From: a virus
Reading direction: 5' to 3' (one strand)
DNA: 64,000 nucleotides
Virus record (IMG/VR): IMGVR_UViG_3300047548_000930
Coordinates: 3,258 to 67,257 of that record
In this document: one piece after another, positions 1-64,000 of the stretch
How the letters are laid out: the number at the start of each line of letters is the position of its first letter
Position numbering within the stretch: the first letter of the stretch is position 1
Position numbers and translations under genes: made by a program
Notes under the pieces: model-generated
What the model saw: the letters and a program-made list of their open reading frames with translations, nothing else
What the model was told of the DNA's origin: nothing
Database searches by the model: none

Positions 1-155
1 AAATCATTAGTGCCAAAGTAAAACTTTATTGAGAAGCTATAACCATGAATTAGGTTACAGTGTGAATCTGCACGCCATTGCCTATATGCACAAGGGAATG
101 CATTAATATATTCTTTAGTTGAAGTATATTTGTAAGATACGGGTGTATTTGCCAT
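1..155 (-). CDS. queD: 6-carboxytetrahydropterin synthase QueD, N-terminal part (runs off the window; not in ORF track)
   Basis: Manual translation from ATG at 155: MANTPVSYKYTSTKEYINAFPCAYRQWRADSHCNLIHGYSFSIKFYFGTND. Carries the C-x3-HG(Y/H) QueD motif; AGGA SD upstream; folE nearby. Confidence 0.85.
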   Translation of the reverse strand, partial: MANTPVSYKYTSTKEYINAFPCAYRQWRADSHCNLIHGYSFSIKFYFGTND

Positions 156-174
156 AATCAGTCTTTCCTATCTA

Positions 175-217
175 TGACACGCAGAGTTCTTTTAGAGGGG
201 TGAGTGTCAAGGCCTCT
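175..217 (-). promoter_or_regulatory. Candidate preQ1-I-like riboswitch / H-type pseudoknot in the queD leader
   Basis: Minus-strand RNA AGAGG-CCU-UGACAC-UCACC-CCUCU-AAAAGAACUCUGC-GUGUCA. P1 is AGAGG/CCUCU, P2 is UGACAC/GUGUCA, with an A-rich linker; it ends 5 nt before the AGGA SD. Confidence 0.55.
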
Positions 218-252
218 TATAGCTGTATATTAAGCTAACTTAACATTAGCTA

Positions 253-627
253 TCAATATTTATTTTTTCTGCTATAATATGCTTTAGTTCCGTTGGAATG
301 AACTTCCCTACATAGATCAGTTTTTGTAAATTCAAGCGCAAAACGTGTTTCATCTGCTTCTTCCATAAAAACAAAAAAGCACGTTTTGCCATCTGGGGCA
401 ACTAAGTCTCCCCAATTGTTAATTGCAGCATTCTTATCTGGTGCCAATAGTCCGTTCCAAACAAATACTTGCCCAGAACAGTTTTCATCTACCCACTTTC
501 GTATACGCATACGATTTACCCAAGGTATTGAGCACTCGTAAAATCTAAAATCATCAACATTAATTAACCATGTTAATTCATCATAGTCACTAATGTAGCG
601 TAGGTTCTTATTAAGTCTTAAATCCAT
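253..627 (-). CDS. Hypothetical protein, F-x2-E-x-D-x3-F-x-L family
   Basis: W-x2-ENC-x-G and FMEEADETRFALEF motifs shared with the small proteins at 48-58 kb. Confidence 0.7.
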   Translation of the reverse strand: MDLRLNKNLRYISDYDELTWLINVDDFRFYECSIPWVNRMRIRKWVDENCSGQVFVWNGLLAPDKNAAINNWGDLVAPDGKTCFFVFMEEADETRFALEFTKTDLCREVHSNGTKAYYSRKNKY

Positions 628-824
628 TCCTCAGCGATGCCCAAAATTTCTGCTAGACCTAAACCAATTGCAAGCATCAATACTGCTGGTGATCCACCTT
701 CAATATGTCCAAGAACAATAAGTGTTATAATACAAGACAAACAAGATGCAATTCGTATACCGCTTTTGATAAAACTAATCTTTTGATGCCAGTGCTTATA
801 CTTGTGTTCAAAATCATTCGACAA
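618..824 (-). CDS. Small membrane protein
   Basis: Two hydrophobic segments; overlaps both neighbours in an operon. Confidence 0.65.
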   Translation of the reverse strand: MSNDFEHKYKHWHQKISFIKSGIRIASCLSCIITLIVLGHIEGGSPAVLMLAIGLGLAEILGIAEEWI

Positions 825-1134
825 TTGGGGGTTCTCCTTGTGTTAAGTTGTACATATTTAAGTAGTCCTCCCACGCCTTCTTTAATGCAGGATACTTCTC
901 ATGCAGTGCCCTTTGCTCATAACTCGTATACACTGTTGGTTGAGCTACTTCGGGAATTATTCCAAAACTGTTGTCATAAGATGTACCAGTGTCTACTGCC
1001 CATTCGTATGTGTCATCGCTTGTAATGTTAATGATATATTTGCTTAAGTCTATATCACTAACATTATATTCCTCTGTTACACTAATATCACCACTTAAGG
1101 TAATACTAACGTTCATGTTATCTTCTGGATCCAT
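814..1134 (-). CDS. Hypothetical protein (KYPAL family)
   Basis: C-terminal LHEKYPALKKAWEDY motif; paralogous to 1509-1838 and 8582-8845. Confidence 0.7.
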   Translation of the reverse strand: MDPEDNMNVSITLSGDISVTEEYNVSDIDLSKYIINITSDDTYEWAVDTGTSYDNSFGIIPEVAQPTVYTSYEQRALHEKYPALKKAWEDYLNMYNLTQGEPPIVE

Positions 1135-1135
1135 A

Positions 1136-1519
1136 TTAACCTCGCAACATTAGCTGCACTAAGATATCATTTATCCTAACACCCATATCTTCGCTGTCAG
1201 ATACCATAAACAATTCGTGTGCTGGACGATATGAGCTAGAATGTACTGGGCCATCTTCATTCTTCCAAGCTTCTACAATGTGTCCACCATTTGCACGATG
1301 CAAACGAATATTCCAACCTTCAAAGCTTTTGTTAAACCCATTAGGTCCTTGTGTAGATGGTATTGGTTCTGAAACTACTATATTTTCATCTTCTTTTAGA
1401 TAATCGCGTAGCCACTGCTTAAATGAACGACGCTTTTGTTTTACATCTTCCTGTGACCATGAAGGAGCACTTGAACCAATTCCAGCACCTTTACGATATT
1501 TGTTTACTTTATATCCCAT
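1136..1519 (-). CDS. Hypothetical protein
   Basis: Operon-packed ORF. Confidence 0.7.
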   Translation of the reverse strand: MGYKVNKYRKGAGIGSSAPSWSQEDVKQKRRSFKQWLRDYLKEDENIVVSEPIPSTQGPNGFNKSFEGWNIRLHRANGGHIVEAWKNEDGPVHSSSYRPAHELFMVSDSEDMGVRINDILVQLMLRG

Positions 1520-1838
1520 CGTTGTTCTCCCAATCGTGTTTTACCATAGCTTCTACAATTTTATAATTCTCATAAGCTTCTTTAAGTGCAGGATACTTAT
1601 CAATCATGTCAAATGCAGGTTGAATAAGACATAGTCTTTCCATTATTGTATCAAACATTTCACCTACATGAATATCTGGTTTACCTTCACGGCGAAGAAT
1701 TATATCGTTACTATAAGCGTTAGTATTAGCATAAATGCTTGATGTTGTGTAATACGATGGAGAAGTTGCCCAATAATTTGAACCTGTTGCTCCAATTGTG
1801 TAAGAACTACTGTTAAGTGTTACGTTTCCTGTTGCCAT
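1509..1838 (-). CDS. Hypothetical protein (KYPAL family)
   Basis: Ser/Thr-rich N-terminus, then MIDKYPALKEAYENYK. Confidence 0.7.
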   Translation of the reverse strand: MATGNVTLNSSSYTIGATGSNYWATSPSYYTTSSIYANTNAYSNDIILRREGKPDIHVGEMFDTIMERLCLIQPAFDMIDKYPALKEAYENYKIVEAMVKHDWENNDGI

Positions 1839-2272
1839 TATGATTCCTTATTGTTCTTAGCTATAAGCATTTCTCGAATGCTATTTTGAACATGTTCAGG
1901 AACTTGCACTTCACCGTTAAATTTAAATTTTTCTGCATGTGTATCATAGTTTTTACGGTAAATGCGATCTACTTCAGTTCGAATGTATTCGTTTTTTGCT
2001 AACTTTTCTACACACTCATTTAATTTAAATTGTTCGTGTTCAACAATAACATCGGGCATTCCTAGTTCTTTTATTTTTTTAACTCGTTGAAGTCGCCACT
2101 CAATTCTTTCTTCAAGTTCTTTTTTTGTAAGTTTTGGTTCTTTTGTAAATCTTGCCATATGAGAGTTCCATTGTTTTGTTCTCTCTTCATCGAGTCGTTG
2201 TTGTTCTGCTTCGTATGAAGCTTGATCTATATGAAACCAATAATAGTCTGCATCCATATTCGGTATTAACAT
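1838..2272 (-). CDS. Hypothetical protein
   Basis: Coupled to folE by a TAATG overlap; helical and charged. Confidence 0.7.
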   Translation of the reverse strand: MLIPNMDADYYWFHIDQASYEAEQQRLDEERTKQWNSHMARFTKEPKLTKKELEERIEWRLQRVKKIKELGMPDVIVEHEQFKLNECVEKLAKNEYIRTEVDRIYRKNYDTHAEKFKFNGEVQVPEHVQNSIREMLIAKNNKES

Positions 2273-2946
2273 TAACCATGTCCTTTCATGCTTAAGCAGA
2301 TATCGTAGAATTCCTTTTTAAGCGGAGCATGTGTGTCGAATGCACCAAGCATAATTGCGGTTGTCATATCGCTTTCGTGCTCGCGTACACCACGCATTGT
2401 CATGCAGTGATGCTCTGCTTTAACAAGCACTGCGATGTTTTCAGTCTTTGCATACTTCTTTAGTGCTTCTGCAATTTGTGTTGTCATTTCCTCTTGAATC
2501 TGAGGACGTTCGCAAATGTGATGCACAATACGATTGAACTTACTAAGGCCAATTACTTCATCTTCTGGTACAATACCAACCCAACACTTACCGACAATGT
2601 TTTGGAAGTGATGAGCGCAAGTGCTGCGTACACTAATTGGTCCGGTAGTATACAAACTCTTATATCCCATGTTTGGGAATGCTGTTACTTTTGGTACTGG
2701 ACGATAACGACCACTAAATGTTTCAAGAATAAACATCTTAGCAACGCGGCGTGCAGTGTCTTGTGTATTGTGATCGTGCTCGGTATCAATTACTAGAGAC
2801 TGTAGCACACCTTGGAACTCGGCAGCAACTTCATCTACAAGTGCATCAAGTTCACCTTCTTGAATATATTGAGCAATGTTATCATTGCTATGAAATCTAT
2901 CACCTGCTGCTAAAATGCGCTGGCGAATTTGCTCTGAAACTTTCAT
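2272..2946 (-). CDS. folE: GTP cyclohydrolase I
   Basis: TARRVAKM, STCAHH, GLSKFNR, RPQIQE and HHCMTMRGV motifs. Confidence 0.97.
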   Translation of the reverse strand: MKVSEQIRQRILAAGDRFHSNDNIAQYIQEGELDALVDEVAAEFQGVLQSLVIDTEHDHNTQDTARRVAKMFILETFSGRYRPVPKVTAFPNMGYKSLYTTGPISVRSTCAHHFQNIVGKCWVGIVPEDEVIGLSKFNRIVHHICERPQIQEEMTTQIAEALKKYAKTENIAVLVKAEHHCMTMRGVREHESDMTTAIMLGAFDTHAPLKKEFYDICLSMKGHG

Positions 2947-2993
2947 CTAAAACTCCTATTGTTTAGTGTAGCAAAAAACTACGATAAATTAAA

Positions 2994-3854
2994 TTAATTC
3001 TTTAGCTCGTAGCAGTACTGATCCCAGCACATATCTTCGAGTGTCTTTTCAAGTTTAACTAAACTGCTTAAGTTATTAACGATTGCGCTTACTGCATCAC
3101 CTTCACGTGGCGAACCAACTTTGTACATAAGTTTAATGTTAGTAACTTTCTCCATTGCACGGATAACATCAAGTACTGAGTATCCTTTTGCACTACCAAT
3201 ACATTCATATGGTGTATTTTGTGGTCCAGCTTCGATAGCTGTAACGATAGCATTAGCAACATCTAACACATGAACATAATCACGTATGCAAGTGCCATCG
3301 CGAGTTGGATAATTAGTTCCGTTAATTACAAAGTCGCGCTTACCAATAATTGCCTGTGCAACAGCTTTGATTAGATGTGGTGTTTTAGCTAACTGATGAT
3401 TGATTCCATCAGTGCCAGACACATTAAAGAATCGAAAGATAGTGTAATTGCTGCTTTTCTCTTTAATAATATCTTCTGCTGCCATCTTGCTACGTGCATA
3501 TGGACTTACCATGCTAAACACTGAGCTTGAACTTGCAAAGATAAAATGATCGTTTTCAATACGATCCAACACATTTGCAGTTCCCATTGCATTAACACGG
3601 TAGTAATCAGTTGGCTCACGTAAACTAACTGGAACACTACCTCTTGCAGCTAAATGTACAATGCAATCAAATGATCCACGCACGTAATGGGTAATATCCC
3701 ATTCCCTGAAGTCATCAATATAGGGAGTAATGTTGTTATACTCGCCGTGAATATTGATATCCCAACCAGTTACATGGTATCCATGTTGCTTTAAAACTTT
3801 GCATACATGACTACCAATGTAACCAGTTGCACCTGTTACAAGTATTTTCTTCAT
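2994..3854 (-). CDS. galE: NAD-dependent epimerase, UDP-glucose 4-epimerase-like
   Basis: GATGYIGSH, YARSK (YxxxK), FRFFNV and DGTCIRDYVHVLD motifs. Confidence 0.88.
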   Translation of the reverse strand: MKKILVTGATGYIGSHVCKVLKQHGYHVTGWDINIHGEYNNITPYIDDFREWDITHYVRGSFDCIVHLAARGSVPVSLREPTDYYRVNAMGTANVLDRIENDHFIFASSSSVFSMVSPYARSKMAAEDIIKEKSSNYTIFRFFNVSGTDGINHQLAKTPHLIKAVAQAIIGKRDFVINGTNYPTRDGTCIRDYVHVLDVANAIVTAIEAGPQNTPYECIGSAKGYSVLDVIRAMEKVTNIKLMYKVGSPREGDAVSAIVNNLSSLVKLEKTLEDMCWDQYCYELKN

Positions 3855-3861
3855 GTTTTAT

Positions 3862-4926
3862 TTAGATTGCCATTGACTTTTTAATAGTCGAGTATAATTC
3901 TTTGCCGTTAAAGAACTTATCACCAGTTTGATTAGCCATTTCTTTAGACTTCTCATAAAGATCATTGCGTTCCATTGTGTTACGAATGAATTGCATTAGA
4001 TAACCCTTATTGTCCTGATATGCTTTCCAACTTGTTACCCAACGATTTGGATATTTTTCTTCCCACATCTCAGTATAGCTTAGTCGATCTGGTACCATTG
4101 GATATGTTCCAACTAATGCAGCTTCATATGCGCTAATACCAAGTGTCTCTTGCAAGTTAGCACTAAACATAACTTTGCTTTCAGCCATATGCTTATGGTA
4201 TTCATCTTTAGACAAGTTATGTTCTTGTGCAATGAACCATTCATATTCTGGCATACTTGCAGCAAGGTCTTTAAAGATTTCAACTTGCTTCTCTGGAGCA
4301 ATGCGGTGAGGGAAGATGATCTTATTCTTCTTTTGCACAGTATCATATGGCTGCATTACCTTTGGTAGATACTCCATAGGCCAACCAACAATATGACACT
4401 TAGGATCTACAGCATCCTCGAATGGAAAATCGAACAGTGTTTGTAAAAATATGTCTAAGTGGAATTGTGTCGCAAAAAAGTTATCATCATAGCAATCATA
4501 CATACTACGCTCTGCGTTACGCACCCATGGTTTGTTACCAATAAGTCGTCCTAGAAAATCATGTGGATCATAGCTACCGGCATGCCATAGACCACCAATG
4601 CGAATTTTAACACCAAGCAGCTCAGCCATATACTTGAGCTGTATTACAGTTGGGTTCCATGCATCGGTGTATAAGAAATAGTCGCCGTCCTTAATGTTGC
4701 CAAATGCAAACTCACGGCTAATCTCAATCATTTGTTGTGCTTTATAGTTGTTAGTGCCAGCAAAGTTTAAAAACGCACCTGGTGTTGTTGCCATTGGAAC
4801 ATCACCACCTGAAATCTTTACAACATCCAACCCTGCTTCACGCATTTGAATTGGTAAGTGTTCTTTCCATTGTTTTGTGTAACGTGTGTCAACTGCTTCA
4901 ATGTCAACAATGTAAACTCTATTCAT
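3862..4926 (-). CDS. GT-B fold (GT4-like) glycosyltransferase
   Basis: FPHRIAPEK; QETLGISAYE (E-x7-E motif); PMVPDRLSYTEM. Confidence 0.8.
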   Translation of the reverse strand: MNRVYIVDIEAVDTRYTKQWKEHLPIQMREAGLDVVKISGGDVPMATTPGAFLNFAGTNNYKAQQMIEISREFAFGNIKDGDYFLYTDAWNPTVIQLKYMAELLGVKIRIGGLWHAGSYDPHDFLGRLIGNKPWVRNAERSMYDCYDDNFFATQFHLDIFLQTLFDFPFEDAVDPKCHIVGWPMEYLPKVMQPYDTVQKKNKIIFPHRIAPEKQVEIFKDLAASMPEYEWFIAQEHNLSKDEYHKHMAESKVMFSANLQETLGISAYEAALVGTYPMVPDRLSYTEMWEEKYPNRWVTSWKAYQDNKGYLMQFIRNTMERNDLYEKSKEMANQTGDKFFNGKELYSTIKKSMAI

Positions 4927-5257
4927 ATTGTTCTCTTAATCCTTCCCATCTTAATACAATCCAACTGGCATATTTTTCAGTTTGTGGACTTAGTTTTAAT
5001 TTAACTGTATTACCATAGTAGTTAGGAACAATTTTAAAGTCTACATTAATCGTAAACTCTGCTTCACGCATCAATTTTTTAATTTGTTGTAACGTAGTGT
5101 TTGGGTAAAACGTTTTTCCAAGTCGACATCTAAAAATAGGCAACTCCAGCAGAAACCAATTGGTCTCCACTGGAGTATAATCTTCAATAATGTATTCTAT
5201 TTCGTTCAAGGTACGATGCGAATAGATGTATGATCCATGCCAACTTCCTTTACCCAA
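4919..5257 (-). CDS. Hypothetical protein (start uncertain)
   Basis: Ends EKYASWIVLRW, like the L-x-W small-protein family; ATGA-type packing with the GT gene. Confidence 0.5.
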   Translation of the reverse strand: MGKGSWHGSYIYSHRTLNEIEYIIEDYTPVETNWFLLELPIFRCRLGKTFYPNTTLQQIKKLMREAEFTINVDFKIVPNYYGNTVKLKLSPQTEKYASWIVLRWEGLREQYE

Positions 5258-5640
5258 TAGAAAAGTCGTTCAGCATGTTCAGGATGTAGTCGAATACATC
5301 CATGGCTTGCAGGTCGTCCAAGTCGCTTAATGTCGTAAGTAGCATGAATTGCATAACCACCCTTAAAGAAAATGCTATGCGGCATTGGGGAGTTATTATA
5401 CTTTTTGCTGTAATGCATCTTTGCAAGGTAGTATGGACTAAAATCACCATAAGGTGTGCGATAGCCTTTTCGTGCAGTGCTTACAGGATAAACTTCTTGT
5501 TCACCAAACCCAGTTTGCACATACATTACTTGATCGCTAACATCAATTGTGATGTCAACGTATTCAGCTTTTGCTGGGTTGGAAAGGAGGGCGAAAAACA
5601 TCGCCCCCATAGCCAGCGAAGCTAGCTTATTCCATGCCAT
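5206..5640 (-). CDS. L,D-transpeptidase (YkuD/ErfK family) with signal peptide
   Basis: Signal peptide from ATG 5640 (MAWNK...AKA); VSTARKGYRTP, GGYAIHAT and SHGCIRL catalytic motifs. Confidence 0.92.
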   Translation of the reverse strand: MAWNKLASLAMGAMFFALLSNPAKAEYVDITIDVSDQVMYVQTGFGEQEVYPVSTARKGYRTPYGDFSPYYLAKMHYSKKYNNSPMPHSIFFKGGYAIHATYDIKRLGRPASHGCIRLHPEHAERLFYWVKEVGMDHTSIRIVP

Positions 5641-5818
5641 AACGGGCATCCTTCTTCCAGTTGTCAACAACGCGGTCACCGCGCCTCCAGCGCGAGTACT
5701 GGCCCCATGGTGTATCGCCCTTGTATAGATGTGCCTCATTAAACACATAGCCATACTCTACGCAAAACTTGCGATAGTTATCGAGATCGTCGAAAATCTT
5801 AATCATTTGGTCCTTCAT
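5627..5818 (-). CDS. Hypothetical protein
   Basis: ATGA overlap with the upstream T-fold gene; DLDNYRKFCVEYGYVFNE. Confidence 0.7.
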   Translation of the reverse strand: MKDQMIKIFDDLDNYRKFCVEYGYVFNEAHLYKGDTPWGQYSRWRRGDRVVDNWKKDARYGME

Positions 5819-6231
5819 TGGATATCTTCCTGTGTATAAGAATAAGTTTCAAATTTTACAAAAGTGCCGTTCTCGTTATCTTCGCTAACTTCGATCCATA
5901 CTGTTCTCCCTGGATATTTGGAGTTGATTTTAAGATACAAATCTTCTGCGATCATCTCGCATGACTTGTAATCCAGTTGCAGTTCCTTCCCAACACCATA
6001 GAGGTTATTGAGCCAACGCTTAAATTGGATAAACTCAATATCTCTATCGTCGTGGAATACTTCGATATAAACTTTAAAGTGAAACATATGGCGATGTGGA
6101 TGCGCTAAAAAGCTTACGTCATATTCATCGCCTGTGGCAAGCTTTGGGTCAGTTGCGGCTGCAGGATAACGATGAATGCCTTCTCTAGCAAACGTTACCC
6201 AAATCATTTTTTCTGTTGTCACTGTGTGCAT
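5815..6231 (-). CDS. dpdL: QueD-paralogous T-fold protein, DpdL-like (predicted CDG decarboxylase)
   Basis: EGIH, LAHPHRHMF (L-x3-HRH-x-F in place of QueD C-x3-HGH), SCEMIA and VSEDNENG motifs; a true QueD is encoded separately. Confidence 0.72.
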   Translation of the reverse strand: MHTVTTEKMIWVTFAREGIHRYPAAATDPKLATGDEYDVSFLAHPHRHMFHFKVYIEVFHDDRDIEFIQFKRWLNNLYGVGKELQLDYKSCEMIAEDLYLKINSKYPGRTVWIEVSEDNENGTFVKFETYSYTQEDIQ

Positions 6232-6238
6232 GTTCTAT

Positions 6239-6267
6239 ATCTTACTGTATGTTGAGGTATTTGTCAA
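6239..6267 (-). promoter_or_regulatory. Sigma70-type promoter, probably leaderless
   Basis: TTGACA-N17-TAAGAT, then 7 nt to the ATG of the DpdL-like gene; no SD. Confidence 0.7.
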
Positions 6268-6281
6268 AGCTTATTTTGGCA

Positions 6282-7193
6282 TTACCAATAAATGAAAGCG
6301 CGGTTAAATCCTTTTGGACGATTTGCGCTATCAATAAATGCTAAACGCCATTCTTCTGTATTGCGATTATACCCGCGGGTCCAAAAGTTTTCTACGTTAA
6401 GCTTACCAGTTTCAATTTGGCTAACTGCTTCAAGCATACAAGCATGAAACCCTGGTGTGCGTGGACTTGGGCATACCATTGTTACAGCATTCCAAAGTAG
6501 GTGATCGAAGTTGCTTGAAACATATGGATGCTTACTGCTCGCAAATACTAGCAGCGCATTTGGATTGTAGATATCTTGTGTTAGTGAAATATCGTTGGTG
6601 CTTAGATCAATTACAACATCATATTTGCCATCTGGTTTGGATTGGACTTCAATACTGTGTTCTTCCATCCAAAACTCTTTGCTGTAATTGCCAATTACAT
6701 CGATGCCGCTATAAACGCCACGCAGATTAAGATTAGTACAAACCACATGACTTAGGAAACCTGTGCCAATAATAGCAATACGTTGTCCATTAAAGATGTC
6801 TGCACGTAGCATTATTTCACGGAATACGTTAATACCACATGCAATTGGCTCTACAATATACTTTGGGCTTGGTTGCGGAACTTTTACGTATGATTCAATT
6901 GGGGTATTGTAAAAGTCTGCATACGCAGGTTCACCACGTGTAGCAACAAAATCGCCTACAACTACATCTCGAACTTGTCCACCAACTTGTGTAACAACAC
7001 CAAGCCCTTCGTGGCCATGCATATTCATAGGCAGATTAAACTGGCCGTACATCATGTCGATATCACTACGACAAACCCCAGTCATTAGTGCCTTTACTTC
7101 AATCTCATAAGGTTGAATTTCAGGCTTAACCCATTCTACTTCTTTGTAAAAGCCATTACCTTCTGTAGTAAGTAACCTTACTTTACGTTCCAT
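6282..7193 (-). CDS. Zn-dependent medium-chain dehydrogenase
   Basis: GVCRSD, GHEGLGVV..VG..V....VGD, EPIACG and Rossmann GTGFLS; lacks the structural-Zn lobe. Confidence 0.88.
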   Translation of the reverse strand: MERKVRLLTTEGNGFYKEVEWVKPEIQPYEIEVKALMTGVCRSDIDMMYGQFNLPMNMHGHEGLGVVTQVGGQVRDVVVGDFVATRGEPAYADFYNTPIESYVKVPQPSPKYIVEPIACGINVFREIMLRADIFNGQRIAIIGTGFLSHVVCTNLNLRGVYSGIDVIGNYSKEFWMEEHSIEVQSKPDGKYDVVIDLSTNDISLTQDIYNPNALLVFASSKHPYVSSNFDHLLWNAVTMVCPSPRTPGFHACMLEAVSQIETGKLNVENFWTRGYNRNTEEWRLAFIDSANRPKGFNRAFIYW

Positions 7194-8073
7194 TTAATTC
7201 CTCTAACAGCTTGTGAATCCAAATATCCTGTAACTTTTGTTCTTGCCAAAAGTCCTTAATGTTGCGACATTCTACAGCAGTTTTAATCATGTTACTATAC
7301 GCTTCCTCTGGGCATAAACCAAGTGGAATATTGGTTCTATTGCCAAATGTTATACCAACATCATCTTCACGCATACTACGCCAATCTGCAATTACTTTAA
7401 CACGAATATTTGCTAAGTGTAATTCAAAAGAGCAGTAATCATCCACATCATAAATCCCGTTTGGATTTACGCTACCGTAATCACTTGAAGTTAAGTCCTC
7501 TAATCTTGAACGTTGCATAACTTGTTTGTTAACAAGTTTAAAACTTCTATAATCGGATGCATAAAACATTGGCATGTAGCTTAACAAGTGAGGCACTAAA
7601 TCTCTGCTTACTCCACCCCATGCTAAGTGTTTGGTAGTAAACCAACTGCCAGGATTAGGTACACGATTATAGTTGATCCAATTAAGATTAATGTACTTTG
7701 TAATAGCAGACTGCGAAACCAGATCATATATGTTTGGTCGGTATTGATTGTTCTTAACCATCATAAGTCTAACATCAGACTCAGTAGCTTTACGCCATGC
7801 TGCTGCTGTTTTAAACCCAGGTTTCTCTACAAACACAATGCTATTAGGTGTATGGTTAGACTTTACATATTCATAAAACAAATCTTCATGCGTGAAGTTT
7901 GGAGTACAAATATGTACAGTGTCGAACTTAGCACTAGCACATGCTTCTGCAAAAGAAGTAAACGTTGGGTTCTTAGTTGCATCCATATCAACAGTTACAA
8001 CATCGGCCCCCAATTGTGTTAAGACATCAACATATAACTTGCCAATACCAAGTCCAACAACTAAGCTTTTCAT
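7183..8073 (-). CDS. Gfo/Idh/MocA family oxidoreductase
   Basis: VVGLGIG, ICTPNFTH, VEKPG and GGVSRDLVPH motifs. Confidence 0.88.
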   Translation of the reverse strand: MKSLVVGLGIGKLYVDVLTQLGADVVTVDMDATKNPTFTSFAEACASAKFDTVHICTPNFTHEDLFYEYVKSNHTPNSIVFVEKPGFKTAAAWRKATESDVRLMMVKNNQYRPNIYDLVSQSAITKYINLNWINYNRVPNPGSWFTTKHLAWGGVSRDLVPHLLSYMPMFYASDYRSFKLVNKQVMQRSRLEDLTSSDYGSVNPNGIYDVDDYCSFELHLANIRVKVIADWRSMREDDVGITFGNRTNIPLGLCPEEAYSNMIKTAVECRNIKDFWQEQKLQDIWIHKLLEELNGT

Positions 8074-8585
8074 TTATCGTCCTTATAGGCTGACCAATCT
8101 GTATAAACTTCCTTACCAAGTAGTGACTGTAAGCGATGAGTCCATACACCAGGATTACTGTAGCCCCATTGTGTATCATCAATTTTAAGTGTAGTATGAT
8201 AGTTAAGCAATTTAATGTATGGCATCTTCACACTTACCATTGGGATAAACTTCATACGTTGACAGTACCCAGCTTCATGTACACGATTGATATCTGCTAC
8301 ATCAAAATCTAATGTAACCCAATAATCTGTGTTATCAAGAAAATGATGTATTAGTTTCTCAAACGCTTTTGCAGTCTTCATATCTACATTGCGATATGTT
8401 TGGCTTGTGCCAAAATACAAATGCTCAACATTGTATCCATCTTCTGCAAGATCCTTAATCTCTGTAGTGATCTCATCAATAGATGGTGTGCCTACGATAA
8501 ACAATGTTTTGCTACCGTAGGCAACCGTATGCTCTACTTCTGTACCAGTAAAGAAAGTGCGTGTTTGTCTATCTGCTAAACTCAT
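8070..8585 (-). CDS. Hypothetical protein, possibly a QueE-fold relative without the Fe-S motif
   Basis: Operon-coupled; the order of segments loosely follows QueE; no CxxxCxxC. Confidence 0.6.
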   Translation of the reverse strand: MSLADRQTRTFFTGTEVEHTVAYGSKTLFIVGTPSIDEITTEIKDLAEDGYNVEHLYFGTSQTYRNVDMKTAKAFEKLIHHFLDNTDYWVTLDFDVADINRVHEAGYCQRMKFIPMVSVKMPYIKLLNYHTTLKIDDTQWGYSNPGVWTHRLQSLLGKEVYTDWSAYKDDK

Positions 8586-8845
8586 ACTGCTTCCTTTGCA
8601 AGTCTCACCATCTGTTGGAACTGCTCATAACTTGCTTTAACAGCAGGGTTAGAGTAAATGAGTGCTTGTTGTTCTCGCCACTCACGTTCCATATTCTCTA
8701 GTCTTTCAATAAGACTACGGAATGATGGTGAAACTCCAACAGTAAACTTTAATGCAGGTTGCCCGTTGCTATAATCCTGCATTGTGTTTGTTTGAATATA
8801 CTGATAATCGCCTTCAATTTTAATCATTTGATTCGTCCAAATCAT
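8582..8845 (-). CDS. Hypothetical protein (KYPAL-like C-terminus)
   Basis: LIYSNPAVKASYEQFQQMV. Confidence 0.6.
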   Translation of the reverse strand: MIWTNQMIKIEGDYQYIQTNTMQDYSNGQPALKFTVGVSPSFRSLIERLENMEREWREQQALIYSNPAVKASYEQFQQMVRLAKEAV

Positions 8846-10568
8846 CCATCTTTGTTTGATCTAATTCGTATTCATCTTCAATGCTAACGCTATCATCTAC
8901 TAATACTTCTGGAGTATCAAACATTGCATTAAAACCAGTCTTACTGTTAAGTGTTTTCTTACCAACAGCACCACGTTGTCCAATGATGCGTAGATAGAAC
9001 TTATCCCACTTCTCAATTTCTGCCTCTGCTTCTGCACGATTAGTTTTTGAGAAAATGCTATCAATAATATCTCTAAACACTACACGTTCAAAGCGTTCAT
9101 CAATAAGCATTGCAGGGAACATGCCCTTATTATAATAAGCATCGTTAGCACGTTGTACAGCTAGAATGTGTAACCAAGTATTGTGACCCATTTGAAGGGC
9201 ATAACTGAAAGTATCCCAACTTGTTTTAGATACAACACCCATCTTGTTTGCTTTGTTTGGGGGATATACACAAACGTCTTTAACTTCTAGTAGTTCTGAT
9301 ACTGGGCTATCTTCAAACTCTAGAACAATCTTTTCTTGCAGTAACCCATCCCGCAATGAACGTGTATCGCTGCTATACTTGCGGTTATCAATGCTGGGCT
9401 CCATTTTGTAAATCCACTTCTCTCTATCCTCTAAGCGAATAGTGGTGTAGATCAAACCATTAGCATTGGCGAGGAATGGGCTTGCACAATCAAAACTAAT
9501 TGTGAAGTTTGGATTATAATACTTGCGTACAGCATTTTGTAGATCAGTAAGCAATACAGCCCACTCCATCTTTGATGTACCCAAGAAGTGCATCCAATCA
9601 TGTACACCTTCTTGTAGTAATCCATCAAAGTGTAATGCTACAAGTCGCTTTAGGATAAGATGGATGTCGCACATATTTTGACCACCCATAGCCCACCCAT
9701 TAAAGTGCTTCTCATACTTCTTTGGATCACAAAAATCCTTCATTTGCTGATACCAATCTTCTGCATCAGCGTGTGTTTCACCCTGTAGTACGTTTAGGAA
9801 CTTACAAGCACCAGTTCTATTTTCAATAAAGAATTGATTATTATATTTGGTTGCGTTAACTGCTTCTTGATAACTGGTAATACAAGTTGCAGCAATACCT
9901 GCTGGGCTGCGACTTACCCATGCTGGAATATCAAGGATGATTCCATAATCCATGTAAGCATCCATCCAGTTAAGAACTTGCTTACGTTTTGCTTGTGCTG
10001 CATCAAGTTTAGCTTGATACACTTTTGCGTGATCAACTTTCCTATACTTTGGATTGCCATTGCGATCAAGTTTTGGATTACCAGATTGATCAATGAGTGG
10101 GATCATATCAACACCTCTAGCAACTTGCCGCGCCATTTCTGCTGCTACTTCTGGCCCAGTTGGATCTCTCCACTCACCTTCCCACTTACCTTTACCAATT
10201 TGGAAGCCCCCAGAGTCACCAAGCATAAAGCTGCTCCCATCACGGGGACGATCACGGATCATGCTTTCCTTTGGAATTACTTGTGTAATATCCAATTGTG
10301 CGTGACCTGCCGAATGCAAGCCCCATGGATAATAGAAGATGCTTTTTTGAGGATCTAAAAAGTTTAGACCCTCAACTCCTTGTGTCATCTTCTTTGGGAT
10401 ACGTTCTTTAGGAACGTAGTTTGCGTTATGTCGCTGCCTGCTTACTGCTGTATTGTAGAAAGTAGAAATGGCAGGCAAGAACACTGCATGTTTGGGGCGA
10501 AGAAGGTCATCGCCCTTTTGGAACTCATATAACTCATGATTCGATTGTTTGTTAGATTGCTCTGCCAA
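8820..10568 (-). CDS. TGT/DpdA-superfamily 7-deazaguanine transglycosylase
   Basis: GDSGGFQ, ILDIP, LNVLQG, GWAMGG, HFLGT, ISFDCASP and a late GHN, in TGT order. Confidence 0.88.
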   Translation of the reverse strand: MAEQSNKQSNHELYEFQKGDDLLRPKHAVFLPAISTFYNTAVSRQRHNANYVPKERIPKKMTQGVEGLNFLDPQKSIFYYPWGLHSAGHAQLDITQVIPKESMIRDRPRDGSSFMLGDSGGFQIGKGKWEGEWRDPTGPEVAAEMARQVARGVDMIPLIDQSGNPKLDRNGNPKYRKVDHAKVYQAKLDAAQAKRKQVLNWMDAYMDYGIILDIPAWVSRSPAGIAATCITSYQEAVNATKYNNQFFIENRTGACKFLNVLQGETHADAEDWYQQMKDFCDPKKYEKHFNGWAMGGQNMCDIHLILKRLVALHFDGLLQEGVHDWMHFLGTSKMEWAVLLTDLQNAVRKYYNPNFTISFDCASPFLANANGLIYTTIRLEDREKWIYKMEPSIDNRKYSSDTRSLRDGLLQEKIVLEFEDSPVSELLEVKDVCVYPPNKANKMGVVSKTSWDTFSYALQMGHNTWLHILAVQRANDAYYNKGMFPAMLIDERFERVVFRDIIDSIFSKTNRAEAEAEIEKWDKFYLRIIGQRGAVGKKTLNSKTGFNAMFDTPEVLVDDSVSIEDEYELDQTKMDDLDESND

Positions 10569-10578
10569 AATTTACCCC

Positions 10579-11310
10579 TTACTTTGAAAGCATTGGAATG
10601 ATGTAGTCATAATTAGCAAGACCTGAATCAACGCTAATCATCATTCCTGGTCCACCCATCTGGATTGTCTTGTTGCCAGCGAGTGTTAGTACACTATTTA
10701 CCACGAGAACTGGCACTACAATAGTTTCCTTAACCTTCTTATCAACACCAGTGTGGAATACGAAGCTACCATTGTGTGAAGAACCATCACCAATGTTTGC
10801 ACGTACATCACCGTTTTCAATACGGAATGTAACTGCCTTCTCTTCTGGGTGTGCAGATGTTTGATACTTTAGACGCTGCTGTGCAGCAACAGTTGGCTCA
10901 AACGTGCAAGGCCAGCTTGTAACGTTGAACTTTAGTAGTGGTTCAATGTTTTCAATAATGTTTGAAGCCATCAAGCGGAATTCATTCTTGAAGTCCCCTG
11001 TTGCGTTTTCAAACTTAATATTAACTGGCTGTTCAACATTGTTTACAGCTCTGCGATCAACAGTTAGCGTTGCACCGTCATCCTGATATTCAGGAATGTT
11101 TAGTAGTGTGCTGAGTAGTGGAAGATTGGGGATACCAAATAGTCCTTCAAACTCAGGAATAACACCGTGAAGCTTAGCACGAAGAACTACAGTACGTTCC
11201 TTTTCAGTTGAACTTAGCTTAGTTTCCTTGTCAGTACCGTCAACACGGAGGTTGTCGAAACAACCAAGGCTAACAGTATGCTTAACGATATCGATTAGAT
11301 AGTCTTTCAT
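10579..11310 (-). CDS. DNA sliding clamp (T4 gp45-like)
   Basis: About 240 aa, beta-rich two-domain pattern, next to the DNA polymerase. Confidence 0.7.
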   Translation of the reverse strand: MKDYLIDIVKHTVSLGCFDNLRVDGTDKETKLSSTEKERTVVLRAKLHGVIPEFEGLFGIPNLPLLSTLLNIPEYQDDGATLTVDRRAVNNVEQPVNIKFENATGDFKNEFRLMASNIIENIEPLLKFNVTSWPCTFEPTVAAQQRLKYQTSAHPEEKAVTFRIENGDVRANIGDGSSHNGSFVFHTGVDKKVKETIVVPVLVVNSVLTLAGNKTIQMGGPGMMISVDSGLANYDYIIPMLSK

Positions 11311-11335
11311 CTTTCATCCTATGTTTAATGTATGT

Positions 11336-11364
11336 AGAATAGCGTGTTGACCGTATAAGGTCAA
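11336..11364 (-). promoter_or_regulatory. Sigma70-type promoter with a palindrome over the -35
   Basis: TTGACC-N17-TATTCT; TTGACC-N6-GGTCAA inverted repeat at 11347-11364. Confidence 0.55.
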
Positions 11365-11374
11365 ATTATATAAT

Positions 11375-12403
11375 TTACTTGCCGTTCACTAATTTACGAA
11401 TTAATTCAATTCGCTTTTTATGATGTAACTCGTGATTTTTAAAGGAAGGTTGTTGTTTTATATATCCAACGCTAGGATATTTCTTTATTAGTTTTCTGTT
11501 TCCATTTTTTTGGAATATCATGTAACTGAATGTTTCTTTACCAGAAATAACATTTTCGAGTACAGATAAATCTTGTCTACATAAAAAGTTAATGTACATA
11601 TGTGGGGTAGTGTAAGTCATATTTCCATCTTCAAACATTTTAAAACCACGAACTGTTGCACAATTATTATAATTAAAAATTAATATGCCTCCCGGCATCA
11701 ATTTTTCTATAAATTTTTGTAGTATAATTTGAATTGTATTCCAAGGTAAAAACGGAAACTCGTTAAACGCAACAATTAATCCAATATCATTGTTGGGTAA
11801 TAAATTAATATCGTTAAGATGGTAAAATTTTAATTTTCTAATGAAATCTAAATGAAACTTGTCCTTTTGTAAAGGAAAATATTCTTTATGCTGTTCCATT
11901 ATGTACATTGGTTCACAGCTTTTAACAGCCTCTAATAAATCTGTATTTTTAGCACCATATATTAACCCTGGATGTAACCAATTTGAATAATTAAGAACTT
12001 TTGCTGCAAAGGCATCAAATTCTTCTTTATTTGGGGGCCAAAGTTTTATCCATTCAAGTTGCTCGTGAAATAACATTTTTTCAGAATTCTTCCTCCAAAT
12101 ATCTTCACTAGCAGTCATGTATTGATCAGAATCACCATATACGATTTTTTTAAGATTTTTACTAATTGATAAAGCATTATTATGATATTTTTCTAAAAGT
12201 AGTTTTATCTCTTTAGCTAATTCTTTTTGTTCAGCAGTGCTAACATATGTTAAATCTGCCAAGTTAGATTCTACATCTGCAATGTATTTGTTTATTACCT
12301 CAGTTGTAGATGCAAAATCTAACTTTTCTAACTCAATTGATTTCTTTAATAAATCGCTTAATTTAAGGCCCATGGATATATTTAATTTATCCAAACATTG
12401 CAT
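11375..12403 (-). CDS. Class I SAM-methyltransferase-like protein with coiled-coil N-terminus
   Basis: IGLIVAFNEF and KLMPGGILIFNY motifs; the SAM-binding loop looks degenerate; AT-rich. Confidence 0.55.
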   Translation of the reverse strand: MQCLDKLNISMGLKLSDLLKKSIELEKLDFASTTEVINKYIADVESNLADLTYVSTAEQKELAKEIKLLLEKYHNNALSISKNLKKIVYGDSDQYMTASEDIWRKNSEKMLFHEQLEWIKLWPPNKEEFDAFAAKVLNYSNWLHPGLIYGAKNTDLLEAVKSCEPMYIMEQHKEYFPLQKDKFHLDFIRKLKFYHLNDINLLPNNDIGLIVAFNEFPFLPWNTIQIILQKFIEKLMPGGILIFNYNNCATVRGFKMFEDGNMTYTTPHMYINFLCRQDLSVLENVISGKETFSYMIFQKNGNRKLIKKYPSVGYIKQQPSFKNHELHHKKRIELIRKLVNGK

Positions 12404-15047
12404 TAAACGAATTGTTATTACCTACAGTGCTGCTTAGATTCCAGTTTAGAACGCCAAGCAAGTTCTCAACCTTGCCATCAACGATAGTCGATTCCATTGC
12501 GCTGTGATCAAAAGGTAAATCTAAGAACCATTCTGGCAAGTGATTTTCGTCAATTGGATACGCCACGCTCGTATAACCAATGGGATTATCCTTAAGTTTA
12601 CATACAATGACTTTCTGACCATCAGTAATTTTAATACTGTAATTGTCGCTGTACATCTTCTTAAGTGTATTCCAATTTAGTGCAGCTCTTACGTGTCCTG
12701 GCATATTGAACTTGCCGTTCTTCTTTTCCATGTCACCATAATATGTAAGCTTGTTAACACGCTTTGGTGTACCCTTTTCCCATGCTGGTCGTTTAGTAAA
12801 CTCCTCACGGAATGCAACAATCTTATCAAGTATGTCATGTTCTTCTGCGCCGCAAAGTACGTCTAGTAGGATCTTGCTTAAGAAGTCCTGCACTACTTTT
12901 GGAGTATCTGAACGCTTAAGATCAAGCCCCATAGCTTTTACTTTGCCTGGTTTACCATCAACATCTTGGCGCTTGCCTTCCTTATCATAAATGAGAACTG
13001 CATAACGCTTCTTTGTAATGTACAGTCCACGACTTGCCACAAGTTCGCGACCACCTTTGATGATAGCACCAAGGTCACGTGGACAATGGAATGCTTGTTC
13101 CATAAATGCTGGGAAACTTTGGTTAACTTGTTCAGCAATGCTGTCATATAGCTGTACACAAATCTCTCTGTTCCATTCCATACGACCAGCTTCAACATCG
13201 TCCTTAATAATAGGCCATGCACTAAAGTATACGGAGTCTGTATCACCGTAGATGATCGAATCACCAACGTGGTCATACTTTCCAGTAATACATTCGTTCA
13301 CATAACTGTCCATGTGCTTAGCAATGCTACGCCCAGTTAGTGTAGTGGACTGTCCAATACGCTTATCGAAGAAACGACATCCTGGATTTAAGATTGCGCC
13401 GTAAAGTGAGTTAAGGTTAATCTTCTTAACTAACTGGCGTTTGTCCCAAAACTCTATCTGTTCCTTGTCTCCTGCTGCAATAGCTTCCTTCAACTTAGCT
13501 TGCATTACTTTACGCTCTGCATACCAACGTTCAAGTAATCCTGGAACAACTCCCTTGCGCTCATAACTAAAGATCGTGCCGTTAGCACTCATAATCCACG
13601 GTTGATTGCTTTTAAAGATCATATTGTAGACTTCGTGACCAGTAAACACATCCTCAGTGCCATCTGCCCAATCAATAGTAATCTCTACGCCGCGCTTTTG
13701 TTCCATAACAGCGGTGTACTCAAGTGTGCCAAACAGACCTTCCCATGCTTCTGCGAAACTACACTTTTCTTTTTCCATCTTATTATTGATGTACTGATCA
13801 GTCATAATTGATCTTAGCTGACCGACAATAGTTTCTGGAGCCATGTTAAGCGCACGAATGGCTGAAGGATACAGTGAGTTAATGTCGATTGCACCAATCC
13901 ATTCATGCAGTCCTTTTTTAGGATATGCAACGTATGCACCAGCAGCTTGTGTATTTTCTCCATGATTTTTACGATCAGGCACAACCAAACCAAAGCTGTG
14001 TGCTTCGTTAATAATAGCTTGTTCAGTTAGTGCAACTGCGCCCATAGTTGTTTGAATTAGCACAGTGTTTTCATGTGCTAGTACGTTAGATAAATCCATA
14101 AATTTAAGTTTTGCATCAAGCTTGCCAAGTAGTGCAACGTCTTGCCTGTTATACGCAATAAACTTTTCAAAGTCTTGATTGTAAAGTTTATCCAAGCTGC
14201 CTTCATAAATTACCTTACGTTCACCAAGCTCGTAGTCACCAATAGCATCAAGCGAATAACTATGGCGTTCTTCGTAAGTGTACTTGCGATACAAGTTCAT
14301 GTAATCAACGTGTATACGGCCTACTAGATCGAATGTTTGACGAACTGCGCCAAACTTTTCATATTCGCGACCTTTTGGCATTTGCTGCCACAAACAAAAA
14401 CGTCGTGTATCATCTTTGCTTAATATACGTGCAGTGCGGTTAATGCAGTATGGGATATCATAACCTTCACTGTTCCATCCACTAAGCACATCAGCATCCT
14501 CAATTAAATCGAGGAACGTTTTCATCATGTCTGTTTCTTCTTCAAACATGAATGTGTTGTCAAACTTAGCGCCAATCTCATTTGCGCTTTCCATGCTCAT
14601 TCCATTTGGCGGAATTGCAAGTGTGACAAGCTGATCTAGCCACTGCAAATAAACTGTAATTGCTGTAATCTTAGTAAACGGATCTTCGGGTGTACTAAAT
14701 CCCTTTTCAGGATCGAAATCTGTTTCGATGTCGAAGAATGCTACGTGTAGCTTGGGTGCGTCCTTCCCTAAATAGTTTTCTGCAAGACAACGGAACACAG
14801 GATTCATATCACTTTCCCATGTTGTCTTGCCCTTACGCATAGCAAGTTCTTTACGGAACTCTTTATTGTTGCGTGTACTAAACCTGCTTACAGGTGTATC
14901 ATAAATTGTTTTGAATTTACCCTTGGGATCATCATAGTAAAAGATGTACTGGGCTGGATAATCTGTATAACGGCGCTCGCCATTTACTCGCTCCACAATG
15001 TGGATACGATCTCGTTCTCTGTCAAACAGGGCATCTACATAACTCAT
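12387..15047 (-). CDS. Family B DNA polymerase (T4 gp43-like)
   Basis: Exonuclease FDIET, SGWNSEGYDIPY and YNRQD; polymerase DINSLYPS, KINLNSLYG, YGDTDS and KKRYA; no intein or intron. Confidence 0.98.
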   Translation of the reverse strand: MSYVDALFDRERDRIHIVERVNGERRYTDYPAQYIFYYDDPKGKFKTIYDTPVSRFSTRNNKEFRKELAMRKGKTTWESDMNPVFRCLAENYLGKDAPKLHVAFFDIETDFDPEKGFSTPEDPFTKITAITVYLQWLDQLVTLAIPPNGMSMESANEIGAKFDNTFMFEEETDMMKTFLDLIEDADVLSGWNSEGYDIPYCINRTARILSKDDTRRFCLWQQMPKGREYEKFGAVRQTFDLVGRIHVDYMNLYRKYTYEERHSYSLDAIGDYELGERKVIYEGSLDKLYNQDFEKFIAYNRQDVALLGKLDAKLKFMDLSNVLAHENTVLIQTTMGAVALTEQAIINEAHSFGLVVPDRKNHGENTQAAGAYVAYPKKGLHEWIGAIDINSLYPSAIRALNMAPETIVGQLRSIMTDQYINNKMEKEKCSFAEAWEGLFGTLEYTAVMEQKRGVEITIDWADGTEDVFTGHEVYNMIFKSNQPWIMSANGTIFSYERKGVVPGLLERWYAERKVMQAKLKEAIAAGDKEQIEFWDKRQLVKKINLNSLYGAILNPGCRFFDKRIGQSTTLTGRSIAKHMDSYVNECITGKYDHVGDSIIYGDTDSVYFSAWPIIKDDVEAGRMEWNREICVQLYDSIAEQVNQSFPAFMEQAFHCPRDLGAIIKGGRELVASRGLYITKKRYAVLIYDKEGKRQDVDGKPGKVKAMGLDLKRSDTPKVVQDFLSKILLDVLCGAEEHDILDKIVAFREEFTKRPAWEKGTPKRVNKLTYYGDMEKKNGKFNMPGHVRAALNWNTLKKMYSDNYSIKITDGQKVIVCKLKDNPIGYTSVAYPIDENHLPEWFLDLPFDHSAMESTIVDGKVENLLGVLNWNLSSTVGNNNSFNAMFG

Positions 15048-15211
15048 TGTGGTTGCTCCTCGTCTCTAATCTTAGCAACATCTTCGTCTTTGTATTTTTC
15101 AAGTATGCATTCTCGTATGCAACCATTTGGATGAGGACAATCATCACAGCGAGGAACTTCATTATCGGCTTCTAGCCAATAGGATTCTATCCAATGTTCG
15201 TTTTTATACAT
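15044..15211 (-). CDS. 55-aa four-cysteine microprotein (not in ORF track)
   Basis: MYKNEHWIESYWLEADNEVPRCDDCPHPNGCIRECILEKYKDEDVAKIRDEEQPQ; AGGAG SD; ATGA overlap with the polymerase start. Confidence 0.7.
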   Translation of the reverse strand: MYKNEHWIESYWLEADNEVPRCDDCPHPNGCIRECILEKYKDEDVAKIRDEEQPQ

Positions 15212-15300
15212 TCACTTCTCCTAGTCACTTACGGCTGACCTACCTCTACATGCAACTATGTTGCGTTTTAATTTATAACAAATCTGTTGGGGATTAACAA

Positions 15301-15876
15301 TTAACTTTTCCATATAGCATACAAGCTATAGCGGTTAAAGTTTTCCGGCAATGGTGTTGTCATCCAATGGGTAACCTTAAAGTCATTGTTCATTATGTAA
15401 CCAGAATTACTATTATATGGCAAGGATATATTTTCTCCTTCATATGAAAAATTGGTAGCTAAGTTAGCATTGCAATTATTTAGATATATTTGCAAACTAG
15501 TACCAATAACTGGGTTATCCGTATGCGCCTCAATTTTATATGGACTAACATCTTTCCAAATGTTTAATCCAAGGAACTTACTGTGATTAGTTGATAATAG
15601 TGTGTTGACTTCTCCAGTAATAGATTCCATGCAAATATGGACTTCTTCAACTACAGTATCAAACTCCCAATTAAGTAATTGTCTGCCTAGTAGCGGCGGA
15701 TCAGCAGCTTTCCAATTTTCATAACTATCTAAATATTTTAAAAACTTATCTAATAATGGTTGATATATAAAATCACTCACAGCATAGATGTGAGGACAAG
15801 CGGTTTTTGTAGCAGCAGACGTTTTTTCTTTTGAATAAGCAATGCTGTCGTCTATTAGGGGTTGATCAATTGGCAT
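15301..15876 (-). CDS. 2OG-Fe(II) oxygenase
   Basis: HTD (HxD), LQIYL, distal H (THWM) and R-x-S (RYS). Confidence 0.82.
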   Translation of the reverse strand: MPIDQPLIDDSIAYSKEKTSAATKTACPHIYAVSDFIYQPLLDKFLKYLDSYENWKAADPPLLGRQLLNWEFDTVVEEVHICMESITGEVNTLLSTNHSKFLGLNIWKDVSPYKIEAHTDNPVIGTSLQIYLNNCNANLATNFSYEGENISLPYNSNSGYIMNNDFKVTHWMTTPLPENFNRYSLYAIWKS

Positions 15877-15877
15877 T

Positions 15878-16957
15878 TTAATTTCCTCTGTCTATGTCCG
15901 CTGTTAAGCAATGTAGCCCTGAATCCCAAAAATTGATATGGCGAAATGGAAATACGTGGGGAGTAATTCCATGCTTTTCAAGTATCTTAAAGTTGTTTTC
16001 GTTTTCTGTTACACACCCAATATTGTTTTCGTCTAGGAATAGCATGTTAACGTCAAAGGTAGATTCAGTAATATCACCAGTCCATGTGCTAAAATACTGA
16101 TCGATAAAGTTGCAAAATTCTTTATCATGCTGGGCATCTTTTAAAATCCATTTGCCATTATTAAGAGACTTGTATTTAGAACTGTTTGAACTAATAGATG
16201 GATTATTGTAAATTATTTGCCACCCTGGAAATGCTTTATGATAAACGGAAACGTCAATGTCTCTACTTGAGAAAATTAATCCTTCACATGCAATAAACAT
16301 TACACCATCTAAATGCCCTTCACTTGGTAACACAACGCATTCATATTCAGGAAAGAACTCATTTGCTTTACGTTGTACTTCATTAATATTATCTCCTGGC
16401 CATGTTCCAACATAAATTTTATTATTGAACAAACGATACATAGCTGAATCAATTTTTTGATCATATACTATGCGTTGACCACTCATCATACTTTCTAAGG
16501 ATTTAAAGCAACTAAAATCGTAATCGAACAAATCCTCAATACATTTAACTCCAAACATATTCAATTCTTGTTTGATAGTTTCATCTAAATCGTCAATGTT
16601 ATTTGGAGGATTTACAGGCCAAGATTCACCTCTTAGTGCATCCCATTTAGTGTTTAAGCTAGGTGTTGGCATATAAAATGTATTACCAATCATAGCAAGA
16701 TGATCTCTCGGAGTTAACATACTAGGTAATACTTTGTTACCAACTTTAAAAGTAGTATCAGATGGTCGTAAAACTTTTATGTTGTGTGATAATAAAGATT
16801 TTTCTATTTGATTTAAATCTTCTTCTGTTTCTATCACTAAAGTTTCGAGTATATTTCTAATCCTACTATCATCGATGTAGGAAAAAACGTTAGGATTATA
16901 TGTTTTGCCTAACATACAAACGTTAAGTTTGTCTCTGCTATTTTTGATTTTATACAT
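15878..16957 (-). CDS. Amidinotransferase (glycine / inosamine-phosphate amidinotransferase-like)
   Basis: PRD, GHLDG, FDVNML and WDSGLHC (catalytic Cys). Confidence 0.85.
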   Translation of the reverse strand: MYKIKNSRDKLNVCMLGKTYNPNVFSYIDDSRIRNILETLVIETEEDLNQIEKSLLSHNIKVLRPSDTTFKVGNKVLPSMLTPRDHLAMIGNTFYMPTPSLNTKWDALRGESWPVNPPNNIDDLDETIKQELNMFGVKCIEDLFDYDFSCFKSLESMMSGQRIVYDQKIDSAMYRLFNNKIYVGTWPGDNINEVQRKANEFFPEYECVVLPSEGHLDGVMFIACEGLIFSSRDIDVSVYHKAFPGWQIIYNNPSISSNSSKYKSLNNGKWILKDAQHDKEFCNFIDQYFSTWTGDITESTFDVNMLFLDENNIGCVTENENNFKILEKHGITPHVFPFRHINFWDSGLHCLTADIDRGN

Positions 16958-17777
16958 TTAAATTTGTTAATATACTTCCACAATCATACGAAATAGGATC
17001 ACCATCAAAACGTATAATTGTTAATAGATTAGTTGGATTTGTATTCAATGATCTGCAAAGGTCATTATAATATGTTCCATATTTGTTCCACAAATGATCA
17101 CGAGTAAATGTATTAAGCATGTGCATACCGCATGAAAACTTGTTTGAGTTAATTGGACCATAGTAGTGATTCATTATAGTAATTGAATCCATTGTGCGTT
17201 GACGAGACCAACGTAATCCAACTTTGTTCCAAGTCATTGCAAACTTAGATAAACTCATTGCAAATGATTGTATGCGAGGATGCGACAAATCAATATTTAA
17301 TCCACTTGCAAGTGGTAACCACGCAAAGTCAATATGTATGTCGATGTTTCGTTCTTCACAAACTCTTAATAGTTGATTCCACTCTGGACGCATACCACCA
17401 TAGCCATAGTGTGGTAATGTGATTATTAACGGCATGTTAGGTTTAAGATCTTCAACTTTAACACCATACTTGCCCATTAAGCCATAATAAGCATATTCGT
17501 TTTCAATTATTTGAAAGTTGTCTTTACCATAGCGTATGAAAAAAGATTCAATATATTGTGTATTACCAGTTGTTATGTCAATTTGATCAAATTGTTCCCA
17601 CCCGTATAATGTATTAAGTTTAGATGATTTAAACCAAGCATCAGCAGTTGATTTAAACTCTTCTCTTGAAACTTCAACTTGTGGATTTTTAAACCAATTT
17701 TCTTTGAATTGTGAAAATTCTTTATCCCTGATAATATTAAGGGCAGGTGAAAGTTGTCCTTTAGTAAATTGAAACAT
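16950..17777 (-). CDS. PLP-dependent enzyme, aminotransferase-like
   Basis: HIDFAW, SLSK (PLP lysine) and KVGLR. Confidence 0.72.
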   Translation of the reverse strand: MFQFTKGQLSPALNIIRDKEFSQFKENWFKNPQVEVSREEFKSTADAWFKSSKLNTLYGWEQFDQIDITTGNTQYIESFFIRYGKDNFQIIENEYAYYGLMGKYGVKVEDLKPNMPLIITLPHYGYGGMRPEWNQLLRVCEERNIDIHIDFAWLPLASGLNIDLSHPRIQSFAMSLSKFAMTWNKVGLRWSRQRTMDSITIMNHYYGPINSNKFSCGMHMLNTFTRDHLWNKYGTYYNDLCRSLNTNPTNLLTIIRFDGDPISYDCGSILTNLNV

Positions 17778-18234
17778 TATTCATCCTTCCAGCAACACAA
17801 TTCATTACAAACATATAAAATGGACTAGTAAAGTTTAATCTCCAAACACCATTAAAACCAAAGTGTGTTTCTGCAATAATAGTTTTTTGAAGATCTGGAT
17901 TTTGTTTTGCCCAATGCTCAGGATAATCTGGTTCGTTATAGCTTCTGCTATAGATAATGTTTTGTATATCAACCCCATCAATAACAATTTTATCGAGTAT
18001 AAGTGTTTGATGAATGTTGTTGACTGGGCGACTTTTTTCTTTGTTATAACGATGAATACGCAATTGTTGTTGCTGGTTAAAATATAACATATGATTAAAT
18101 TTTATAACAGTATCGCTATCGATTAATCCATCATACTTGCATTCATCGTTGATGAATATTTGAGCACCAGGAGGAACATCTGCATAAACAGGTTTTAGAT
18201 AAATTTCAAAAGTAATATCTTCACGGTCTTTCAT
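17761..18234 (-). CDS. Hypothetical beta-rich protein (paralog of 38783-39226)
   Basis: Start moved to ATG 18234 after AGGA; IDGVDI and GFNGVWRLNFTSPFY. Confidence 0.65.
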   Translation of the reverse strand: MKDREDITFEIYLKPVYADVPPGAQIFINDECKYDGLIDSDTVIKFNHMLYFNQQQQLRIHRYNKEKSRPVNNIHQTLILDKIVIDGVDIQNIIYSRSYNEPDYPEHWAKQNPDLQKTIIAETHFGFNGVWRLNFTSPFYMFVMNCVAGRMNNVSIY

Positions 18235-18244
18235 CAGTGATCCT

Positions 18245-18283
18245 AAAAATCTAGACAGCAATAGAATTACTGCTGTCTAGATT
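18245..18283 (-). terminator. Intrinsic terminator
   Basis: 13-bp perfect inverted repeat (18248-18260 / 18271-18283) with a U run on the minus strand, just after the 18297-18560 stop. Confidence 0.7.
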
Positions 18284-18296
18284 AATTTTAAAAGTT

Positions 18297-18560
18297 TTAT
18301 TCTGTTTTGCCAACTGCGGCAAGGACGTCTTCAAGCATACTAAAGTCCTCAGCATGGCGTTGATATTCGCCCTTGTGTGCAATATTAATTGCCTTCTTTA
18401 GAATACCCGGTTTAATCTGTAGCTCTTCGGCTACAGCCTTAATGGTATCGCTTAAGCTACCATTAAGATCCTCAACTTCCTGAAGGATAGTAGAACCCTC
18501 ACGGATAATTTGAGTAAGCTTTGCCTTTTCCTCAGCATTAAAATTACGTGTTGTTGTCAT
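18297..18560 (-). CDS. Small dsDNA-binding protein (GapR/DUF2312- or T4 DsbA-like)
   Basis: L-x2-I-x-E...VEDL...D-x-IK...E...KP-x2-LKKAI helical pattern. Confidence 0.6.
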   Translation of the reverse strand: MTTTRNFNAEEKAKLTQIIREGSTILQEVEDLNGSLSDTIKAVAEELQIKPGILKKAINIAHKGEYQRHAEDFSMLEDVLAAVGKTE

Positions 18561-18612
18561 TGTATTTCCTTTGCTGAGAACAAGCTAACATTGTTTTTGT
18601 TTAAATGCAAAA

Positions 18613-18774
18613 TTAAACTCTGCCCTGGCCGCGATAAGCTTTGGTTGAAAGCTTTGCACTGCGACTCTTTGGACGACTGTTATTGCTGCTTCCAATTGAA
18701 GTCTTCTTACCACTGCTGCTGCGACCAAGAACATTCTTTGCGGCGCCTTGTGCACCGATCTTTGCTTTTGACAT
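18613..18774 (-). CDS. 53-aa basic protein ending YRGQG (not in ORF track)
   Basis: MSKAKIGAQG...KKTSIG...KAYRGQGRV; AAGGA SD; the C-terminus is typical of a small T4-like phage family. Confidence 0.75.
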   Translation of the reverse strand: MSKAKIGAQGAAKNVLGRSSSGKKTSIGSSNNSRPKSRSAKLSTKAYRGQGRV

Positions 18775-18794
18775 GTTTGATTTCCTTTAATTGA

Positions 18795-20153
18795 TTAAAT
18801 GAGTTCTATCCACTCAGCTTTACTTAGCACTTTATTATTGTTGGTTGTACCAATAGCGGTCAATAATACAGTTGGTCTAGTGTTATCATTCCAATATTGT
18901 AATTGATAATTTAAGTTATCGATGTTACCAGTTCCGGCAATAATTGCGCCGCCACCTGTAACGAATCCGCCTTGTACTAAATCTGCGTTTGTGTATGTTG
19001 CACTGGTTACACCAACATTGAATTCTACTGAACTATATGTTGGACGAGATTCCCAAGTGCCACCTGTAACATCGGCACCAATCCAAACACGATAACTTAT
19101 AGTAGCGTTACTATCTACGTATACTCTAAAAGCTTCTGGAATTACTACTGAATTAGTTCTGTCTTCTTTTAATCTAAAAGCAATTAGAGGAACCTCTGTT
19201 CCAGCAGAACCAAGATCAAGTGCAGTAGCGGTAGTAAATCCTCTGCCACATCCATGAATAACACCTTGTAAATTGTAACCGCCTTCAGACACAACGCTTG
19301 CACAAATTTGTTTCATAGTTGAACTCGATGTTTGTGCAGTTACGTTTTTGATTTCATAACGTAACGGTAAACATGCAGTAGTCATATAAACGCTTGTGTT
19401 TCTATTATCGTTGTGGAAAATGTGTGCGACCATTGGGGCACCATCAACTACAAAGCCAACCCTGACGTCACCTACACCTAACCATTCAACGTCCATCCAC
19501 ATGATGTTTGTTTTGGTAACATCTAATGTTGGGGTATTTGCAGTACGATCAGTAGCGTTGGCACTTAACCCGGTGCCATCAAATTTATCTACATTCCAAT
19601 CTGATTGTGCAATTCTACGCTCAACAACAGCACCAGTTGTATAACTTCTTAATACAATGTAATTAGTTACACCATCATTTTCTAAGTAAATTCCGTTACG
19701 AGCACTAAAATAACCAATGCGCTGCCTTAATCCAGGTTTTGGTGTGTTGAATACAAATGTGTTAAAAATAAGTAAACTTTTGCCTGGTTGATAAGGCATT
19801 ACTCGTTTTGTTTGACGTATTACTTCATCATTAATTGCAGTGCCTACAGTCATCGCAACTGAGCTTTCATTTACTAGATAAGTTTTGGTTGCACCACCAA
19901 ATAATTCTGTTGTAAACTGATTGCTTTCTACATGTATTTGTTGACTATCAAAAATAGTAGCAGGATTGCTTACACGTAAACGATTAAATGCATCAACGGA
20001 TGCTCCGCTAAACTGTCCATTTACACGTAGTAAAGGTTGCCCAGCAGCATTATAATCCATTGCTTTGTGTAAGTCCCAAAGATTTTCCTCATTTGGGTGT
20101 ACATAGTTTGTACTATTATAATCGCTACGGTAGGGACCTTGTCTTCCAGCCAT
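18795..20153 (-). CDS. Probable virion structural protein (beta-sandwich)
   Basis: DAFNRLRVSNP, RQTKR..YQPGKS and WLGVGDVRVGF; Thr/Gly-rich. Confidence 0.65.
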   Translation of the reverse strand: MAGRQGPYRSDYNSTNYVHPNEENLWDLHKAMDYNAAGQPLLRVNGQFSGASVDAFNRLRVSNPATIFDSQQIHVESNQFTTELFGGATKTYLVNESSVAMTVGTAINDEVIRQTKRVMPYQPGKSLLIFNTFVFNTPKPGLRQRIGYFSARNGIYLENDGVTNYIVLRSYTTGAVVERRIAQSDWNVDKFDGTGLSANATDRTANTPTLDVTKTNIMWMDVEWLGVGDVRVGFVVDGAPMVAHIFHNDNRNTSVYMTTACLPLRYEIKNVTAQTSSSTMKQICASVVSEGGYNLQGVIHGCGRGFTTATALDLGSAGTEVPLIAFRLKEDRTNSVVIPEAFRVYVDSNATISYRVWIGADVTGGTWESRPTYSSVEFNVGVTSATYTNADLVQGGFVTGGGAIIAGTGNIDNLNYQLQYWNDNTRPTVLLTAIGTTNNNKVLSKAEWIELI

Positions 20154-20156
20154 CTA

Positions 20157-20360
20157 TTAACTCCAAGGACGACCTTCTATTAATGTAGATGCGCCGTCGT
20201 CGGGGTCAACATCGTTGCCATTGTATGGGTTTGGTAGCTTGTTAATATCGTATGTGCTACGCGGGTTTCCACGAGCTGCTCTATCTTGTGCAGCTTTATC
20301 TAGTTTAGCTTTTTGTCTAGCTTCTCGAGTTGGTAAATGAGCTATTCCGTTAGATGACAT
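20157..20360 (-). CDS. Hypothetical late protein
   Basis: Operon-coupled; ends LIEGRPW. Confidence 0.65.
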   Translation of the reverse strand: MSSNGIAHLPTREARQKAKLDKAAQDRAARGNPRSTYDINKLPNPYNGNDVDPDDGASTLIEGRPWS

Positions 20361-20674
20361 TAGTTGCCTCCATATAATCTAGGATGTTCGCCTCTTATAT
20401 CTGCTGGATGTTTTGGGCCATTTACTCCTCCACCAGCATCTGTTGTAACTGCTTCAATTCCAGCAATTCGTTCTTGAGGTTGATTACTATACTCAGTATC
20501 ATTTGCGCCCATTAGACCTGCAATTTGCTTCATACGAGCTAATTCATCATCTGTGCCTGCTTCAATTTCAACGCTAATTTCGTTAGGTTCCTCATGTGGT
20601 GAACCTTGTGCAGCATTGGTATCGATTGCATCAATCATATTTAAAACTTGTCTAATAATGTCCGTTGCTCGCAT
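20360..20674 (-). CDS. Hypothetical late protein
   Basis: MRATDIIRQ leader, ELARMKQIAGL; downstream of TATAAATA. Confidence 0.7.
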   Translation of the reverse strand: MRATDIIRQVLNMIDAIDTNAAQGSPHEEPNEISVEIEAGTDDELARMKQIAGLMGANDTEYSNQPQERIAGIEAVTTDAGGGVNGPKHPADIRGEHPRLYGGN

Positions 20675-20699
20675 AATTTATGCCCCTAATAACTATATG

Positions 20700-20725
20700 T
20701 ATTTATAGGTAGTTTCAAATAAATA
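20700..20725. promoter_or_regulatory. Back-to-back T4-type late promoters
   Basis: Minus-strand TATAAATA at 20700-20707; plus-strand TAAATA at 20720-20725, 5 nt before ATG 20731. Confidence 0.7.
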
Positions 20726-20730
20726 TTCAT

Positions 20731-23700
20731 ATGCAAACTATATACGCCTTCAGTTATAACCCTGTAATCGCAACTGGTACAAATACAACTGGTACCAACT
20801 GGCGCATGGCTTACCAACAGCCTATTATGCTTTACAAAGGAACAACTAATCAAGTTAGGTTAGTTGTTTTCACTGTAAAACAAAAAGTAGTTGATCTAAC
20901 AAATTATACTGTTCAAGTTCAACTTGTTGATCGTGAAACAGAGGAGCATTTTGTTACTAAAACAGCAAGTATTACTGCTCCAACTTCTGGTGTAGCTACA
21001 ATTACATTTACTGAAGAAGATTTGCGTAATTTACAGAATAGATTTTATCATTTAATTGCAAAATTAATAGGACCAAGTGACGGCAGTTCAGTTGTAGCTG
21101 GTGAAATACTTTACTTAGACGATAATTACGGGGCATTTACGCCAATTACAGTTGAAAATGCATGGAACTATAATCCAACAAGCATTTCAACTGTAGACGG
21201 AATTCCTGAAATTAGTTTTACAAATATTAGAGAAACACCTGATAGTTTAGACGGTCAAGCAGGTAAATTTTTAAGAGTTAACTCTGCTAGCAATGCTATC
21301 GAATTTGCAGACTTTTTAAGTTTTGATAGAAGCATTATTCCAAATATAAACGAAACATTTAATCTTGGTGACATTGGACGTCGATGGGGTATGGTATTCG
21401 CTAACAGAGTAAATGTTGGAAATATTTGTATATACGGCACACAACTTGGTTGCGAAAACAGTCCTCAACTTGACTTTAGAGTATTAAGTCAAACTGTTAG
21501 AGTAACTGATAATTCTACTGATCCTGCACATCTTGTTGGTGATGGTGTATTTGTTGAGTTTAATGATACAACACACGACAATGATGGTCCACGTTTAGAA
21601 GTATGGTACGGCGAACAAGATAATCCAAATGATCCCCCAGGGCAACACAGTTTAGATATTAGAGCGGCAGCAAATAGTTATGTTGAATTAGCAAGTCACG
21701 ATCTTAATAGCTTTATCGGCATTGATGATATTGGGCCATTTATACAAACACAATGGCAAGCTGATCAAAGCAAATCATGGCGATTCCTAGGTGACGGCGA
21801 GCTTCGTTTACCAAGCATCGGCAGTAGAATAACTAGCGAAAATAGTAAGTTACAAATTGTTATGACATTTGACGATATAAGATTAACAACTACCAGTGCC
21901 GATAATGTAACTACATATCAAACTATTTTTGATTCATCTGGAAAAACTTTTTTCCCTGGTGATTTATTGCCAGGAACTACAAATTTTCCTGATCCTGATC
22001 CAACAATACAATTTAATTTAGGTTCACCTGAACGTCCTTGGAAAGATTTATATCTAAGTAACAGCACCATTTATTTAGGTAATGTTCCGATAAGCGTAGA
22101 TAACACTGGCACATTAACAGTTAATGGCAATGCTATTACTGGTGGTGAAGTTGTAACTTCGCCGGTTCAACCATATATTGAACTTACAAATGATCCATTT
22201 ATATTCAACCCTTATGCAGGTAACTTAGTAACGTTTACTAAAGATGATTATGGTAATCAAGTTGATCAAATTGATGTTAACGTAGCTATTACTCGTGCTA
22301 ACAACAAGGGAATATACAATCCAAAACTTGAAGCAGATTGGGATGACACAACTAGTGATGGGTTAAGTCCTGTTGGTACATTATGGAATAAAGATGGTTG
22401 GTCTGTTCTTACTAACTTAAATCAAAGAACTTATCTTAGCTTTTATGAAACATTCTTACGTTTTGGTAATAACGTTCTTACAGCCGAAGCAGTAATGTAT
22501 GATACTGCAAATGACAAATATTATACATTTGATTTTACACAATGGGGTAATTCCAACATAGGTGCACCATTAACTTATGTTAGAACGCAAATAGATCCAG
22601 TTACTGGTACTCAAATTGGTAGTGCAGTAACGTTTATTAAACCTGGTTATGCCGATCCAACTCAAATTAATGATCCAATTGATACAAACTTAACTATTGC
22701 AAGAGGCAACAATCAAAGTATATACAATATTGCACTTGAGCAGGGTTATAGTACAGCAGGTGATGGTCGCGACAGTCCAGAAGGTACTGAATGGAATGCT
22801 GATGGTTGGGGACAACTAAGAGATGTTACACAAAGAACTTATGATACTTTCTATAGCGTATTAAACCAAGCAATTGGAGATAATGTTATAGGAAAAGAAT
22901 TAATCATGCACGACATGATTAATGACAAGTATTATGCAGTTAAGTTTAGTAGTTGGACTCAAAACGGAGAAGGCGGCGGATTTAGTTATACTAGGCAATT
23001 ACTAAACACAAATAATCTTTTTGTAAAACCAGACAATAATAATTCTGTTATCGATATATTCGTTGAAGATGTTGGTGAAGCTTCCGGTATTGGTATTACT
23101 AGAGATAATAATAATGGCATCTATAACCCATATAGAGAAGAAGGTTGGAATAACAATCTAAGCCCAGTTGGAACATTATGGAATGTTGATGGATGGGATG
23201 ATTTAAGTAATATTACTACTAGATCATACACTAACTTCTATGCAGCATACGGAAATGGACAATTAGGTAATCGTGTCCCTGGATCACGAGCAATAGTGTA
23301 TATTCCAGAAACCAACAAATATTACGCAATACAATGGTTATCGTGGACACAAGGTGGCGGTGGTGGTTTCAGTTATTTGCGTTACGAATTGGATATAACT
23401 AAATTACAAGAAGGTGTTAAATTTGCCGACGGTACAGTATTAAAATCCGCAACAGGATTAGGTCGTGTCAAATCATCTACTTCAGGTAATCGTAGAATTG
23501 AGGAAGTTGTAGGTAGTAAAACTGTTTCAGTAACACAAGTAACAACTCAAACTATAACTGCTACAGCTTCAAGAAGCGTAGTTGATGACAATAGATTCTG
23601 GGTATCAAATACTGCAACAGATATCGCAGCAATTATGAACAATTTCAATGCATTTGGTATCCAAGATCAGTCTACTATACAGTTCAGTTTAGACAACAGC

Positions 23701-24135
23701 ACATGGTACACTTATAGTAGTAGCTATAGCGGCACATCAACTGAAATAGGAGTATATTGCTCCGGGGGGCCATTCACTTACAACGAAGGCGATACTATCT
23801 ACTTTAGATACGACACTGGTGCTGCTCCGGTAGTATGGTGGACTACAGCAGACCTACCGGGTGGCAGTGCAGGTTTCCGCGGAGCAGTAATTGATTATCA
23901 TGCTTATACTGGCGATGGAACTATCATTGGCACAATTCACATCGTGGATGACAGCGGGAACGAGAGTATCAGCCACACTGAAGTATCTAGCGGCAGCTCA
24001 GACAGCGAGAACGATGATTTGTGGTTAGTACAGAACGAAGGTACTATCAGCTATCGCCGCATAGATGGTGAAGCAAAGACGCTAAAGATACACTGGACTG
24101 CCAAAGTGTTTTACGGCAGTGAGTTTTATGATTGA
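20731..24135 (+). CDS. Tail fibre / baseplate-attached adhesin with three internal repeats
   Basis: BppU-like N-terminus; NLG..ERPWKDLYLS fibre motifs; three repeats of about 130 aa. Confidence 0.7.
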   Translation: MQTIYAFSYNPVIATGTNTTGTNWRMAYQQPIMLYKGTTNQVRLVVFTVKQKVVDLTNYTVQVQLVDRETEEHFVTKTASITAPTSGVATITFTEEDLRNLQNRFYHLIAKLIGPSDGSSVVAGEILYLDDNYGAFTPITVENAWNYNPTSISTVDGIPEISFTNIRETPDSLDGQAGKFLRVNSASNAIEFADFLSFDRSIIPNINETFNLGDIGRRWGMVFANRVNVGNICIYGTQLGCENSPQLDFRVLSQTVRVTDNSTDPAHLVGDGVFVEFNDTTHDNDGPRLEVWYGEQDNPNDPPGQHSLDIRAAANSYVELASHDLNSFIGIDDIGPFIQTQWQADQSKSWRFLGDGELRLPSIGSRITSENSKLQIVMTFDDIRLTTTSADNVTTYQTIFDSSGKTFFPGDLLPGTTNFPDPDPTIQFNLGSPERPWKDLYLSNSTIYLGNVPISVDNTGTLTVNGNAITGGEVVTSPVQPYIELTNDPFIFNPYAGNLVTFTKDDYGNQVDQIDVNVAITRANNKGIYNPKLEADWDDTTSDGLSPVGTLWNKDGWSVLTNLNQRTYLSFYETFLRFGNNVLTAEAVMYDTANDKYYTFDFTQWGNSNIGAPLTYVRTQIDPVTGTQIGSAVTFIKPGYADPTQINDPIDTNLTIARGNNQSIYNIALEQGYSTAGDGRDSPEGTEWNADGWGQLRDVTQRTYDTFYSVLNQAIGDNVIGKELIMHDMINDKYYAVKFSSWTQNGEGGGFSYTRQLLNTNNLFVKPDNNNSVIDIFVEDVGEASGIGITRDNNNGIYNPYREEGWNNNLSPVGTLWNVDGWDDLSNITTRSYTNFYAAYGNGQLGNRVPGSRAIVYIPETNKYYAIQWLSWTQGGGGGFSYLRYELDITKLQEGVKFADGTVLKSATGLGRVKSSTSGNRRIEEVVGSKTVSVTQVTTQTITATASRSVVDDNRFWVSNTATDIAAIMNNFNAFGIQDQSTIQFSLDNSTWYTYSSSYSGTSTEIGVYCSGGPFTYNEGDTIYFRYDTGAAPVVWWTTADLPGGSAGFRGAVIDYHAYTGDGTIIGTIHIVDDSGNESISHTEVSSGSSDSENDDLWLVQNEGTISYRRIDGEAKTLKIHWTAKVFYGSEFYD

Positions 24136-24150
24136 TAGGAACAGACCAAC

Positions 24151-25062
24151 ATGGCAAAAATTAGAAAATTCGTAACAAGTCAAGTAGTAGGTAATAATGC
24201 TGATGAAAGCATTATAAATGAAATTCGCCCTTACGGTGAAATTGGTTTGTATCAAGGTAATTACATCGAGAGCATCGGCGAAGGCCGCTTAGAATTATTA
24301 ATATTTGACGGTAAGAGAACTCACATACAAAGCAAAGTTCTAAGTCCAGGTATATTCTATGGTTACGGCAACGACAGTGGTGATGGTTTTGGATTTGATA
24401 CCATTAAATTAATACCGGATTCTACACTGTATTATAACAATAGTAACTATGGAAATGATCAATATCTTGTAGTTGATCCAACTGCTCCTAACCACATACA
24501 TATTCGTGCTGGTGGAACAATTGATCAATCCAATGCTGATTTATTCTTAGGTGGCGAGCAAACCCATGTTAAGATTAGTGATGGTTACGACACTGTTACA
24601 ATAAGAACTAGTCAAGAAGGTGAAGGGGTCATCAACCGTGATTGGGTCTTTGACAACAACGGAGACTTAACTTTCCCAATGGGTGGTGCTATAGAATCTG
24701 CTGGTATGGGTTGGACTGGATTTACTAACGGTGTAACTGGACAACCTCTCAGCATAGTTCATAAAAGCGCAAACATAAACTATGTAGGTCAATCTCTTTC
24801 AGAAATTTTTCTCTTAAGCGAAAATGAAAATTCAGCAGGCAGTGTTTGGATAGCTGTACAAGACCTAGCAGCAGAATCGTATAAACAATGGTCGTTTAGT
24901 TATGATGGGTCTGTAACTTTCCCAGATGCCACTGTACAGACAACAGCATGGACAGGTATACCTGGGCCTTATGCAGATGATGCGGCTGCTGCTACTGCTG
25001 GAGTTGCGGTTGGTAAACCGTACTATCAAGTAAGTGGACAGGTATTTGTTAGACTAACTTAA
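24151..25062 (+). CDS. Tail-fibre-like protein
   Basis: W-x-F-x3-G-x-LTFP repeats and FPDATVQTTAW; cotranscribed with the previous gene. Confidence 0.65.
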   Translation: MAKIRKFVTSQVVGNNADESIINEIRPYGEIGLYQGNYIESIGEGRLELLIFDGKRTHIQSKVLSPGIFYGYGNDSGDGFGFDTIKLIPDSTLYYNNSNYGNDQYLVVDPTAPNHIHIRAGGTIDQSNADLFLGGEQTHVKISDGYDTVTIRTSQEGEGVINRDWVFDNNGDLTFPMGGAIESAGMGWTGFTNGVTGQPLSIVHKSANINYVGQSLSEIFLLSENENSAGSVWIAVQDLAAESYKQWSFSYDGSVTFPDATVQTTAWTGIPGPYADDAAAATAGVAVGKPYYQVSGQVFVRLT

Positions 25063-25487
25063 TCTATCTGATAGGTTTGTGCGAAGATATCTTTCTTAAC
25101 TACGCCATAGTCATTCTCACCATGGCGCACAATATAATCATTGCCAGCAGTGTAATTAAGTGTTTCGCCCCAGCTAGTCTTAACAGCGCCATCGTGGTCA
25201 GCTAATTTCGCCATCTTAATAATCTTTTTTGGTGTAGCGGAACCGTTGCCATGATCGTCATATAGGTTAGCAAACTTTTCTGGAGGAACAGGATACTTTT
25301 CACCTTTAGGACCAGTAATGATCTTATATCCAGCTTTATACGCAACCGGGCCTTCTAGTGTTTGAATACTGCCATCTGCTTGGGCAGTTTCATAATTAAT
25401 TGGATTAGCTCGCTTATATACTTTTTGTGCGCCTTTTGCAAACCAAGCATCGTTAATGTCTTCAAATAGATTAATCCAGTCTCTCAT
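25059..25487 (-). CDS. Hypothetical protein with a duplicated PGDYG-like unit
   Basis: Start at ATG 25487 (MRDWINLFE); TLEG..AG..I.G..GE.YP is repeated as TSWG..AG.DYIV..GE.DYG. Confidence 0.7.
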   Translation of the reverse strand: MRDWINLFEDINDAWFAKGAQKVYKRANPINYETAQADGSIQTLEGPVAYKAGYKIITGPKGEKYPVPPEKFANLYDDHGNGSATPKKIIKMAKLADHDGAVKTSWGETLNYTAGNDYIVRHGENDYGVVKKDIFAQTYQID

Positions 25488-25675
25488 TTCTTTTTCCCAC
25501 TTTTCATATTTGCACACCAATGTGCCATACGTTGTTTCTCACCGCTACTATTTTTAGCAACTTGTCTTAATTTTGTCACGCTTTGTTTACAATTAACACC
25601 ACTTCTTTTGGCAAGACCTTTACGACCTGGTTTCTTCCCATCAGCAAAGTTTTCTGTTAATTCTTTGATAAGCAT
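25484..25675 (-). CDS. Small basic protein with MLIKELTE leader
   Basis: ENFADGKKPGRKG...MAHWCANM. Confidence 0.7.
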   Translation of the reverse strand: MLIKELTENFADGKKPGRKGLAKRSGVNCKQSVTKLRQVAKNSSGEKQRMAHWCANMKSGKKK

Positions 25676-25677
25676 TT

Positions 25678-26589
25678 TTATTCCAATTTTAGTTTTTGTA
25701 GATAGTAATGAAAGTTCATATCTCTATCGCCGAGTCCATTCATACTTGGGTTAACTTTTGCAGTAACTCCAATTGTATCGCTATAATCTTCTACCTCTGG
25801 CTTTACTCTGTTTTTCCAATACCATACAGCAACTTTAGCAGCAATCTTAGGATCACTTGCCCACTTTGGATTATTTTCTAAATCGATGTTCAATGCTTTT
25901 CCTACACGACGATAGTTATCTCTTCCTGTAATTTGTATAAATCCACGACCTTTATATTTTAAGCCATCACCAGGGTTAACATTTCCAAGTATTTTTGCTT
26001 TTTCTGGTTTGTATTTTGGATCATATCTATTAAAATATTCTTTGTTTCCAACTTCAACCAATCTTTGAAACCCTAACGTTTCATGTGCAACTTGTGCCAT
26101 AAATTGTGCTAATTCTACACCCTTAATACCTGATTTGTATGCAGTAGATAATACTAATTTTTCCATTTCTTTATTAGCATTAGTTGCAGTACTTGATGTA
26201 AGTTTTGTAGGTTCTTTTTTAGCTACTGGTTCTTGTTGTATATCACCGCCTGGTATAGTAATTTCTAATGGCGGTTTATCGACTGGAACTTCACGCGGTG
26301 CATCTCTTAGTTGACCAGTTAAGGCACCATATCCTAATGCGCCTGCCATTGCCCCTGCTGCGGCAGTGTTCTTGACTTTGTCCCAAATAGGACCTTCATC
26401 AATAACCTCACCTTTATACTTGCTTAAAAAATATCTTCCAGATTTGCCAAACTTAACTAAATTATCTAAAACCCAATCATTAGCAATCTTCTCTGCTTCT
26501 TCATATGAAGGGGCAGAGAAAGCGTAAAGAGATTTATATTGATTACGCACTACCCATTGCTTTGATTCTGTTAGTTCTTTGATAAGCAT
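25678..26589 (-). CDS. GH19 (chitinase-like) lysozyme with MLIKELTE leader
   Basis: AQFMAQVAHET, GNVNPGDGLKYKGRGFIQITGRDNY and AVWYW; start at ATG 26589. Confidence 0.88.
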   Translation of the reverse strand: MLIKELTESKQWVVRNQYKSLYAFSAPSYEEAEKIANDWVLDNLVKFGKSGRYFLSKYKGEVIDEGPIWDKVKNTAAAGAMAGALGYGALTGQLRDAPREVPVDKPPLEITIPGGDIQQEPVAKKEPTKLTSSTATNANKEMEKLVLSTAYKSGIKGVELAQFMAQVAHETLGFQRLVEVGNKEYFNRYDPKYKPEKAKILGNVNPGDGLKYKGRGFIQITGRDNYRRVGKALNIDLENNPKWASDPKIAAKVAVWYWKNRVKPEVEDYSDTIGVTAKVNPSMNGLGDRDMNFHYYLQKLKLE

Positions 26590-27320
26590 TATGAACCTTT
26601 TTTGCCAGGAACGCAATTAGGTACTTCGCGGCCATTCTTCATTTTCTTACCAACCATATGATAACCTTTCCAGCAAGGATCATCTTTTGCCTTCATTTTT
26701 TTAGCTTCACTCATAATATTGACTACATGATAGTGATTAGGTCTGCCTTCAACTCTTTGAATTTTAACTTTATCACCGCTGTTAAATGAAGTAAACCCTT
26801 TACCGCGCTTAGACTTAATAGTTACACCATCATTATTGGCACTAACAATTTGTCCCATGCGACCAGCAGCATTACTAAAAACAGTTGCGCCGTTCTTTAA
26901 TAACTGAAATATTTCTTGGTTAATATTTGAACTGTTATCATCACCATACTTTGCAGTGTCTTTAAATTCTTCAACTGGTTTTTCTCCGCCGGTTGCTTGT
27001 CCACCAACTAAATCTTTATAATTGTCCATGCATAGATATTCATGTTCTTTCATCAATGCAATTGCACGCTCAGTTACATCATGTAAATCCATGTCTGTCT
27101 TTGCGTCTTCTTTGGCATATTCCATGATACGCAAGAATAACGGAATATCCATAGTAACTTTATCTGTTGGATTTTCAGCTTCTTTGTTTACGCTTTCACC
27201 CCCAACCATCTTTTTACCTGGAGTACCAGCATCTTTAGCTTTCCAATAACCTGTAAATTTAGGACCAGTAGACTTGTCCATTGCTTCGTCAAGTTGCTTC
27301 ATCAAATCATTTAATAACAT
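26589..27320 (-). CDS. Multi-module late protein
   Basis: MLLNDLMKQLDE leader; DIPLFLRIMEYAKE module; C-terminal PCWKGY...VPNCVP module. Confidence 0.7.
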   Translation of the reverse strand: MLLNDLMKQLDEAMDKSTGPKFTGYWKAKDAGTPGKKMVGGESVNKEAENPTDKVTMDIPLFLRIMEYAKEDAKTDMDLHDVTERAIALMKEHEYLCMDNYKDLVGGQATGGEKPVEEFKDTAKYGDDNSSNINQEIFQLLKNGATVFSNAAGRMGQIVSANNDGVTIKSKRGKGFTSFNSGDKVKIQRVEGRPNHYHVVNIMSEAKKMKAKDDPCWKGYHMVGKKMKNGREVPNCVPGKKGS

Positions 27321-27751
27321 TATATTTCTTCCCCAGATCCTAAATTAATAAATCCAACAGTATCTACTATCAATGCTTGTTTTCCAGCAATAACAATAAT
27401 ATCACCAACGTCCATACTTGTATGATCTACACCTAAACGGTCAATCATTTCACTTGCTTGATTTTGTGGGCTCCAATTTTCAGCCTGCATCATATTCCAT
27501 ATTTTTTCTGGATTTGTTTCTGCTAAAGTTCCAAGTAATACGTGTGTACGACTTAAATTTTTTAAGTCGGGTAATTTACCAGCAGATTGTAAACTTTTAA
27601 AGCCAAGTTTCATATCGTGACTAAATTCTTCTTTCCAATACCAAATTTGAGTATTACCTGGGGAATAGTTATCTCCAGCGTCCTGTAAACTATTAAAACT
27701 AATAGCTTCCATTAGAATATCTAAATATTTCCTCATAAGCGCATTCGCCAT
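27320..27751 (-). CDS. YodL-like protein with E-terminated leader
   Basis: HTSMDVGDII and VDTVGF; MRKYLDILME leader. Confidence 0.6.
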   Translation of the reverse strand: MANALMRKYLDILMEAISFNSLQDAGDNYSPGNTQIWYWKEEFSHDMKLGFKSLQSAGKLPDLKNLSRTHVLLGTLAETNPEKIWNMMQAENWSPQNQASEMIDRLGVDHTSMDVGDIIVIAGKQALIVDTVGFINLGSGEEI

Positions 27752-27813
27752 AACGAGTCTCCAATACAGTTTATTTATTTGATTTTAGCTTTAGTGTTAT
27801 GCTAAAAATAGCT

Positions 27814-28506
27814 ATGAAACCTTCATATGTATTTGATGTAGATGGCACTTTAACCCCCAGCAGGAGTAAGATGGATCCTGCGTTTCAAACTTGGTTTTCT
27901 AACTGGCAAAAAACACATGATACTTACCTTGTAACAGGCAGTGATTATCCTAAAACTGTAGAACAAGTTGGGGAAGAAATAATCAACAATAGCAAAATGC
28001 TGTTTAATTGTTGCGGCAATGAAGTACGTATTGGTAAATTGATTACTCATCAATCAGATTGGCAACCTCCACATGCTCTCATTGATGCTTTAGATGAAGA
28101 ACTTACTAAAAGCGAGTTTCCTGTAAAAACAGGTAAACATATTGAAATTAGAACTGGATTAGTTAACTTTAGTATTGTTGGACGTAATGCTAATAAAGAG
28201 CAGCGTGAACAGTATATAAAGTGGGATAACGAAACAGCAGAAAGATTAAAAATAGCTGTAAGGTTAGGAAGTAAGTTTGAAGATATTGATTTTATGCTTG
28301 GAGGCGATACAGGAATTGATATTTACCCAACGGGTAAGGATAAGCGTCAGGTACTAGACTTTATTAAAAGCGAAAACCCTGTTATATTCTTTGGGGATAA
28401 AACATTACCGGGGGGAAATGATTACTCCCTGGCTGTTAGTGTTGATATTGCTCACCGTGTTGAAAATTGGGAGCATACTTGGGAAATTTTAAGACTTACT
28501 TCTTAA
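27814..28506 (+). CDS. Phosphomannomutase, eukaryotic-type HAD IIB
   Basis: FDVDGTLT, GSDYPK..EQV, IEIR.GLVNFS..GRNA, GGDTGIDI and FFGDKT..GGNDY. Confidence 0.88.
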   Translation: MKPSYVFDVDGTLTPSRSKMDPAFQTWFSNWQKTHDTYLVTGSDYPKTVEQVGEEIINNSKMLFNCCGNEVRIGKLITHQSDWQPPHALIDALDEELTKSEFPVKTGKHIEIRTGLVNFSIVGRNANKEQREQYIKWDNETAERLKIAVRLGSKFEDIDFMLGGDTGIDIYPTGKDKRQVLDFIKSENPVIFFGDKTLPGGNDYSLAVSVDIAHRVENWEHTWEILRLTS

Positions 28507-28591
28507 AGTACTTGCTAATCCATTCTGGTTGTGGCAAAAAGTTCCAACCAACGATTAGTCCAACTGCACATCCAAGTATAAAACTTACCAT
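28496..28591 (-). CDS. 31-aa membrane peptide (not in ORF track)
   Basis: MVSFILGCAVGLIVGWNFLPQPEWISKYFKK; AAGGAG SD. Confidence 0.65.
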   Translation of the reverse strand: MVSFILGCAVGLIVGWNFLPQPEWISKYFKK

Positions 28592-28593
28592 TT

Positions 28594-28977
28594 TTATCTC
28601 CTTACCAATGGTTTCTTAACAAGTGGCTTAGCAACAGTAGCTACTGAACCTGCTCCCATACCACCTGCACTTACGCTTTCTGGCATACCAGCAGTTGGCA
28701 TCATTGCAGTTGTATCTGGCATTGCAGGAGCACCTAGCTTATCGTATTCGAGATAATCTGCTGTTGACTTTATGTAGTCAGCAGCAAGTGTAATCTTGCT
28801 TTGCATCCAACCTTCAATGCCTTCTTCTTCGCTAACGTTCTTAAGTAACTTGTGTAGTCTAATAGCATCATTTGCTAAATGATATAGCTGAGCACGGGCC
28901 ATTTGAACTTCATGGTCACGATCAATGTTCATTGCCTCATCGCTGAGATTTTCTTTAATTTGCTTCTTCTTAGTCAT
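28594..28977 (-). CDS. Hypothetical late protein
   Basis: GGAG SD and TAAATA (29000-29005) upstream; DHEVQMARAQL...GWMQSKITLAADY. Confidence 0.7.
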   Translation of the reverse strand: MTKKKQIKENLSDEAMNIDRDHEVQMARAQLYHLANDAIRLHKLLKNVSEEEGIEGWMQSKITLAADYIKSTADYLEYDKLGAPAMPDTTAMMPTAGMPESVSAGGMGAGSVATVAKPLVKKPLVRR

Positions 28978-29002
28978 AACTGACATCTCCAATATAGTGT
29001 AT

Positions 29003-29317
29003 TTATTCAATTTTAAATTTAATTATTTGCTTATCTTCTGGGTGAATAGGAAAATTTATCTCTTTTGTAGTTTCGTTATACGCAAGAACTATTTTTTCTA
29101 TCCAAATTTTAGCATACGTAGCTGGTTTTACTTTTTGAATAGTTAATGTGTGTTCCCCAGAATCAAGCTCTGCAAACATTTCTTCTTCGATATAGTTTGT
29201 ATTACAATCAGCCCAAAATTCTCTTTCGTTATAGAGATTATCATTTATCCAAAAACGATAAACTGGACATTCGTATTCATAATACGCATAAACGTGAGCG
29301 TTAATTTGTACTATCAT
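29003..29317 (-). CDS. Hypothetical protein
   Basis: PVYRFWINDNLYNER; operon-coupled. Confidence 0.65.
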   Translation of the reverse strand: MIVQINAHVYAYYEYECPVYRFWINDNLYNEREFWADCNTNYIEEEMFAELDSGEHTLTIQKVKPATYAKIWIEKIVLAYNETTKEINFPIHPEDKQIIKFKIE

Positions 29318-29559
29318 TATTCTATATCTTTAATTAAATCAACTTGTTTAACTAACTGATGGCTACAATGTCTATCAGCTTTAATGGTTGATTTTTTAAT
29401 CTTTTTAGCTTTTGCTTCTACTTGTCTAACTTCTTGTTTGGTGAGACTTTGTCCAATTATTTTACCCAAATATTGAGCTGCTTTTCTCTTGATGGTTCCT
29501 GGACGAGATAGAGGTCTGAATGGAGCAGTTAATGCTTCCAAAGTATCTTCTATTTTCAT
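29317..29559 (-). CDS. Small basic protein with MKIEDTLE leader
   Basis: GGAG SD; TAATG coupling to the next gene. Confidence 0.6.
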   Translation of the reverse strand: MKIEDTLEALTAPFRPLSRPGTIKRKAAQYLGKIIGQSLTKQEVRQVEAKAKKIKKSTIKADRHCSHQLVKQVDLIKDIE

Positions 29560-29573
29560 AATAGTCTCCCATA

Positions 29574-31316
29574 TTAATCCCTTTTACCACGACCAATACC
29601 TTTTGTTGCTGCTTTAAGTTTTGGTTTTCTTGCAGTAAGAGGAGAAGGTTTTCTTTTTGGTAATTCTTTATCAGTTGAAATCTCATCTGGAGTTTCATCT
29701 GGTATTTCATTCCCTGTTGGAACCGGAGCTGATGCAGATTGTAATCTAAAACCCATTCTTCCTTTTTGACCTGTAGCAAAATAGGTTTTATTAAAAAGAA
29801 CTGGTTTTCCAGAAAATTCAGTAGGGAACTTTCCGTAGTAATCAAGTGTCATTGAATCACCACTGACAGTAGTTTTTGTAACTAGCTGTAAGTAGTTGTT
29901 ATTGTTCAATGCTTTTAACATTGCAGCAGAAAAATCTGGGTCATTATTTGCTGCGGTTAATACTTTATTAGCAACGGCTGCAAGCGCATGATAATATATT
30001 CTGTAATCATCTCTTGCAGCCGCATCTGGTCTAATTCCTTGAGATTTAATCAAATCTCTTAATTTTGCATCTTTAACATCTTTAATGCTTCTGCTCTTGC
30101 GTGAAATAGTTAAAACAGCTTGTGCAGTTGCTTCATCTATGATCTTGTACTCAATAGCTGCTTTGAGTATACCAGCGTCAGCTTTGTCCTTTGCTAGGTA
30201 TCTCATTATGCGTACAGCTCGTGGATGTTCTTTTTCAAGTTCAGGTGTAACTTGAGCGTACACGCCAGCTAATGAACTAGCAGCGCCGCCGCCTGTATGC
30301 ATTTTTGTGCTGATTTGTAATTGCTTACCATCAGCGGTTTTAATTAAACTATCCCAAAGTTCTTGTCGTGTATTAGCACTGAATCTAACTTGTCCACCTA
30401 CAAAGCTACCAATGCCTACAGCATTCATAGCTTTTTTAATATCGCCGCCAGTAAACTTACCGCTTAGTAATGCTAATGGTCCTAAGTATTCTGCACCATA
30501 CTTACTAATAACAGTAGCATAATGTGTTCCGTTATTGATTGGTGCAATTTTACCAGACGCAGCAAGATCAACAGCTTGGTCCATGACGTCTGCTAGCTCT
30601 TCATCTGGTGTACCATGTGTAACTGATCTAATTCCGTTTTTAACAGTTTTTGCTAATTCGTTCTTGTTCCTAAAAGTTTCATCCATAATGATGTCACTAG
30701 GTTTAATAGCAATAGATTCGCTGCTTGATCTCTCAGATTTATATTTGTAACCGTTAAGTGTTAACCACTTTCCGTGTATAGTAGTATCTGGAACTTTATC
30801 AATATATCTTACCCAATATTGACTTTTATTATGCGGATCTAATACATGTGCAATAATTGCAGCTCTTGATCTAGCAGTTGGGTTATTATCTAGTTTCTTA
30901 ACAGCGGCTTTTGGAATAGCAGCAGCAATAGCTTTTTCTAACTCTTCTGGTGAGTTAAACGCATTCTTATTCTTTGGGCTTATTACGCTAATTTCTTGTA
31001 CAGTTAGTACGTCTTTTAAGTTTTGTGGATTAACGTATTGATCACCCTGTACACGAGCAGTAACGCCTCTAGACTCATCTACAATAGACTCGGTTAGTCC
31101 AAGGTTCATTAACTTGTTTGGGGTTGAATTCTTAGCAGCAGAGCTGTGTAGTAATGGGGGAGGAAACTTATTTCCAAACTTCTTTGCTTGACGCTCTACT
31201 TCGCCAGGCTTAATATCTTTTGTAACACTCATTGAAAAACGAGGGTCATTCGCTTCTTTTTTATTCTTAGCGATATACCCAACAGCAGCAGTTTCAAATA
31301 AATCTTTGATTTTCAT
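29574..31316 (-). CDS. PD-(D/E)xK nuclease-like protein with MKIKDLFE leader
   Basis: GAEYLGP...LWDSLI...QISTK, a restriction-endonuclease-like motif order. Confidence 0.55.
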   Translation of the reverse strand: MKIKDLFETAAVGYIAKNKKEANDPRFSMSVTKDIKPGEVERQAKKFGNKFPPPLLHSSAAKNSTPNKLMNLGLTESIVDESRGVTARVQGDQYVNPQNLKDVLTVQEISVISPKNKNAFNSPEELEKAIAAAIPKAAVKKLDNNPTARSRAAIIAHVLDPHNKSQYWVRYIDKVPDTTIHGKWLTLNGYKYKSERSSSESIAIKPSDIIMDETFRNKNELAKTVKNGIRSVTHGTPDEELADVMDQAVDLAASGKIAPINNGTHYATVISKYGAEYLGPLALLSGKFTGGDIKKAMNAVGIGSFVGGQVRFSANTRQELWDSLIKTADGKQLQISTKMHTGGGAASSLAGVYAQVTPELEKEHPRAVRIMRYLAKDKADAGILKAAIEYKIIDEATAQAVLTISRKSRSIKDVKDAKLRDLIKSQGIRPDAAARDDYRIYYHALAAVANKVLTAANNDPDFSAAMLKALNNNNYLQLVTKTTVSGDSMTLDYYGKFPTEFSGKPVLFNKTYFATGQKGRMGFRLQSASAPVPTGNEIPDETPDEISTDKELPKRKPSPLTARKPKLKAATKGIGRGKRD

Positions 31317-31338
31317 TACATAAGTTCCTATGTAATAT

Positions 31339-31857
31339 TTATTTCAAAGCAACGGCTAACTGTTTTGCTAGTTCCTCTAAACTGTTTTCATCTGCTTGAT
31401 ATTTGATACCAATTCCACCAGCGTTATTCCAAGCTGTAATATTTTTGCGGAAATCATCAATTAGAATATTAGGAATACCGTTGGATACAGCATATTTGTA
31501 CTTTTCATGTTCAAATATAATGCCATCTGGTTGAACAGTAATATGCTTATTTAACCATTCGCGTTTGCCTTTAATGCTACCTGCACGATCAAAGTTTAAT
31601 GGGCTAGATAATATCTTATATCCACCAGCCATTCCTTTTACCATACGCAATAAACGATTAGCAGTTTTAAATGGGGGTAAATCTCTAAACAAATGATATG
31701 CATCTGTATTTTGGAAAAAAATTTCCCATTGCTGATCAGACATATCATTGTAATGTTCTACGTCGTGAATAGCCCCAACGTGATTAAACAAGTCTGCTAA
31801 TACACCATCCATGTCAACATATACAGTAGGTTTGGTAGTTATTTCAAATATCTTCAT
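31339..31857 (-). CDS. 5'(3')-deoxyribonucleotidase, HAD family
   Basis: YVDMDGVLAD, ILSSP, K..W and ILIDD...NI..W..AGG.GI. Confidence 0.88.
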   Translation of the reverse strand: MKIFEITTKPTVYVDMDGVLADLFNHVGAIHDVEHYNDMSDQQWEIFFQNTDAYHLFRDLPPFKTANRLLRMVKGMAGGYKILSSPLNFDRAGSIKGKREWLNKHITVQPDGIIFEHEKYKYAVSNGIPNILIDDFRKNITAWNNAGGIGIKYQADENSLEELAKQLAVALK

Positions 31858-32380
31858 TTAAATCTTTCTTACAAAGTTCAAGATCAATGTAGTATTCAGA
31901 CATGGAAGAAGCGAGTATTCTAAATCTTTTTTCAAAGATCTCTTTCCATTCCTCAGCTTTTTTAAGACAAATATGTGCGTTCCACCCATTGTTTAAAACT
32001 CTAGTTGCTGGTACTGTTGAAATTGATATGAAAGCATATTTCTCAATAACTCTTTCTAAATCATCTAAAACATTATTGAGACAATCTGGTTCAACATGTT
32101 CAATTACATCAATACAAGCAACCATTTTGCACGGTTTAGGACTAGTGCTCCATTGCGGAATACCTGGTTCATATTTATGAACCACAATATTGGGATTTAA
32201 TTTTTTTAATACCTTTTCTAAATTACCAACTCCTGATCCGTAATCTAATAATTCATTTAAATTATATTTAGATAATATATCAAAGATACGAGGGGCGTAG
32301 TAAACGGAAGCAACACCCCATTGACTAATTGAGTGTTCTTTTTCTAAAACAGATCTATAATAATCTGTTACTAACGTCAT
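31844..32380 (-). CDS. Class I SAM-dependent methyltransferase
   Basis: LLDYGSGVG, YEPG and CIDVIEHVEP. Confidence 0.85.
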   Translation of the reverse strand: MTLVTDYYRSVLEKEHSISQWGVASVYYAPRIFDILSKYNLNELLDYGSGVGNLEKVLKKLNPNIVVHKYEPGIPQWSTSPKPCKMVACIDVIEHVEPDCLNNVLDDLERVIEKYAFISISTVPATRVLNNGWNAHICLKKAEEWKEIFEKRFRILASSMSEYYIDLELCKKDLNEDI

Positions 32381-32523
32381 TGCTCACTTTCCATAGCGCG
32401 ATGCCAATATCGTTTAACAATTTCTTCTTTATCTTTATCTGTATAGCTATCTGGAATATCTTTTCCTTTTAGCTTATTCCAAATAACTTTAGCTGTTTCA
32501 TCGTTAAACTTTTTGTCTGACAT
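32377..32523 (-). CDS. Small hypothetical protein
   Basis: Start at ATG 32523 (TAATG overlap with the polyprotein stop). Confidence 0.6.
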   Translation of the reverse strand: MSDKKFNDETAKVIWNKLKGKDIPDSYTDKDKEEIVKRYWHRAMESEQ

Positions 32524-35500
32524 TAGTCTATCTCCCCGGTATACTCCTGCCCACCTAGTATACACGCTTTTTGCATTTCTGTTAACTCTTTTTTTGGCTC
32601 TTCTTTTTGCCAAACAAATGGTTTATCTGCTGCTTCGATGTATTCTTTTACTGTAGTTGGCTTTTTGATTCTTTCAAATGTATAGGCTACAATGCCTCTA
32701 TCAACTTTCCTGTTTTTAAATTTAAAAGTAGGAATAATTTTTGGTAACATTTTTGTAGATGCATCGTAGAGTTTAACTCGACTTAATTCATTTGCATAAG
32801 AAGCAAAATCAATTTTAGTAATATTTTCGTATTTGCTTAAGTATGTTTTAATTACAAGCATCACAGTAGTTAAGACTTTAAATGCATCTCCAGTGTTAGT
32901 TACTTTAATGGTTCCATCTTCATCATTTTCGGTAAAAGCAGAGAAAGAAATACTAGCCATATTTGGTTTATTTTTATCGTTTACACTAATTAATACTATA
33001 TATTCAACTCCAGCATCTGTAACAAAGTCAGCAGTATATTCTCTCATGTCTCCTTCTGCTGTAAAAGGATATGGTTTGTTAGCAAGTTCAGTTACAACTT
33101 CTTTTGATTCTGCGCTTGGTATTCTAACAGTGCCATCATCTTGATCAACGGCTGCAACAACACGATTATTTTCCCTTCCCCATCGTAGCGCAAGTTGAGT
33201 TGCTTCCTGACGACTACGGGCAGAAACATATGTTAAAACATTATTATCGTGATCATAGACTGTCCAACGACTCCATTGACCTTCGTTTCTACTAGCTACA
33301 GCTTTTATATCGTCTGGTGTTGCTACTCTTGCTCCTCGAGGACCACCATAAACTGGATTATTATTTTCCCACTCAAACCCTTTGCTTAATGCCTCTTTAG
33401 AAGAAATTGCTTTTACAATAGTAAAAGGATTGCCGTTTCTATCAAGTATTGCCCAATCAATTGGTCCTCTTTTCTTTGCTAATCTAAGTTCTTGCTTTGC
33501 TTTTAGTTTCATTACAAGTTCTGCTTTTGATATACTACCACTTGCAAACATACTAAACAATTTAACTACATTATCTTCATTTTCATTATTTTTTGCAGAA
33601 TACAATAACTTATAAAGTTTCTTAGCATACTCTTGCTTTGCTTCATTTGGATCAGCAGCAAGAGCCATTACACGGACATAACGCAATAATGTATTCTTAA
33701 TCTTTTCAATTGCTTCTAGATAGTTACCGCCTGCACTGCGGAACTCAATATAACCTTTCTTAATGTTAACGCTAACGTACTTGTCTCCTCTTGGAACAAG
33801 TGCATCATCAACCATCTTTAATGCTGCTTTATTAAGTCCACTACGTAATGTTTCAAATATAGTTGGCATGTTACGCATTACATATGGGCCAGTTTGTGTT
33901 TGCATCTTGTCAAGTGAGCTACGTGCATAGCCATTACCTAAACGACCAAACTGATCTAGTACGTACTTGTCACCAAGGAACAATATTAGCTTAATGTAAT
34001 CAACGTTTTCCATTTGTGGAATGCTTACACCCATATGGAAACCAGTCGAGCTATCAGTATATGCACCGTGATTATTCATCCAAGTTAGTACTACATCTAG
34101 CTTTTGTAGTGCTTGTTCTAATGGTAGTGGAGGACTTACTAATTCTAATCCGCCTTCCCCTGCACTTTCATCAGCATCGATACTGCTATCAGTTTCTAAA
34201 TACCAAACACCACCTTCTCTGTTGCTCTTAAATGCATGATAGTCCGCGGCAAACTTAACAGGCATACCTACAGCGTTTTTAATTTCATCTGCTACTTCAC
34301 TCATTGCTTGTTCGTCAACTTCGCCGCTGCTAGTTTCTGTCCAGTGTGGCCAATCCCACCCAAATCTCTCTGCCCATTCGCTCATCATTGACAAACTGTT
34401 ATACTCTAAGAAACCTCTTAGATCATCCCACTCAGACATGTAATCATCCCTTAGTGATTGTACAACGTCATCGTAAGTGCTATCTTGGTCTTTAATACTC
34501 TTTTCAATTTCTTCTTCGTCGTAAGTAGTATCTTCTTTATATTTTCTTCTTAATTCTTCTTGCCAATAATCAGATTCGAGTTCATTGTCAAAATCCATCA
34601 TAATGTATTCGTTTAGTTCGTCTGATACTTCTTCAACAGCTCGTTCAATAGTTCTTCTTGCTTCGCTATCCCTAAAGAATGATATTAAGTCATCTTGCAT
34701 AGCACCCATTGTTGAGCTTGTTACACGCTCGTCCATGTCATAATCTGGTTCGCTATCCCCGCCATTCTCATCTGCCATGTTAGGAACAATCATTTCAAAC
34801 TCGAACCCAACAGTAGTTGATTTTGCAATGTCACTTGCGCTAAACTTTTGTAGCGCACCTGGACTCATATCAATTTCAGTTAGACGTTGTTCGTGATTTT
34901 CTAAACTGAACTCTTTGTCCTTCATGTCGTTAAGCATATCGTAGAGTTTGGCAATAAGTCCATTGCTACGTAATGCTTTCCAAGCTAGATTTTCTGCACC
35001 AAATTCACCAGTGCTATGTAATCCAACTTGACGATACTTCTTAAGTGTATGACGTAACTTTACAGCAAGATTATAATCCTGTGCTTTTAGTGCTTTTAAG
35101 ATCAAAGCTTTTAGTACATCATACTTTTCACGAACGTTTGATTCATCAACTTCAACGGTAGTTTGTTCTGGACGCTTAACCCAATCATTGTTCATAATGC
35201 TGTAAATGCCATTGCTTACATGATCTTCGTTTGCATTTTGTACGTATAACTCTACATCAAACCCTTTGATCTTGTAGTCATGCTGTTCATTATACTGGAA
35301 CTTCTTTGCATCAAATAGTTCACGATAAATTGCGTCATCATCTACTTTTGGAAGATCAACAATTAAGTGTAAGTCAATGTCACTGTTTGGTGTGTAGTTG
35401 TATGCGGCATTAGATCCACTAATTGTAATGTCCTTCAAGTTAGGAAGTTCAATTCCTATGAAGTTTTTAAAGTCCTCTGCAATATCCAACAACTTTTGTC

Positions 35501-38500
35501 TTACAACAGGAGACATCCTACCTGCGCTATTAAACAATTGTGGATTTAGTTCATCGTTAATAGTTGGCATAAAGTCATCTGCAGGTGTACCGCCTTCAAC
35601 AAAGTATCGTGTTTGATATTTGCCGTAATTCTTTTCGTCGTGAGCAGTTGCGATGACATACTTGTAACTGTCATCCATCATTAGTATTTTCTTAATACCG
35701 TAACCAAGACCATCACGTTTACGTTTAATTACAAAGTCAACGTTTTCTAAGTTTGAAATTTTATCACCAAATTGCTTTTTTGCATTTGATAAAATATCAA
35801 GCATATCTTTTTGTGACAATGTACGTTCTGCTAATCTTTCAAGCAAGTGTCCTGAAATATATACTGGTCCATCAGCAAAATCAAAGTTGATGTAATACTT
35901 GTCTTTTTTAGGATTTGCTTTTTCAGTAATCTTAGTTGGATTTTCCTTAGCAAGTATTGCCTCATATTCTGCATTTGCTTGTCTAATAGCAGCAAGTGCT
36001 TCTTGTGCTCTTTTTTCACTATCTGCTAACCCTGGCACCGCTTTAGTCATCTTGTCCCAAGGAGACTTAGCTTCACCTAATTTAACTCCCATACCCTTTG
36101 CAGTAAGCATCATGAGTTTCTTAATCCAATCTTCGTCTAACTTACCACCAAAACCTTTCATCCAAGTATCTAGTTTTTGTTGTAATGATAGATTGGGATC
36201 TTTTAGTGTGTTACGCAATGCTGTAAAACTAGCATCAATGCCACCTAAAGCAGCACCGCGTGGAATAGCAATAACATCATAATCAACTTGATCTTGTGTT
36301 CCACCAAACTTTGCAAGTGCAGCAGGATCCTTCATACGCTTTTCTAAAGTATCCATCCACTTCTTAAAACCTTCGTAACGGTCAGTGCCAACCATCAACA
36401 CAATTTTCTTGTAAGTACTATCAGAAGGTAATACTAATTCTTTTTCAATTTTCTTAACTGGACTTGGTACAGTTACACCATCTGGACTTACAATAAGTTG
36501 GAAGATGTTTGCGTACTCGGGATACATTTTCTTCCAAGTAGCCAACTTTACTTCTGGTGGAATTGGATCATCTGGTCCAGTCTTGCTGCTAATGTAAACG
36601 TATGGGTCACCGCCAAGTTTCTTAGCAGCGGCAATAACAGTATCAATTACCTTTTGATGACCAATGTGACCAACAAAACTACCAGCAGTAACAACGGCAG
36701 CTTTGGTTCTATTGCTCCCAGTTGTTGGTGCTTTTTTAATCTTTGCAGCCATTGCACCTTTCATTTCAGTGCTAGTAACTTTTGCAAGCTGACCATTTGG
36801 CATAGCGATAACTAAACCTTCAATAGTGCTGCCAAGCTTGTCTTTACCTTTAATGTTAGGACTGTTAATGATAGCATCGCTAATTGCTTTTCGAGCTGCT
36901 GTTAATATTTCTTTTGCTTTTGCTTTTGCAGGATCATTTTTCTTTTTGCTTGACAGTGCTGTACGTAATGTATCATCCATCCTAGCAATTGGTTCTACAA
37001 TGCTTTTAACATCAATATCACTGTGCTGTAATTCAGTTCCAATTATTTTAATATTTGGTGTACTTTTAGTAATAAGTTTTTCTATGATTGTATCTGGTAA
37101 TCTTTCACCAGTAGAATATGTACTTGCAATAATAGGAACAAGTGTCATTTGCTTGCCAAGTTTTTTAGAATCATACGGTATGTTTACAAACTTAAGTCCA
37201 GTATTAGTCTTTTCAGCCATTGGGTTGTACATCATTTCTGCTTGTACAATTGTATCCTTAGGTAATTCTTTTATAAAATCACTGTTTACAATTAAGTTAA
37301 GTGCTTGATCGTATTTTTCAGCACGAGCAATTTGTTCTTCACTGCCGTTATTATCTCTAGCATATTTTTCAAACATGCCAATATTATCAGCATAAATTGG
37401 ATTTGTAACACGACTTGTCATAAAGAATGGTTTACCGCTTTGATCTTTACCAAAACGTATACCAGCACCATCTACTTTAAGTGTGATTGGAATGTTATCG
37501 AGCGTGCCTCCATTCTTAGCAATTGCATCAACAAATGCCAGGAAGTCTAAATCCTTCATTTCAACAGTTGAACCAGGATTATAAATGTGCTTAATACCTT
37601 GACGCTTATAATCTGGGGCATCTGCTTCTGTAATTGATTCTGCTTTATACTTAGAATAATAATCAGCTAAGGTTTTTGCTAATTCATTTTTGTTAATTGA
37701 AACTTTTAGTGTATCTATAAGTTTATTGATAGCGATTTCTTTTTCACGTTTGTCAGTTGCTGGGTCACCTTTGTATAGTTGCTGAGCAGCAGGGCCAAAC
37801 AACAAAGCCATAAATGCTTGTGTAATTTTGTTTTTATCTTCTGGTGTAAAATATTTGTTAATTAATGCTAATACGCCAACAAAACTGCCTAAATACTTTT
37901 CTTCACCTTTAGTTGGTTTACGACCAATTAAAAGTGTAAACATGCCTGAAATATCTGTTACATATTCGCTTTCACTTGCTGGAACTTCTTTATAAATTCC
38001 AAGTCCATCATCGGCTACTGCTGGTTTCTTTGTTTTGGGATCAATTACTGGTTCAAACTTTTGTCGAACACCGCCAGTTACAGCAAAGGCCAAATCACTT
38101 GCTGTTACTTTCTTTAGCTTAGTCTTCATTTGAATGTAACGTTCTTTAGCATCTTTGTGTGTTAAAGAACGTAGTAAGTACTTGTGGAACACGCCTTTAA
38201 TGCCTGCGCTTAAGTCTTCCCAAGCACTGCTATGACTAAACTTGCTCCACTCAGTTGGACTACCTTTATCATAGTCTACAAGTTCCATATCAATCTGTAC
38301 GTTTACAGCAGGATCTTTAAATTGCCACAAGCTAATAAATGTATCCTGTCCTGGGTTTGGTTTAAAACCAATTAACTTTGCTGGACCAAATTGTTTACCT
38401 GTTGCCCTAGTTAAAAAGTCCTTAGCTTTATCGGCTAGGTTCTTATCAACCATAGTGTCAATATCACCAACACTTGACTTTACTTTAGTAAACTGATCAT

Positions 38501-38744
38501 CTGGAATTTTTACATTGAAAAAGTGGAAGGCGCTACCACTTAAAAACTCTTTGTTTTTAATTAATTCTGGGCTCCAAAGAGGAACACCGTATGCTTTATT
38601 AAATGCACTGTTAATGATTTGCAGTGCTTTATCTATCTCAGCAACTACTGCGCTACGGGAAATCTTGTTTAAGTCTAGACGTTGAGCGGCAATGCCGTCT
38701 ATCTCAACATTGCCGCCTTCGTTAAGTATTGTTTTATTGATCAT
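32523..38744 (-). CDS. 2073-aa multidomain protein: Pol-beta NTase, ligase-like, HIGH NTase, small RNase-like, second Pol-beta NTase, amidoligase, C-terminal domain
   Basis: SGS..GDIDT..QID; KVDG..EGLVI..AKV; GHIGH..VGTDR; H-x2-ER-x2-ER; SGS..SDIDLH..VELY; GFEFE..ELVSP..GFH..IEFR. Confidence 0.85.
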   Translation of the reverse strand: MINKTILNEGGNVEIDGIAAQRLDLNKISRSAVVAEIDKALQIINSAFNKAYGVPLWSPELIKNKEFLSGSAFHFFNVKIPDDQFTKVKSSVGDIDTMVDKNLADKAKDFLTRATGKQFGPAKLIGFKPNPGQDTFISLWQFKDPAVNVQIDMELVDYDKGSPTEWSKFSHSSAWEDLSAGIKGVFHKYLLRSLTHKDAKERYIQMKTKLKKVTASDLAFAVTGGVRQKFEPVIDPKTKKPAVADDGLGIYKEVPASESEYVTDISGMFTLLIGRKPTKGEEKYLGSFVGVLALINKYFTPEDKNKITQAFMALLFGPAAQQLYKGDPATDKREKEIAINKLIDTLKVSINKNELAKTLADYYSKYKAESITEADAPDYKRQGIKHIYNPGSTVEMKDLDFLAFVDAIAKNGGTLDNIPITLKVDGAGIRFGKDQSGKPFFMTSRVTNPIYADNIGMFEKYARDNNGSEEQIARAEKYDQALNLIVNSDFIKELPKDTIVQAEMMYNPMAEKTNTGLKFVNIPYDSKKLGKQMTLVPIIASTYSTGERLPDTIIEKLITKSTPNIKIIGTELQHSDIDVKSIVEPIARMDDTLRTALSSKKKNDPAKAKAKEILTAARKAISDAIINSPNIKGKDKLGSTIEGLVIAMPNGQLAKVTSTEMKGAMAAKIKKAPTTGSNRTKAAVVTAGSFVGHIGHQKVIDTVIAAAKKLGGDPYVYISSKTGPDDPIPPEVKLATWKKMYPEYANIFQLIVSPDGVTVPSPVKKIEKELVLPSDSTYKKIVLMVGTDRYEGFKKWMDTLEKRMKDPAALAKFGGTQDQVDYDVIAIPRGAALGGIDASFTALRNTLKDPNLSLQQKLDTWMKGFGGKLDEDWIKKLMMLTAKGMGVKLGEAKSPWDKMTKAVPGLADSEKRAQEALAAIRQANAEYEAILAKENPTKITEKANPKKDKYYINFDFADGPVYISGHLLERLAERTLSQKDMLDILSNAKKQFGDKISNLENVDFVIKRKRDGLGYGIKKILMMDDSYKYVIATAHDEKNYGKYQTRYFVEGGTPADDFMPTINDELNPQLFNSAGRMSPVVRQKLLDIAEDFKNFIGIELPNLKDITISGSNAAYNYTPNSDIDLHLIVDLPKVDDDAIYRELFDAKKFQYNEQHDYKIKGFDVELYVQNANEDHVSNGIYSIMNNDWVKRPEQTTVEVDESNVREKYDVLKALILKALKAQDYNLAVKLRHTLKKYRQVGLHSTGEFGAENLAWKALRSNGLIAKLYDMLNDMKDKEFSLENHEQRLTEIDMSPGALQKFSASDIAKSTTVGFEFEMIVPNMADENGGDSEPDYDMDERVTSSTMGAMQDDLISFFRDSEARRTIERAVEEVSDELNEYIMMDFDNELESDYWQEELRRKYKEDTTYDEEEIEKSIKDQDSTYDDVVQSLRDDYMSEWDDLRGFLEYNSLSMMSEWAERFGWDWPHWTETSSGEVDEQAMSEVADEIKNAVGMPVKFAADYHAFKSNREGGVWYLETDSSIDADESAGEGGLELVSPPLPLEQALQKLDVVLTWMNNHGAYTDSSTGFHMGVSIPQMENVDYIKLILFLGDKYVLDQFGRLGNGYARSSLDKMQTQTGPYVMRNMPTIFETLRSGLNKAALKMVDDALVPRGDKYVSVNIKKGYIEFRSAGGNYLEAIEKIKNTLLRYVRVMALAADPNEAKQEYAKKLYKLLYSAKNNENEDNVVKLFSMFASGSISKAELVMKLKAKQELRLAKKRGPIDWAILDRNGNPFTIVKAISSKEALSKGFEWENNNPVYGGPRGARVATPDDIKAVASRNEGQWSRWTVYDHDNNVLTYVSARSRQEATQLALRWGRENNRVVAAVDQDDGTVRIPSAESKEVVTELANKPYPFTAEGDMREYTADFVTDAGVEYIVLISVNDKNKPNMASISFSAFTENDEDGTIKVTNTGDAFKVLTTVMLVIKTYLSKYENITKIDFASYANELSRVKLYDASTKMLPKIIPTFKFKNRKVDRGIVAYTFERIKKPTTVKEYIEAADKPFVWQKEEPKKELTEMQKACILGGQEYTGEID

Positions 38745-38782
38745 TTAATAGCCCATTAATGTATATAGACTATTTATTTGTG

Positions 38783-39226
38783 TTAAATGTTTTCAAGTAA
38801 CCAAATGTAAATTGGTGTGCTGAACTTAATTTCCCAGCGACCGTTATATCCTAAATTAATACAGTTTTTAACTAACTCTGGAGCACTATCTCCGTAAATG
38901 TCTTTACGGGGATAATAATTTGAATGTGTATGCTTTAAATATCCAATATTAATCTCATCAAATGAGATTTCGTCAATGTTGAGAAGCTGATCTTTAACAA
39001 TTTTATCATTTTCAACAACAGTTTGATATTTGTCCTTATCGTAAAGTTCAATAGCTAATGTATGGGAATCTTCTGTTAGTTCTCCACTCCATTTAATTTC
39101 TTTTTGATCAGCAATTTCACCGTCAAAAATTAATTGTGCATCTACATAAACTTTTGCTTTCGGTGCATTTTTCCAAAAGTTGCTGGATAAAGTTACTACA
39201 ATATCAACTGTTTCAAGATTTGACAT
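38783..39226 (-). CDS. Hypothetical beta-rich protein (paralog of 17761-18234)
   Basis: DQLLNIDEI and GYNGRWEIKFSTPIYIWL. Confidence 0.7.
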   Translation of the reverse strand: MSNLETVDIVVTLSSNFWKNAPKAKVYVDAQLIFDGEIADQKEIKWSGELTEDSHTLAIELYDKDKYQTVVENDKIVKDQLLNIDEISFDEINIGYLKHTHSNYYPRKDIYGDSAPELVKNCINLGYNGRWEIKFSTPIYIWLLENI

Positions 39227-40046
39227 CTGAGTTGCTTTCTAATTCAATTTTTTCGTAAGCTTTAAGTTGCTCACTATTGTCTTTTAGATTAGCTGTCCAC
39301 TCATCTGCAAGTTTCTTAATAACATTAACGTCACCTTGGAATGTGTATGTACCACAATGATCTAATTTAATCTCAGTATCGACCCAAACTGGGATATTAA
39401 GTTTTTCACGCACACGTTTACAGAACGTCCAATCCTCAGATAGATAATGACCGTTTTCATCAATCATTGTATCAAACAATGCATACATATGTGGTTCATA
39501 CTGAGGTCCAAGATTGAGACTGTCTTTATATTTTAACTCAGGCATTGCCTCAATGAGCTTTTCAATTACATCACGCTTAATAAGCATAAAACCTGTACCT
39601 GATGTAGAAACTTCAAGTAACGATCCTACGCGCCTTCCCCCTGGCAATGAGTTAATGACATAACGAATTGGTAACCCTTTCATAGGGTAAAGTCCACACA
39701 CAACACCGGCTTCATATAATACCATACGCAGAACTGATTCAGCATCCCATTTAATATCTGCATCAATCCACATAAGGTGTGTTGCTTTTGAATTAGCTAA
39801 GAATTTAGAAACAAGATTGTTTCGTCCACGAGGAATGAGGCTTTCATTAACCATAGTATCTACACTAAAGTTAATGCCATATTTCATAGCAAGCATAGCA
39901 AATCTCATATAGCTACCAAAGCATGGTTCCATAATGTTTCCACCATAGCAGGGTGTACAAAAATGAATATGAACTTTTTGTAGTTTTTCGAGGGCTTGCT
40001 TTTGTGCTTCCTCGGCTGTTAAATTATTAGTTGCTTCTTCTGCCAT
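39213..40046 (-). CDS. GT-A fold glycosyltransferase-like protein
   Basis: TPCYGG, ESLIPRGRN, WIDADI (DxD), GTGFMLIKR and LSEDWTFC. Confidence 0.82.
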   Translation of the reverse strand: MAEEATNNLTAEEAQKQALEKLQKVHIHFCTPCYGGNIMEPCFGSYMRFAMLAMKYGINFSVDTMVNESLIPRGRNNLVSKFLANSKATHLMWIDADIKWDAESVLRMVLYEAGVVCGLYPMKGLPIRYVINSLPGGRRVGSLLEVSTSGTGFMLIKRDVIEKLIEAMPELKYKDSLNLGPQYEPHMYALFDTMIDENGHYLSEDWTFCKRVREKLNIPVWVDTEIKLDHCGTYTFQGDVNVIKKLADEWTANLKDNSEQLKAYEKIELESNSDVKS

Positions 40047-40056
40047 ATTTTACCTG

Positions 40057-40215
40057 TTATTCAATCTCAATTAGTGTATCGTTGCCAATCATTTCTTGAA
40101 TAACTGCTACTAGCGTAGCAAGCATTTCATCGTGCATGATTGGATAATTTTCTTCGCTATCACGTACTAACTTACTAAGTGTTATAGTTATCTTCTGTTC
40201 GTTTATCTTCGCCAT
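40057..40215 (-). CDS. 52-aa hypothetical protein (not in ORF track)
   Basis: MAKINEQKITITLSKLVRD...LIEIE; GGAG SD and TAAATA upstream. Confidence 0.7.
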   Translation of the reverse strand: MAKINEQKITITLSKLVRDSEENYPIMHDEMLATLVAVIQEMIGNDTLIEIE

Positions 40216-40573
40216 GGATTTCTCCCTCCACGGTATTTAGCGTAGTTAACTGCTCTGTTTTTACTTTAGGCTTACGTCCACGCTTTTTACCTGCAACCTT
40301 CTTGCCGCCATCTGCTTTAATATCAAAGACGCTGGCAAGTCTAATTGGATCCATGCCATCAACTTCCTTAACATCATTAATATGCATGGTAAACTTCTTA
40401 CCTAGCCTATCTCTACACTTAAAAATTACACCATCGAAATCTTCCATCATTAGCTCTAGTGGAAGAGTTTGTAGTGTTTGGCCAAGACCCGACGTTTCTG
40501 TATAACCATACAGCAGCGTACCAGGTTTCATAATGCCACGATTAATTAGAGCTTCAGCTAGTTGTCTTTTCAT
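40175..40573 (-). CDS. Hypothetical protein with basic GKKRGRKPK tail
   Basis: VDGMDPIRLA; operon-coupled. Confidence 0.7.
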   Translation of the reverse strand: MKRQLAEALINRGIMKPGTLLYGYTETSGLGQTLQTLPLELMMEDFDGVIFKCRDRLGKKFTMHINDVKEVDGMDPIRLASVFDIKADGGKKVAGKKRGRKPKVKTEQLTTLNTVEGEIHGEDKRTEDNYNT

Positions 40574-41249
40574 TTAGTTCCTCTAAGGTTGTAAACTTTT
40601 CAATTCTTTTTATGAATAGAGGGTTGATTAATGCGATAATGCACAGCACGTCCTCACTATTGGTGTAAAAGTATGGTGTACCCCAATAGTTGCCTCTCTT
40701 AATTCGTTCAGTAGTTCTATCATCAAATGTAGAAGTATTTGGATCATTATTAATTTGATCCACAATAGCACCTACTGCGTCTAGACCTATCTTTTGAATT
40801 GTTCTGTAATTGGTTGCCCAGTGTATACGATAACGCCACTTTTTGTGGGGTAAACGCTTAACAACAGAAGTAACTGCTCTAGGTAATTCTGGTTTAATAG
40901 CCGATTCCTCTAAAACAGTTTCTTCCATTTTGCCAACCTCAATATTGTTCCACTCTTTTAAGGAAGCAACTGAGATCTTCTCTAATACTGTAACAATGTC
41001 GTGACAGTAAATGGCTAAGGTATCGTACTCGGCACGTGTTCTAAACAAAGATGAGTCGAGGTTGTTATACAATGGCATTGTAACTTTTCGACTCATATTA
41101 CGAAGGCGCGCCCAGTCCCTCACACGTTGATTATTTTCTAATCTAATAATGTGAGGGAATTCACTGTAATACTTTTTGTAGTTAGGCTTGAGGGAGATTT
41201 TAACTCCCTCAGAGCGCAACTGATCCATTAACGCGGATAATTCCATCAT
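40554..41249 (-). CDS. Hypothetical protein
   Basis: Long ORF directly downstream of clpA. Confidence 0.7.
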   Translation of the reverse strand: MMELSALMDQLRSEGVKISLKPNYKKYYSEFPHIIRLENNQRVRDWARLRNMSRKVTMPLYNNLDSSLFRTRAEYDTLAIYCHDIVTVLEKISVASLKEWNNIEVGKMEETVLEESAIKPELPRAVTSVVKRLPHKKWRYRIHWATNYRTIQKIGLDAVGAIVDQINNDPNTSTFDDRTTERIKRGNYWGTPYFYTNSEDVLCIIALINPLFIKRIEKFTTLEELNEKTTS

Positions 41250-43479
41250 CTCCTACCACTTGATTATCGTCATGTTGTACAAATTCAATTTTGCCATCCA
41301 CGAGCTTCGCTACAAGTGTAGCACCTGCAGGGATTTTGTCAAATAGTATTTTGCGGGAAAGTGGAACCTTTACCAATTCATTAATCTTACGACTAATAGG
41401 ACGGGCACCCATCTTTGCATCGTAGCCCTTCTCAATAATGAGATCGACAACTGGCTCTTCCAAACGTAGCTTAATGCCACGATCACCAAGTAGTTCGTTA
41501 ATCTCAACAATGAACTTAGCTACAATCTTGCGTAGGCTCATTTGATCTAGCTTACCAAACTTAACAATCCCATCAAGACGGTTGCGGAATTCTGGGCGGA
41601 AGTACTGTTGCACCGCTTTATCATCCTCTCCCTTTTTCTCAGGAGATCCAAAACCGATGCTGTTTCTTTCGCCTTCCTGAGCACCCAGATTGCTTGTCAT
41701 AATAACAAGACAATTACGTGCATCAGCCTTCTTGCCGTTTGAACCAGTTACCATACCTTCGTCCATGAGTGCAAGTAATGCAGTCATAACGTCGGGGTGT
41801 GCCTTTTCAACTTCATCAAATAGGATGATTGCATTTGGATTCTTAGTAATATCACTAATAAGCAGGCCGCCGCCTAGGTTACCATCATCGTAGCCAACAT
41901 ATCCTGGAGGTGCACCAATTAGACGTGCAACTGAGTGCTTTTCTTGGTATTCGCCCATGTCATAGCGTAGGAGCTTCATGCCCATATTCTCACCAAGCAG
42001 CTTGGCAAGTTCAGTCTTACCAGTACCAGTTGGACCTAGGAAGAGGAACACGCCCATTGGCTTGTTAATGCTCTTAAGTCCTGCCTTAGCAACGTATACC
42101 TTTTCAAGTACATTGTCAACAGCATTGTCCTGGCCAAACAGTTTAGACTTAATTGCGCTTTCAAGATCAACAGCAACTTCATCGTTCTTAGCATCAATTT
42201 GGCTAATTGGAATCTTAGTTGCAGTGCTAATCTCGTCAACAATCATGCCGCGTGTAACAGCAAAGTTCTTGTGATCTTTTACTTTTTGCCTTGCACAAGC
42301 AGAGTCAATTAGATCAAGTGCCTTATCTGGAAGCTTCTTATCGCTTTGATAACGAACGGAAAGATCAACTGCTGCCTCAACTGCATCATCAGTAATAGTT
42401 GCAGTGTGGAACTTCTCAAAGTAAGGACGTAGCCCCTTTAGAATTTCCTTAGCATGTGAAGGGGTTGGTTCATCAACAGTAAGCCTGTGGAAACGACGCA
42501 TTAGCGCACGATCCTTTTCAAAGCTTGTGCTGTATTCTTCCCATGTAGTTGAAGCAATTACCTTGATCTTGCCCTTAGCAAGTGCAGGCTTAATCATGTT
42601 AGAGAAGTCTACATCACTGTGACCGCCTGAGCCAGCACCGCGCATCTGATGTGCTTCGTCTACGAAGAGGATTGCCTTACCCTTTTTAGATAGTGCATTA
42701 ATTACTTCACGTAGCTTTTCTTCAAACTCGCCACGGAACTTTGAACCAGCAAGTAATGTACCAATGTCGAGATTGTATACACGCCAGTCCTTAAGGAACT
42801 CTGGCACGTTGCCGTTTACAATGTTAAGTGCAAGCCCTTCGGCAATTGCAGTCTTACCAACACCCGGGTCACCAACCATTAGTACGTTATTCTTATTACG
42901 GCGCGCAAGAATCTGAGCAATTTCAATTAACTCTACCTCACGACCAATAACTGGATCAATTTCACCTTCTTCTGCCTTTTCATTAAGGTCAGTACAGTAC
43001 TCTTCAAGTACTGCATCCGCGGCAGACATGTCAGATCCACTGCCTTTGGCATTGCGGTTATTGTGTGCTGTTACGATTTTAGCTTTATCCATACCATACT
43101 TGGTAAAATAATATGCTGCCCAACTATCTGTTTCATTGCTGAGACTTAGATAAATGTCTACTGGCTGCATTACTTGGCGATTGCTAAAAAGAACCTGTGT
43201 AAATGCACGATTGAATACACGCTCTAGCGCATGTGTTTTATTAGGCTGCTCGACGCTATCACCTGATAAGTATGTTTGTTCTGACAAATGACGGGTAATT
43301 TCTTCAACCAGTTCAGGCTGATCAACTCCAGCATCTATGAGAATGTTTTTAAATCCATCATTGACAACAAGTGCCAACGCTAAGTGTTCGGTTGTAACCA
43401 ATTTATGATTAGCAGCTTTGGCGATTTCAATTGCATGTGCAACGATACGGTCAATTTCTGGATTATTTTGAAGTGCCAA
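41209..43479 (-). CDS. clpA: ATP-dependent Clp protease ATP-binding subunit ClpA
   Basis: Clp N-domain, two Walker A motifs ([16 protein letters not shown]), [12 protein letters not shown] ClpP-docking loop, no M-domain; TTG start after GGAG. Confidence 0.93.
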
Positions 43480-43553
43480 CTGTTTTCTCCATTTAGTTGC
43501 TTACAGTATAATATAGTGCAGATTCTGTAAGTGTCAAGTGTTATATTGCACTA

Positions 43554-44408
43554 TTAAGTATTTAAACCGTTTTGAATTGAAACAATTTGTTTTACCAATT
43601 CAATCTGCTCGTTCGTTAGATTAGTTGGAACAGATACATTGATATGTAAGTATTGAGCACCAATGAACTTATTACGGTTCATGCTTGGCAAACCTTCGCT
43701 TGGTAAACGTAGTACTGTTCCATTTTGGCTTCCCGCTGGTATTGTTACCTTAACCCTCTTACCACGAATAGTTACGAACTCAATAGTCGATCCAAGTGTC
43801 GCTTTAAAACAATCTATGGTAATATTAGAATGTAAGTCCTCGTTAACACGATTGAACCTTTCAGTTGGTAATACTGTCACTTCAACCATTAGATCACCAG
43901 CTGGTTGATCTGTGTAAGTGTTTTGTCCCATACCTCTGTATGTAATAACAGCACCATCATGTATACCAGGTGGAATTTTAATTTCTACTTGCTTATTGCC
44001 AGTGCCGGCATTAAGGTCAATAGTTTTAGTTTGTTCTTGTAATATTGATTCTAGTGGAATTGATATACGAATACGTATATTGCTATTTCTTGGTTTACGT
44101 CTTCCGCCTGGAAATCCTGCAGCTTGTGCGAAGATGTTCATAAAATCTTCGTTTGAGAATATATCTTCAAAGTGGAAATGTGTACCACTACGATATGCGT
44201 TTGCTCTTGGGTCAAACCCGCCCATGTCATACTGTGCTTTCTTATTAGGGTCACTTAGTATGTCATTTGCTTGATTTATTTCTTTAAACTTTTCTGGATC
44301 ACCGCCAAGATCAGGGTGATACTTTTTAGCTAGTTTACGATAAGCTGATTTAATTTCATCAGCAGTTGCAGTACGGCTAACGCCAAGTATTTCATAAGGA
44401 TCACGCAT
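43554..44408 (-). CDS. dnaJ: Class B J-domain protein (DnaJ/CbpA-like, no Zn finger)
   Basis: J-domain with HPD, G/F region and DnaJ C-terminal domain. Confidence 0.9.
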   Translation of the reverse strand: MRDPYEILGVSRTATADEIKSAYRKLAKKYHPDLGGDPEKFKEINQANDILSDPNKKAQYDMGGFDPRANAYRSGTHFHFEDIFSNEDFMNIFAQAAGFPGGRRKPRNSNIRIRISIPLESILQEQTKTIDLNAGTGNKQVEIKIPPGIHDGAVITYRGMGQNTYTDQPAGDLMVEVTVLPTERFNRVNEDLHSNITIDCFKATLGSTIEFVTIRGKRVKVTIPAGSQNGTVLRLPSEGLPSMNRNKFIGAQYLHINVSVPTNLTNEQIELVKQIVSIQNGLNT

Positions 44409-44439
44409 GATATATTAATTTATGCTATCATGCGTGATC
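44399..44439 (-). promoter_or_regulatory. 14-bp perfect hairpin covering the dnaJ start codon, overlapped by a promoter
   Basis: GATCACGCATGATA-N13-TATCATGCGTGATC; TTGATA-N17-TAAATT with the -10 in the loop. Confidence 0.65.
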
Positions 44440-44450
44440 TATCAAGTAAA

Positions 44451-45029
44451 TTATTTGTCTCTTCCAGTACCAACTGGACGCTTTTTAACTACTTTTTTAG
44501 TAGCGGCTACAGTTTTAGAAACTGGGCTTATGGTTCCAACGGGTACTAAGGTTGGTATTGAATTGTTTGAAGCAGAATACTTTGTAAACTTTTCAATCGC
44601 ACGACTACCAAACCAGAAACCAATGATGGCTGAGAATATTGCCATTGTTTCACCATCCCAAATTACAAGTAATAGATCGGCAGTTGGGGTTCCGCGTTCT
44701 ACTAATACCCAAAACGCTGCTATTTTAATACCCACAAATACAAGGAAGAAAGCGTAGGTAATGGTTGGCCTGATAGAAGCTCGTAATGCTGCCCAAAAGC
44801 CTGTATACTCAATATCACTATCATGCTTGCGAACAGATTCTCCCTCGAGAGCATCCGCCTTAATTTCCTCAATCTGTAACTGTAATATAAGTCCTTCTCT
44901 AGCTGCATCCATCTTGATTTTAGTGAGATCGATTTCATGTTTATAATCCAGCTTTTTTTCAAATATCTTGATGATATTTGGAAGCAAACTAGATATCACT
45001 CCAAATATCGTAGACAATAATGTAATCAT
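44451..45029 (-). CDS. Holin-like membrane protein (GTA 3TM type)
   Basis: LRASIRPTITY and IIGFWFGSR, with transmembrane segments. Confidence 0.7.
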   Translation of the reverse strand: MITLLSTIFGVISSLLPNIIKIFEKKLDYKHEIDLTKIKMDAAREGLILQLQIEEIKADALEGESVRKHDSDIEYTGFWAALRASIRPTITYAFFLVFVGIKIAAFWVLVERGTPTADLLLVIWDGETMAIFSAIIGFWFGSRAIEKFTKYSASNNSIPTLVPVGTISPVSKTVAATKKVVKKRPVGTGRDK

Positions 45030-45038
45030 TTATTTCTC

Positions 45039-45365
45039 CTAGTTATTCTCGTCTTTTAATTCTTGCTTAACTAATTCAATTTCTGACTCAGTTATTGTAC
45101 CGTCTAGGAGCATTTTTTGAATTTTTTCTTTTGATCTACTCCATGCAGATACACCAATGATAGTGCCCATTGCTAAATGATACAAACCACCGTTAGTTAA
45201 TGTAAGTGGAACCCAAGGAACATATGGTGCTCCAATATGATGATAATAAAGTGCTGTTAACACTGGTGCTATGATAAAATCAAAAACACACACGGCAAAA
45301 TATTGCCATGCCATTGCTGGACGCCAATAATATTGTATCCAACTTTCCCCGTTTTTTTTGGCCAT
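45039..45365 (-). CDS. Holin-like membrane protein
   Basis: WRPAMAW..FD...GAW-type motifs and R-S-x-EK; two TM segments. Confidence 0.7.
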   Translation of the reverse strand: MAKKNGESWIQYYWRPAMAWQYFAVCVFDFIIAPVLTALYYHHIGAPYVPWVPLTLTNGGLYHLAMGTIIGVSAWSRSKEKIQKMLLDGTITESEIELVKQELKDENN

Positions 45366-45400
45366 TTACTGGCTCCTTGTTATTATAGCAGTATTTATTT

Positions 45401-45934
45401 TTACTTGCTTAAATTAACAAATGCTTTTATTTCTGGGTCGGTTACTGCTTCTGTTTTTGGAGCAAGTCCTGCTGCCATTTGCATATTTTCTAAGGCAACA
45501 TCATCTGAAGTTTTGTTTAATTTACGGTATTTGCGTGGGTCTAAGGGAATCTTGCTCACTAAATTTTCATGCGATAGCGGAGTATAATCACGTTCTTTGT
45601 GATATTTGAACTCATATTTAAATGGTTCAATGCCGTTTAAATTTTTCATGTCATCGAGTAATTTTAATAATTTTTCTGGAATTGACGGTCTACGCAAAGC
45701 TTCAACGAAGACTAAGTAGCTACCATCATCTAATTCCCCGGCACTTACATCAGCATCTAAGATCCAATCGTAACCTTTTTCTAAAAAGTTTACTAAATCT
45801 GCTGCCTGATCTTTGTACGTAGATTTAAAGCTAATAACAATAATGTCAGCATCGTCGCCCATTTTAGCTTTAAATTCATCAATATGAATTTTATTGCTAA
45901 TGCTATCCTTAAGTTCCATTTTTTTAAGCGACAC
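45401..45934 (-). CDS. Conserved hypothetical late protein
   Basis: IHIDEFKAKMGDD...DLVNFLEKGY. Confidence 0.7.
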   Translation of the reverse strand: MSLKKMELKDSISNKIHIDEFKAKMGDDADIIVISFKSTYKDQAADLVNFLEKGYDWILDADVSAGELDDGSYLVFVEALRRPSIPEKLLKLLDDMKNLNGIEPFKYEFKYHKERDYTPLSHENLVSKIPLDPRKYRKLNKTSDDVALENMQMAAGLAPKTEAVTDPEIKAFVNLSK

Positions 45935-46499
45935 CTGGTATTTCTCCTAAATCAAGAGTTTCTTCACCACCTAGAGTTTGATCAAACTCGGAATCATTTT
46001 CTTTTTGAACGTTAGCTTGTTGATCAATGCCTTGCTGATAAGCATTTTGAATATCTTCTAGATCCATATCTTCGCCGGCAATTTCTAAGCTACCTTGCTC
46101 AATGTCGGCAATTAATTCTTTTGGCATCTTTATTTCTACTATCCAAATTGGAACATCGATAAGTTTGCCTTTTTTACTGCCATCTGGTCTAAAATCATCG
46201 GGTGTTTTAATCTTTGTTGGTATTTGGATACTAGTTTTTTCAAATGTTACTTTGCAGCCATATGGTAGCAAACGCTCTGCACCGCGTGGATCGGGCATCA
46301 TTTTACGTGGCCACATAAACTTGCAACTAACCCAGTACTTTTCAATTACTGGTCCTTCAACCAGCTCACCTTTTTCCCAGTTATCGAATACATAAAGGTC
46401 AAGTTCGTCGATAACTCGTTCAAAATCTAGCAATACATTTAAGCTACTATTGCTCATATATATTGATTTAGTGTTTTTAATTGCGTCTTTAATATCCAT
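45924..46499 (-). CDS. Conserved hypothetical late protein
   Basis: DFERVIDE...MPDPRGA; TAAATA 5 nt before the ATG. Confidence 0.75.
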   Translation of the reverse strand: MDIKDAIKNTKSIYMSNSSLNVLLDFERVIDELDLYVFDNWEKGELVEGPVIEKYWVSCKFMWPRKMMPDPRGAERLLPYGCKVTFEKTSIQIPTKIKTPDDFRPDGSKKGKLIDVPIWIVEIKMPKELIADIEQGSLEIAGEDMDLEDIQNAYQQGIDQQANVQKENDSEFDQTLGGEETLDLGEIPGVA

Positions 46500-46603
46500 A
46501 CGAGTATTTATTAAATTGAATTGAAATGTTTGCTACAAATAAACAGATATTATTATAATCCCATTGTTTGAAGCAACAGTTCTTTGAACAACCGTAAATA
46601 CTT

Positions 46604-47413
46604 TTGGAGGGCGTAAGCCCGAGAAGGGCTACCCCTCATTTAAGGGAGCAAAGTTACTTGTCTAGAAAACCAAAGCGTTCATGGAACGAAGCAAAACCAA
46701 ACGAAAAAACTCGTAATAATGGTAATAGCAATGCAATAAACTTCAACGACTACAAAAAATTTAATAAGAAAATAGAATTAATTCCACGCAATCGAAGACA
46801 AGAAGATTACATTTACAATTTATTAAGTCCCGATTTAAGCATTGTATTTGCTACAGGACCAGCAGGTACTGGTAAAACAATGCTTGCTGTATTAGCAGCA
46901 ATTAAAGCCCTCAAAGAAGGTGACATTAAGAAAATAGTTGTAACACGCCCAGCAGTGGGTGTTGACGGTGAGAAGCATGGATTCTTACCAGGTGATCTTA
47001 ACCAGAAGATGGAACCATGGACACGTCCAATATTTGACGTACTACATGAACACTATACTCCAAAAGATACAGAGATGATGTTACAAGAACAGATTCTTGA
47101 AATTAGCCCACTAGCATTTATGCGTGGACGCACATTCAAAGATTCATACATTATTGCAGATGAAATGCAAAATGCAACACCAGGTCAAATGAAGATGTTG
47201 CTAACACGTTTAGGTGAAAACTCTCGCATGGTAGTAACTGGTGACGTTATGCAGGCTGATCGCAAAGGCGAAGATAACGGTCTACTAGACTTTGATCAAC
47301 TACTTCAAAAGTTTGGTGACAGTAAGTTTATTGGATGGACTGCATTTGGATACAAGGATATTGAACGTCATCCAGCAGTAGCAGAAGTCCTAAAGATTTA
47401 CGGCGACGAATAA
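46604..47413 (+). CDS. phoH: PhoH-like ATPase (true start probably TTG near 46658)
   Basis: GPAGTGKT, GFLPG, FMRGRTF, DEMQN, LTRLG and GD..Q.D. Confidence 0.95.
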   Translation: MEGVSPRRATPHLREQSYLSRKPKRSWNEAKPNEKTRNNGNSNAINFNDYKKFNKKIELIPRNRRQEDYIYNLLSPDLSIVFATGPAGTGKTMLAVLAAIKALKEGDIKKIVVTRPAVGVDGEKHGFLPGDLNQKMEPWTRPIFDVLHEHYTPKDTEMMLQEQILEISPLAFMRGRTFKDSYIIADEMQNATPGQMKMLLTRLGENSRMVVTGDVMQADRKGEDNGLLDFDQLLQKFGDSKFIGWTAFGYKDIERHPAVAEVLKIYGDE

Positions 47414-47430
47414 AGCAAGATAGGGAGAGG

Positions 47431-47664
47431 TTATTCCTCTCCCTTAGCTGCCTTTGTATCTACAATTTGATAATATTCAAATACACGTGCCATATCATCT
47501 AAACGTTCGTACATGGTTTGATTAATTGCCATGTTCATTGCTTGACACATTTTAACAGCACGTTCCCGTGGTGTGTCATTAGAGTCAATTGTAATTGTGA
47601 TTGGCTGTGTTTTTCCAATAGTTGTTAGCTTTGGTTTCTTTTTAAACGGCCACAATTTCATCAA
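47431..47664 (-). CDS. Hypothetical protein
   Basis: Last ORF of a minus-strand operon. Confidence 0.55.
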   Translation of the reverse strand: MMKLWPFKKKPKLTTIGKTQPITITIDSNDTPRERAVKMCQAMNMAINQTMYERLDDMARVFEYYQIVDTKAAKGEE

Positions 47665-48094
47665 ACCCTTCTTCTTTAGTTGGAGGTTGCAGTTGATTAA
47701 TCATGCTAATGATTACAGGTTCAGGAATAGTTTTACCTGGACGACCTGCAAGACGATCACGCAAATCTGGTGGAACAGTAAAGTATACTGCAACCTTCTT
47801 ATAACTCTTTGGAATGCGACTTAGTTTGCTCTTACGTGACTTGGCAGTTAGATTAGTTTGATCCCAAATAATGTCACGCTCGTTACGCACTGCTTGGAGA
47901 AGGTCTTTCTCCATTTGAGTATTTGCATTTCCAATAGCGTCTTGAAATACTTCGCTATAAGTTTTGCCCTGCTTTTCTGCCGCACGTTCAATATAATTGT
48001 CAGTGCTAAGAACTACAGCATCGTGATCGTTGTTTTTAATCCATGTAGACTTGCCAGATCCCGGCACTCCTACGAGCATATAAAGTGTTGGCAT
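47642..48094 (-). CDS. P-loop kinase (AAA_33, polynucleotide-kinase-like)
   Basis: GVPGSGKSTW, LSTD, WDQTN...R and PT.EEGFD. Confidence 0.85.
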   Translation of the reverse strand: MPTLYMLVGVPGSGKSTWIKNNDHDAVVLSTDNYIERAAEKQGKTYSEVFQDAIGNANTQMEKDLLQAVRNERDIIWDQTNLTAKSRKSKLSRIPKSYKKVAVYFTVPPDLRDRLAGRPGKTIPEPVIISMINQLQPPTKEEGFDEIVAV

Positions 48095-48324
48095 TAATCT
48101 ATATAATCCTCTATGATCCTAGGAGGTTTTCCGCCCCATCTTAATTCAAAATACACTCTATCTTTTTCATCTTCAAGAATAATTCCGGTTCTAACGCCGT
48201 TATAATCTGAAATTCTATAACGAACATTATGCTCAGCACACCATTCAGCAATCACCACTCCATTGAAATTGGTATACCAAATATTTGGTGGTGAAGTATG
48301 CATCTTATAAAAGAAAATTTCCAT
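48094..48324 (-). CDS. Small protein, F-x-L-x-W family
   Basis: EWCAEH...EDEKDRVYFELRWG. Confidence 0.7.
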   Translation of the reverse strand: MEIFFYKMHTSPPNIWYTNFNGVVIAEWCAEHNVRYRISDYNGVRTGIILEDEKDRVYFELRWGGKPPRIIEDYID

Positions 48325-48725
48325 TAATAGTTGTGCCTATAAAAACTTACGCTTTCACTATAGTAACCATTGCTACTACCATACCAACGGATATCAACGT
48401 ATCCTTTAATTGTACCTAGCTTATAAAAAGTCCAAGTCCAACTTTCGTCGTATGTGCTAAGTGGTTCGTTTGGCATTAGTGCATGTAATACTTTTGAATC
48501 TTTGGAAGCATCCCAGTAGTTGCTTGCTTCCTCTGCAAGTAATATTGGACTACCAATCAAATCATCAAGATCACCTGTAATACTTTCTATATAAACTTTC
48601 TCACAACAATCTTGATCATGCATTAAAATATAAACTCGATCTTGTGTGTAAAAACGAATTGTATCCTCGGTTGAATTTATTTTAATAAGCGTCTTACCGA
48701 GGAGAAATTCAAACGGTACACGCAT
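48324..48725 (-). CDS. Conserved phage hypothetical protein
   Basis: HDQDCCE, TWTFYKL and IRWYGSSNGYYSE. Confidence 0.75.
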   Translation of the reverse strand: MRVPFEFLLGKTLIKINSTEDTIRFYTQDRVYILMHDQDCCEKVYIESITGDLDDLIGSPILLAEEASNYWDASKDSKVLHALMPNEPLSTYDESWTWTFYKLGTIKGYVDIRWYGSSNGYYSESVSFYRHNY

Positions 48726-48726
48726 G

Positions 48727-49005
48727 TTACTTCTTTTCGTTTCTTAAAATATACATGGTAACCATGTTAGGGTCAAGTTTTACTGTTTCTGCTGGATAAG
48801 TGTTTGCATTAGACCTAGCCCCAATTTTGCAAATAGTAAGCATCTTAGGATTAAGCTTGATCACTTTTGCAATCATCATTGATCGTGGGCCGTAAGCAGC
48901 AGCAACATAATCTCCTGGGAAAATCTCTGTCCCAAGTATATCAAAATGCTGTATTACTTTACTTGTCTTTGCAGACGGCGTTAAACCAGTCATCTGGGTG
49001 TCCAT
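48727..49005 (-). CDS. Small SH3/KOW-like hypothetical protein (start uncertain)
   Basis: DILG.EI.PGD.V...KVIK.NPKM. Confidence 0.6.
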   Translation of the reverse strand: MDTQMTGLTPSAKTSKVIQHFDILGTEIFPGDYVAAAYGPRSMMIAKVIKLNPKMLTICKIGARSNANTYPAETVKLDPNMVTMYILRNEKK

Positions 49006-49207
49006 GTCCTTTTAAGAATCCTTCTGGTGTTACTTCAAGTTTACCGAGACGCACGCCTTTAGATTTCATGTCTTCCCAAATATCTTCTAAATCTTTTTCA
49101 AAAGCTGCCCAGCTTTCCCAAGGGAAATCTTCTGGAACATCATTGTCGTCTTGAAAATACTTTGTCATATACACTCCTGCTAATTTGTCCAATCTACTTC
49201 TTCCCAA
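48959..49207 (-). CDS. Hypothetical protein (start probably MTKYF)
   Basis: GGAG SD before the internal ATG. Confidence 0.55.
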   Translation of the reverse strand: MGRSRLDKLAGVYMTKYFQDDNDVPEDFPWESWAAFEKDLEDIWEDMKSKGVRLGKLEVTPEGFLKGHGHPDDWFNAVCKDK

Positions 49208-49509
49208 TTACAATTTTCTAATAGTTCAACTTGATCTGGATAGGTCTTAATCATTTTTTCGTAAATGGATGCAGTAGACATCCGCAAACCATAAGACTCA
49301 GGATTAACAACATAAACTGAACCAGAGGATCCGTAAAAACGCCAAGTATCATTGCTTACATCATATTCTGCTTTAGTAATGCCGCTGTTTAGGCGCCAAC
49401 TATCACCTTGCGTATAGCTACCAGCCCAACCACCAAGCACTTTATAAAGTACTTCTCCTTTGTGGTTCATTTTAAGAACTACCCAACTGTCGGGTTTATA
49501 TTCAGTCAT
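49180..49509 (-). CDS. Conserved T4-like hypothetical protein
   Basis: PDSWVV, GGWAGSY..GDSWRLNSGI and GSSGSVY. Confidence 0.75.
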   Translation of the reverse strand: MTEYKPDSWVVLKMNHKGEVLYKVLGGWAGSYTQGDSWRLNSGITKAEYDVSNDTWRFYGSSGSVYVVNPESYGLRMSTASIYEKMIKTYPDQVELLENCNWEEVDWTN

Positions 49510-49676
49510 TCTTCAATACCTAAATATCTAAACATAATTTTACGTGTGTTTGGATCAGTGTATTGACCACAATGCTGAATAATTAAACGAGCAAAAGTTT
49601 CTTCTTGTAAAGAAAGTTTTGTTTCTGATTGTCCTTTAAGGCCAGAAATTTTAGCAAGTTTTAAAAGTTCATCCAT
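49506..49676 (-). CDS. 56-aa hypothetical protein (not in ORF track)
   Basis: MDELLKLAK...FARLIIQHC...LGIEE; overlaps both neighbours (TAATG and ATGA). Confidence 0.65.
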   Translation of the reverse strand: MDELLKLAKISGLKGQSETKLSLQEETFARLIIQHCGQYTDPNTRKIMFRYLGIEE

Positions 49677-50053
49677 TATTGCTTCTCCTCAAACGGCGCA
49701 TCCTCAATTGGCACCCAACGCCCATCAACACGCCCTTCAACATTTAAATTAGCATCGTTCATAGCATTGTCAACCTTTTCCTCAATGGAGAGTTGGTCAC
49801 CCATACGCCGCGCCGTTTCTAATTTATGCCACAGTTTGAACTCTTTAGATTCAGCCATCTTCCTAAACGCGATGCGCTTATTTTCAGATTGATGTCTTGT
49901 TTCGGCACTTTCCCCTGTTGCTCCGCTTGCTCTGTGAACGCATCTTACTTTAGTAGAACGCTTATTAACATTTTGACCACCAGGTCCACCACTCTTAACA
50001 TATTGGAAATCGCAGTCATTTGCAGTAACACTGAAAAGCAATTCTCTTGTCAT
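49676..50053 (-). CDS. GGQ-domain peptidyl-tRNA hydrolase (release factor / ArfB-like)
   Basis: SGGPGGQNVNK..T.VR..H..SG and RHQSENK; start at ATG 50053. Confidence 0.88.
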   Translation of the reverse strand: MTRELLFSVTANDCDFQYVKSGGPGGQNVNKRSTKVRCVHRASGATGESAETRHQSENKRIAFRKMAESKEFKLWHKLETARRMGDQLSIEEKVDNAMNDANLNVEGRVDGRWVPIEDAPFEEKQ

Positions 50054-50817
50054 TTGTATCTTCCTCTTCGCCAATTCTGTTTAGTATAATTTGATAGTTC
50101 TTCCAAAGCAATTAGTTTATTTTCAACCCCATTTGTGATCCATGCTTTTTTACCCTTGCGTGGATTGTTTTTATGATATTCGCGCATCTTAGCAGCGTGG
50201 GCTAAATCTTTTTCTTTGCTATGACGAATTTTTGCCATTTGTTGCATATGATCTTTGCCTAGACTGGTATTACGACCAAGCGTCCATCCTTCATTAAGAT
50301 ACTTTTCAAGTTCATTAGGAGATATAGATAATTGTTCGTTTTCTCTTTTAATCCATTTCTTATTATGGTTTCCGCCTCGTTGATATGGTAAACCTTTATT
50401 CATAGTAATTGGATCAAAATCTTCTTTTTTAATATAGATGATATTTTCTATGTCATCTTTCATATGGCACCATATCTTACCATATGAAGCATTATATTCT
50501 CCTTTTGAATATTTAGATACAGTTGCCCTAAACACTTCGTATTTTCTTGAAGTTAATGCCTGCTCCTTAAATCTAATCAATGCTGAAATCATTTTATAAG
50601 TGTAGGTAGAGTAAACGCATCTAACTAAAAGCATATGAGCAATATAATGCTCTCGGTGTGTCAATAATACTAAATTTGTCTTTTCATTTGATCCGCCTAA
50701 TGATCTTGGAATGATGTGATGAGAATCAAACACTCCATTCTTTTTAGATCTACTTTTACTTTGCGCTGCTTGAATTAAATTCACATACCATTTGTAATAT
50801 TTGTTTGGAATAAACAT
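50050..50817 (-). mobile_element. Free-standing HNH homing endonuclease
   Basis: HHIIPRSLGGSN...NLVLLT.REH..AH; W-x-TNG...GW..GR C-terminal repeats; AT-rich. Confidence 0.85.
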
Positions 50818-50874
50818 AAGTTGTGTTCCTTTTTTGTCTATTATTTAGCATTTTAGACAAAAAAGTAATAAAAC

Positions 50875-51105
50875 TTATTTCATCACCTTTAATAAAAATA
50901 GCAAAGCAGCATCTTCGTTTTCAAATAGTAGATAGCGTTCACCGTGATAGCGTCCGTTGTCTTTAATTTCTATTTCAAACTTTGCGCCGTGTTTTACTAA
51001 TTCCTCATCAAGCGTTCTATAATTTGTTTCCCGGTGTGCTACTGCAAACCGTTCCCACCACTCCGGCACTTTTTCTCCAGGATTGAAGAGATGTAGTTTA
51101 TACAT
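50875..51105 (-). CDS. Small protein, F-x-L-x-W family
   Basis: FENEDAALLFLLK. Confidence 0.7.
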   Translation of the reverse strand: MYKLHLFNPGEKVPEWWERFAVAHRETNYRTLDEELVKHGAKFEIEIKDNGRYHGERYLLFENEDAALLFLLKVMK

Positions 51106-51587
51106 TATGGGTGCAGTGGATACTTGCTAACAAACTGTTCCAGATCCTTCTTGTAACCAAATACATAGGCTGCGGTCACTTCGTTACGATGACACAGGAA
51201 CTTACCATTTTCAAGATCAAACGGAATTTCAGTATGAACCTTAGAGTCGATAAGCCTAACAATTTCGCTGTCAACAATGTAAGGGTAAGTTGGATCAATT
51301 ACCAGTTCACCAACTCCACCTGCTTCACACCAATCAGCAACAGTATTAATAACTTCGTTCCACTTACCTTTTAGATTAATTTGTGTACCAAACCCAAAAG
51401 GCGTAGCAGCCATCCACTCATTAACACACTGACTAATAGGCTTATTAGCGTTACGCAGGGGCTGCACAACAGTCTTGTTAATAAAAGCGTTAGCAGCGTG
51501 GCCGCTATGAGCCTGCGCCTTTCCAGGATTCATACTGGGCAGGTCAGTGTTAACAAAAACATACAGAACAGGATAGTTATCGTTCAT
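51105..51587 (-). CDS. Peptidyl-tRNA hydrolase II (PTH2)-like protein
   Basis: DLPSMNPGKAQAHSGHA, D-P-T, T-x-AY.FG and terminal YPLHP. Confidence 0.72.
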   Translation of the reverse strand: MNDNYPVLYVFVNTDLPSMNPGKAQAHSGHAANAFINKTVVQPLRNANKPISQCVNEWMAATPFGFGTQINLKGKWNEVINTVADWCEAGGVGELVIDPTYPYIVDSEIVRLIDSKVHTEIPFDLENGKFLCHRNEVTAAYVFGYKKDLEQFVSKYPLHP

Positions 51588-51598
51588 TAGATTCTCCT

Positions 51599-51817
51599 TT
51601 AACTCCATCTTAACGCAAACATGGTTGCATCCTCATCGTTCTCGAACTGACATCCAGCCTTTGCACGCCAGCTGGGGATGATGTAGAACGCACCTTGGCA
51701 GTTAGCTTCACACCAAACTTGCAGCTGGAGATGGGTGTAGTTTTCCCTGTGTACGTGTACAGTGTGCAGCTTGGGCACTTTGAACCCACAATTATTCTCC
51801 ACATAAGTCACAGCCAT
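51599..51817 (-). CDS. Small protein, F-x-L-x-W family
   Basis: WCEANCQG...FENDEDATMFALRWS. Confidence 0.75.
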   Translation of the reverse strand: MAVTYVENNCGFKVPKLHTVHVHRENYTHLQLQVWCEANCQGAFYIIPSWRAKAGCQFENDEDATMFALRWS

Positions 51818-51990
51818 CACGACCACCTCAACAAATATAAAACTAAATCACCTTCATCCCTAAACCAAAAACAATTATCTCGATGAGTCCAACGAGGCCC
51901 TCTTGCTCCTAATTGACTCCTCATCCACCGATATCTTGGCCACCATTGCGAATGCAGTTTAGGCACGGATACATGATAGGGAAATTGCAT
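51817..51990 (-). CDS. 57-aa protein, F-x-L-x-W family (not in ORF track)
   Basis: MQFPYHV...WFRDEGDLVLYLLRWS; GGAGGA SD. Confidence 0.72.
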   Translation of the reverse strand: MQFPYHVSVPKLHSQWWPRYRWMRSQLGARGPRWTHRDNCFWFRDEGDLVLYLLRWS

Positions 51991-52002
51991 TAATATCCTC
52001 CA

Positions 52003-53166
52003 TCAAGTATCCGCGTCAAAAGAGTAACTCCAACCAATGCCGCCCCAAAGGTAGCGAGCGGCACTGATCTTAGTCTGAGAACCAATGTTCTTACGGATGA
52101 TGGTCAGCAAAGTTTCCTTTACATCACGCCCATCATACCAACCAAACACAATAGTCGTAAGGTGCGGATCACGGTGCTTCTGTTCAGGCATATACTGCAT
52201 TGCCCAAGTACGGCGATCTACTGCCTTAATGGAATCAATATAAGCCTCATACTGCCAAACAGTTTCCTTAACTCCAGCCCAAAACTTGTCCTGGAACTGT
52301 AGCAAGCGGTGCTGATCCTCGGTCTGCAAGAAAGGCAACACATCGTCAACACGTTCGTTAACAATGTAGTCAAGCACGTTCTTCTCGCGGGTGATTGCAT
52401 CCTTCGACTTGTGACGCAGCACATACCAATCAGCCTTAACCTTCAGCATGTGCCCGTCATCAAAACGGATTACAACACCTTCAGTATCCTCAAGTCCACG
52501 CACAACTTCAAGAATGTTTTCATCCTTGTAGTCATACGCCTTCACAAGCGGCATATCCCAGTACTCAGCATACTCGATCATCTTATCCCAAGACAGGTAA
52601 CGACCAGTCTCGTTGTTGCGGATAGCAGTAAGGATAAGACGATCCTCAGGGTAATCAAGCACAATACGGCTTGCACGGCTTACCCATTCAAAAATGGGAG
52701 TCCACCCACCCTTCAGCATGTACTCCGCAAACTCGCGATAGATTTGGAACTTTACAGTATGGGTCTCTGCCTGCATAGCAGTATCAGTTACACCCATTTT
52801 GGTCATCCAACGCACATGCCCCTTTACAATGCAGGGGGAAACCATGCTGCCGTCCAACTTGTCGAGGACAACATGGGGCTTGCTAAAGTCAACATGCTCA
52901 TAACGAGTTTCATCGCGCTCGTTAACGTTGAAGAACTTGTGGAAGCGGCGGTTGATAAGGTTGCCCTCAAGGTCAAACACAAGCCCACGGCATTCCCGAC
53001 GGATTGCAGCCTCAACGCTGTCAACAACGGGGAACGAGTCCTCCATCATAACAGCATAGTTAACGACCTGGTACCCGTCCTTCTTAGCCACAATGAACTC
53101 GTCCCGTCCTGCAACCGCAGGTAGTACATCGTCAATGTGCTTAATTACAGGAAAAGTGTAGTTCAT
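52003..53166 (-). CDS. RNA ligase 1 (T4 Rnl1-like)
   Basis: ECRGLVF, FHKFFNVNE, KLDGS, FEW, EGVVI and KVK..WY. Confidence 0.93.
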   Translation of the reverse strand: MNYTFPVIKHIDDVLPAVAGRDEFIVAKKDGYQVVNYAVMMEDSFPVVDSVEAAIRRECRGLVFDLEGNLINRRFHKFFNVNERDETRYEHVDFSKPHVVLDKLDGSMVSPCIVKGHVRWMTKMGVTDTAMQAETHTVKFQIYREFAEYMLKGGWTPIFEWVSRASRIVLDYPEDRLILTAIRNNETGRYLSWDKMIEYAEYWDMPLVKAYDYKDENILEVVRGLEDTEGVVIRFDDGHMLKVKADWYVLRHKSKDAITREKNVLDYIVNERVDDVLPFLQTEDQHRLLQFQDKFWAGVKETVWQYEAYIDSIKAVDRRTWAMQYMPEQKHRDPHLTTIVFGWYDGRDVKETLLTIIRKNIGSQTKISAARYLWGGIGWSYSFDADT

Positions 53167-53193
53167 TGGATTTCCCTTTTTCGTTATAATACA

Positions 53194-53221
53194 GTTATAG
53201 CACGGATTTAGGGAAAGTCAA
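53194..53221 (-). promoter_or_regulatory. Sigma70-type early promoter
   Basis: GGTTGACT-N16-TATAAC with an extended-10 TG. Confidence 0.65.
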
Positions 53222-53225
53222 CCGT

Positions 53226-53732
53226 TTAGATAGTCAAATTTGGCACTAAATCCGTGATCAACCTTGGCGTGTAATCCTGTACCTCAACGGAGCAGTTAAT
53301 GTGCCGTTCTGAAGGACTTGCTCGCTGATGAATATGACCATGAAGGTTCCAATGAACTTTATATAAAGAACTTTCATGCACAGGTACATGAGTTAGCAAG
53401 CAATTATATTCTGGGAACATGCGCCACATGCTAATCTTTTGAAAATACTTTTGTAGATTTTGAGACTTGCCATTATCATGGTTACCAAGAATGAGACGCT
53501 TGCGTCCTTTTAGACGAGGCAGCACTTCATGCCCTCTGCCAAAGTAGACGTCGCCCAGATGATACACAATGTCATCATCATTGACAGTTTTATTCCAACG
53601 ATCAATCATGTGCTCATTCATATCGTGAATGTCACTGAAATTGCGAATTAATTCGTTGGTATTACTGTCACGAAACTTTAGGATATTTTCGTGTCCAAAA
53701 TGTGTATCTGAGACTACAAATATTCTTGTCAT
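53226..53732 (-). CDS. Calcineurin-like metallophosphoesterase
   Basis: SDTHFGH, LGD, GNHD and HGHIH; TTGCAA-N16-TATACT promoter 6 nt before the ATG. Confidence 0.9.
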   Translation of the reverse strand: MTRIFVVSDTHFGHENILKFRDSNTNELIRNFSDIHDMNEHMIDRWNKTVNDDDIVYHLGDVYFGRGHEVLPRLKGRKRLILGNHDNGKSQNLQKYFQKISMWRMFPEYNCLLTHVPVHESSLYKVHWNLHGHIHQRASPSERHINCSVEVQDYTPRLITDLVPNLTI

Positions 53733-53749
53733 ACTTGTAGTATAGCACG

Positions 53750-54784
53750 TTATGAATTATTTGCAAATAATTGTTGGACCATCTTGGCACCTTGAGCAAT
53801 TGACTTCTTGTCTGCTTCGGCACGTGCCTTTGCTTCTGGTGTCTCAGCCTTATCACGCTTTGGTGCATCAATTGCACCTTGTGCCTTTTTCATATAGATC
53901 TCAACGAACTTGTTTAAAAAGTCCTCTGCATTGAGGTATGGTGTAAGTATTCCCTTACCATACATATTGTTCATTTCAAAACTTCTTGCCATACCTTTTA
54001 CGGCATTAACAAGATTTCTAATCTTTACTTCCTTAAGGTCACTGCCAGGATGCTTCTCCAATAGCGGATCTATCTTTGCATTCTTTGGATCACGGAATGT
54101 AATCTCTTTATACTCGTTATCAAATATATCACGCACAAATGTTTCAACATTAGTTGTGATAGTTTTTAGTTCGTAATCTTTTTTAGTTGCAGCATATGGC
54201 ACACGACGACCATTTTGCTCTTTATACTGCACTCCTGAATGTTGCAAGTTAAGCATAAGCATTTCGCCAATAACAGCAAACATATTGCCATTAAGCATAC
54301 CTTTAACACCACGCTCAGGTGTTGCTCTATATCGTCCCCAAGTAGCAAGTGGTTCTGGATGAGGCATTATATCAATTTGTACCCATGCATCACCTCCAAT
54401 ATTTAGAATTGGATGTCCAGGGGTTGATTCAGGATGTACGTAACTTGGATTAGTTGCTTTGGCAAACTCGCCAAATTGCTTATTCCAAAAATATTGTATT
54501 TGCCCAGTAGTCATATTTGGTTTGTCTTTTAATTCAGGTACGACAATTTGTAAATCAATATCACCATAAATTTTATCTTCTGGATCTACATCGTGATAAG
54601 CACTGCTACCTGTTGGATGCCCTATCTTAACACTCGGGATACCTGTTTGTTTGGCATAGACATTAAAATCAGCAATAAACTTTTCCATTATTGCCAGAGC
54701 TTTTTTGACGGTACTTGGATGAATAACAGTACCTTGTGTTACAGTAGTGGTCCAGCCACCCTCAAATAATTCATGAATACGCAT
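53750..54784 (-). CDS. Pol-beta-type nucleotidyltransferase with MRIHELFE leader
   Basis: TGSS...GDIDL...VQID..., GVKG; resembles the first domain of the 2073-aa protein. Confidence 0.7.
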   Translation of the reverse strand: MRIHELFEGGWTTTVTQGTVIHPSTVKKALAIMEKFIADFNVYAKQTGIPSVKIGHPTGSSAYHDVDPEDKIYGDIDLQIVVPELKDKPNMTTGQIQYFWNKQFGEFAKATNPSYVHPESTPGHPILNIGGDAWVQIDIMPHPEPLATWGRYRATPERGVKGMLNGNMFAVIGEMLMLNLQHSGVQYKEQNGRRVPYAATKKDYELKTITTNVETFVRDIFDNEYKEITFRDPKNAKIDPLLEKHPGSDLKEVKIRNLVNAVKGMARSFEMNNMYGKGILTPYLNAEDFLNKFVEIYMKKAQGAIDAPKRDKAETPEAKARAEADKKSIAQGAKMVQQLFANNS

Positions 54785-54789
54785 GTGTG

Positions 54790-54818
54790 TATTTACCCGT
54801 TTTTAATAGAATTAAATA
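54790..54818. promoter_or_regulatory. Back-to-back late promoters, each 5 nt from an ATG
   Basis: Minus-strand TAAATA at 54790-54795 before ATG 54784; plus-strand TAAATA at 54813-54818 before ATG 54824. Confidence 0.7.
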
Positions 54819-54823
54819 TCATT

Positions 54824-55894
54824 ATGTTATCAGTTAACCAAACATGGGACCCTTTGGAAGTTTGTATTGTAGGAAAAATGTATGATCCCAAATCTTTTAA
54901 TTTTATATCTAGCAGTAGAGTTAGACAAGTTCTGGAAAAAATTGCAATTGAAACTGAGGAAGATTTTCAAACTCTAATAAAGCTTTTGAATAAATTTAAT
55001 GTTGAATTAATTAGACCCAATGCTAAATTAATTGATAACAAGTTAATGCCGCCTCCGGTCACTCCTAGAGATCATACTGCTATGATTGGAAATAAATTCT
55101 TTATCGATCCCAGAGTAGATTTAAATTTCTATCAGCCAATTGTTGATTATGTGCAACAATATAATAAAATTAATTGGGTCAAAAACATTAATACAGCAAC
55201 TATACTAAGACTAGGAAAAGATTTGCTGTATGGGCAGATGAACTTATCCCCAAGCAATGTTTGGACTAGTATCAGAAAAGATAATTGGCCAATAGATACT
55301 CCAAAAAATCTAGAGGATAGTTTTAATACCAAAGCAATAATTGATTATCAAAAATCTATTTCAACTTGGTTTAAGGATTATCGCTGCCATTTTTATCCTA
55401 AAGAAAATCATCTAGACGGGTGCATGGCTGTTATTAAACCTGGATTGCTGATTAGCAATAAAGAACTAGATCACAAAAGTAGATTTAAAGATTGGGATAT
55501 ACTTTATCTTGATACAACTGTTAAAGACAAAATGATCAACAATTATTCTTATATGGAATTAAGAAAAAAGAATAGAGGTAAATGGTGGATACCTGGTGAA
55601 GAATCAAACGATGACTTTATAGAGTTTGTTGATTCTTACCTAAGCGCATGGACTGGCTATATCGAAGAAAGCCAATTTGATCTAAATCTATTAATGATAG
55701 ATGAATGCAATGCAGTTTGCACAAGTGCAAACGATATGATACAAAGGAAGTTTGATGAATATGGTATCAACTTGCATATAGTAAACTTTAGGCATAGCTT
55801 GTTCTTTGACGGAGGTATACATTGTCTAACAAGCGACATAAAAAGAAAGGGAGAGCTAATTGATTTAGCTCTCCCTCAAGAAAGAAATGTTTAG
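54824..55894 (+). CDS. Second amidinotransferase
   Basis: WDPLEVCIVG, PRD, NHLDG, FDLNLL and FDGGIHC; start moved to ATG 54824. Confidence 0.85.
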   Translation: MLSVNQTWDPLEVCIVGKMYDPKSFNFISSSRVRQVLEKIAIETEEDFQTLIKLLNKFNVELIRPNAKLIDNKLMPPPVTPRDHTAMIGNKFFIDPRVDLNFYQPIVDYVQQYNKINWVKNINTATILRLGKDLLYGQMNLSPSNVWTSIRKDNWPIDTPKNLEDSFNTKAIIDYQKSISTWFKDYRCHFYPKENHLDGCMAVIKPGLLISNKELDHKSRFKDWDILYLDTTVKDKMINNYSYMELRKKNRGKWWIPGEESNDDFIEFVDSYLSAWTGYIEESQFDLNLLMIDECNAVCTSANDMIQRKFDEYGINLHIVNFRHSLFFDGGIHCLTSDIKRKGELIDLALPQERNV

Positions 55895-55898
55895 TTTA

Positions 55899-56825
55899 TT
55901 ACTTTAGTTCGCCAAAGGTCTTCTTAATAGCAGGCTTTGCCTTTGCTACAGCAGTAATAAAGTCCTCAAGTGCCTTCTGATTACCGTTAAAATATTCAGT
56001 GTTTACATAAATGCCAGCCTGCCAAGCAACAGTATCTGATCCACTAAACCAACCCGACTGTAGGTTCTGTGGATAAGTGCCACTTGGAATAGTCTGCCAC
56101 TTATACAGTGCCTTGCCATCAATGTTGGTAGCATCGTTAAAGTCCATGTCATTGGCACCAACTAGGTTAATACCGTCACCAAAGTCAGTGTCTACTTGTA
56201 CAACTGTGGCATTACCAACAGCAGCAGGAACAAGCATACAAGTAGTGGTGTTAGAAGCGACGCTAGCCATAGCGATAGCACCTTCCTCGTTAGTAACTTG
56301 GACTTCTGCATAACCCTTGTCCTCTGCAATAAAATTCTGCCAAATTAGCCAAGCACCAGAACCACTGGCACCAAGAGCAACACTCTTGCTATTATCCCCA
56401 GCAAGGTCGCTTAGGTCATCGACACCCGACTCCTTGCTGCAAAGTACATGCAGAAATTCGCGTGGACCTTGTCCAATAATACGAAGCTTAGTGGCTGCGG
56501 CTGGGTTCTTACGCTTTAGTAGAACTGCACCATCTGGCTGTCCAATAAAAGCATGGCATGCCTCCCCATTTGCCACAGCTTCAGGTGTAGCGGGTGTTAG
56601 AACAGTTCGTTCAATGTTGTCCCATGTACCCTTGCTGGTAACAACATTAATTTCGGCATTGCGACTATCTCGCATAAAACTGGCAATGTACTGCCCAGTT
56701 TCATGGTAAGGACGACCTTCGCTGCCTGTGCAAAGGTTAATCTTCATCTTCTCAACAGCGTTGGCAGTACCCGCAAATAGAGCAAGACCAACAGCGGCAC
56801 TAAACATAAAAGTAGACTTAAGCAT
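55899..56825 (-). CDS. TAXI-family (TRAP) periplasmic solute-binding protein
   Basis: Signal peptide; TGSEG..Y, S.GT..NI, QPD, E.LHV, G..GSGA and IPSGTYP. Confidence 0.75.
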   Translation of the reverse strand: MLKSTFMFSAAVGLALFAGTANAVEKMKINLCTGSEGRPYHETGQYIASFMRDSRNAEINVVTSKGTWDNIERTVLTPATPEAVANGEACHAFIGQPDGAVLLKRKNPAAATKLRIIGQGPREFLHVLCSKESGVDDLSDLAGDNSKSVALGASGSGAWLIWQNFIAEDKGYAEVQVTNEEGAIAMASVASNTTTCMLVPAAVGNATVVQVDTDFGDGINLVGANDMDFNDATNIDGKALYKWQTIPSGTYPQNLQSGWFSGSDTVAWQAGIYVNTEYFNGNQKALEDFITAVAKAKPAIKKTFGELK

Positions 56826-57237
56826 TAACATTTTCCTTCTTTTCATCGACATGCTTGCAGGACCGCCGGAATTGGAAGCCTGGGCATGTACAATCATAAC
56901 GACCGTGATCCAGCGTCACAGTATATGTTTTTCCTTTGGACCCCTGGACAGTCCAAATTTTTGTTGTTGGCTCAGTGTTACTTGGTTGAGTAAAAACTGC
57001 GTCATCAACAGATACAATACGCTCTATATCAATTACACGCAAGTCAAAGTTTGGCTCATTTGTTGTTAAACCAATTTGACCAGGCTTAATAGCACGATGA
57101 TCGCTAACCACTCTACCTGTGTAGGTGTTAAATTCTGGAATGTGTACATAACTCGCATATGCCTTCCTCATTGGCCAAACTGGATTCTTAACGGTAATAG
57201 TAATTGTGTCACCTGCATTAAGCTGCATCGCGGTCAC
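56818..57237 (-). CDS. SWIM zinc-finger protein
   Basis: GSKG.TYTV...CTCPGF..R..CKH. Confidence 0.8.
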   Translation of the reverse strand: MTAMQLNAGDTITITVKNPVWPMRKAYASYVHIPEFNTYTGRVVSDHRAIKPGQIGLTTNEPNFDLRVIDIERIVSVDDAVFTQPSNTEPTTKIWTVQGSKGKTYTVTLDHGRYDCTCPGFQFRRSCKHVDEKKENVNA

Positions 57238-57511
57238 TCCTTAACCAAGCGTCAACTGTTTCTTTATCTCCCCATGCACCTCTTGGCATACGGTTGGCTA
57301 ACCAATTAGCATAGTCGTAGAGCTTTTCCCTATTCCAACTATCTGCCCTGCAAGCGGCACCTACAAAGTCATTGCATAGCATATGGTAAACAAATCCGCC
57401 TGGTTCAATCTTGTGATAATAGTAATTAGAAATAGACTGTACTACATCATCATAGAGTATGTAACCACTAAAGTCTAACTGAAAAAGTGCCGTATAAACA
57501 TTGTCAGTCAT
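57218..57511 (-). CDS. Hypothetical protein
   Basis: EPGGF...ND...A...AD..N...AWG. Confidence 0.7.
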   Translation of the reverse strand: MTDNVYTALFQLDFSGYILYDDVVQSISNYYYHKIEPGGFVYHMLCNDFVGAACRADSWNREKLYDYANWLANRMPRGAWGDKETVDAWLRSDRDAA

Positions 57512-57695
57512 TTTGACACCACCTTAAAGCAAATATTGTTGCATCATTCTCATGTGCAAAATATACTTTAACACGAAGTACGCCTTCGTCAATCTGCCAA
57601 TCGGAAAAATCTAAAATATTAGTTTTATAGTTTGGGCAATTTTCTATTGCCCATTCTATCGCCTCATGGGAGTATGGTACTGTTACTACTGCCAT
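57504..57695 (-). CDS. Small protein, F-x-L-x-W family
   Basis: EWAIENCP...FAHENDATIFALRW. Confidence 0.75.
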   Translation of the reverse strand: MAVVTVPYSHEAIEWAIENCPNYKTNILDFSDWQIDEGVLRVKVYFAHENDATIFALRWCQND

Positions 57696-57922
57696 TTGAG
57701 TGCGAACATTACCCTGGCATCATCTTCCATGACATACCAAACGTCCTTCTCGCCGTACAAACTACCAACAAACGAAATAGTTGCGCCGCTTTTACGAGAC
57801 CATTCATGTATCTCATTTTTATGAACGTGGGAAGCCGTTACCAACTTCCCACGATACAATTCTTGGATGTAGTTTGGTAGGTCATTTATGGATGGCACAT
57901 GATACGACAACATTATGCCCAC
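57686..57922 (-). CDS. Small protein, F-x-L-x-W family
   Basis: EDDARVMFALKW. Confidence 0.7.
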   Translation of the reverse strand: MGIMLSYHVPSINDLPNYIQELYRGKLVTASHVHKNEIHEWSRKSGATISFVGSLYGEKDVWYVMEDDARVMFALKWQ

Positions 57923-58167
57923 CTTAATAAAAAAAGAACTCCAGCAGAACTTAAGTCTGCAAATTTGATTTGTCCGTTCACTTTAATAAATGTTATATTG
58001 TGAAATTTTCCAAAATCTTCAAGAAGTTTCTGAGCAGTAGCGGTAGGTGGAAGACGACCAATTTGATAAGGATAGATAAACTCATTAAATGATTTTTCAA
58101 ACCAAGGAGCAAAATTTTTGCCATCTTCTAACAAAAGTTTTTTAATGATAGGTTTAGCGGGGGACAT
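57913..58167 (-). CDS. Small protein, F-x-L-x-W family
   Basis: FADLSSAGVLFLLRW. Confidence 0.65.
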   Translation of the reverse strand: MSPAKPIIKKLLLEDGKNFAPWFEKSFNEFIYPYQIGRLPPTATAQKLLEDFGKFHNITFIKVNGQIKFADLSSAGVLFLLRWA

Positions 58168-58203
58168 TAGAAGCAGACGTTCCTTAATATTGTTTATATT
58201 GTT

Positions 58204-58231
58204 AGAATAACATAAAATATTATTTTGTCAA
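58204..58231 (-). promoter_or_regulatory. Sigma70-type early promoter
   Basis: TTGACA-N16-TATTCT. Confidence 0.6.
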
Positions 58232-58237
58232 GCGGAA

Positions 58238-58311
58238 TAAATAAAAATACCGATCGCGATCCTGGCAGATCCATCGGTTCTAATGGTAAGTTTTTAGAAA
58301 GGACCATCAGC
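58238..58311 (+). promoter_or_regulatory. Late promoter plus structured 5' leader, copy A
   Basis: TAAATA-N5-ACCGAT CGC GATC CTGGCA GATC C ATCGGT TCTA ATGGT..AAGG ACCAT CAGC-ATG. Confidence 0.7.
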
Positions 58312-58989
58312 ATGACTATTTATTTGTATGTAAAAACCCACAATGCTACTGGACTAAAATATCTTGGAAAAACTTCCAAGGATCCATATTCCTATCTTGG
58401 ATCTGGTAAGTATTGGCTTAGACATTTACAGAAATATGGCACGGACATTTCTACTGAAATTTTATTAGAAACTAATGACCCAAATGAATTAAAAGAATAT
58501 GGATTATATTACTCAACATTGTTTAATGTAGTTGCTTCAACTGATTGGGCAAATCTAAAACCAGAATCTGGTGACGGAGGAATGGTAACTCCTGAAATAA
58601 TACAAAAAATTCTTGAAACCAAAAAAGCAAACGGATATGTGATAACAAATGAAACAAAGACTAAAATTTCTAATAGTCTAAAAGGAAATAAACGAACCAA
58701 CGAAAGCATCCAAAAAACTGCCAATAAGCTAAAAGGATGCAAGCGATCAAACGATTTCAAAGCAAATTTATCAAACAAAAGAAAAGGTAAATTAAATCCT
58801 TATTACGGCAAAAAACATTCCGATGAAGTGCGTAGAAAGATTTCCGAGTCACACAAAGGTAAAAAATATGACCAACCCAAATATGCTTGTGAGCATTGTG
58901 GATTGGTCACTATTCGTTCAAATTTAGTTCGCTGGCATGGCGATAATTGTAAATCTAAAAATCGCCTGGAGCCACCTGGCACACTTTAA
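58312..58989 (+). mobile_element. GIY-YIG-type (Seg-like) homing endonuclease with NUMOD3 repeats
   Basis: IYLY.K.H..TGLKYLG.T, YLGSG..W, NPYYGKKHS.E...KIS and C-terminal CxxC; start at ATG 58312. Confidence 0.82.
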
Positions 58990-59395
58990 TGCCTTCAGCT
59001 CTAATGGCATCTACTACTTGCTGCCTATCGTCGAACCAAAGATAGGGGGTTCCAAACTCCTGTCGGATCTGAGCCAGCAGTTCAACCTTAACGATGTTGT
59101 CTGCACGGAAATCCTTGTGCGCCCTCATGTACAGAGCGTTAAACTCTACACCAAAGTCCTTCATCTGCTTCTCGGTCACTTCACGCGACTCCTCACCGCG
59201 CCCGGAACACAGGATTACCTTGTTGCCCTGACCAGCAAACGTCTGCGCGAGGAAAACGATTTCCTCATGCGGCGTGTCCTGCGGGATTGCAGCATTAAAC
59301 GCCTTAAAGTTCTTCGGCTTGCTTGCCACGAACGCCCTGCGGTGCTCGATGTTACAAATGGTTCCATCCAGATCAAATACAATGATCTTGTTCAT
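58955..59395 (-). CDS. HAD phosphatase (3'-phosphatase domain of T4 Pnkp)
   Basis: FDLDGT, SGR, MR..D.R.D..VK, FDDR..VV and QVAPGDF. Confidence 0.88.
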   Translation of the reverse strand: MNKIIVFDLDGTICNIEHRRAFVASKPKNFKAFNAAIPQDTPHEEIVFLAQTFAGQGNKVILCSGRGEESREVTEKQMKDFGVEFNALYMRAHKDFRADNIVKVELLAQIRQEFGTPYLWFDDRQQVVDAIRAEGIKVCQVAPGDF

Positions 59396-59427
59396 TTAAA
59401 TATTCCCCAGTTGTTAAGTTATAATGT

Positions 59428-59455
59428 ATAATAACACAGTTTGAAACCATGTCAA
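59428..59455 (-). promoter_or_regulatory. Sigma70-type early promoter
   Basis: GGTTGACA-N16-TATTAT. Confidence 0.7.
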
Positions 59456-59459
59456 CCGC

Positions 59460-59525
59460 TAAATAATAATGTAGTTCGCGGGTTGCCGCCCCAACTACTC
59501 TATACGCTTTGAAGGAGCATACAGC
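59460..59525 (+). promoter_or_regulatory. Late promoter plus structured 5' leader, copy B
   Basis: TAAATA-N5-GTAGTT CGC GGG TTGCCG CCC C AACTAC TCTA TACGCT..AAGG AGCATA CAGC-ATG. Confidence 0.7.
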
Positions 59526-60128
59526 ATGTCTAAATATCCAGAAGGATATTATATCTACGCATATTTACGCAAGTCTGATCTAACCCCATATTACATTGGT
59601 AAGGGCAAAGAAGGCAGGGCTTGGCAACAACATTATCCAACAGTTAAACCTAATGATAAATCTAAAATAATTATTTTAGAGTCAAATTTAACTGAGGTCG
59701 GTGCAATGGCATTAGAACGTAGATTAATTAAATGGTATGGAAGAAAAGATATAGGAACAGGCATATTGTTAAATCAAACAGATGGCGGAGACGGTGCTAC
59801 CGGTAGATTTGGCGAACTTAACAATATGTATGGAAAAACACACTCTCAAGAAATTAAAAAAGCCCATTCAAAAAGGATGAAAGGTCGTTTTGTTGGAGAA
59901 CAAAATTCAATGTTTGGCGCTAAACGCCCTGAAGTTTCTGCTCGTAATAAATTACCAAAGAGATGGGTTACAAACGGATTAGTTGACAAGTTGGTATTAG
60001 TAGAACAAGCACAGATTTATTTAGAGCAGGGTTATTGGATTGGTCGTTCAAACCAATCCAATAAAGAGGCTGCATCTAAAACATTGAGTAAACTCCGCAA
60101 AGGTAAGGCACCCTGGAATAAGAAGTGA
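59526..60128 (+). mobile_element. GIY-YIG homing endonuclease with NUMOD3-like motifs
   Basis: YYIYAY...PYYIGKG..R, E..LI..YGR.D..G.L.N.TDGG and [10 protein letters not shown]. Confidence 0.85.
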
Positions 60129-60134
60129 AGGTGC

Positions 60135-60416
60135 TCATACCCACTCCAGTTCCTCGGGGTTATCTTTAAAATACGGACTAATACCAAATCCGTAATCGTA
60201 CCTATTCGCGTATGCTGTAGGAAAACCTTCTAAAAATCCAGCAATCATAAACAGCACGGGAGCAAACACCCAACTTATGGGATTCCAAAAACGCCACACA
60301 AACCCGTAGCCGTCACCATCCTTATACACTCGAATTACATACAAGTAAGCAAAAATTTTACCAAGTGTATTCATTTTTTTTACCTCACGGGTTAAACTTT
60401 TTAAAGTCCTTAACAC
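60135..60416 (-). CDS. Hypothetical membrane protein (start probably MNTLG)
   Basis: Hydrophobic WRFWNPISW segment. Confidence 0.55.
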   Translation of the reverse strand: MLRTLKSLTREVKKMNTLGKIFAYLYVIRVYKDGDGYGFVWRFWNPISWVFAPVLFMIAGFLEGFPTAYANRYDYGFGISPYFKDNPEELEWV

Positions 60417-60636
60417 GCTGGGACCTTACGTTCTTGTCCCTTACTTCCCGCGCCCAACTGTCAGGTGTGTATCCAAGTTCATAAGCATGTTTGGGTGCAA
60501 GCGCAAACTCATCAAACCTATCCATTTCAAGCAGCTTAAAACGCCGCTGGGCTTCTTGGCACCAATCAACAAAATTAACGCTCTTATTGGTATACACAAG
60601 ATTCTTCTGTGTAAGTGTTACCGTATCCTTAACCAT
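60385..60636 (-). CDS. Hypothetical protein
   Basis: GGAG SD; operon-packed. Confidence 0.6.
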   Translation of the reverse strand: MVKDTVTLTQKNLVYTNKSVNFVDWCQEAQRRFKLLEMDRFDEFALAPKHAYELGYTPDSWAREVRDKNVRSQRVKDFKKFNP

Positions 60637-60638
60637 TA

Positions 60639-61379
60639 TTAAATCTCCTTTACGTAGTTGAGTTGCGTAACAGCAACGTTAGTATCACGGTCAGCATAGT
60701 GGGCCTTAACCTTACCCTTAATCGTCACGCGGTCACCCACGGTGTAGTTCTTCTTGGACCACCAACTAAACAGGTTGCCCTTACTACGCACATCAACGCG
60801 GTACATACCAAAGTTGTTATTGTAACGGACGGTCAGCACCTCAGCGTCCGGCACCATCACGTTATCCTTAACCTTACCAACATGCACGGAGTTGGACTGC
60901 ATCTTAATGTCGTTTACAGCATCCTTAGCAAGGGCACGTTCCGCGCTTGCAATAAGGCTGGAGATCACGCTCACATCGTAAACAGTTTCAATCTGCTCCT
61001 TGTTAGCAAGCGCAATTGCAGTCTGTTCAAAATCGTTGGCAGCACCACTCAGCATCTTAAGCAGGTTAGTCTTCCAATATTCGCGGGCAGCATTGCCGCG
61101 CTCGATATCCTCTTCACCCCATGCCTTAGCCCCAGTGGCAAGCATGTTACGCACCATCACCTTGTTAGCTTCCTTGTCGAGCACGGATTGGTGGAGCGCC
61201 TCGTCCCACTTAAAAGTAGCCTCCTTAACGTACCCGCCGTTAATACGGTTAGCACAAGCGGCAGCAGCCCAAACGTCCTCAGCCTTATACATAAAAACAG
61301 CCTTCGCCTTCGCGCCGCTATACGGTTTGGAAAAGTTGGGGAGCGGACGGGGAGCGTAAGTCCTGCGGTAATATGCCAT
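60639..61379 (-). CDS. Early protein with C-terminal OB-fold-like domain
   Basis: HVGKVKD.V...IKGKVKAH...TQLNYVK; strong codon bias; AAGGAG SD. Confidence 0.7.
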   Translation of the reverse strand: MAYYRRTYAPRPLPNFSKPYSGAKAKAVFMYKAEDVWAAAACANRINGGYVKEATFKWDEALHQSVLDKEANKVMVRNMLATGAKAWGEEDIERGNAAREYWKTNLLKMLSGAANDFEQTAIALANKEQIETVYDVSVISSLIASAERALAKDAVNDIKMQSNSVHVGKVKDNVMVPDAEVLTVRYNNNFGMYRVDVRSKGNLFSWWSKKNYTVGDRVTIKGKVKAHYADRDTNVAVTQLNYVKEI

Positions 61380-61412
61380 GCGCTAAACTCCTTGCTTTGT
61401 TGCTATATTCGT

Positions 61413-61440
61413 ATAATACAGCCAAATAGGATAACGTCAA
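61413..61440 (-). promoter_or_regulatory. Sigma70-type early promoter
   Basis: GGTTGACG-N16-TATTAT. Confidence 0.7.
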
Positions 61441-61486
61441 CCGTTTTCTGCCCTATTTTTAGGGGAAAAATGAAAAAAATTAGGTG

Positions 61487-61539
61487 CTAAGTGCTTGATT
61501 TTGTTACAGAAAAATTCTGCAATGATTTCAAACACTTAG
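61487..61539. repeat. Inverted pair of 19-bp IHF-like sites
   Basis: Reverse AACAAAATCAAGCACTTAG (61487-61505) and forward AATGATTTCAAACACTTAG (61521-61539). Confidence 0.65.
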
Positions 61540-61853
61540 CTTTCGTAGCCAAAATGCTTAATTGCTGCATCCATTTTGGCGCGGATATTGCCCGCCCCAA
61601 TAGGGTTTTGGCTGTGGACAAAGTAGTCAAAGTTTTTAGGGAATTTGAGCCCCTCGTCCAACATATGCTCGATCAGCCAATCCACAAACGCAGCCCCAGT
61701 TGGACCATTACCGAGGTCATGGTCAAAACTGATATAAACGGGAAGTCCCATTTGAGAAACTTCCCAACATGCCTCTTCATAATCCCGCGCAATAAACCAC
61801 TCGTCCTCACGCACAGGGAAACGCTCATCATCGAGGAAAAGTCGCCAGGTCAT
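61536..61853 (-). CDS. Cyclic-phosphate-processing receiver-domain-like protein
   Basis: LFLDDER.P, ISFDHDLG and VHSQNPIG. Confidence 0.78.
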   Translation of the reverse strand: MTWRLFLDDERFPVREDEWFIARDYEEACWEVSQMGLPVYISFDHDLGNGPTGAAFVDWLIEHMLDEGLKFPKNFDYFVHSQNPIGAGNIRAKMDAAIKHFGYES

Positions 61854-62071
61854 TAGTCACCCCATTCCTTGTGGTCATTGCAGAGTTCCTGATAATAGTA
61901 CCCTGACTTATATGCTTCGTATTCCTCTGTGCCTTCCTTGGCAACACGGCGAGGTCCATCCCCTGTCCCGCGATCATAATAGTGAGGGTCAAAAGGGCGG
62001 CGGTAATAAGAATCGGCACTGCCGCGATCATAAGGTCCACCATGTCGTTCGCTATACTTTCCCATTACCAC
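61853..62071 (-). CDS. Conserved phage hypothetical protein
   Basis: RHGGPYDRGSADSYY.R...PHYY...Y..GY. Confidence 0.75.
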   Translation of the reverse strand: MVMGKYSERHGGPYDRGSADSYYRRPFDPHYYDRGTGDGPRRVAKEGTEEYEAYKSGYYYQELCNDHKEWGD

Positions 62072-62271
62072 TTGCCTCCAGTACCGTTAAAATCAATAAA
62101 GGTTTCGTCTTCGTCGTCCTCATCTTCATGTTCGAGGAATTCGTTTGCTTCCATCATGTCTCGGACCTCGTCCTCGCTCATGTACTTTACACAAGCCATA
62201 ATGACCATATCCTTGTCGAGGAGACCTTCCTCAACCATTTCAAGAAGCTTATTGGTATATTCACGAGACAT
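62065..62271 (-). CDS. Acidic hypothetical protein
   Basis: Start at ATG 62271 after GGAG; ACVKYMSEDEVRDM. Confidence 0.7.
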   Translation of the reverse strand: MSREYTNKLLEMVEEGLLDKDMVIMACVKYMSEDEVRDMMEANEFLEHEDEDDEDETFIDFNGTGGKW

Positions 62272-62275
62272 TAAA

Positions 62276-62440
62276 TTACTCCAGGTTAAGAAATTTACGG
62301 GCCTGAGGAACAGCCTGTTTCCATAGTTCCGCAGGAAGATTTTCACCATGCTTGTCTTTTACAAGTGCCATCTTTTCTGCTGCAAACTGCCGGGCGAGAG
62401 GCTCAACCATTTGTTCAAGTTGTTCTTTAAAGTTTATCAT
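62276..62440 (-). CDS. 54-aa hypothetical protein (not in ORF track)
   Basis: MINFKEQLEQMVEPLARQFAAEK...FLNLE; ATGA overlap. Confidence 0.65.
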   Translation of the reverse strand: MINFKEQLEQMVEPLARQFAAEKMALVKDKHGENLPAELWKQAVPQARKFLNLE

Positions 62441-62688
62441 CGCCAACCATCCCTTCCAGTATCATAAGCGCCTTCGGCGCGCAATCTATCGTTTTCCCAA
62501 CTTGCTCCATCAACCTCGGGAACATAGGTCACTCTTTTGCCACGCACCATGATGCCAACAAAAGTGTTCTTAATAGAAATTCCATAGAGTTCCATGTGCC
62601 ACTCTAGTTCGGGCTTATCCAGCTTGAGACGCAATATTTTGGTCTTGCCCCAGTAAAACCCAATCCCAAAAATGCGCTTCATGTTCAA
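62437..62688 (-). CDS. Hypothetical protein
   Basis: AAGGAG SD, downstream of a promoter. Confidence 0.65.
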   Translation of the reverse strand: MNMKRIFGIGFYWGKTKILRLKLDKPELEWHMELYGISIKNTFVGIMVRGKRVTYVPEVDGASWENDRLRAEGAYDTGRDGWR

Positions 62689-62705
62689 CTCCTTGTTATG
62701 TACGT

Positions 62706-62733
62706 ATAATAGCGTCTTTTGGTACTACGTCAA
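62706..62733 (-). promoter_or_regulatory. Sigma70-type early promoter
   Basis: GGTTGACG-N16-TATTAT. Confidence 0.7.
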
Positions 62734-62735
62734 CC

Positions 62736-62776
62736 AAAAAGATAGCCCTGCTAAGTTCTTGACCTAACAGGGCTAT
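62736..62776 (-). terminator. Intrinsic terminator
   Basis: ATAGCCCTG/CAGGGCTAT stem, extended by G-U pairs only on the minus strand, followed by a U run. Confidence 0.75.
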
Positions 62777-62781
62777 TTGGG

Positions 62782-63231
62782 TTAGGCTACAGCAGCGAGC
62801 TTAGCAGCCTTTTCAGCAGCCCGCTTTTCACGCTTACGAGCAGCGTCCTTAATACGCTTCAACGCGAGCTTAGCAGCAGGGCTAAGCGGACCCTCAGTAA
62901 CTTCAACAACGGGTTCCTCAACCACAGGCTTAGCAACCTTCTTTACAACCTTTGGCTTAGCAGCAACAGCTTTTTCAATCTTGGCGCGAACCGCTTTAAC
63001 CTGCTTAGAGCCAATCTGGGCAGCAAGCTGCGGATGGTTAACCTCAAGCCAATCCAGCGCCTGGACCTTATTCATCGGCGCAGTATCAAAAAGCACAACT
63101 TCTACGTGCCCACCACGGGTCAAACGCTTAGCGCGGTTTTCAGCACCACCGTTAGCAACACGAAGCTTCATAGCATCGCGCTCACGGATACGGGACACAC
63201 CAACAACGGTAAAAAGCTTGGACTTAGTCAT
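62782..63231 (-). CDS. Early protein with Lys/Ala-rich, histone-like C-terminus
   Basis: AGGAG SD before ATG 63231; own promoter and terminator. Confidence 0.75.
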   Translation of the reverse strand: MTKSKLFTVVGVSRIRERDAMKLRVANGGAENRAKRLTRGGHVEVVLFDTAPMNKVQALDWLEVNHPQLAAQIGSKQVKAVRAKIEKAVAAKPKVVKKVAKPVVEEPVVEVTEGPLSPAAKLALKRIKDAARKREKRAAEKAAKLAAVA

Positions 63232-63283
63232 ACTGTAATCTCCTAATTGTGTGGGGAACAATTCCCCTCAACTCACATTATGG

Positions 63284-63404
63284 ATAATAACACCTGTGTC
63301 CGTTACGTCAACCAAAAAAACGCAAAAAAGTGTCAAAAAAGACAAAAAAGATTCTGTAATGAATTCAAGCACTTAGGAAAAGTACAATGAATTCAAACAC
63401 TTAG
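63284..63404 (-). promoter_or_regulatory. Early promoter with phased A-tracts and two direct IHF-like repeats
   Basis: TTGACG-N16-TATTAT (63284-63311); A6-7 tracts at 63314, 63324, 63335 and 63344; AATGAATTCAARCACTTAG at 63358 and 63386. Confidence 0.7.
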
Positions 63405-63745
63405 TTGGTTTGGGTTTCAACTGCAACCGGAGGTGTAGTTCCCCCTGTTTTACGCATAAAGTCCAAGAGTTGCTTTTCGTATGCCCCAATAAAGTAGTTC
63501 ATCAATTGGCTCCAATCCGTATTTTCGTTCATGGAATTTTTGACTACTTTTTGTCCATCAATGTCGATGATGATTTGATTTTCTTCATCACGCTTCTTTA
63601 ACCCAACGCTAAAACCGACTACTTCATCGTAGCGCACATTCTTTGGATCAGTCATATAACCCTTAATGTGCGTCTTAGTTGGGTCACGTGGTTTGGCTAG
63701 GTACTTGGCAAATAGATAACGATGCTTCTTCATATTACTCTTCAA
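63401..63745 (-). CDS. Conserved hypothetical protein
   Basis: ORF overlapping the end of the clamp-loader gene. Confidence 0.7.
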   Translation of the reverse strand: MKSNMKKHRYLFAKYLAKPRDPTKTHIKGYMTDPKNVRYDEVVGFSVGLKKRDEENQIIIDIDGQKVVKNSMNENTDWSQLMNYFIGAYEKQLLDFMRKTGGTTPPVAVETQTN

Positions 63746-64000
63746 TAGTTGTTAATTCGACTAGCGTAGCTGCAAGATTAATCTCAGTGTCTGCAACTAG
63801 CGAATGATTTACAAGACCATCCCTGATCTTCACAATAGCTACATCTTGTCCTTCTGGCGTCTTTGCCCATAGATGCAAGTTGTCATACATCCAACGGAAC
63901 ATTTCTTCCATTTCATCTGGTCGTACATTAGCACAAGCAAGCTTACGTGCTTCTGCAATCTTACCAGCCTTAAACAGATCAACCATCTTAATACGATAGT
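63735..64000 (-). CDS. Clamp loader (gp44/RFC-like) C-terminus, partial
   Basis: Frame open to the window edge; ADTEINLAATLVEL end motif. Confidence 0.7.
   Translation of the reverse strand, partial: YRIKMVDLFKAGKIAEARKLACANVRPDEMEEMFRWMYDNLHLWAKTPEGQDVAIVKIRDGLVNHSLVADTEINLAATLVELTTIEE

Follow-up and report, generated by a model that had tools for sequence, protein, structure and literature searches.

A conserved pseudoknot, and candidate riboswitch, in the leader of QueD-like genes of large lake phages

To our knowledge, few phage-carried riboswitches have experimental support, and none of them serves the 7-deazaguanine pathway, which many phages carry. The locus examined in this study, a QueD-like gene preceded by a leader that can fold into a compact knot, raises the question of whether that leader is such a switch and, if so, in which direction it acts. 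The DNA is a 64,000-nucleotide stretch of an uncultured viral contig (hereafter the window), and a preliminary description of it had read the leader as a preQ1-I-like pseudoknot, that is, a phage-borne riboswitch exerting feedback control. Full-text searches of the literature found no report of a riboswitch on a phage queD. The accessible portions of PMC7029224 and PMC4360716 mention no such element, and the latter portion notes queuosine genes in freshwater Far-T4 phages without a riboswitch.

Every gene at the left end of the window is on the minus strand, and the QueD-like ORF runs out of the window there; it is complete in the 67,257-bp contig, where it encodes 166 aa (G000 2912-3412, minus strand). 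The protein matches the Pfam PTPS family (PF01242, E = 1.6e-15) and the PHROG family annotated "QueD-like" (phrog_2389, E = 7e-36), and scores 36 bits against the NCBIfam QueD model, below its cut-off of 89. On the 3' side of queD the contig carries two small ORFs and then a QueE-like radical-SAM gene (phrog_2076, E = 7e-50), and a FolE gene lies 2.1 kb upstream of queD at window positions 2272-2946. The contig covers part of a large phage genome (CheckV completeness 19%) and also carries a B-family DNA polymerase, RNA ligase, PhoH, ClpB and DnaJ, while a complete relative of 223 kb (G002) has T4-like replication, baseplate, portal and head genes, with a gp43-type polymerase, UvsX/UvsY and a gp32-type SSB in its gene set. 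The source is a large uncultured T4-like phage, and the carriers of the element are T4-like lake phages. Against named phage genomes, megablast of window positions 1-3000 gave no match, and blastn gave two short folE matches to Vibrio phages and nothing else.

Read along the minus strand from 217 to 153, the window contains, letter for letter, the leader string that the preliminary description placed upstream of queD. By sequence, its two crossing helices make an H-type pseudoknot just before the Shine-Dalgarno (SD) sequence and ATG of the gene (Table 1). The 6-bp P2 of the earlier reading stands, with an addition that it had missed: beyond a U203.C181 mismatch, two further pairs (C202-G182 and A201-U183) prolong the helix. 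Because P2 is extended by these pairs, L2 is only C200-C199, and of the 13-nt A-rich tail (193-181) 10 nt (193-184) are left as L3. The accompanying caveats, that the first loop base is not U (C212), that P2 and L3 are longer than in preQ1-I and that the ligand may be another one, were apt. Downstream of P2 the leader continues as UAGAU-AGGAAAG-ACUGAUU to the ATG, with 5 nt between the end of P2 and the SD. A promoter-like site (TTGATA-18-TAATAT) was observed at 256->227, upstream of P1. An intrinsic terminator was rejected, with 0 terminator-like sites in window 1-1200.

Table 1. Elements of the queD leader and neighbouring features, in window coordinates.
Feature	Position	Strand	Remarks
QueD-like (PTPS-fold) gene, 5' part	1..155	-	ATG at 155-153
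Predicted alternative hairpin	150..179	-	179-172/157-150 and 170-168/161-159; excludes P2
SD region AGGAAAG	163..169	-	GGA 10 nt before AUG
P2 3' strand GUGUCA	175..180	-	Doubles as 5' strand of the predicted alternative start-codon hairpin
U183, G182 and C181	181..183	-	U183, G182: P2 extension, 3' side; C181: mismatch partner of U203
L3 AAAAGAACUC	184..193	-	A-rich, 10 nt; from distinct-core comparison
P1 3' strand CCUCU	194..198	-	Sequence and covariation
L2 CC	199..200	-	C199 directly 5' of P1 3' strand
U203, C202, A201	201..203	-	U203 opposite C181 (mismatch); C202-G182 and A201-U183 prolong P2
P2 5' strand UGACAC	204..209	-	Pairs with 180-175
L1 CCU	210..212	-	First base C212
P1 5' strand AGAGG	213..217	-	Sequence and covariation
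Hairpin directly 5' of P1	219..253	-	Begins at last base of upstream ORF's stop codon; without U tract (fold)

The motif, which spans about 43 nt, was found in most of 160 loci sampled from more than 900 QueD-like matches. With the QueD-like protein as query, viral contigs yielded at least 585 relatives, of which the best 80 were fetched, and a strict pattern (a perfect 5-bp P1 with GG at its end, a loop whose last base is C, and a 13-nt tail that closes with YTCYGY) occurred exactly once in 76 of the resulting 81 loci, the window's own included. From 55 distinct cores an alignment (A1) and a covariance model (R1), which encodes P1 only, were built. On the 64-kb window R1 has a single match at 170-221 on the minus strand (49.2 bits, E = 5e-17), with the runner-up at 10.6 bits when filters are off, and each of five relatives of 209-360 kb, two of them rated complete, likewise has one strong match (47.9-68.7 bits) with the next at 13.7 bits or less. 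A generic repeated phage regulatory motif is thus ruled out, since the element is single-copy in the window and in these five large relatives.

At E<=0.001, R1 matched 79 of 82 sources (the 80 relatives, the window locus L001 and L135), a count that is partly by construction, as 55 of these sequences built the model. The motif precedes queD in 78 of the 80 close relatives. One locus (L003) holds only 37 nt upstream of queD, another (L061) has a partial copy without the P1 5' strand, and the R1 search found no motif in L023 and L043. In 74 of 75 relatives that bear the motif, queD itself is the ORF that begins 23-40 nt beyond the tail; the exception is L055, where an 84-aa ORF precedes queD. 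A second QueD clade (59% identity), to which the gene behind the single real bacterial-genome match belongs, provided an independent test set, as none of its loci was used in building R1: the motif lies directly before queD in 71 of 80 loci sampled from 363 viral relatives, and the remaining 9 gave nothing above 6.3 bits with filters off. Across all 12 loci that were searched again in this way, the best score was 8.2 bits (L043). The motif is absent from 11 of the 160 queD loci, namely L023, L043 and the 9 of the second clade.

Bacterial genomes, searched with an AGCGG variant of the pattern only, yielded at least 120 stretches, and among the 80 scored with R1 one was real (L135, 61.9 bits); the others reached 22 bits at most, and many were one coincidental Collinsella coding site. 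The occurrences found are on phage contigs and on one contig of a Haliscomenobacter MAG. In the complete relative G002, queD stands alone behind the DNA polymerase gene, with queE and folE approximately 33 kb away (counted across the ends), and it keeps the motif; the RNA therefore belongs to queD and not to an operon. The conservation among homologous queD leaders whose absence had been named as evidence against the preliminary reading is present in both clades, and as judged from these sequence comparisons the element is more than chance.

Helix P1 is paired in 99.7% of cells in alignment A2 (64 distinct rows), compared to 88.4+-0.8% in shuffled alignments (0/500) and 45-61% in slid-partner controls; A2 was fitted to P1 and so favours P1 pairing, and the strict-pattern result and the second clade agree with it. 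Three of the five pairs vary on both sides: the first is A-U in 62 rows, U-A in 1 and unpaired in 1, the second G-C in 57, C-G in 6 and U-A in 1, and the third C-G in 47, A-U in 10 and U-A in 6. The top two pairs are invariant, G-C in 63/63 distinct rows with letters. The second clade behaves in the same way, with 99.5% of cells paired (91.9% shuffled), a second pair that is G-C in 28 rows, C-G in 10, U-A in 1 and unpaired in 1, and a closing G-C in 41/41 distinct rows with letters.

For P2, ungapped anchor alignments were used because the MAFFT and covariance-model alignments (A1, A2) misplace its length variants. These alignments were anchored on the invariant words UCR and UCYGC and fitted to no structure; A3 holds 52 distinct first-clade rows (L061 dropped) and A5 holds 26 distinct second-clade rows absent from A3 (L253, truncated, and L305, with a deviant tail, dropped). 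Paired cells amount to 81.4% in A3, compared to 63.3+-1.6% when shuffled (0/500) and 19-41% in slid controls, and to 79.3% in A5, compared to 67.5+-1.7% (0/500) and 26-50%. Pairs varying on both sides number 7 of 8 in A3 and 6 of 8 in A5, and cells with changes on both sides number 87 in A3 (38.8+-4.7 shuffled) and 24 in A5 (7.2+-2.3 shuffled). There were 28 helix variants, and a permutation using one sequence per helix type gave 0/10,000. The outermost two pairs are weak, with about half of their cells unpaired, and a subgroup with a loop ending in GCAU and a 3' strand AAGCC needs a bulge or mismatch in P2. Both of the crossing helices originally proposed covary across relatives under shuffle and slide controls.

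The extension pairs the CA of UCA with the UG of UCUGC: its first pair is C-G in 78/78 rows, and its second is A-U in 70/78 and G-C in 8/78. Among 87 distinct cores (3 rows could not be parsed), 78 carry UCA with UG, 9 carry UCG with CG and 0 are mixed. Since these pairs hold, P2 reaches the junction. In the family consensus that results, P1 has 5 bp (A-G-N-G-G / C-C-N-C-U) and its G-C top is invariant, L1 is N-C-U followed by a variable stretch, and P2 has 3-7 variable pairs and then the U.C mismatch, C-G and A-U. The first base of L1 varies (C 40, U 36, A 11) and its second and third are CU in 81/87 cores. L2 is 2-3 nt long (UC 58, CC 11, UUC 9, AC 8, CUC 1), and its last base, the C next to the P1 3' strand, does not vary in A1, A3 or A5. 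L3 has A at positions 3 and 7 and UC at 9-10 in 87/87 cores, and the U.C mismatch is kept in 86/87. These unpaired positions are invariant in the manner of aptamers.

The nearest known RNA is the preQ1-I riboswitch, which the accessible part of PMC11625349 describes as an H-type pseudoknot in which the conserved closing G-C pair of P1 forms the floor of the pocket and the ligand pairs with a strictly conserved cytosine that adjoins the P1 3' strand on its 5' side; the base ahead of this cytosine is U in type I and A in types II and III. According to the same part of that source, the ligand's other edge is recognised by U6 of L1 and an adenine of L3, L3 is rich in A, and the first SD bases lie inside P2. 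A member of the family would have its A-rich L3 in the minor groove of P1, and its ligand-bound fold would sequester the SD or a terminator and so act as an OFF switch. By analogy, C199 would be the candidate ligand-specificity cytosine of the phage motif. The Rfam preQ1 search proposed earlier did not recover the leader: cmscan with E<=10 over window 1-1500 and 140-260 returned no PreQ1 match, and the RF00522 model (gathering threshold 39 bits) matched 0/6 leaders (the window and five relatives), its best scores being 12.7 bits elsewhere on the same contig and 11.8 bits in the relatives' records, never at the leader. No Rfam 15 family matched window 140-260 at E<=10, and the cmscan of window 1-1500 gave three chance-level sRNA matches, all away from the leader. 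The motif is not a recognisable preQ1-I member, because RF00522 fails at all six leaders tested and the L1 U is not conserved. Of the preliminary preQ1-I-like reading, then, the fold, the G-C floor, the junction cytosine, the A-rich L3 and the que context survive, and RF00522 membership and a conserved L1 U do not; the motif would work like a preQ1-I aptamer in design and is not filed as a member of the family.

Three types of expression platform, called A-like, B and C, follow the same knot, and each was folded twice, once unconstrained and once with the P2 3' strand blocked. The A-like type comprises 6 loci (the window's type with L002 and L010, plus the odd leaders L029, L036 and L048). In the window, the predicted alternative hairpin buries the AUG and part of the SD; blocking takes the fold from -9.8 to -0.3 kcal/mol, and the unpaired probabilities from 0.00 to 0.72 for the AUG and from 0.60 to 0.68 for the SD. 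The isolated P2 duplex (-8.0 kcal/mol) and start-codon hairpin (-9.0 kcal/mol) are predicted to lie in a balance that a ligand could tip. In L002 the hairpin is partial (-5.1 to -1.9 kcal/mol, AUG 0.16 to 0.47, SD 0.72 to 0.66), and in L010 it is not formed (-3.6 to -0.7 kcal/mol, AUG 0.74 to 0.72, SD 0.64 to 0.76).

In type C (18 loci, 16 distinct), where over 20 nt separate the knot from the SD, a GUCAUC that overlaps the P2 3' strand pairs with a GAUGGC at the start codon. The AUG is 0.00-0.02 unpaired in 16/16 distinct leaders, with the mean rising from 0.00 to 0.33 on blocking, the SD from 0.52 to 0.73 and the fold from -10.3 to -5.2 kcal/mol. This start-codon helix is kept despite one-sided changes in L015, L054 and L081; changes in it are one-sided only, with no compensatory double change among the leaders examined. 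Type B is the commonest (52 loci, 43 distinct), and in it the first SD bases are covered by a hairpin, P3 (CCUAUG/CAUAGG; L053 and L056 have the compensatory form CCUAUA/UAUAGG), which has only 2 nt (CC) in common with the P2 3' strand. Blocking in the 43 distinct type-B leaders takes the fold from -8.1 to -3.5 kcal/mol and the SD from 0.36 to 0.73 unpaired, while the AUG falls from 0.60 to 0.33 because a weak alternative helix forms.

On balance, the folding predicts that P2 and sequestration of the ribosome-binding site (RBS) are mutually exclusive. As the P2 3' strand pairs with the start codon in the window and in 16/16 type-C leaders, an ON switch is predicted, and the leader in this phage is probably one by these thermodynamic predictions for short helices, on which the ON logic rests. 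The sign of regulation in type B is ambiguous from the same modelling, and L010 counts against the ON reading. It also counts against ON that a biosynthetic gene switched on by a ligand resembling its product would be unusual. The feedback (OFF) control proposed in the preliminary description does not fit this arrangement, in which the SD is outside P2 and the P2 3' strand is the start-codon partner in the window and in type C.

The surrounding pathway bears on what the ligand might be. FolE (PF01227) and the QueE-like family (phrog_2076) are present in 5/5 genomes searched, and QueC (PF06508) and the TGT family (PF01702) are found in 0/5, two of them complete. A PHROG scan of 149 of the 173 G002 ORFs of at least 140 aa, leaving out 24 ORFs (one a partial duplicate) and all shorter ones, found no QueC and no transglycosylase (DpdA), and a very divergent DpdA could have escaped detection in G002. 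With no QueC or TGT-family gene, these phages do not themselves make preQ0 or preQ1. Compared to solved QueD/PTPS chains, the QueD-like protein has Tyr for His at two positions (AYRQ for AAHR and HGY for HGH), and both Tyr residues are kept in the relatives listed. The replaced histidines presumably bind zinc. Given these two replacements, the enzyme may be something other than a standard CPH4 synthase, and either a 7-deazapurine or a pterin intermediate might serve as the ligand.

The leader is a conserved, gene-specific structured RNA and, on its anatomy and context, a strong riboswitch candidate. It is probable that minus-strand positions 217-150 form a cis-regulatory queD leader in which a ligand with a guanine-like face switches translation ON. 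The invariant unpaired bases around the P1/P2 junction would form a pocket for such a small molecule, perhaps a pterin intermediate, for instance the substrate of QueD, or a 7-deazapurine (for example preQ1, preQ0 or CDG), and the junction cytosine would recognise it as in preQ1-I. Without ligand, the P2 3' strand (UGUCA and the next 3 nt) would pair with the start-codon region UUAUGGCA, closing a hairpin over the RBS; a ligand-stabilised P2 would withdraw that strand, open the RBS and turn on queD translation. The 11 of 160 queD loci that lack the motif count against this reading. Of the phage-borne riboswitch first proposed, the conserved structured leader at a que gene is retained and the feedback repression is not supported.

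There are several other potential explanations for the conservation of this leader. A more specific proposal, which is possible and at present tentative, is that the phages possess a new riboswitch class that has adopted the preQ1-I scaffold for another guanine-faced metabolite and switches ON a non-canonical QueD-like enzyme in a feed-forward manner. Dihydroneopterin triphosphate, CPH4 and CDG would then be candidate ligands, and the pathway would hint at a deazapurine or pterin product that has yet to be described.

A divergent member of the preQ1-I class, in which bound preQ1 or preQ0 would repress queD translation in a feedback loop, is rather unlikely; the case for it comes chiefly from type B. 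In this scheme the compact knot would hinder the 30S subunit, either from its position 5 nt from the SD or by stacking on a downstream hairpin. The fold, G-C floor, junction cytosine, A-rich L3 and que context are common to preQ1-I; P2 of the window ends 5 nt before the SD; and in type B, P2 abuts the SD-sequestering P3, on which it could stack, and blocking P2 lowers AUG accessibility there (0.60 to 0.33). Moreover, the accessible part of PMC10018353 reports that a preQ1-I riboswitch set apart from its RBS still represses. However, RF00522 finds none of the six leaders at E<=10, the ligand-contacting L1 U is not conserved, and the SD is never within P2. The start codon of type C has the P2 3' strand as its partner, so P2 formation should open the RBS, and QueC and the TGT family are absent from 5/5 genomes, so that the phages have no preQ0 or preQ1 synthesis of their own.

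T4-like phages use protein-bound leader structures. The relatives being T4-like, the leader might instead be a translational operator bound by a protein, either the QueD-like protein itself or a general T4-style repressor of the kind that acts on gene 32, gene 43 and RegA targets, and covariation with invariant loop bases would suit a protein site equally well. Such an operator is nevertheless unlikely, since the element is single-copy at one metabolic gene, and many targets would be expected of a general repressor. The element also copies the anatomy of a metabolite aptamer of the same pathway, down to the junction cytosine and the G-C floor, and a competing RBS helix is typical of riboswitch expression platforms.

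It is very unlikely that the leader is a purely structural, ligand-independent element acting in mRNA stability, as a ribosome standby site or enhancer, or as an RNA thermometer. The evidence is of structure, with sensing inferred from it, and the difference of platforms A, B and C between clades would be tolerable for a simple stabilising 5' structure. The invariant L2 C, the A3, A7, U9 and C10 of L3 and the U.C mismatch would nevertheless be needless in a pure structural knot, and in all three platforms the RBS-sequestering helix overlaps the P2 3' strand. A signal at the DNA level, consisting of a sigma-70-type promoter and operator, is barely credible: L3 forms a -35-like hexamer (TTTACA, TATACA, TTGACA and others) in 40/43 distinct type-B leaders, 16-18 nt from a TAnnnT in the P3 loop, but such a promoter is missing from window 217-156 and from 16/16 type-C leaders, in all of which the knot is kept. 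A DNA signal would not explain the compensatory changes in P3 and the two crossing helices, and a transcript from such a promoter would lose the conserved part. The promoter-like arrangement in type B may be a real internal promoter there.

A ligand of the preQ1 family would make the riboswitch candidate a fourth structural type of the smallest aptamer known, and one whose logic is inverted (ON). Any other ligand would make it a new class, and it would then also point to the product of a set of FolE, QueD-like and QueE-like enzymes working without QueC and DpdA. In both cases the element would offer a way into the timing of a base-modification or cofactor pathway by large lake phages.

The pseudoknot is real, conserved and uncatalogued, and it is related in design to preQ1-I. 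As far as the accessible part of PMC11625349 describes the latter, both are small H-type pseudoknots with a 5-bp P1 and an invariant closing G-C, in both an invariant cytosine immediately precedes the P1 3' strand (in the phage motif mostly after a U, as in type I), and both have an A-rich L3, with a conserved C near its 3' end. Both also lie directly upstream of a gene of the queuosine/7-deazaguanine pathway, beside the RBS. However, the phage motif differs in that its first L1 base is not a conserved U, its P2 is much longer (3-7 variable pairs, the U.C mismatch and 2 fixed pairs), and its L3 is 10 nt with an invariant UC end. Its SD, moreover, is outside P2 (5 to more than 20 nt after it across leaders), and its P2 3' strand rivals an RBS-sequestering helix, for which ON logic is predicted. 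The adenine riboswitch of Vibrio vulnificus add is a translational ON riboswitch built on a three-way junction. As proposed for the phage leader, a strand of its aptamer doubles as the partner of the RBS, and the ligand withdraws that strand and frees the start site; the two differ in that the phage RNA is a pseudoknot and its logic is a prediction. The mRNA of T4 gene 32 is autoregulated through a pseudoknot in its 5' leader that is bound by the encoded protein. The phage queD leader resembles it in that a gene of a T4-like phage has an H-type pseudoknot in its 5' leader, but whereas gene 32 is a DNA-replication gene with a protein-bound leader, the leader described here belongs to a metabolic gene and has the anatomy of a metabolite aptamer.

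Promoter-like signals overlap the pseudoknot in most leaders with a type-B expression platform, the form in which hairpin P3 covers the first bases of the SD. In 40 of the 43 distinct type-B leaders, a -35-like hexamer (TTTACA, TATACA, TTGACA or TTGATA) can be read in loop L3, and the loop of hairpin P3 contains TAnnnT at a spacing of 16-18 nt. The type-B RNA motif may be overlapped by an internal sigma-70-type promoter. This combination was found in none of the 16 type-C leaders, nor in the leader of the window. Adjoining P1 in the window is a 35-nt hairpin, and from a promoter-like site there transcription would begin just 5' of P1; such sites are no commoner in the region than chance predicts (8 vs 5.0 ± 2.3).

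Two copies of the motif are unusual. Among 80 bacterial-genome loci scored (of at least 120 matches listed), the only real match was in L135, a 183-kb contig of a Haliscomenobacter MAG that carries large radical-SAM genes on either side of queD; possibly the contig is phage DNA that was mis-binned, or it may point to the host. Compared with the copies in two other viral loci (L031 and L044), the copy at L061:86-128 is missing approximately 11 nt, including the 5' strand of P1, through either decay or an assembly error.

Genes for FolE and a QueE-like protein are both present in five of five records among the contig and its large phage relatives (G000-G005, two complete genomes included), while QueC (PF06508) and the TGT family (PF01702) were found in none of the five. 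The predicted product of the pathway in these phages is a CDG-type compound. In the complete T4-like relative G002, four radical-SAM genes (phrog_1802), two of which show weak QueE-like similarity, are clustered with several 2OG-Fe(II) oxygenase genes at ~151-156 kb (L216-L227). An HNH-endonuclease-like ORF lies immediately 3' of the QueE-like gene on the contig.

Features of the window, its contig (G000, window locus L001) and related loci (L002-L081, best 80 of at least 585 viral relatives)
Feature	Position	Strand	Remarks
QueD-like gene	window 1-155; full ORF G000 2912-3412	(-)	relatives L002-L081, L135
N-terminally extended QueD-like	L015, L016, L019, L031, L036, L038, L044, L046, L049, L051, L058, L065, L072, L075, L077 + others
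Type-B leaders with -35-like L3 + TAnnnT, examples	L006:1432-1500, L075:1366-1440
35-nt hairpin adjoining P1	window 253-219	(-)
Promoter-like site TTGATA-18-TAATAT	window 256->227	(-)
2073-aa ORF	window 32523-38744	(-)	sole Pfam match: amidoligase domain, residues 1481-1577
HNH-endonuclease-like ORF	G000 909-1682 (L001)	(-)	phrog_559, E 1.4e-07

The N-terminus of the QueD-like protein is 15-25 aa longer in many relatives, and these extensions fall into several kinds with unrelated sequences. With or without an extension, the true queD start is always the one that the motif adjoins. When aligned to solved QueD/PTPS chains, the phage protein has Tyr in place of His at two positions (AYRQ vs AAHR and HGY vs HGH), and both Tyr residues are conserved among the relatives listed and in the more distant second clade. 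The two replaced His are presumably zinc ligands in QueD/PTPS, and the phage enzyme is possibly something other than a canonical CPH4 synthase.

What the first reader, a model, noticed from the sequence alone, without database searches (positions are those of the whole stretch)
32523..38744. 2073-aa multi-enzyme protein punctuated by prohead-protease-like sites: candidate phage polyprotein
Seen, with approximate coordinates: Pol-beta NTase (38720-37630); ligase-like KVDG/EGLV domain (37620-36740); HIGH nucleotidyltransferase (36710-36075); H-x2-ER-x2-ER small domain (35920-35600); second Pol-beta NTase (35590-34900); amidoligase with an acidic insert (34870-33500); C-terminal domain (33085-32640). 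The boundaries coincide with ILNE/G, SITE/A, KLGE/A, KITE/K, FVE/G, RLTE/I, VVTE/L, YIE/A and ELTE/M, the same pattern as the cargo leaders. Established: polyvalent proteins of phages fuse such conflict domains. Inference: it is packaged as one chain, cut into about seven enzymes, and injected as a kit for nucleotide, RNA-end or protein modification against host defence.
Basis: partly seen in the sequence, partly recalled or inferred. Interest (0 to 1): 0.85.

Follow-up and report, generated by a model that had tools for sequence, protein, structure and literature searches.

The report
Head-loaded, protease-cut phage enzyme polyprotein
An uncultured giant T4-like phage encodes one 2073-residue chain of seven enzyme-like domains whose flexible joints carry the cutting motif of the T4-type head protease, so it is probably loaded into the capsid, cut into separate enzymes and injected with the DNA, although nobody has measured cutting or packaging.

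Summary
The domains are a Pol-beta-like NTase, an RNA-ligase-like KxDG domain, a PPAT/NMNAT-like HIGH domain, a small DUF4258-like domain, an ANT-like NTase, a glutamine-synthetase-like amidoligase and a GNAT-like DUF6934 domain.

All nine proposed Glu sites lie in, or within 2 residues of, AlphaFold segments with pLDDT under 50. In 100 aligned relatives [LIVM]-x-E is 4-15 times denser in the leader and linkers than in folded parts, and control motifs are not.

Modules that are fused in relatives are free genes in this window, each with a short leader. In both forms the module begins right after Glu. A related record (DNA polymerase 65% identical) encodes a T4 gp21-type prohead protease, whose known specificity is L/I-x-E.

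Best reading (0.65): a capsid-targeted polyvalent cargo protein cut by the prohead protease into about six folded products. Packaging, cleavage, injection and substrates are inferred. Corrections: domains 2 and 3 have no site between them, and two sites are non-canonical here.

It is a new variant of two known kinds: T4 CTS/gp21-processed internal proteins, and polyvalent proteins. This scan noted the same family before on other DNA.

The parts
38771..38778 (-). AATAAATA, a late-promoter-like motif 26 nt upstream of the start codon
   Evidence: There are 10 copies in the window, which is the chance number, but 7 lie within 35 nt upstream of a start on the same strand. Three of those precede operons of leader-bearing genes. 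The T4 late-promoter consensus is recalled, not tested.
38718..38744 (-). Leader, residues 1-9 (MINKTILNE), ending in I-L-N-E before GGN: candidate capsid-targeting propeptide
   Evidence: pLDDT under 50 for residues 1-10. 97 of 100 relatives have [LIVM]xE here; P3 is L in 77, I in 16 and V in 4. The leaderless BUDD homologue starts M-GGN.
37626..38717 (-). D1, residues 10-373: Pol-beta-like nucleotidyltransferase (phrog_19290), ending in linker SITE373|A
   Evidence: The linker 368-375 has pLDDT under 50. 100 of 100 relatives have [LIVM]xE in this length-variable linker.
36741..37625 (-). D2, residues 374-668: ATP-dependent RNA/DNA-ligase-like covalent nucleotidyltransferase (KVDG, EGLV)
   Evidence: Invariant K423 D425 G426, E503, E642 G643 V645, K655. 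VIA Z 11.6 to Naegleria RNA ligase over model 376-668. No Pfam hit.
36072..36740 (-). D3, residues 669-891: HIGH-motif adenylyltransferase of PPAT/NMNAT/NadD fold, ending in KLGE891|A. There is no Glu site between D2 and D3.
   Evidence: Z 12-13.4. The core alignments of 99 homologues end at residues 885-895. 98 of 100 have [LIVM]xE within 55 aa after the core.
35922..36071 (-). Residues 892-941: helical spacer peptide of 50 aa between sites E891 and KITE941|K
   Evidence: helices at 895-933; residues 931-947 have pLDDT under 50.
35595..35921 (-). D4, residues 942-1050: small alpha/beta domain (GHLLERLAER), weakly DUF4258-like, ending in FVE1050|G
   Evidence: DUF4258 E 0.033, below the cut-off. 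Close relatives lack it or carry a different domain here.
34875..35594 (-). D5, residues 1051-1290: Pol-beta NTase of aminoglycoside-NTase type (phrog_36119), ending in RLTE1290|I
   Evidence: It is N-terminal behind the leader MNIHE in 13 of 13 proteins (P0108-P0121 without P0116). All 22 internal copies in A2 have E 4-9 residues upstream.
33465..34874 (-). D6, residues 1291-1760: glutamine-synthetase-like amidoligase (PF12224) with an acidic helical insert
   Evidence: 20 of 20 domain starts examined have L-x-E two residues upstream of MSP/MTP.
33087..33464 (-). D7, residues 1761-1886: two small alpha/beta repeats of unknown function, ending in VVTE1886|L
   Evidence: two similar runs of strands and helices; residues 1872-1886 have pLDDT under 50; only a weak DUF4288 hit.
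32634..33086 (-). D8, residues 1887-2037: DUF6934, GNAT-like fold
   Evidence: 27.5 bits, cut-off 27. SpeG and AAC(6') at prob 1.0, 137 columns. Assigning these hits to D8 is my inference from size and topology.
32526..32633 (-). C-terminal tail, residues 2038-2073, with ELTE2056|M. Relatives keep it whatever domain precedes it.
   Evidence: 18 of 121 proteins end in this peptide. Other subclades have their own conserved C-terminal peptide behind [LIV]xE.

Best explanation
The gene encodes a capsid-addressed polyvalent cargo protein of a T4-like jumbo phage.

Inferred sequence of events:
1. The gene is expressed late.
2. The 9-residue leader, and perhaps the conserved C-terminal tail, dock the chain into the scaffolding core of the prohead.
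3. The gp21-type prohead protease cuts after Glu at the exposed (L/I/V)-x-E joints.
4. The head then holds about six separate folded products, which are ejected with the DNA:
   - a Pol-beta-like NTase;
   - an RNA-ligase-like plus PPAT/NMNAT-like two-domain enzyme;
   - a small DUF4258-like domain;
   - an ANT-like NTase;
   - a GS-like amidoligase with two small repeats;
   - a GNAT-like domain.

They would act at once on nucleic-acid ends, nucleotide cofactors or proteins of the host.

Shown here: the domain folds, the position and conservation of the motif, the exchange of modules at the motif, and a gp21-type protease in a relative. Inferred: targeting, cleavage, ejection and substrates.
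For: 1. Disordered joints. The only segments of residues 1-890 with pLDDT under 50 are 1-10 and 368-375, which are the two proposed sites. In residues 891-2073, the segments 891-896, 931-947, 1052-1056, 1278-1289, 1872-1886 and 2039-2054 hold or abut the other seven sites. Enrichment: P 0.005 to 0.0007.

2. Family-level motif density. In 100 aligned core sequences, [LIVM]xE occurs per 100 aa at 9.9 in the leader, 2.83 in linker A and 4.35 after the core. In folded parts it is 0.65, against 1.17 expected from composition. It is present in 97, 100 and 98 of 100 sequences respectively. The controls Ex[LIVM], [LIVM]xD, [LIVM]xK and [AGS]xE are not enriched in this way. The linkers vary in length and sequence while the motif stays.

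3. Specificity. P3 at the leader site is L 77, I 16, V 4 of 100. This matches the published gp21 motif L/I-X-E and the 10-residue CTS (PMC9026906, passages read).

4. Module exchange at Glu.
   - Window gene 25484-25675 (leader MLIKELTE|NFADG) equals modules that follow ..NE|NFADG in 9 relatives.
   - Window gene 29574-31316 (MKIKDLFE|TAAVGY) equals modules that follow E (D in two) in 24 relatives.
   - Window gene 53750-54784 (MRIHELFE|GGW) equals P0099 964-1294, which follows ..VTE|GGW (46% identity over 334 aa).
   - D5 and D6 always follow such a site.

5. Free forms. Campylobacter phage CP21_014 is a free D1 with the leader MKLSE|LILILE|GGN. Xanthomonas phage BUDD has D1, D2 and D3 as separate neighbouring genes, and its D1 starts M-GGN.

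6. Protease. Record G002 carries a core homologue of at least 1475 aa and a DNA polymerase 65% identical to the window's. It encodes Peptidase_S77 (8.6e-26) between portal and scaffold/capsid genes. The scaffold has about 25 [LIVM]xE motifs.

7. Relatives' C-terminal modules include lysozyme, SLT/LysM and Hydrolase_2 domains (precomputed Pfam). Such domains fit ejected proteins.

8. A late-promoter-like AATAAATA lies upstream of the gene.
Against: - No virion proteome, N-terminal data or expression data exist for this phage or any relative.
- The window's own 67-kb record (CheckV 19% complete) and the 83%-identical relative G001 hold no Peptidase_S77 match. The protease is seen only in a relative whose core is 42% identical.
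- The gene lies among nucleotide-metabolism and chaperone genes, not in a head module.
- 15 of the 22 [LIV]xE motifs lie inside folded parts, most in helices. Conditional on Glu, the excess of L/I/V at P3 in the linkers of this one protein is weak (odds ratio 2.7, P 0.06).
- FVE1050 has F at P3, and its P3-P2 residues sit in the last strand of D4. YIE2037 is non-canonical.
- AATAAATA is not more frequent in the window than chance (10 against 10.05).
- The sequences in the family counts are related to one another, so the counts are not independent events.
Confidence: 0.65

Rival explanations
1. An uncleaved cytoplasmic multi-enzyme protein. The chain works as one scaffolded assembly line inside the infected cell. 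The conserved hydrophobic-x-Glu in the linkers is a docking or flexibility motif, not a cleavage site.
For: The gene lies among nucleotide-metabolism genes. The D2-D3 linker has no site. BUDD encodes leaderless D1, D2 and D3, which probably act in the cytoplasm. No protease is present in the record.
Against: It does not explain why unrelated modules begin right after Glu both as free leader-bearing genes and as fused units. It does not explain why P3 is L/I/V as in gp21 sites, with Asp not substituting for Glu. It does not explain why the motif is depleted in folded parts (0.65 against 1.17 expected).
Confidence: 0.12
2. Packaged and cut, but the products serve the virion (head-core filler, DNA-condensing or assembly enzymes) or act in the producer cell, rather than being injected counter-defence enzymes.
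For: T4 core proteins are cut at the same motif and mostly leave the head (PMC9026906). The 50-aa helical spacer and the conserved tail look like scaffold-type peptides.
Against: The catalytic motifs of D1, D2, D3 and D5 are invariant across 36-48 sequences. This argues for active enzymes. Muralytic modules in relatives fit ejection.
Confidence: 0.12
3. Cut in the cytoplasm by another protease (host or phage) without packaging: a viral polyprotein in the strict sense.
For: A ClpA/ClpB-type unfoldase and a DnaJ-like gene lie 2.5-5 kb upstream. No zincin motif or peptidase domain occurs in the chain itself.
Against: Clp-type machines degrade processively rather than cutting at defined sites (general knowledge). 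The leader grammar matches the T4 capsid-targeting rule, and the lineage has a gp21-type protease.
Confidence: 0.07

Closest known systems
Phage T4 internal proteins IPI-III and Alt: capsid-targeting sequence plus gp21 processing (PMC9026906 and PMC3012670, passages read)
   Same: A short N-terminal propeptide ending in L/I-x-E. Unrelated cargo proteins share only the leader. Cleavage comes after Glu by a Peptidase_S77-type protease. Alt is trimmed at both ends, and this family has conserved C-terminal peptides behind such sites.
   Different: T4 cargo proteins are single-module. Here up to eight modules sit in one 234-kDa chain with internal sites, and modules move between free and fused forms. 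Nothing has been measured for this phage.
Polyvalent proteins of phages and conjugative elements (Iyer et al. 2017, PMC5512222, passages read)
   Same: Many unrelated conflict-type domains in one polypeptide. Architectures are mosaic among orthologues. Lysozyme, ParB, GNAT and NTase domains occur. The proteins are predicted to be packaged and injected.
   Different: That paper ascribes processing to a built-in zincin MPTase. This protein has no HExxH and no peptidase domain; the linkers carry prohead-protease motifs instead. [quoted passage not shown] Its supplementary lists could not be read.
Processed head and ejection proteins of phiKZ, 201phi2-1 and SPN3US (PMC5694885 and PMC9026906, passages read)
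   Same: Giant phages with a diverged gp21 homologue cut many head proteins after Glu at a short motif. Propeptides carry several redundant sites.
   Different: Their motif is A/S/G-x-E, and [AGS]xE is not enriched here. They have long propeptides rather than chains of enzyme modules.
RNA ligase with an associated Pol-beta NTase (RlaP) repair pairs of jumbo phages (Iyer et al. 2021, PMC7824862, passage read)
   Same: A Pol-beta NTase is coupled to an RNA-ligase-type enzyme. D1, D2 and D3 are also neighbouring genes in phage BUDD.
   Different: No Pfam RlaP or RNA-ligase family hit was found. The similarity is at fold level only, and the third, PPAT/NMNAT-like partner is not part of the described pair.

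Membership tests
T4-type CTS-bearing, gp21-processed head cargo | N-terminal propeptide of about 10 residues ending in L/I-x-E | tested here: met
   MINKTILNE|GGN. Residues 1-10 have pLDDT under 50. 97 of 100 relatives have the motif, with P3 L 77, I 16, V 4. The rule is taken from PMC9026906.
T4-type CTS-bearing, gp21-processed head cargo | The phage encodes a gp21-type (Peptidase_S77) prohead protease | tested here: inconclusive
   No match in the window's 67-kb record (19% complete) or in G001.
T4-type CTS-bearing, gp21-processed head cargo | The protein is present in virions in processed form | not testable with these tools
   The phage is uncultured and no proteome exists.
Polyvalent proteins (Iyer 2017) | Several functionally unrelated conflict-type domains in one phage polypeptide, with mosaic architectures among orthologues | tested here: met
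   Seven enzyme-like domains. Relatives gain, lose or swap ParB, lysozyme, zeta-kinase, deaminase, GNAT and DUF6934 modules.
Polyvalent proteins (Iyer 2017) | Built-in zincin MPTase as the processing hub (frequent, not universal) | tested here: not met
   No HExxH. No peptidase family in Pfam or PHROGs.
ATP-dependent ligase / covalent nucleotidyltransferase superfamily (D2) | Motif I KxDG with the catalytic Lys, plus the downstream acidic, EG and K motifs (motif names recalled) | tested here: met
   K423 D425 G426, E503, E642 G643 V645 and K655 are invariant in 48 sequences.
ATP-dependent ligase / covalent nucleotidyltransferase superfamily (D2) | Nucleotidyltransferase-domain fold | tested here: met
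   Naegleria RNA ligase 6vt1_A: Z 11.6, rmsd 3.2, 189 aligned, model 376-668. T4 Rnl1: Foldseek prob 1.0. No sequence-family hit.
HIGH-motif (cytidylyltransferase-like) nucleotidyltransferases (D3) | HxGH motif and a Rossmann-type PPAT/NMNAT fold | tested here: met
   H693-I-G-H696 is invariant. PPAT 3l92: Z 13.4, rmsd 2.8, 151 aligned. NMNAT 1m8j: Z 12.2. Pfam FAD_syn scores only 20.6 bits, below its cut-off of 27.
Amidoligase_2 (PF12224) (D6) | Pfam score over the cut-off and a glutamine-synthetase-type catalytic fold | tested here: met
   44 bits against a cut-off of 22. 4bax_A: Z 12.2, rmsd 3.8, 194 aligned, model 405-812, which is residues 1295-1702.
Pol-beta nucleotidyltransferase superfamily (D1, D5) | G-S ... 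D-x-D plus a third acidic residue | tested here: met
   D1: G70 S71, D94 D96, D152 invariant. D5: S219 G220 invariant; S231 D232 I233 D234 nearly invariant, in the numbering of the second half. Pfam NTP_transf_2 is below its cut-off (19.5 against 21), so Pfam family membership itself is not met.
DUF4258 / BECR-like RNase (D4) | Pfam score over the cut-off | tested here: not met
   14.9 bits against a cut-off of 25, covering 27 of 71 profile positions. The fold was not searched alone.

The most novel reading that the evidence does not exclude
T4-like jumbo phages run a plug-in cargo system. Any folded module flanked by (L/I/V)-x-Glu can be moved between a free gene with a capsid-targeting leader and a place in a giant chain, and the prohead protease restores the same mature proteins in either case.

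This protein joins two widespread cargo backbones: NTase, RNA-ligase-like and adenylyltransferase; and NTase and amidoligase. An RNA-end repair set and a ligating or tagging set would then be delivered together, in fixed proportion, with subclade-specific C-terminal peptides as a second address.
Probability: 0.45. Interest if true: 0.8.

Novelty: new variant of a known kind. Interest (0 to 1): 0.62.

Why it matters
If true, it joins two bodies of knowledge: T4 capsid targeting with gp21 processing, and polyvalent proteins. The result would be one mechanism by which uncultured giant phages preload a changeable set of enzymes into the head.

- It gives a simple sequence rule for predicting injected proteins in metagenomic phage genomes: a leader, Glu joints and a conserved tail.
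- It points to an unstudied three-enzyme core found in more than 100 protein clusters.
- It suggests natural, protease-releasable fusion points for loading foreign proteins into T4-type capsids.

Tried and rejected
Searches that found no close characterised relative:
- Megablast of 30000-42000 against the phage collection: no match.
- tblastn of the protein against 50,697 phage records: 87 records matched, none covering more than 26% of it.
- phmmer of the protein and profile searches of A1 and A2 against PDB sequences: only a 30-residue HIGH-motif match to RibF plus low-complexity hits for A1, and nothing for A2. Domain calls beyond Pfam therefore rest on folds.

Limits of the fold searches:
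- VIA lists were filled by D3 and D2 for model 1 and by D6 for model 2.
- Assigning the GNAT hits to D8 and the AAD(9) hits to D5 is my inference from size and topology.

Ideas rejected:
- I asked whether window gene 53750-54784 (which starts E|GGW) is a paralogue of D1 (E|GGN). hhalign gave probability 0.3%, so it is not.
- TATAAATA as the late promoter: 1 match in the window against 7.3 expected. The looser AATAAATA occurs at the chance number, so only its position upstream of starts is suggestive.
- A zincin peptidase inside the chain: none.
- tRNA and Rfam scans: nothing.

Literature. Searches for a printed description of capsid-targeted polyproteins with prohead-protease linkers gave none.

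Not used: complex prediction, sequencing-run tools, the second and third homologue searches, and the representative search.

Full report
**The object.** Window 32523-38744 (minus strand) is one open frame of 2073 codons. The window is part of a 67-kb viral record that CheckV rates 19% complete, which implies a genome of roughly 350 kb. It also encodes a T4-type DNA polymerase, a virion structural protein, a deoxyribonucleotidase, a methyltransferase, a ClpA/ClpB-type unfoldase and a DnaJ-like protein. There are no tRNA genes in the window and no Rfam matches at 30000-42000. Full-length collinear homologues of 74% identity exist on other contigs (P0002, P0004), so the long frame is not an assembly artefact.

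**Domains.** Two AlphaFold models were made from alignments of 48 and 36 sequences: residues 1-890 (mean pLDDT 87.6) and 891-2073 (mean pLDDT 74.8).
- D1 (10-373) has invariant G70-S71, D94-x-D96 and D152. Foldseek gives Pol beta at prob 0.96. Its nearest Atlas clusters are viral only.
- D2 (374-668) has invariant K423-x-D425-G426, E503, E642-G643-x-V645 and K655. It aligns over model 376-668 with the Naegleria RNA ligase (Z 11.6, rmsd 3.2, 189 residues).
- D3 (669-891) has the invariant HIGH motif and a PPAT/NMNAT/NadD fold (Z 12-13.4).
- D4 (942-1050) is a small alpha/beta domain with only a sub-threshold DUF4258 hit.
- D5 (1051-1290) is a Pol-beta NTase of aminoglycoside-NTase type.
- D6 (1291-1760) is Amidoligase_2 (44 bits, cut-off 22) with a glutamine-synthetase fold (Z 12.2).
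- D7 (1761-1886) is two small repeats of unknown function.
- D8 (1887-2037) is DUF6934. GNAT-type fold hits probably belong to it.

Sequence searches of PDB gave almost nothing, so these domains are very divergent.

**The sites in this protein.** The nine motifs end at E9, E373, E891, E941, E1050, E1290, E1886, E2037 and E2056. In the second model the low segments, in protein numbering, are 891-896, 931-947, 1052-1056, 1278-1289, 1872-1886 and 2039-2054, plus three short loops and the C-terminal end. Every proposed site therefore lies in, or within two residues of, a predicted flexible joint.

The protein has 22 [LIV]xE motifs. Five fall in the 109 low-confidence residues (P 0.005) and seven within two residues of them (P 0.0007). 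The total number is not above shuffles (22 against 28.9 +/- 4.6). The other 15 lie in folded parts, mostly helices. Three weak points remain. FVE1050 and YIE2037 are not canonical. P3-P2 of the first sit in the last strand of D4. Conditional on Glu, the L/I/V excess in this one protein is only borderline (P 0.06). The D2-D3 linker (661-680, pLDDT 64-73) has no motif.

**The family.** A database search returned 175 proteins at E <= 0.001 among 8000 scored candidates, of which 120 were listed. Of the listed proteins, 99 share residues 1 to about 888 and then diverge into different C-terminal extensions. By precomputed Pfam these include ParB, lysozyme, SLT/LysM, Hydrolase_2, zeta-toxin-like kinase, deaminase, GNAT and DUF6934. 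A second backbone, D5 plus D6, stands at the N-terminus of 13 further proteins (P0108-P0121 without P0116) behind the leader MNIHE. The query is a fusion of both backbones.

In the 100-sequence core alignment the two columns with the most conserved [LIVM]xE are E9 (97%) and E373 (70%; the rest are shifted by one column). The second sits in a linker that varies from 8 to about 45 residues. Motif density per 100 residues is 9.9 in the leader, 2.83 in linker A and 4.35 in the 55 residues after the core. In folded parts it is 0.65, against 1.17 expected from composition. Reverse or altered motifs (Ex[LIVM], [LIVM]xD, [LIVM]xK, [AGS]xE) show no such pattern. P3 at the leader site is L 77, I 16, V 4. 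These sequences are related, so the counts are not independent. The argument rests on the motif persisting in linkers that have otherwise diverged completely.

**Module exchange.** BLAST of the window's other ORFs against the 120 homologues showed that five window genes are modules of relatives' chains.
- 25484-25675 (MLIKELTE|NFADG...) matches terminal or internal modules that follow ..NE|NFADG in 9 proteins.
- 29574-31316 (MKIKDLFE|TAAVGY...) matches a module that follows Glu (Asp in two) in 24 proteins.
- 53750-54784 (MRIHELFE|GGW...) matches P0099 964-1294 after ..VTE|GGW (46% identity over 334 residues).
- 28594-28986 and the C-terminus of 26589-27320 match further modules.

D5 is preceded by hydrophobic-x-E in all 22 internal copies in alignment A2. 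D6 has L-x-E two residues before its MSP/MTP start in 20 of 20 starts, examined in 20 of the 121 proteins. Indels between close relatives fall near residues 891, 941-946, 1050-1056, 1290-1303 and 1884.

Outside the lineage, Campylobacter phage CP21_014 is a free D1 with the leader MKLSE|LILILE|GGN. Xanthomonas phage BUDD encodes D1, D2 and D3 as separate adjacent genes. Its D1 starts M-GGN and ends where the polyprotein's linker begins. So the Glu is not part of the D1 fold.

**The protease.** Peptidase_S77 (the T4 gp21 family) was sought in five records. It is absent from the window's record and from G001, and present in G002 (87 bits). G002 also holds a core homologue of at least 1475 aa and a DNA polymerase 65% identical to the window's. 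Around the protease lie portal, scaffold-like and major capsid genes. The scaffold-like protein has about 25 [LIVM]xE in 362 residues, and the capsid protein has three in its first 42 residues. Published work states that gp21 cuts after Glu at L/I-X-E, that the first 10 residues of IPIII suffice for capsid targeting, that Asp at position 10 blocks processing, and that Alt is trimmed at both ends (PMC9026906, passages read; PMC3012670, passages read).

**Other context.** AATAAATA lies 26 nt upstream of the start codon. The window has 10 copies, which is the chance number. Seven lie within 35 nt upstream of starts, including the operons of leader-bearing genes at 27751, 28986 and 31316. The C-termini of the family are conserved peptides specific to each subclade, each behind [LIV]xE.

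**Interpretation.** The best reading is a capsid-addressed polyvalent protein cut by the prohead protease into about six folded products plus peptides, which are then ejected with the DNA. The substrates are unknown. D1, D2 and D3 are linked by fusion and by gene neighbourhood. They recall the Pol-beta NTase plus RNA ligase repair pairs described for jumbo phages (PMC7824862, passage read), though no family-level match supports membership.

Compared with the polyvalent proteins of Iyer et al. 2017 (PMC5512222, passages read), this chain lacks the built-in metallopeptidase to which that paper ascribes processing. It carries head-protease motifs instead. Five literature searches found no printed description of this arrangement. 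Supplements could not be read.

**Earlier notes of this scan.** After I had reached this reading, look-ups showed that the scan had noted the same protein family on other DNA, including the 2135-aa relative, and many similar 'cargo polyprotein' notes. These are unchecked AI notes and are not counted as evidence.

**Verdict.** It is a new variant of known kinds.

Noticed in passing
window 41209-44408 (-): A ClpA/ClpB-type double AAA+ unfoldase (Clp_N, AAA, AAA_lid_9, AAA_2, ClpB_D2-small) and a DnaJ-like protein (J domain plus DnaJ_C) lie 2.5-5 kb upstream of the polyprotein. They might help handle large cargo or virion proteins.
   Followed up: partly
window 25059-27751 (-): An operon behind an AATAAATA motif encodes five proteins with Glu-terminated leaders. 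One is a GH19 muralytic enzyme (25678-26589, MLIKELTE). Another is a 63-aa protein with the same leader that equals the 'NFADG' end module of relatives' polyproteins.
   Followed up: partly
window 29574-31316 (-): A 580-aa protein with no family hit starts MKIKDLFE|TAAVGY..DPRFSMS. This N-terminal peptide recurs right after Glu (Asp in two) inside 24 relatives' chains. It may be a shared small module or tag of unknown role.
   Followed up: partly
P0001-P0121 C-termini (window 32526-32633 for this protein): The polyproteins end in conserved peptides specific to each subclade, each behind [LIV]xE. Examples are ..ELTE|MQKACILGG..; ..VTE|S.DYLEE|K; and ..PVSE|DVENIMGALIE|NLIRK. The peptide is independent of the preceding domain and may be a second, C-terminal addressing propeptide.
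   Followed up: partly
L009 2998-6347 (Xanthomonas phage BUDD): D1, an unknown 333-aa protein, D2 and D3 are four consecutive separate genes without leaders. This is a split form of the fused core and argues that the three enzymes work together.
   Followed up: partly
window 33087-33464 (-), residues 1761-1886: Two tandem alpha/beta repeats of about 50 residues follow the amidoligase. Similar units end P0119-P0121. Their function is unknown and there is only a weak DUF4288 hit.
   Followed up: no
window 26589-27320 (-) C-terminus: A Cys-containing basic motif (..CWKGY..) at the end of this leader-bearing protein recurs near the C-terminus of many relatives' polyproteins.
   Followed up: no
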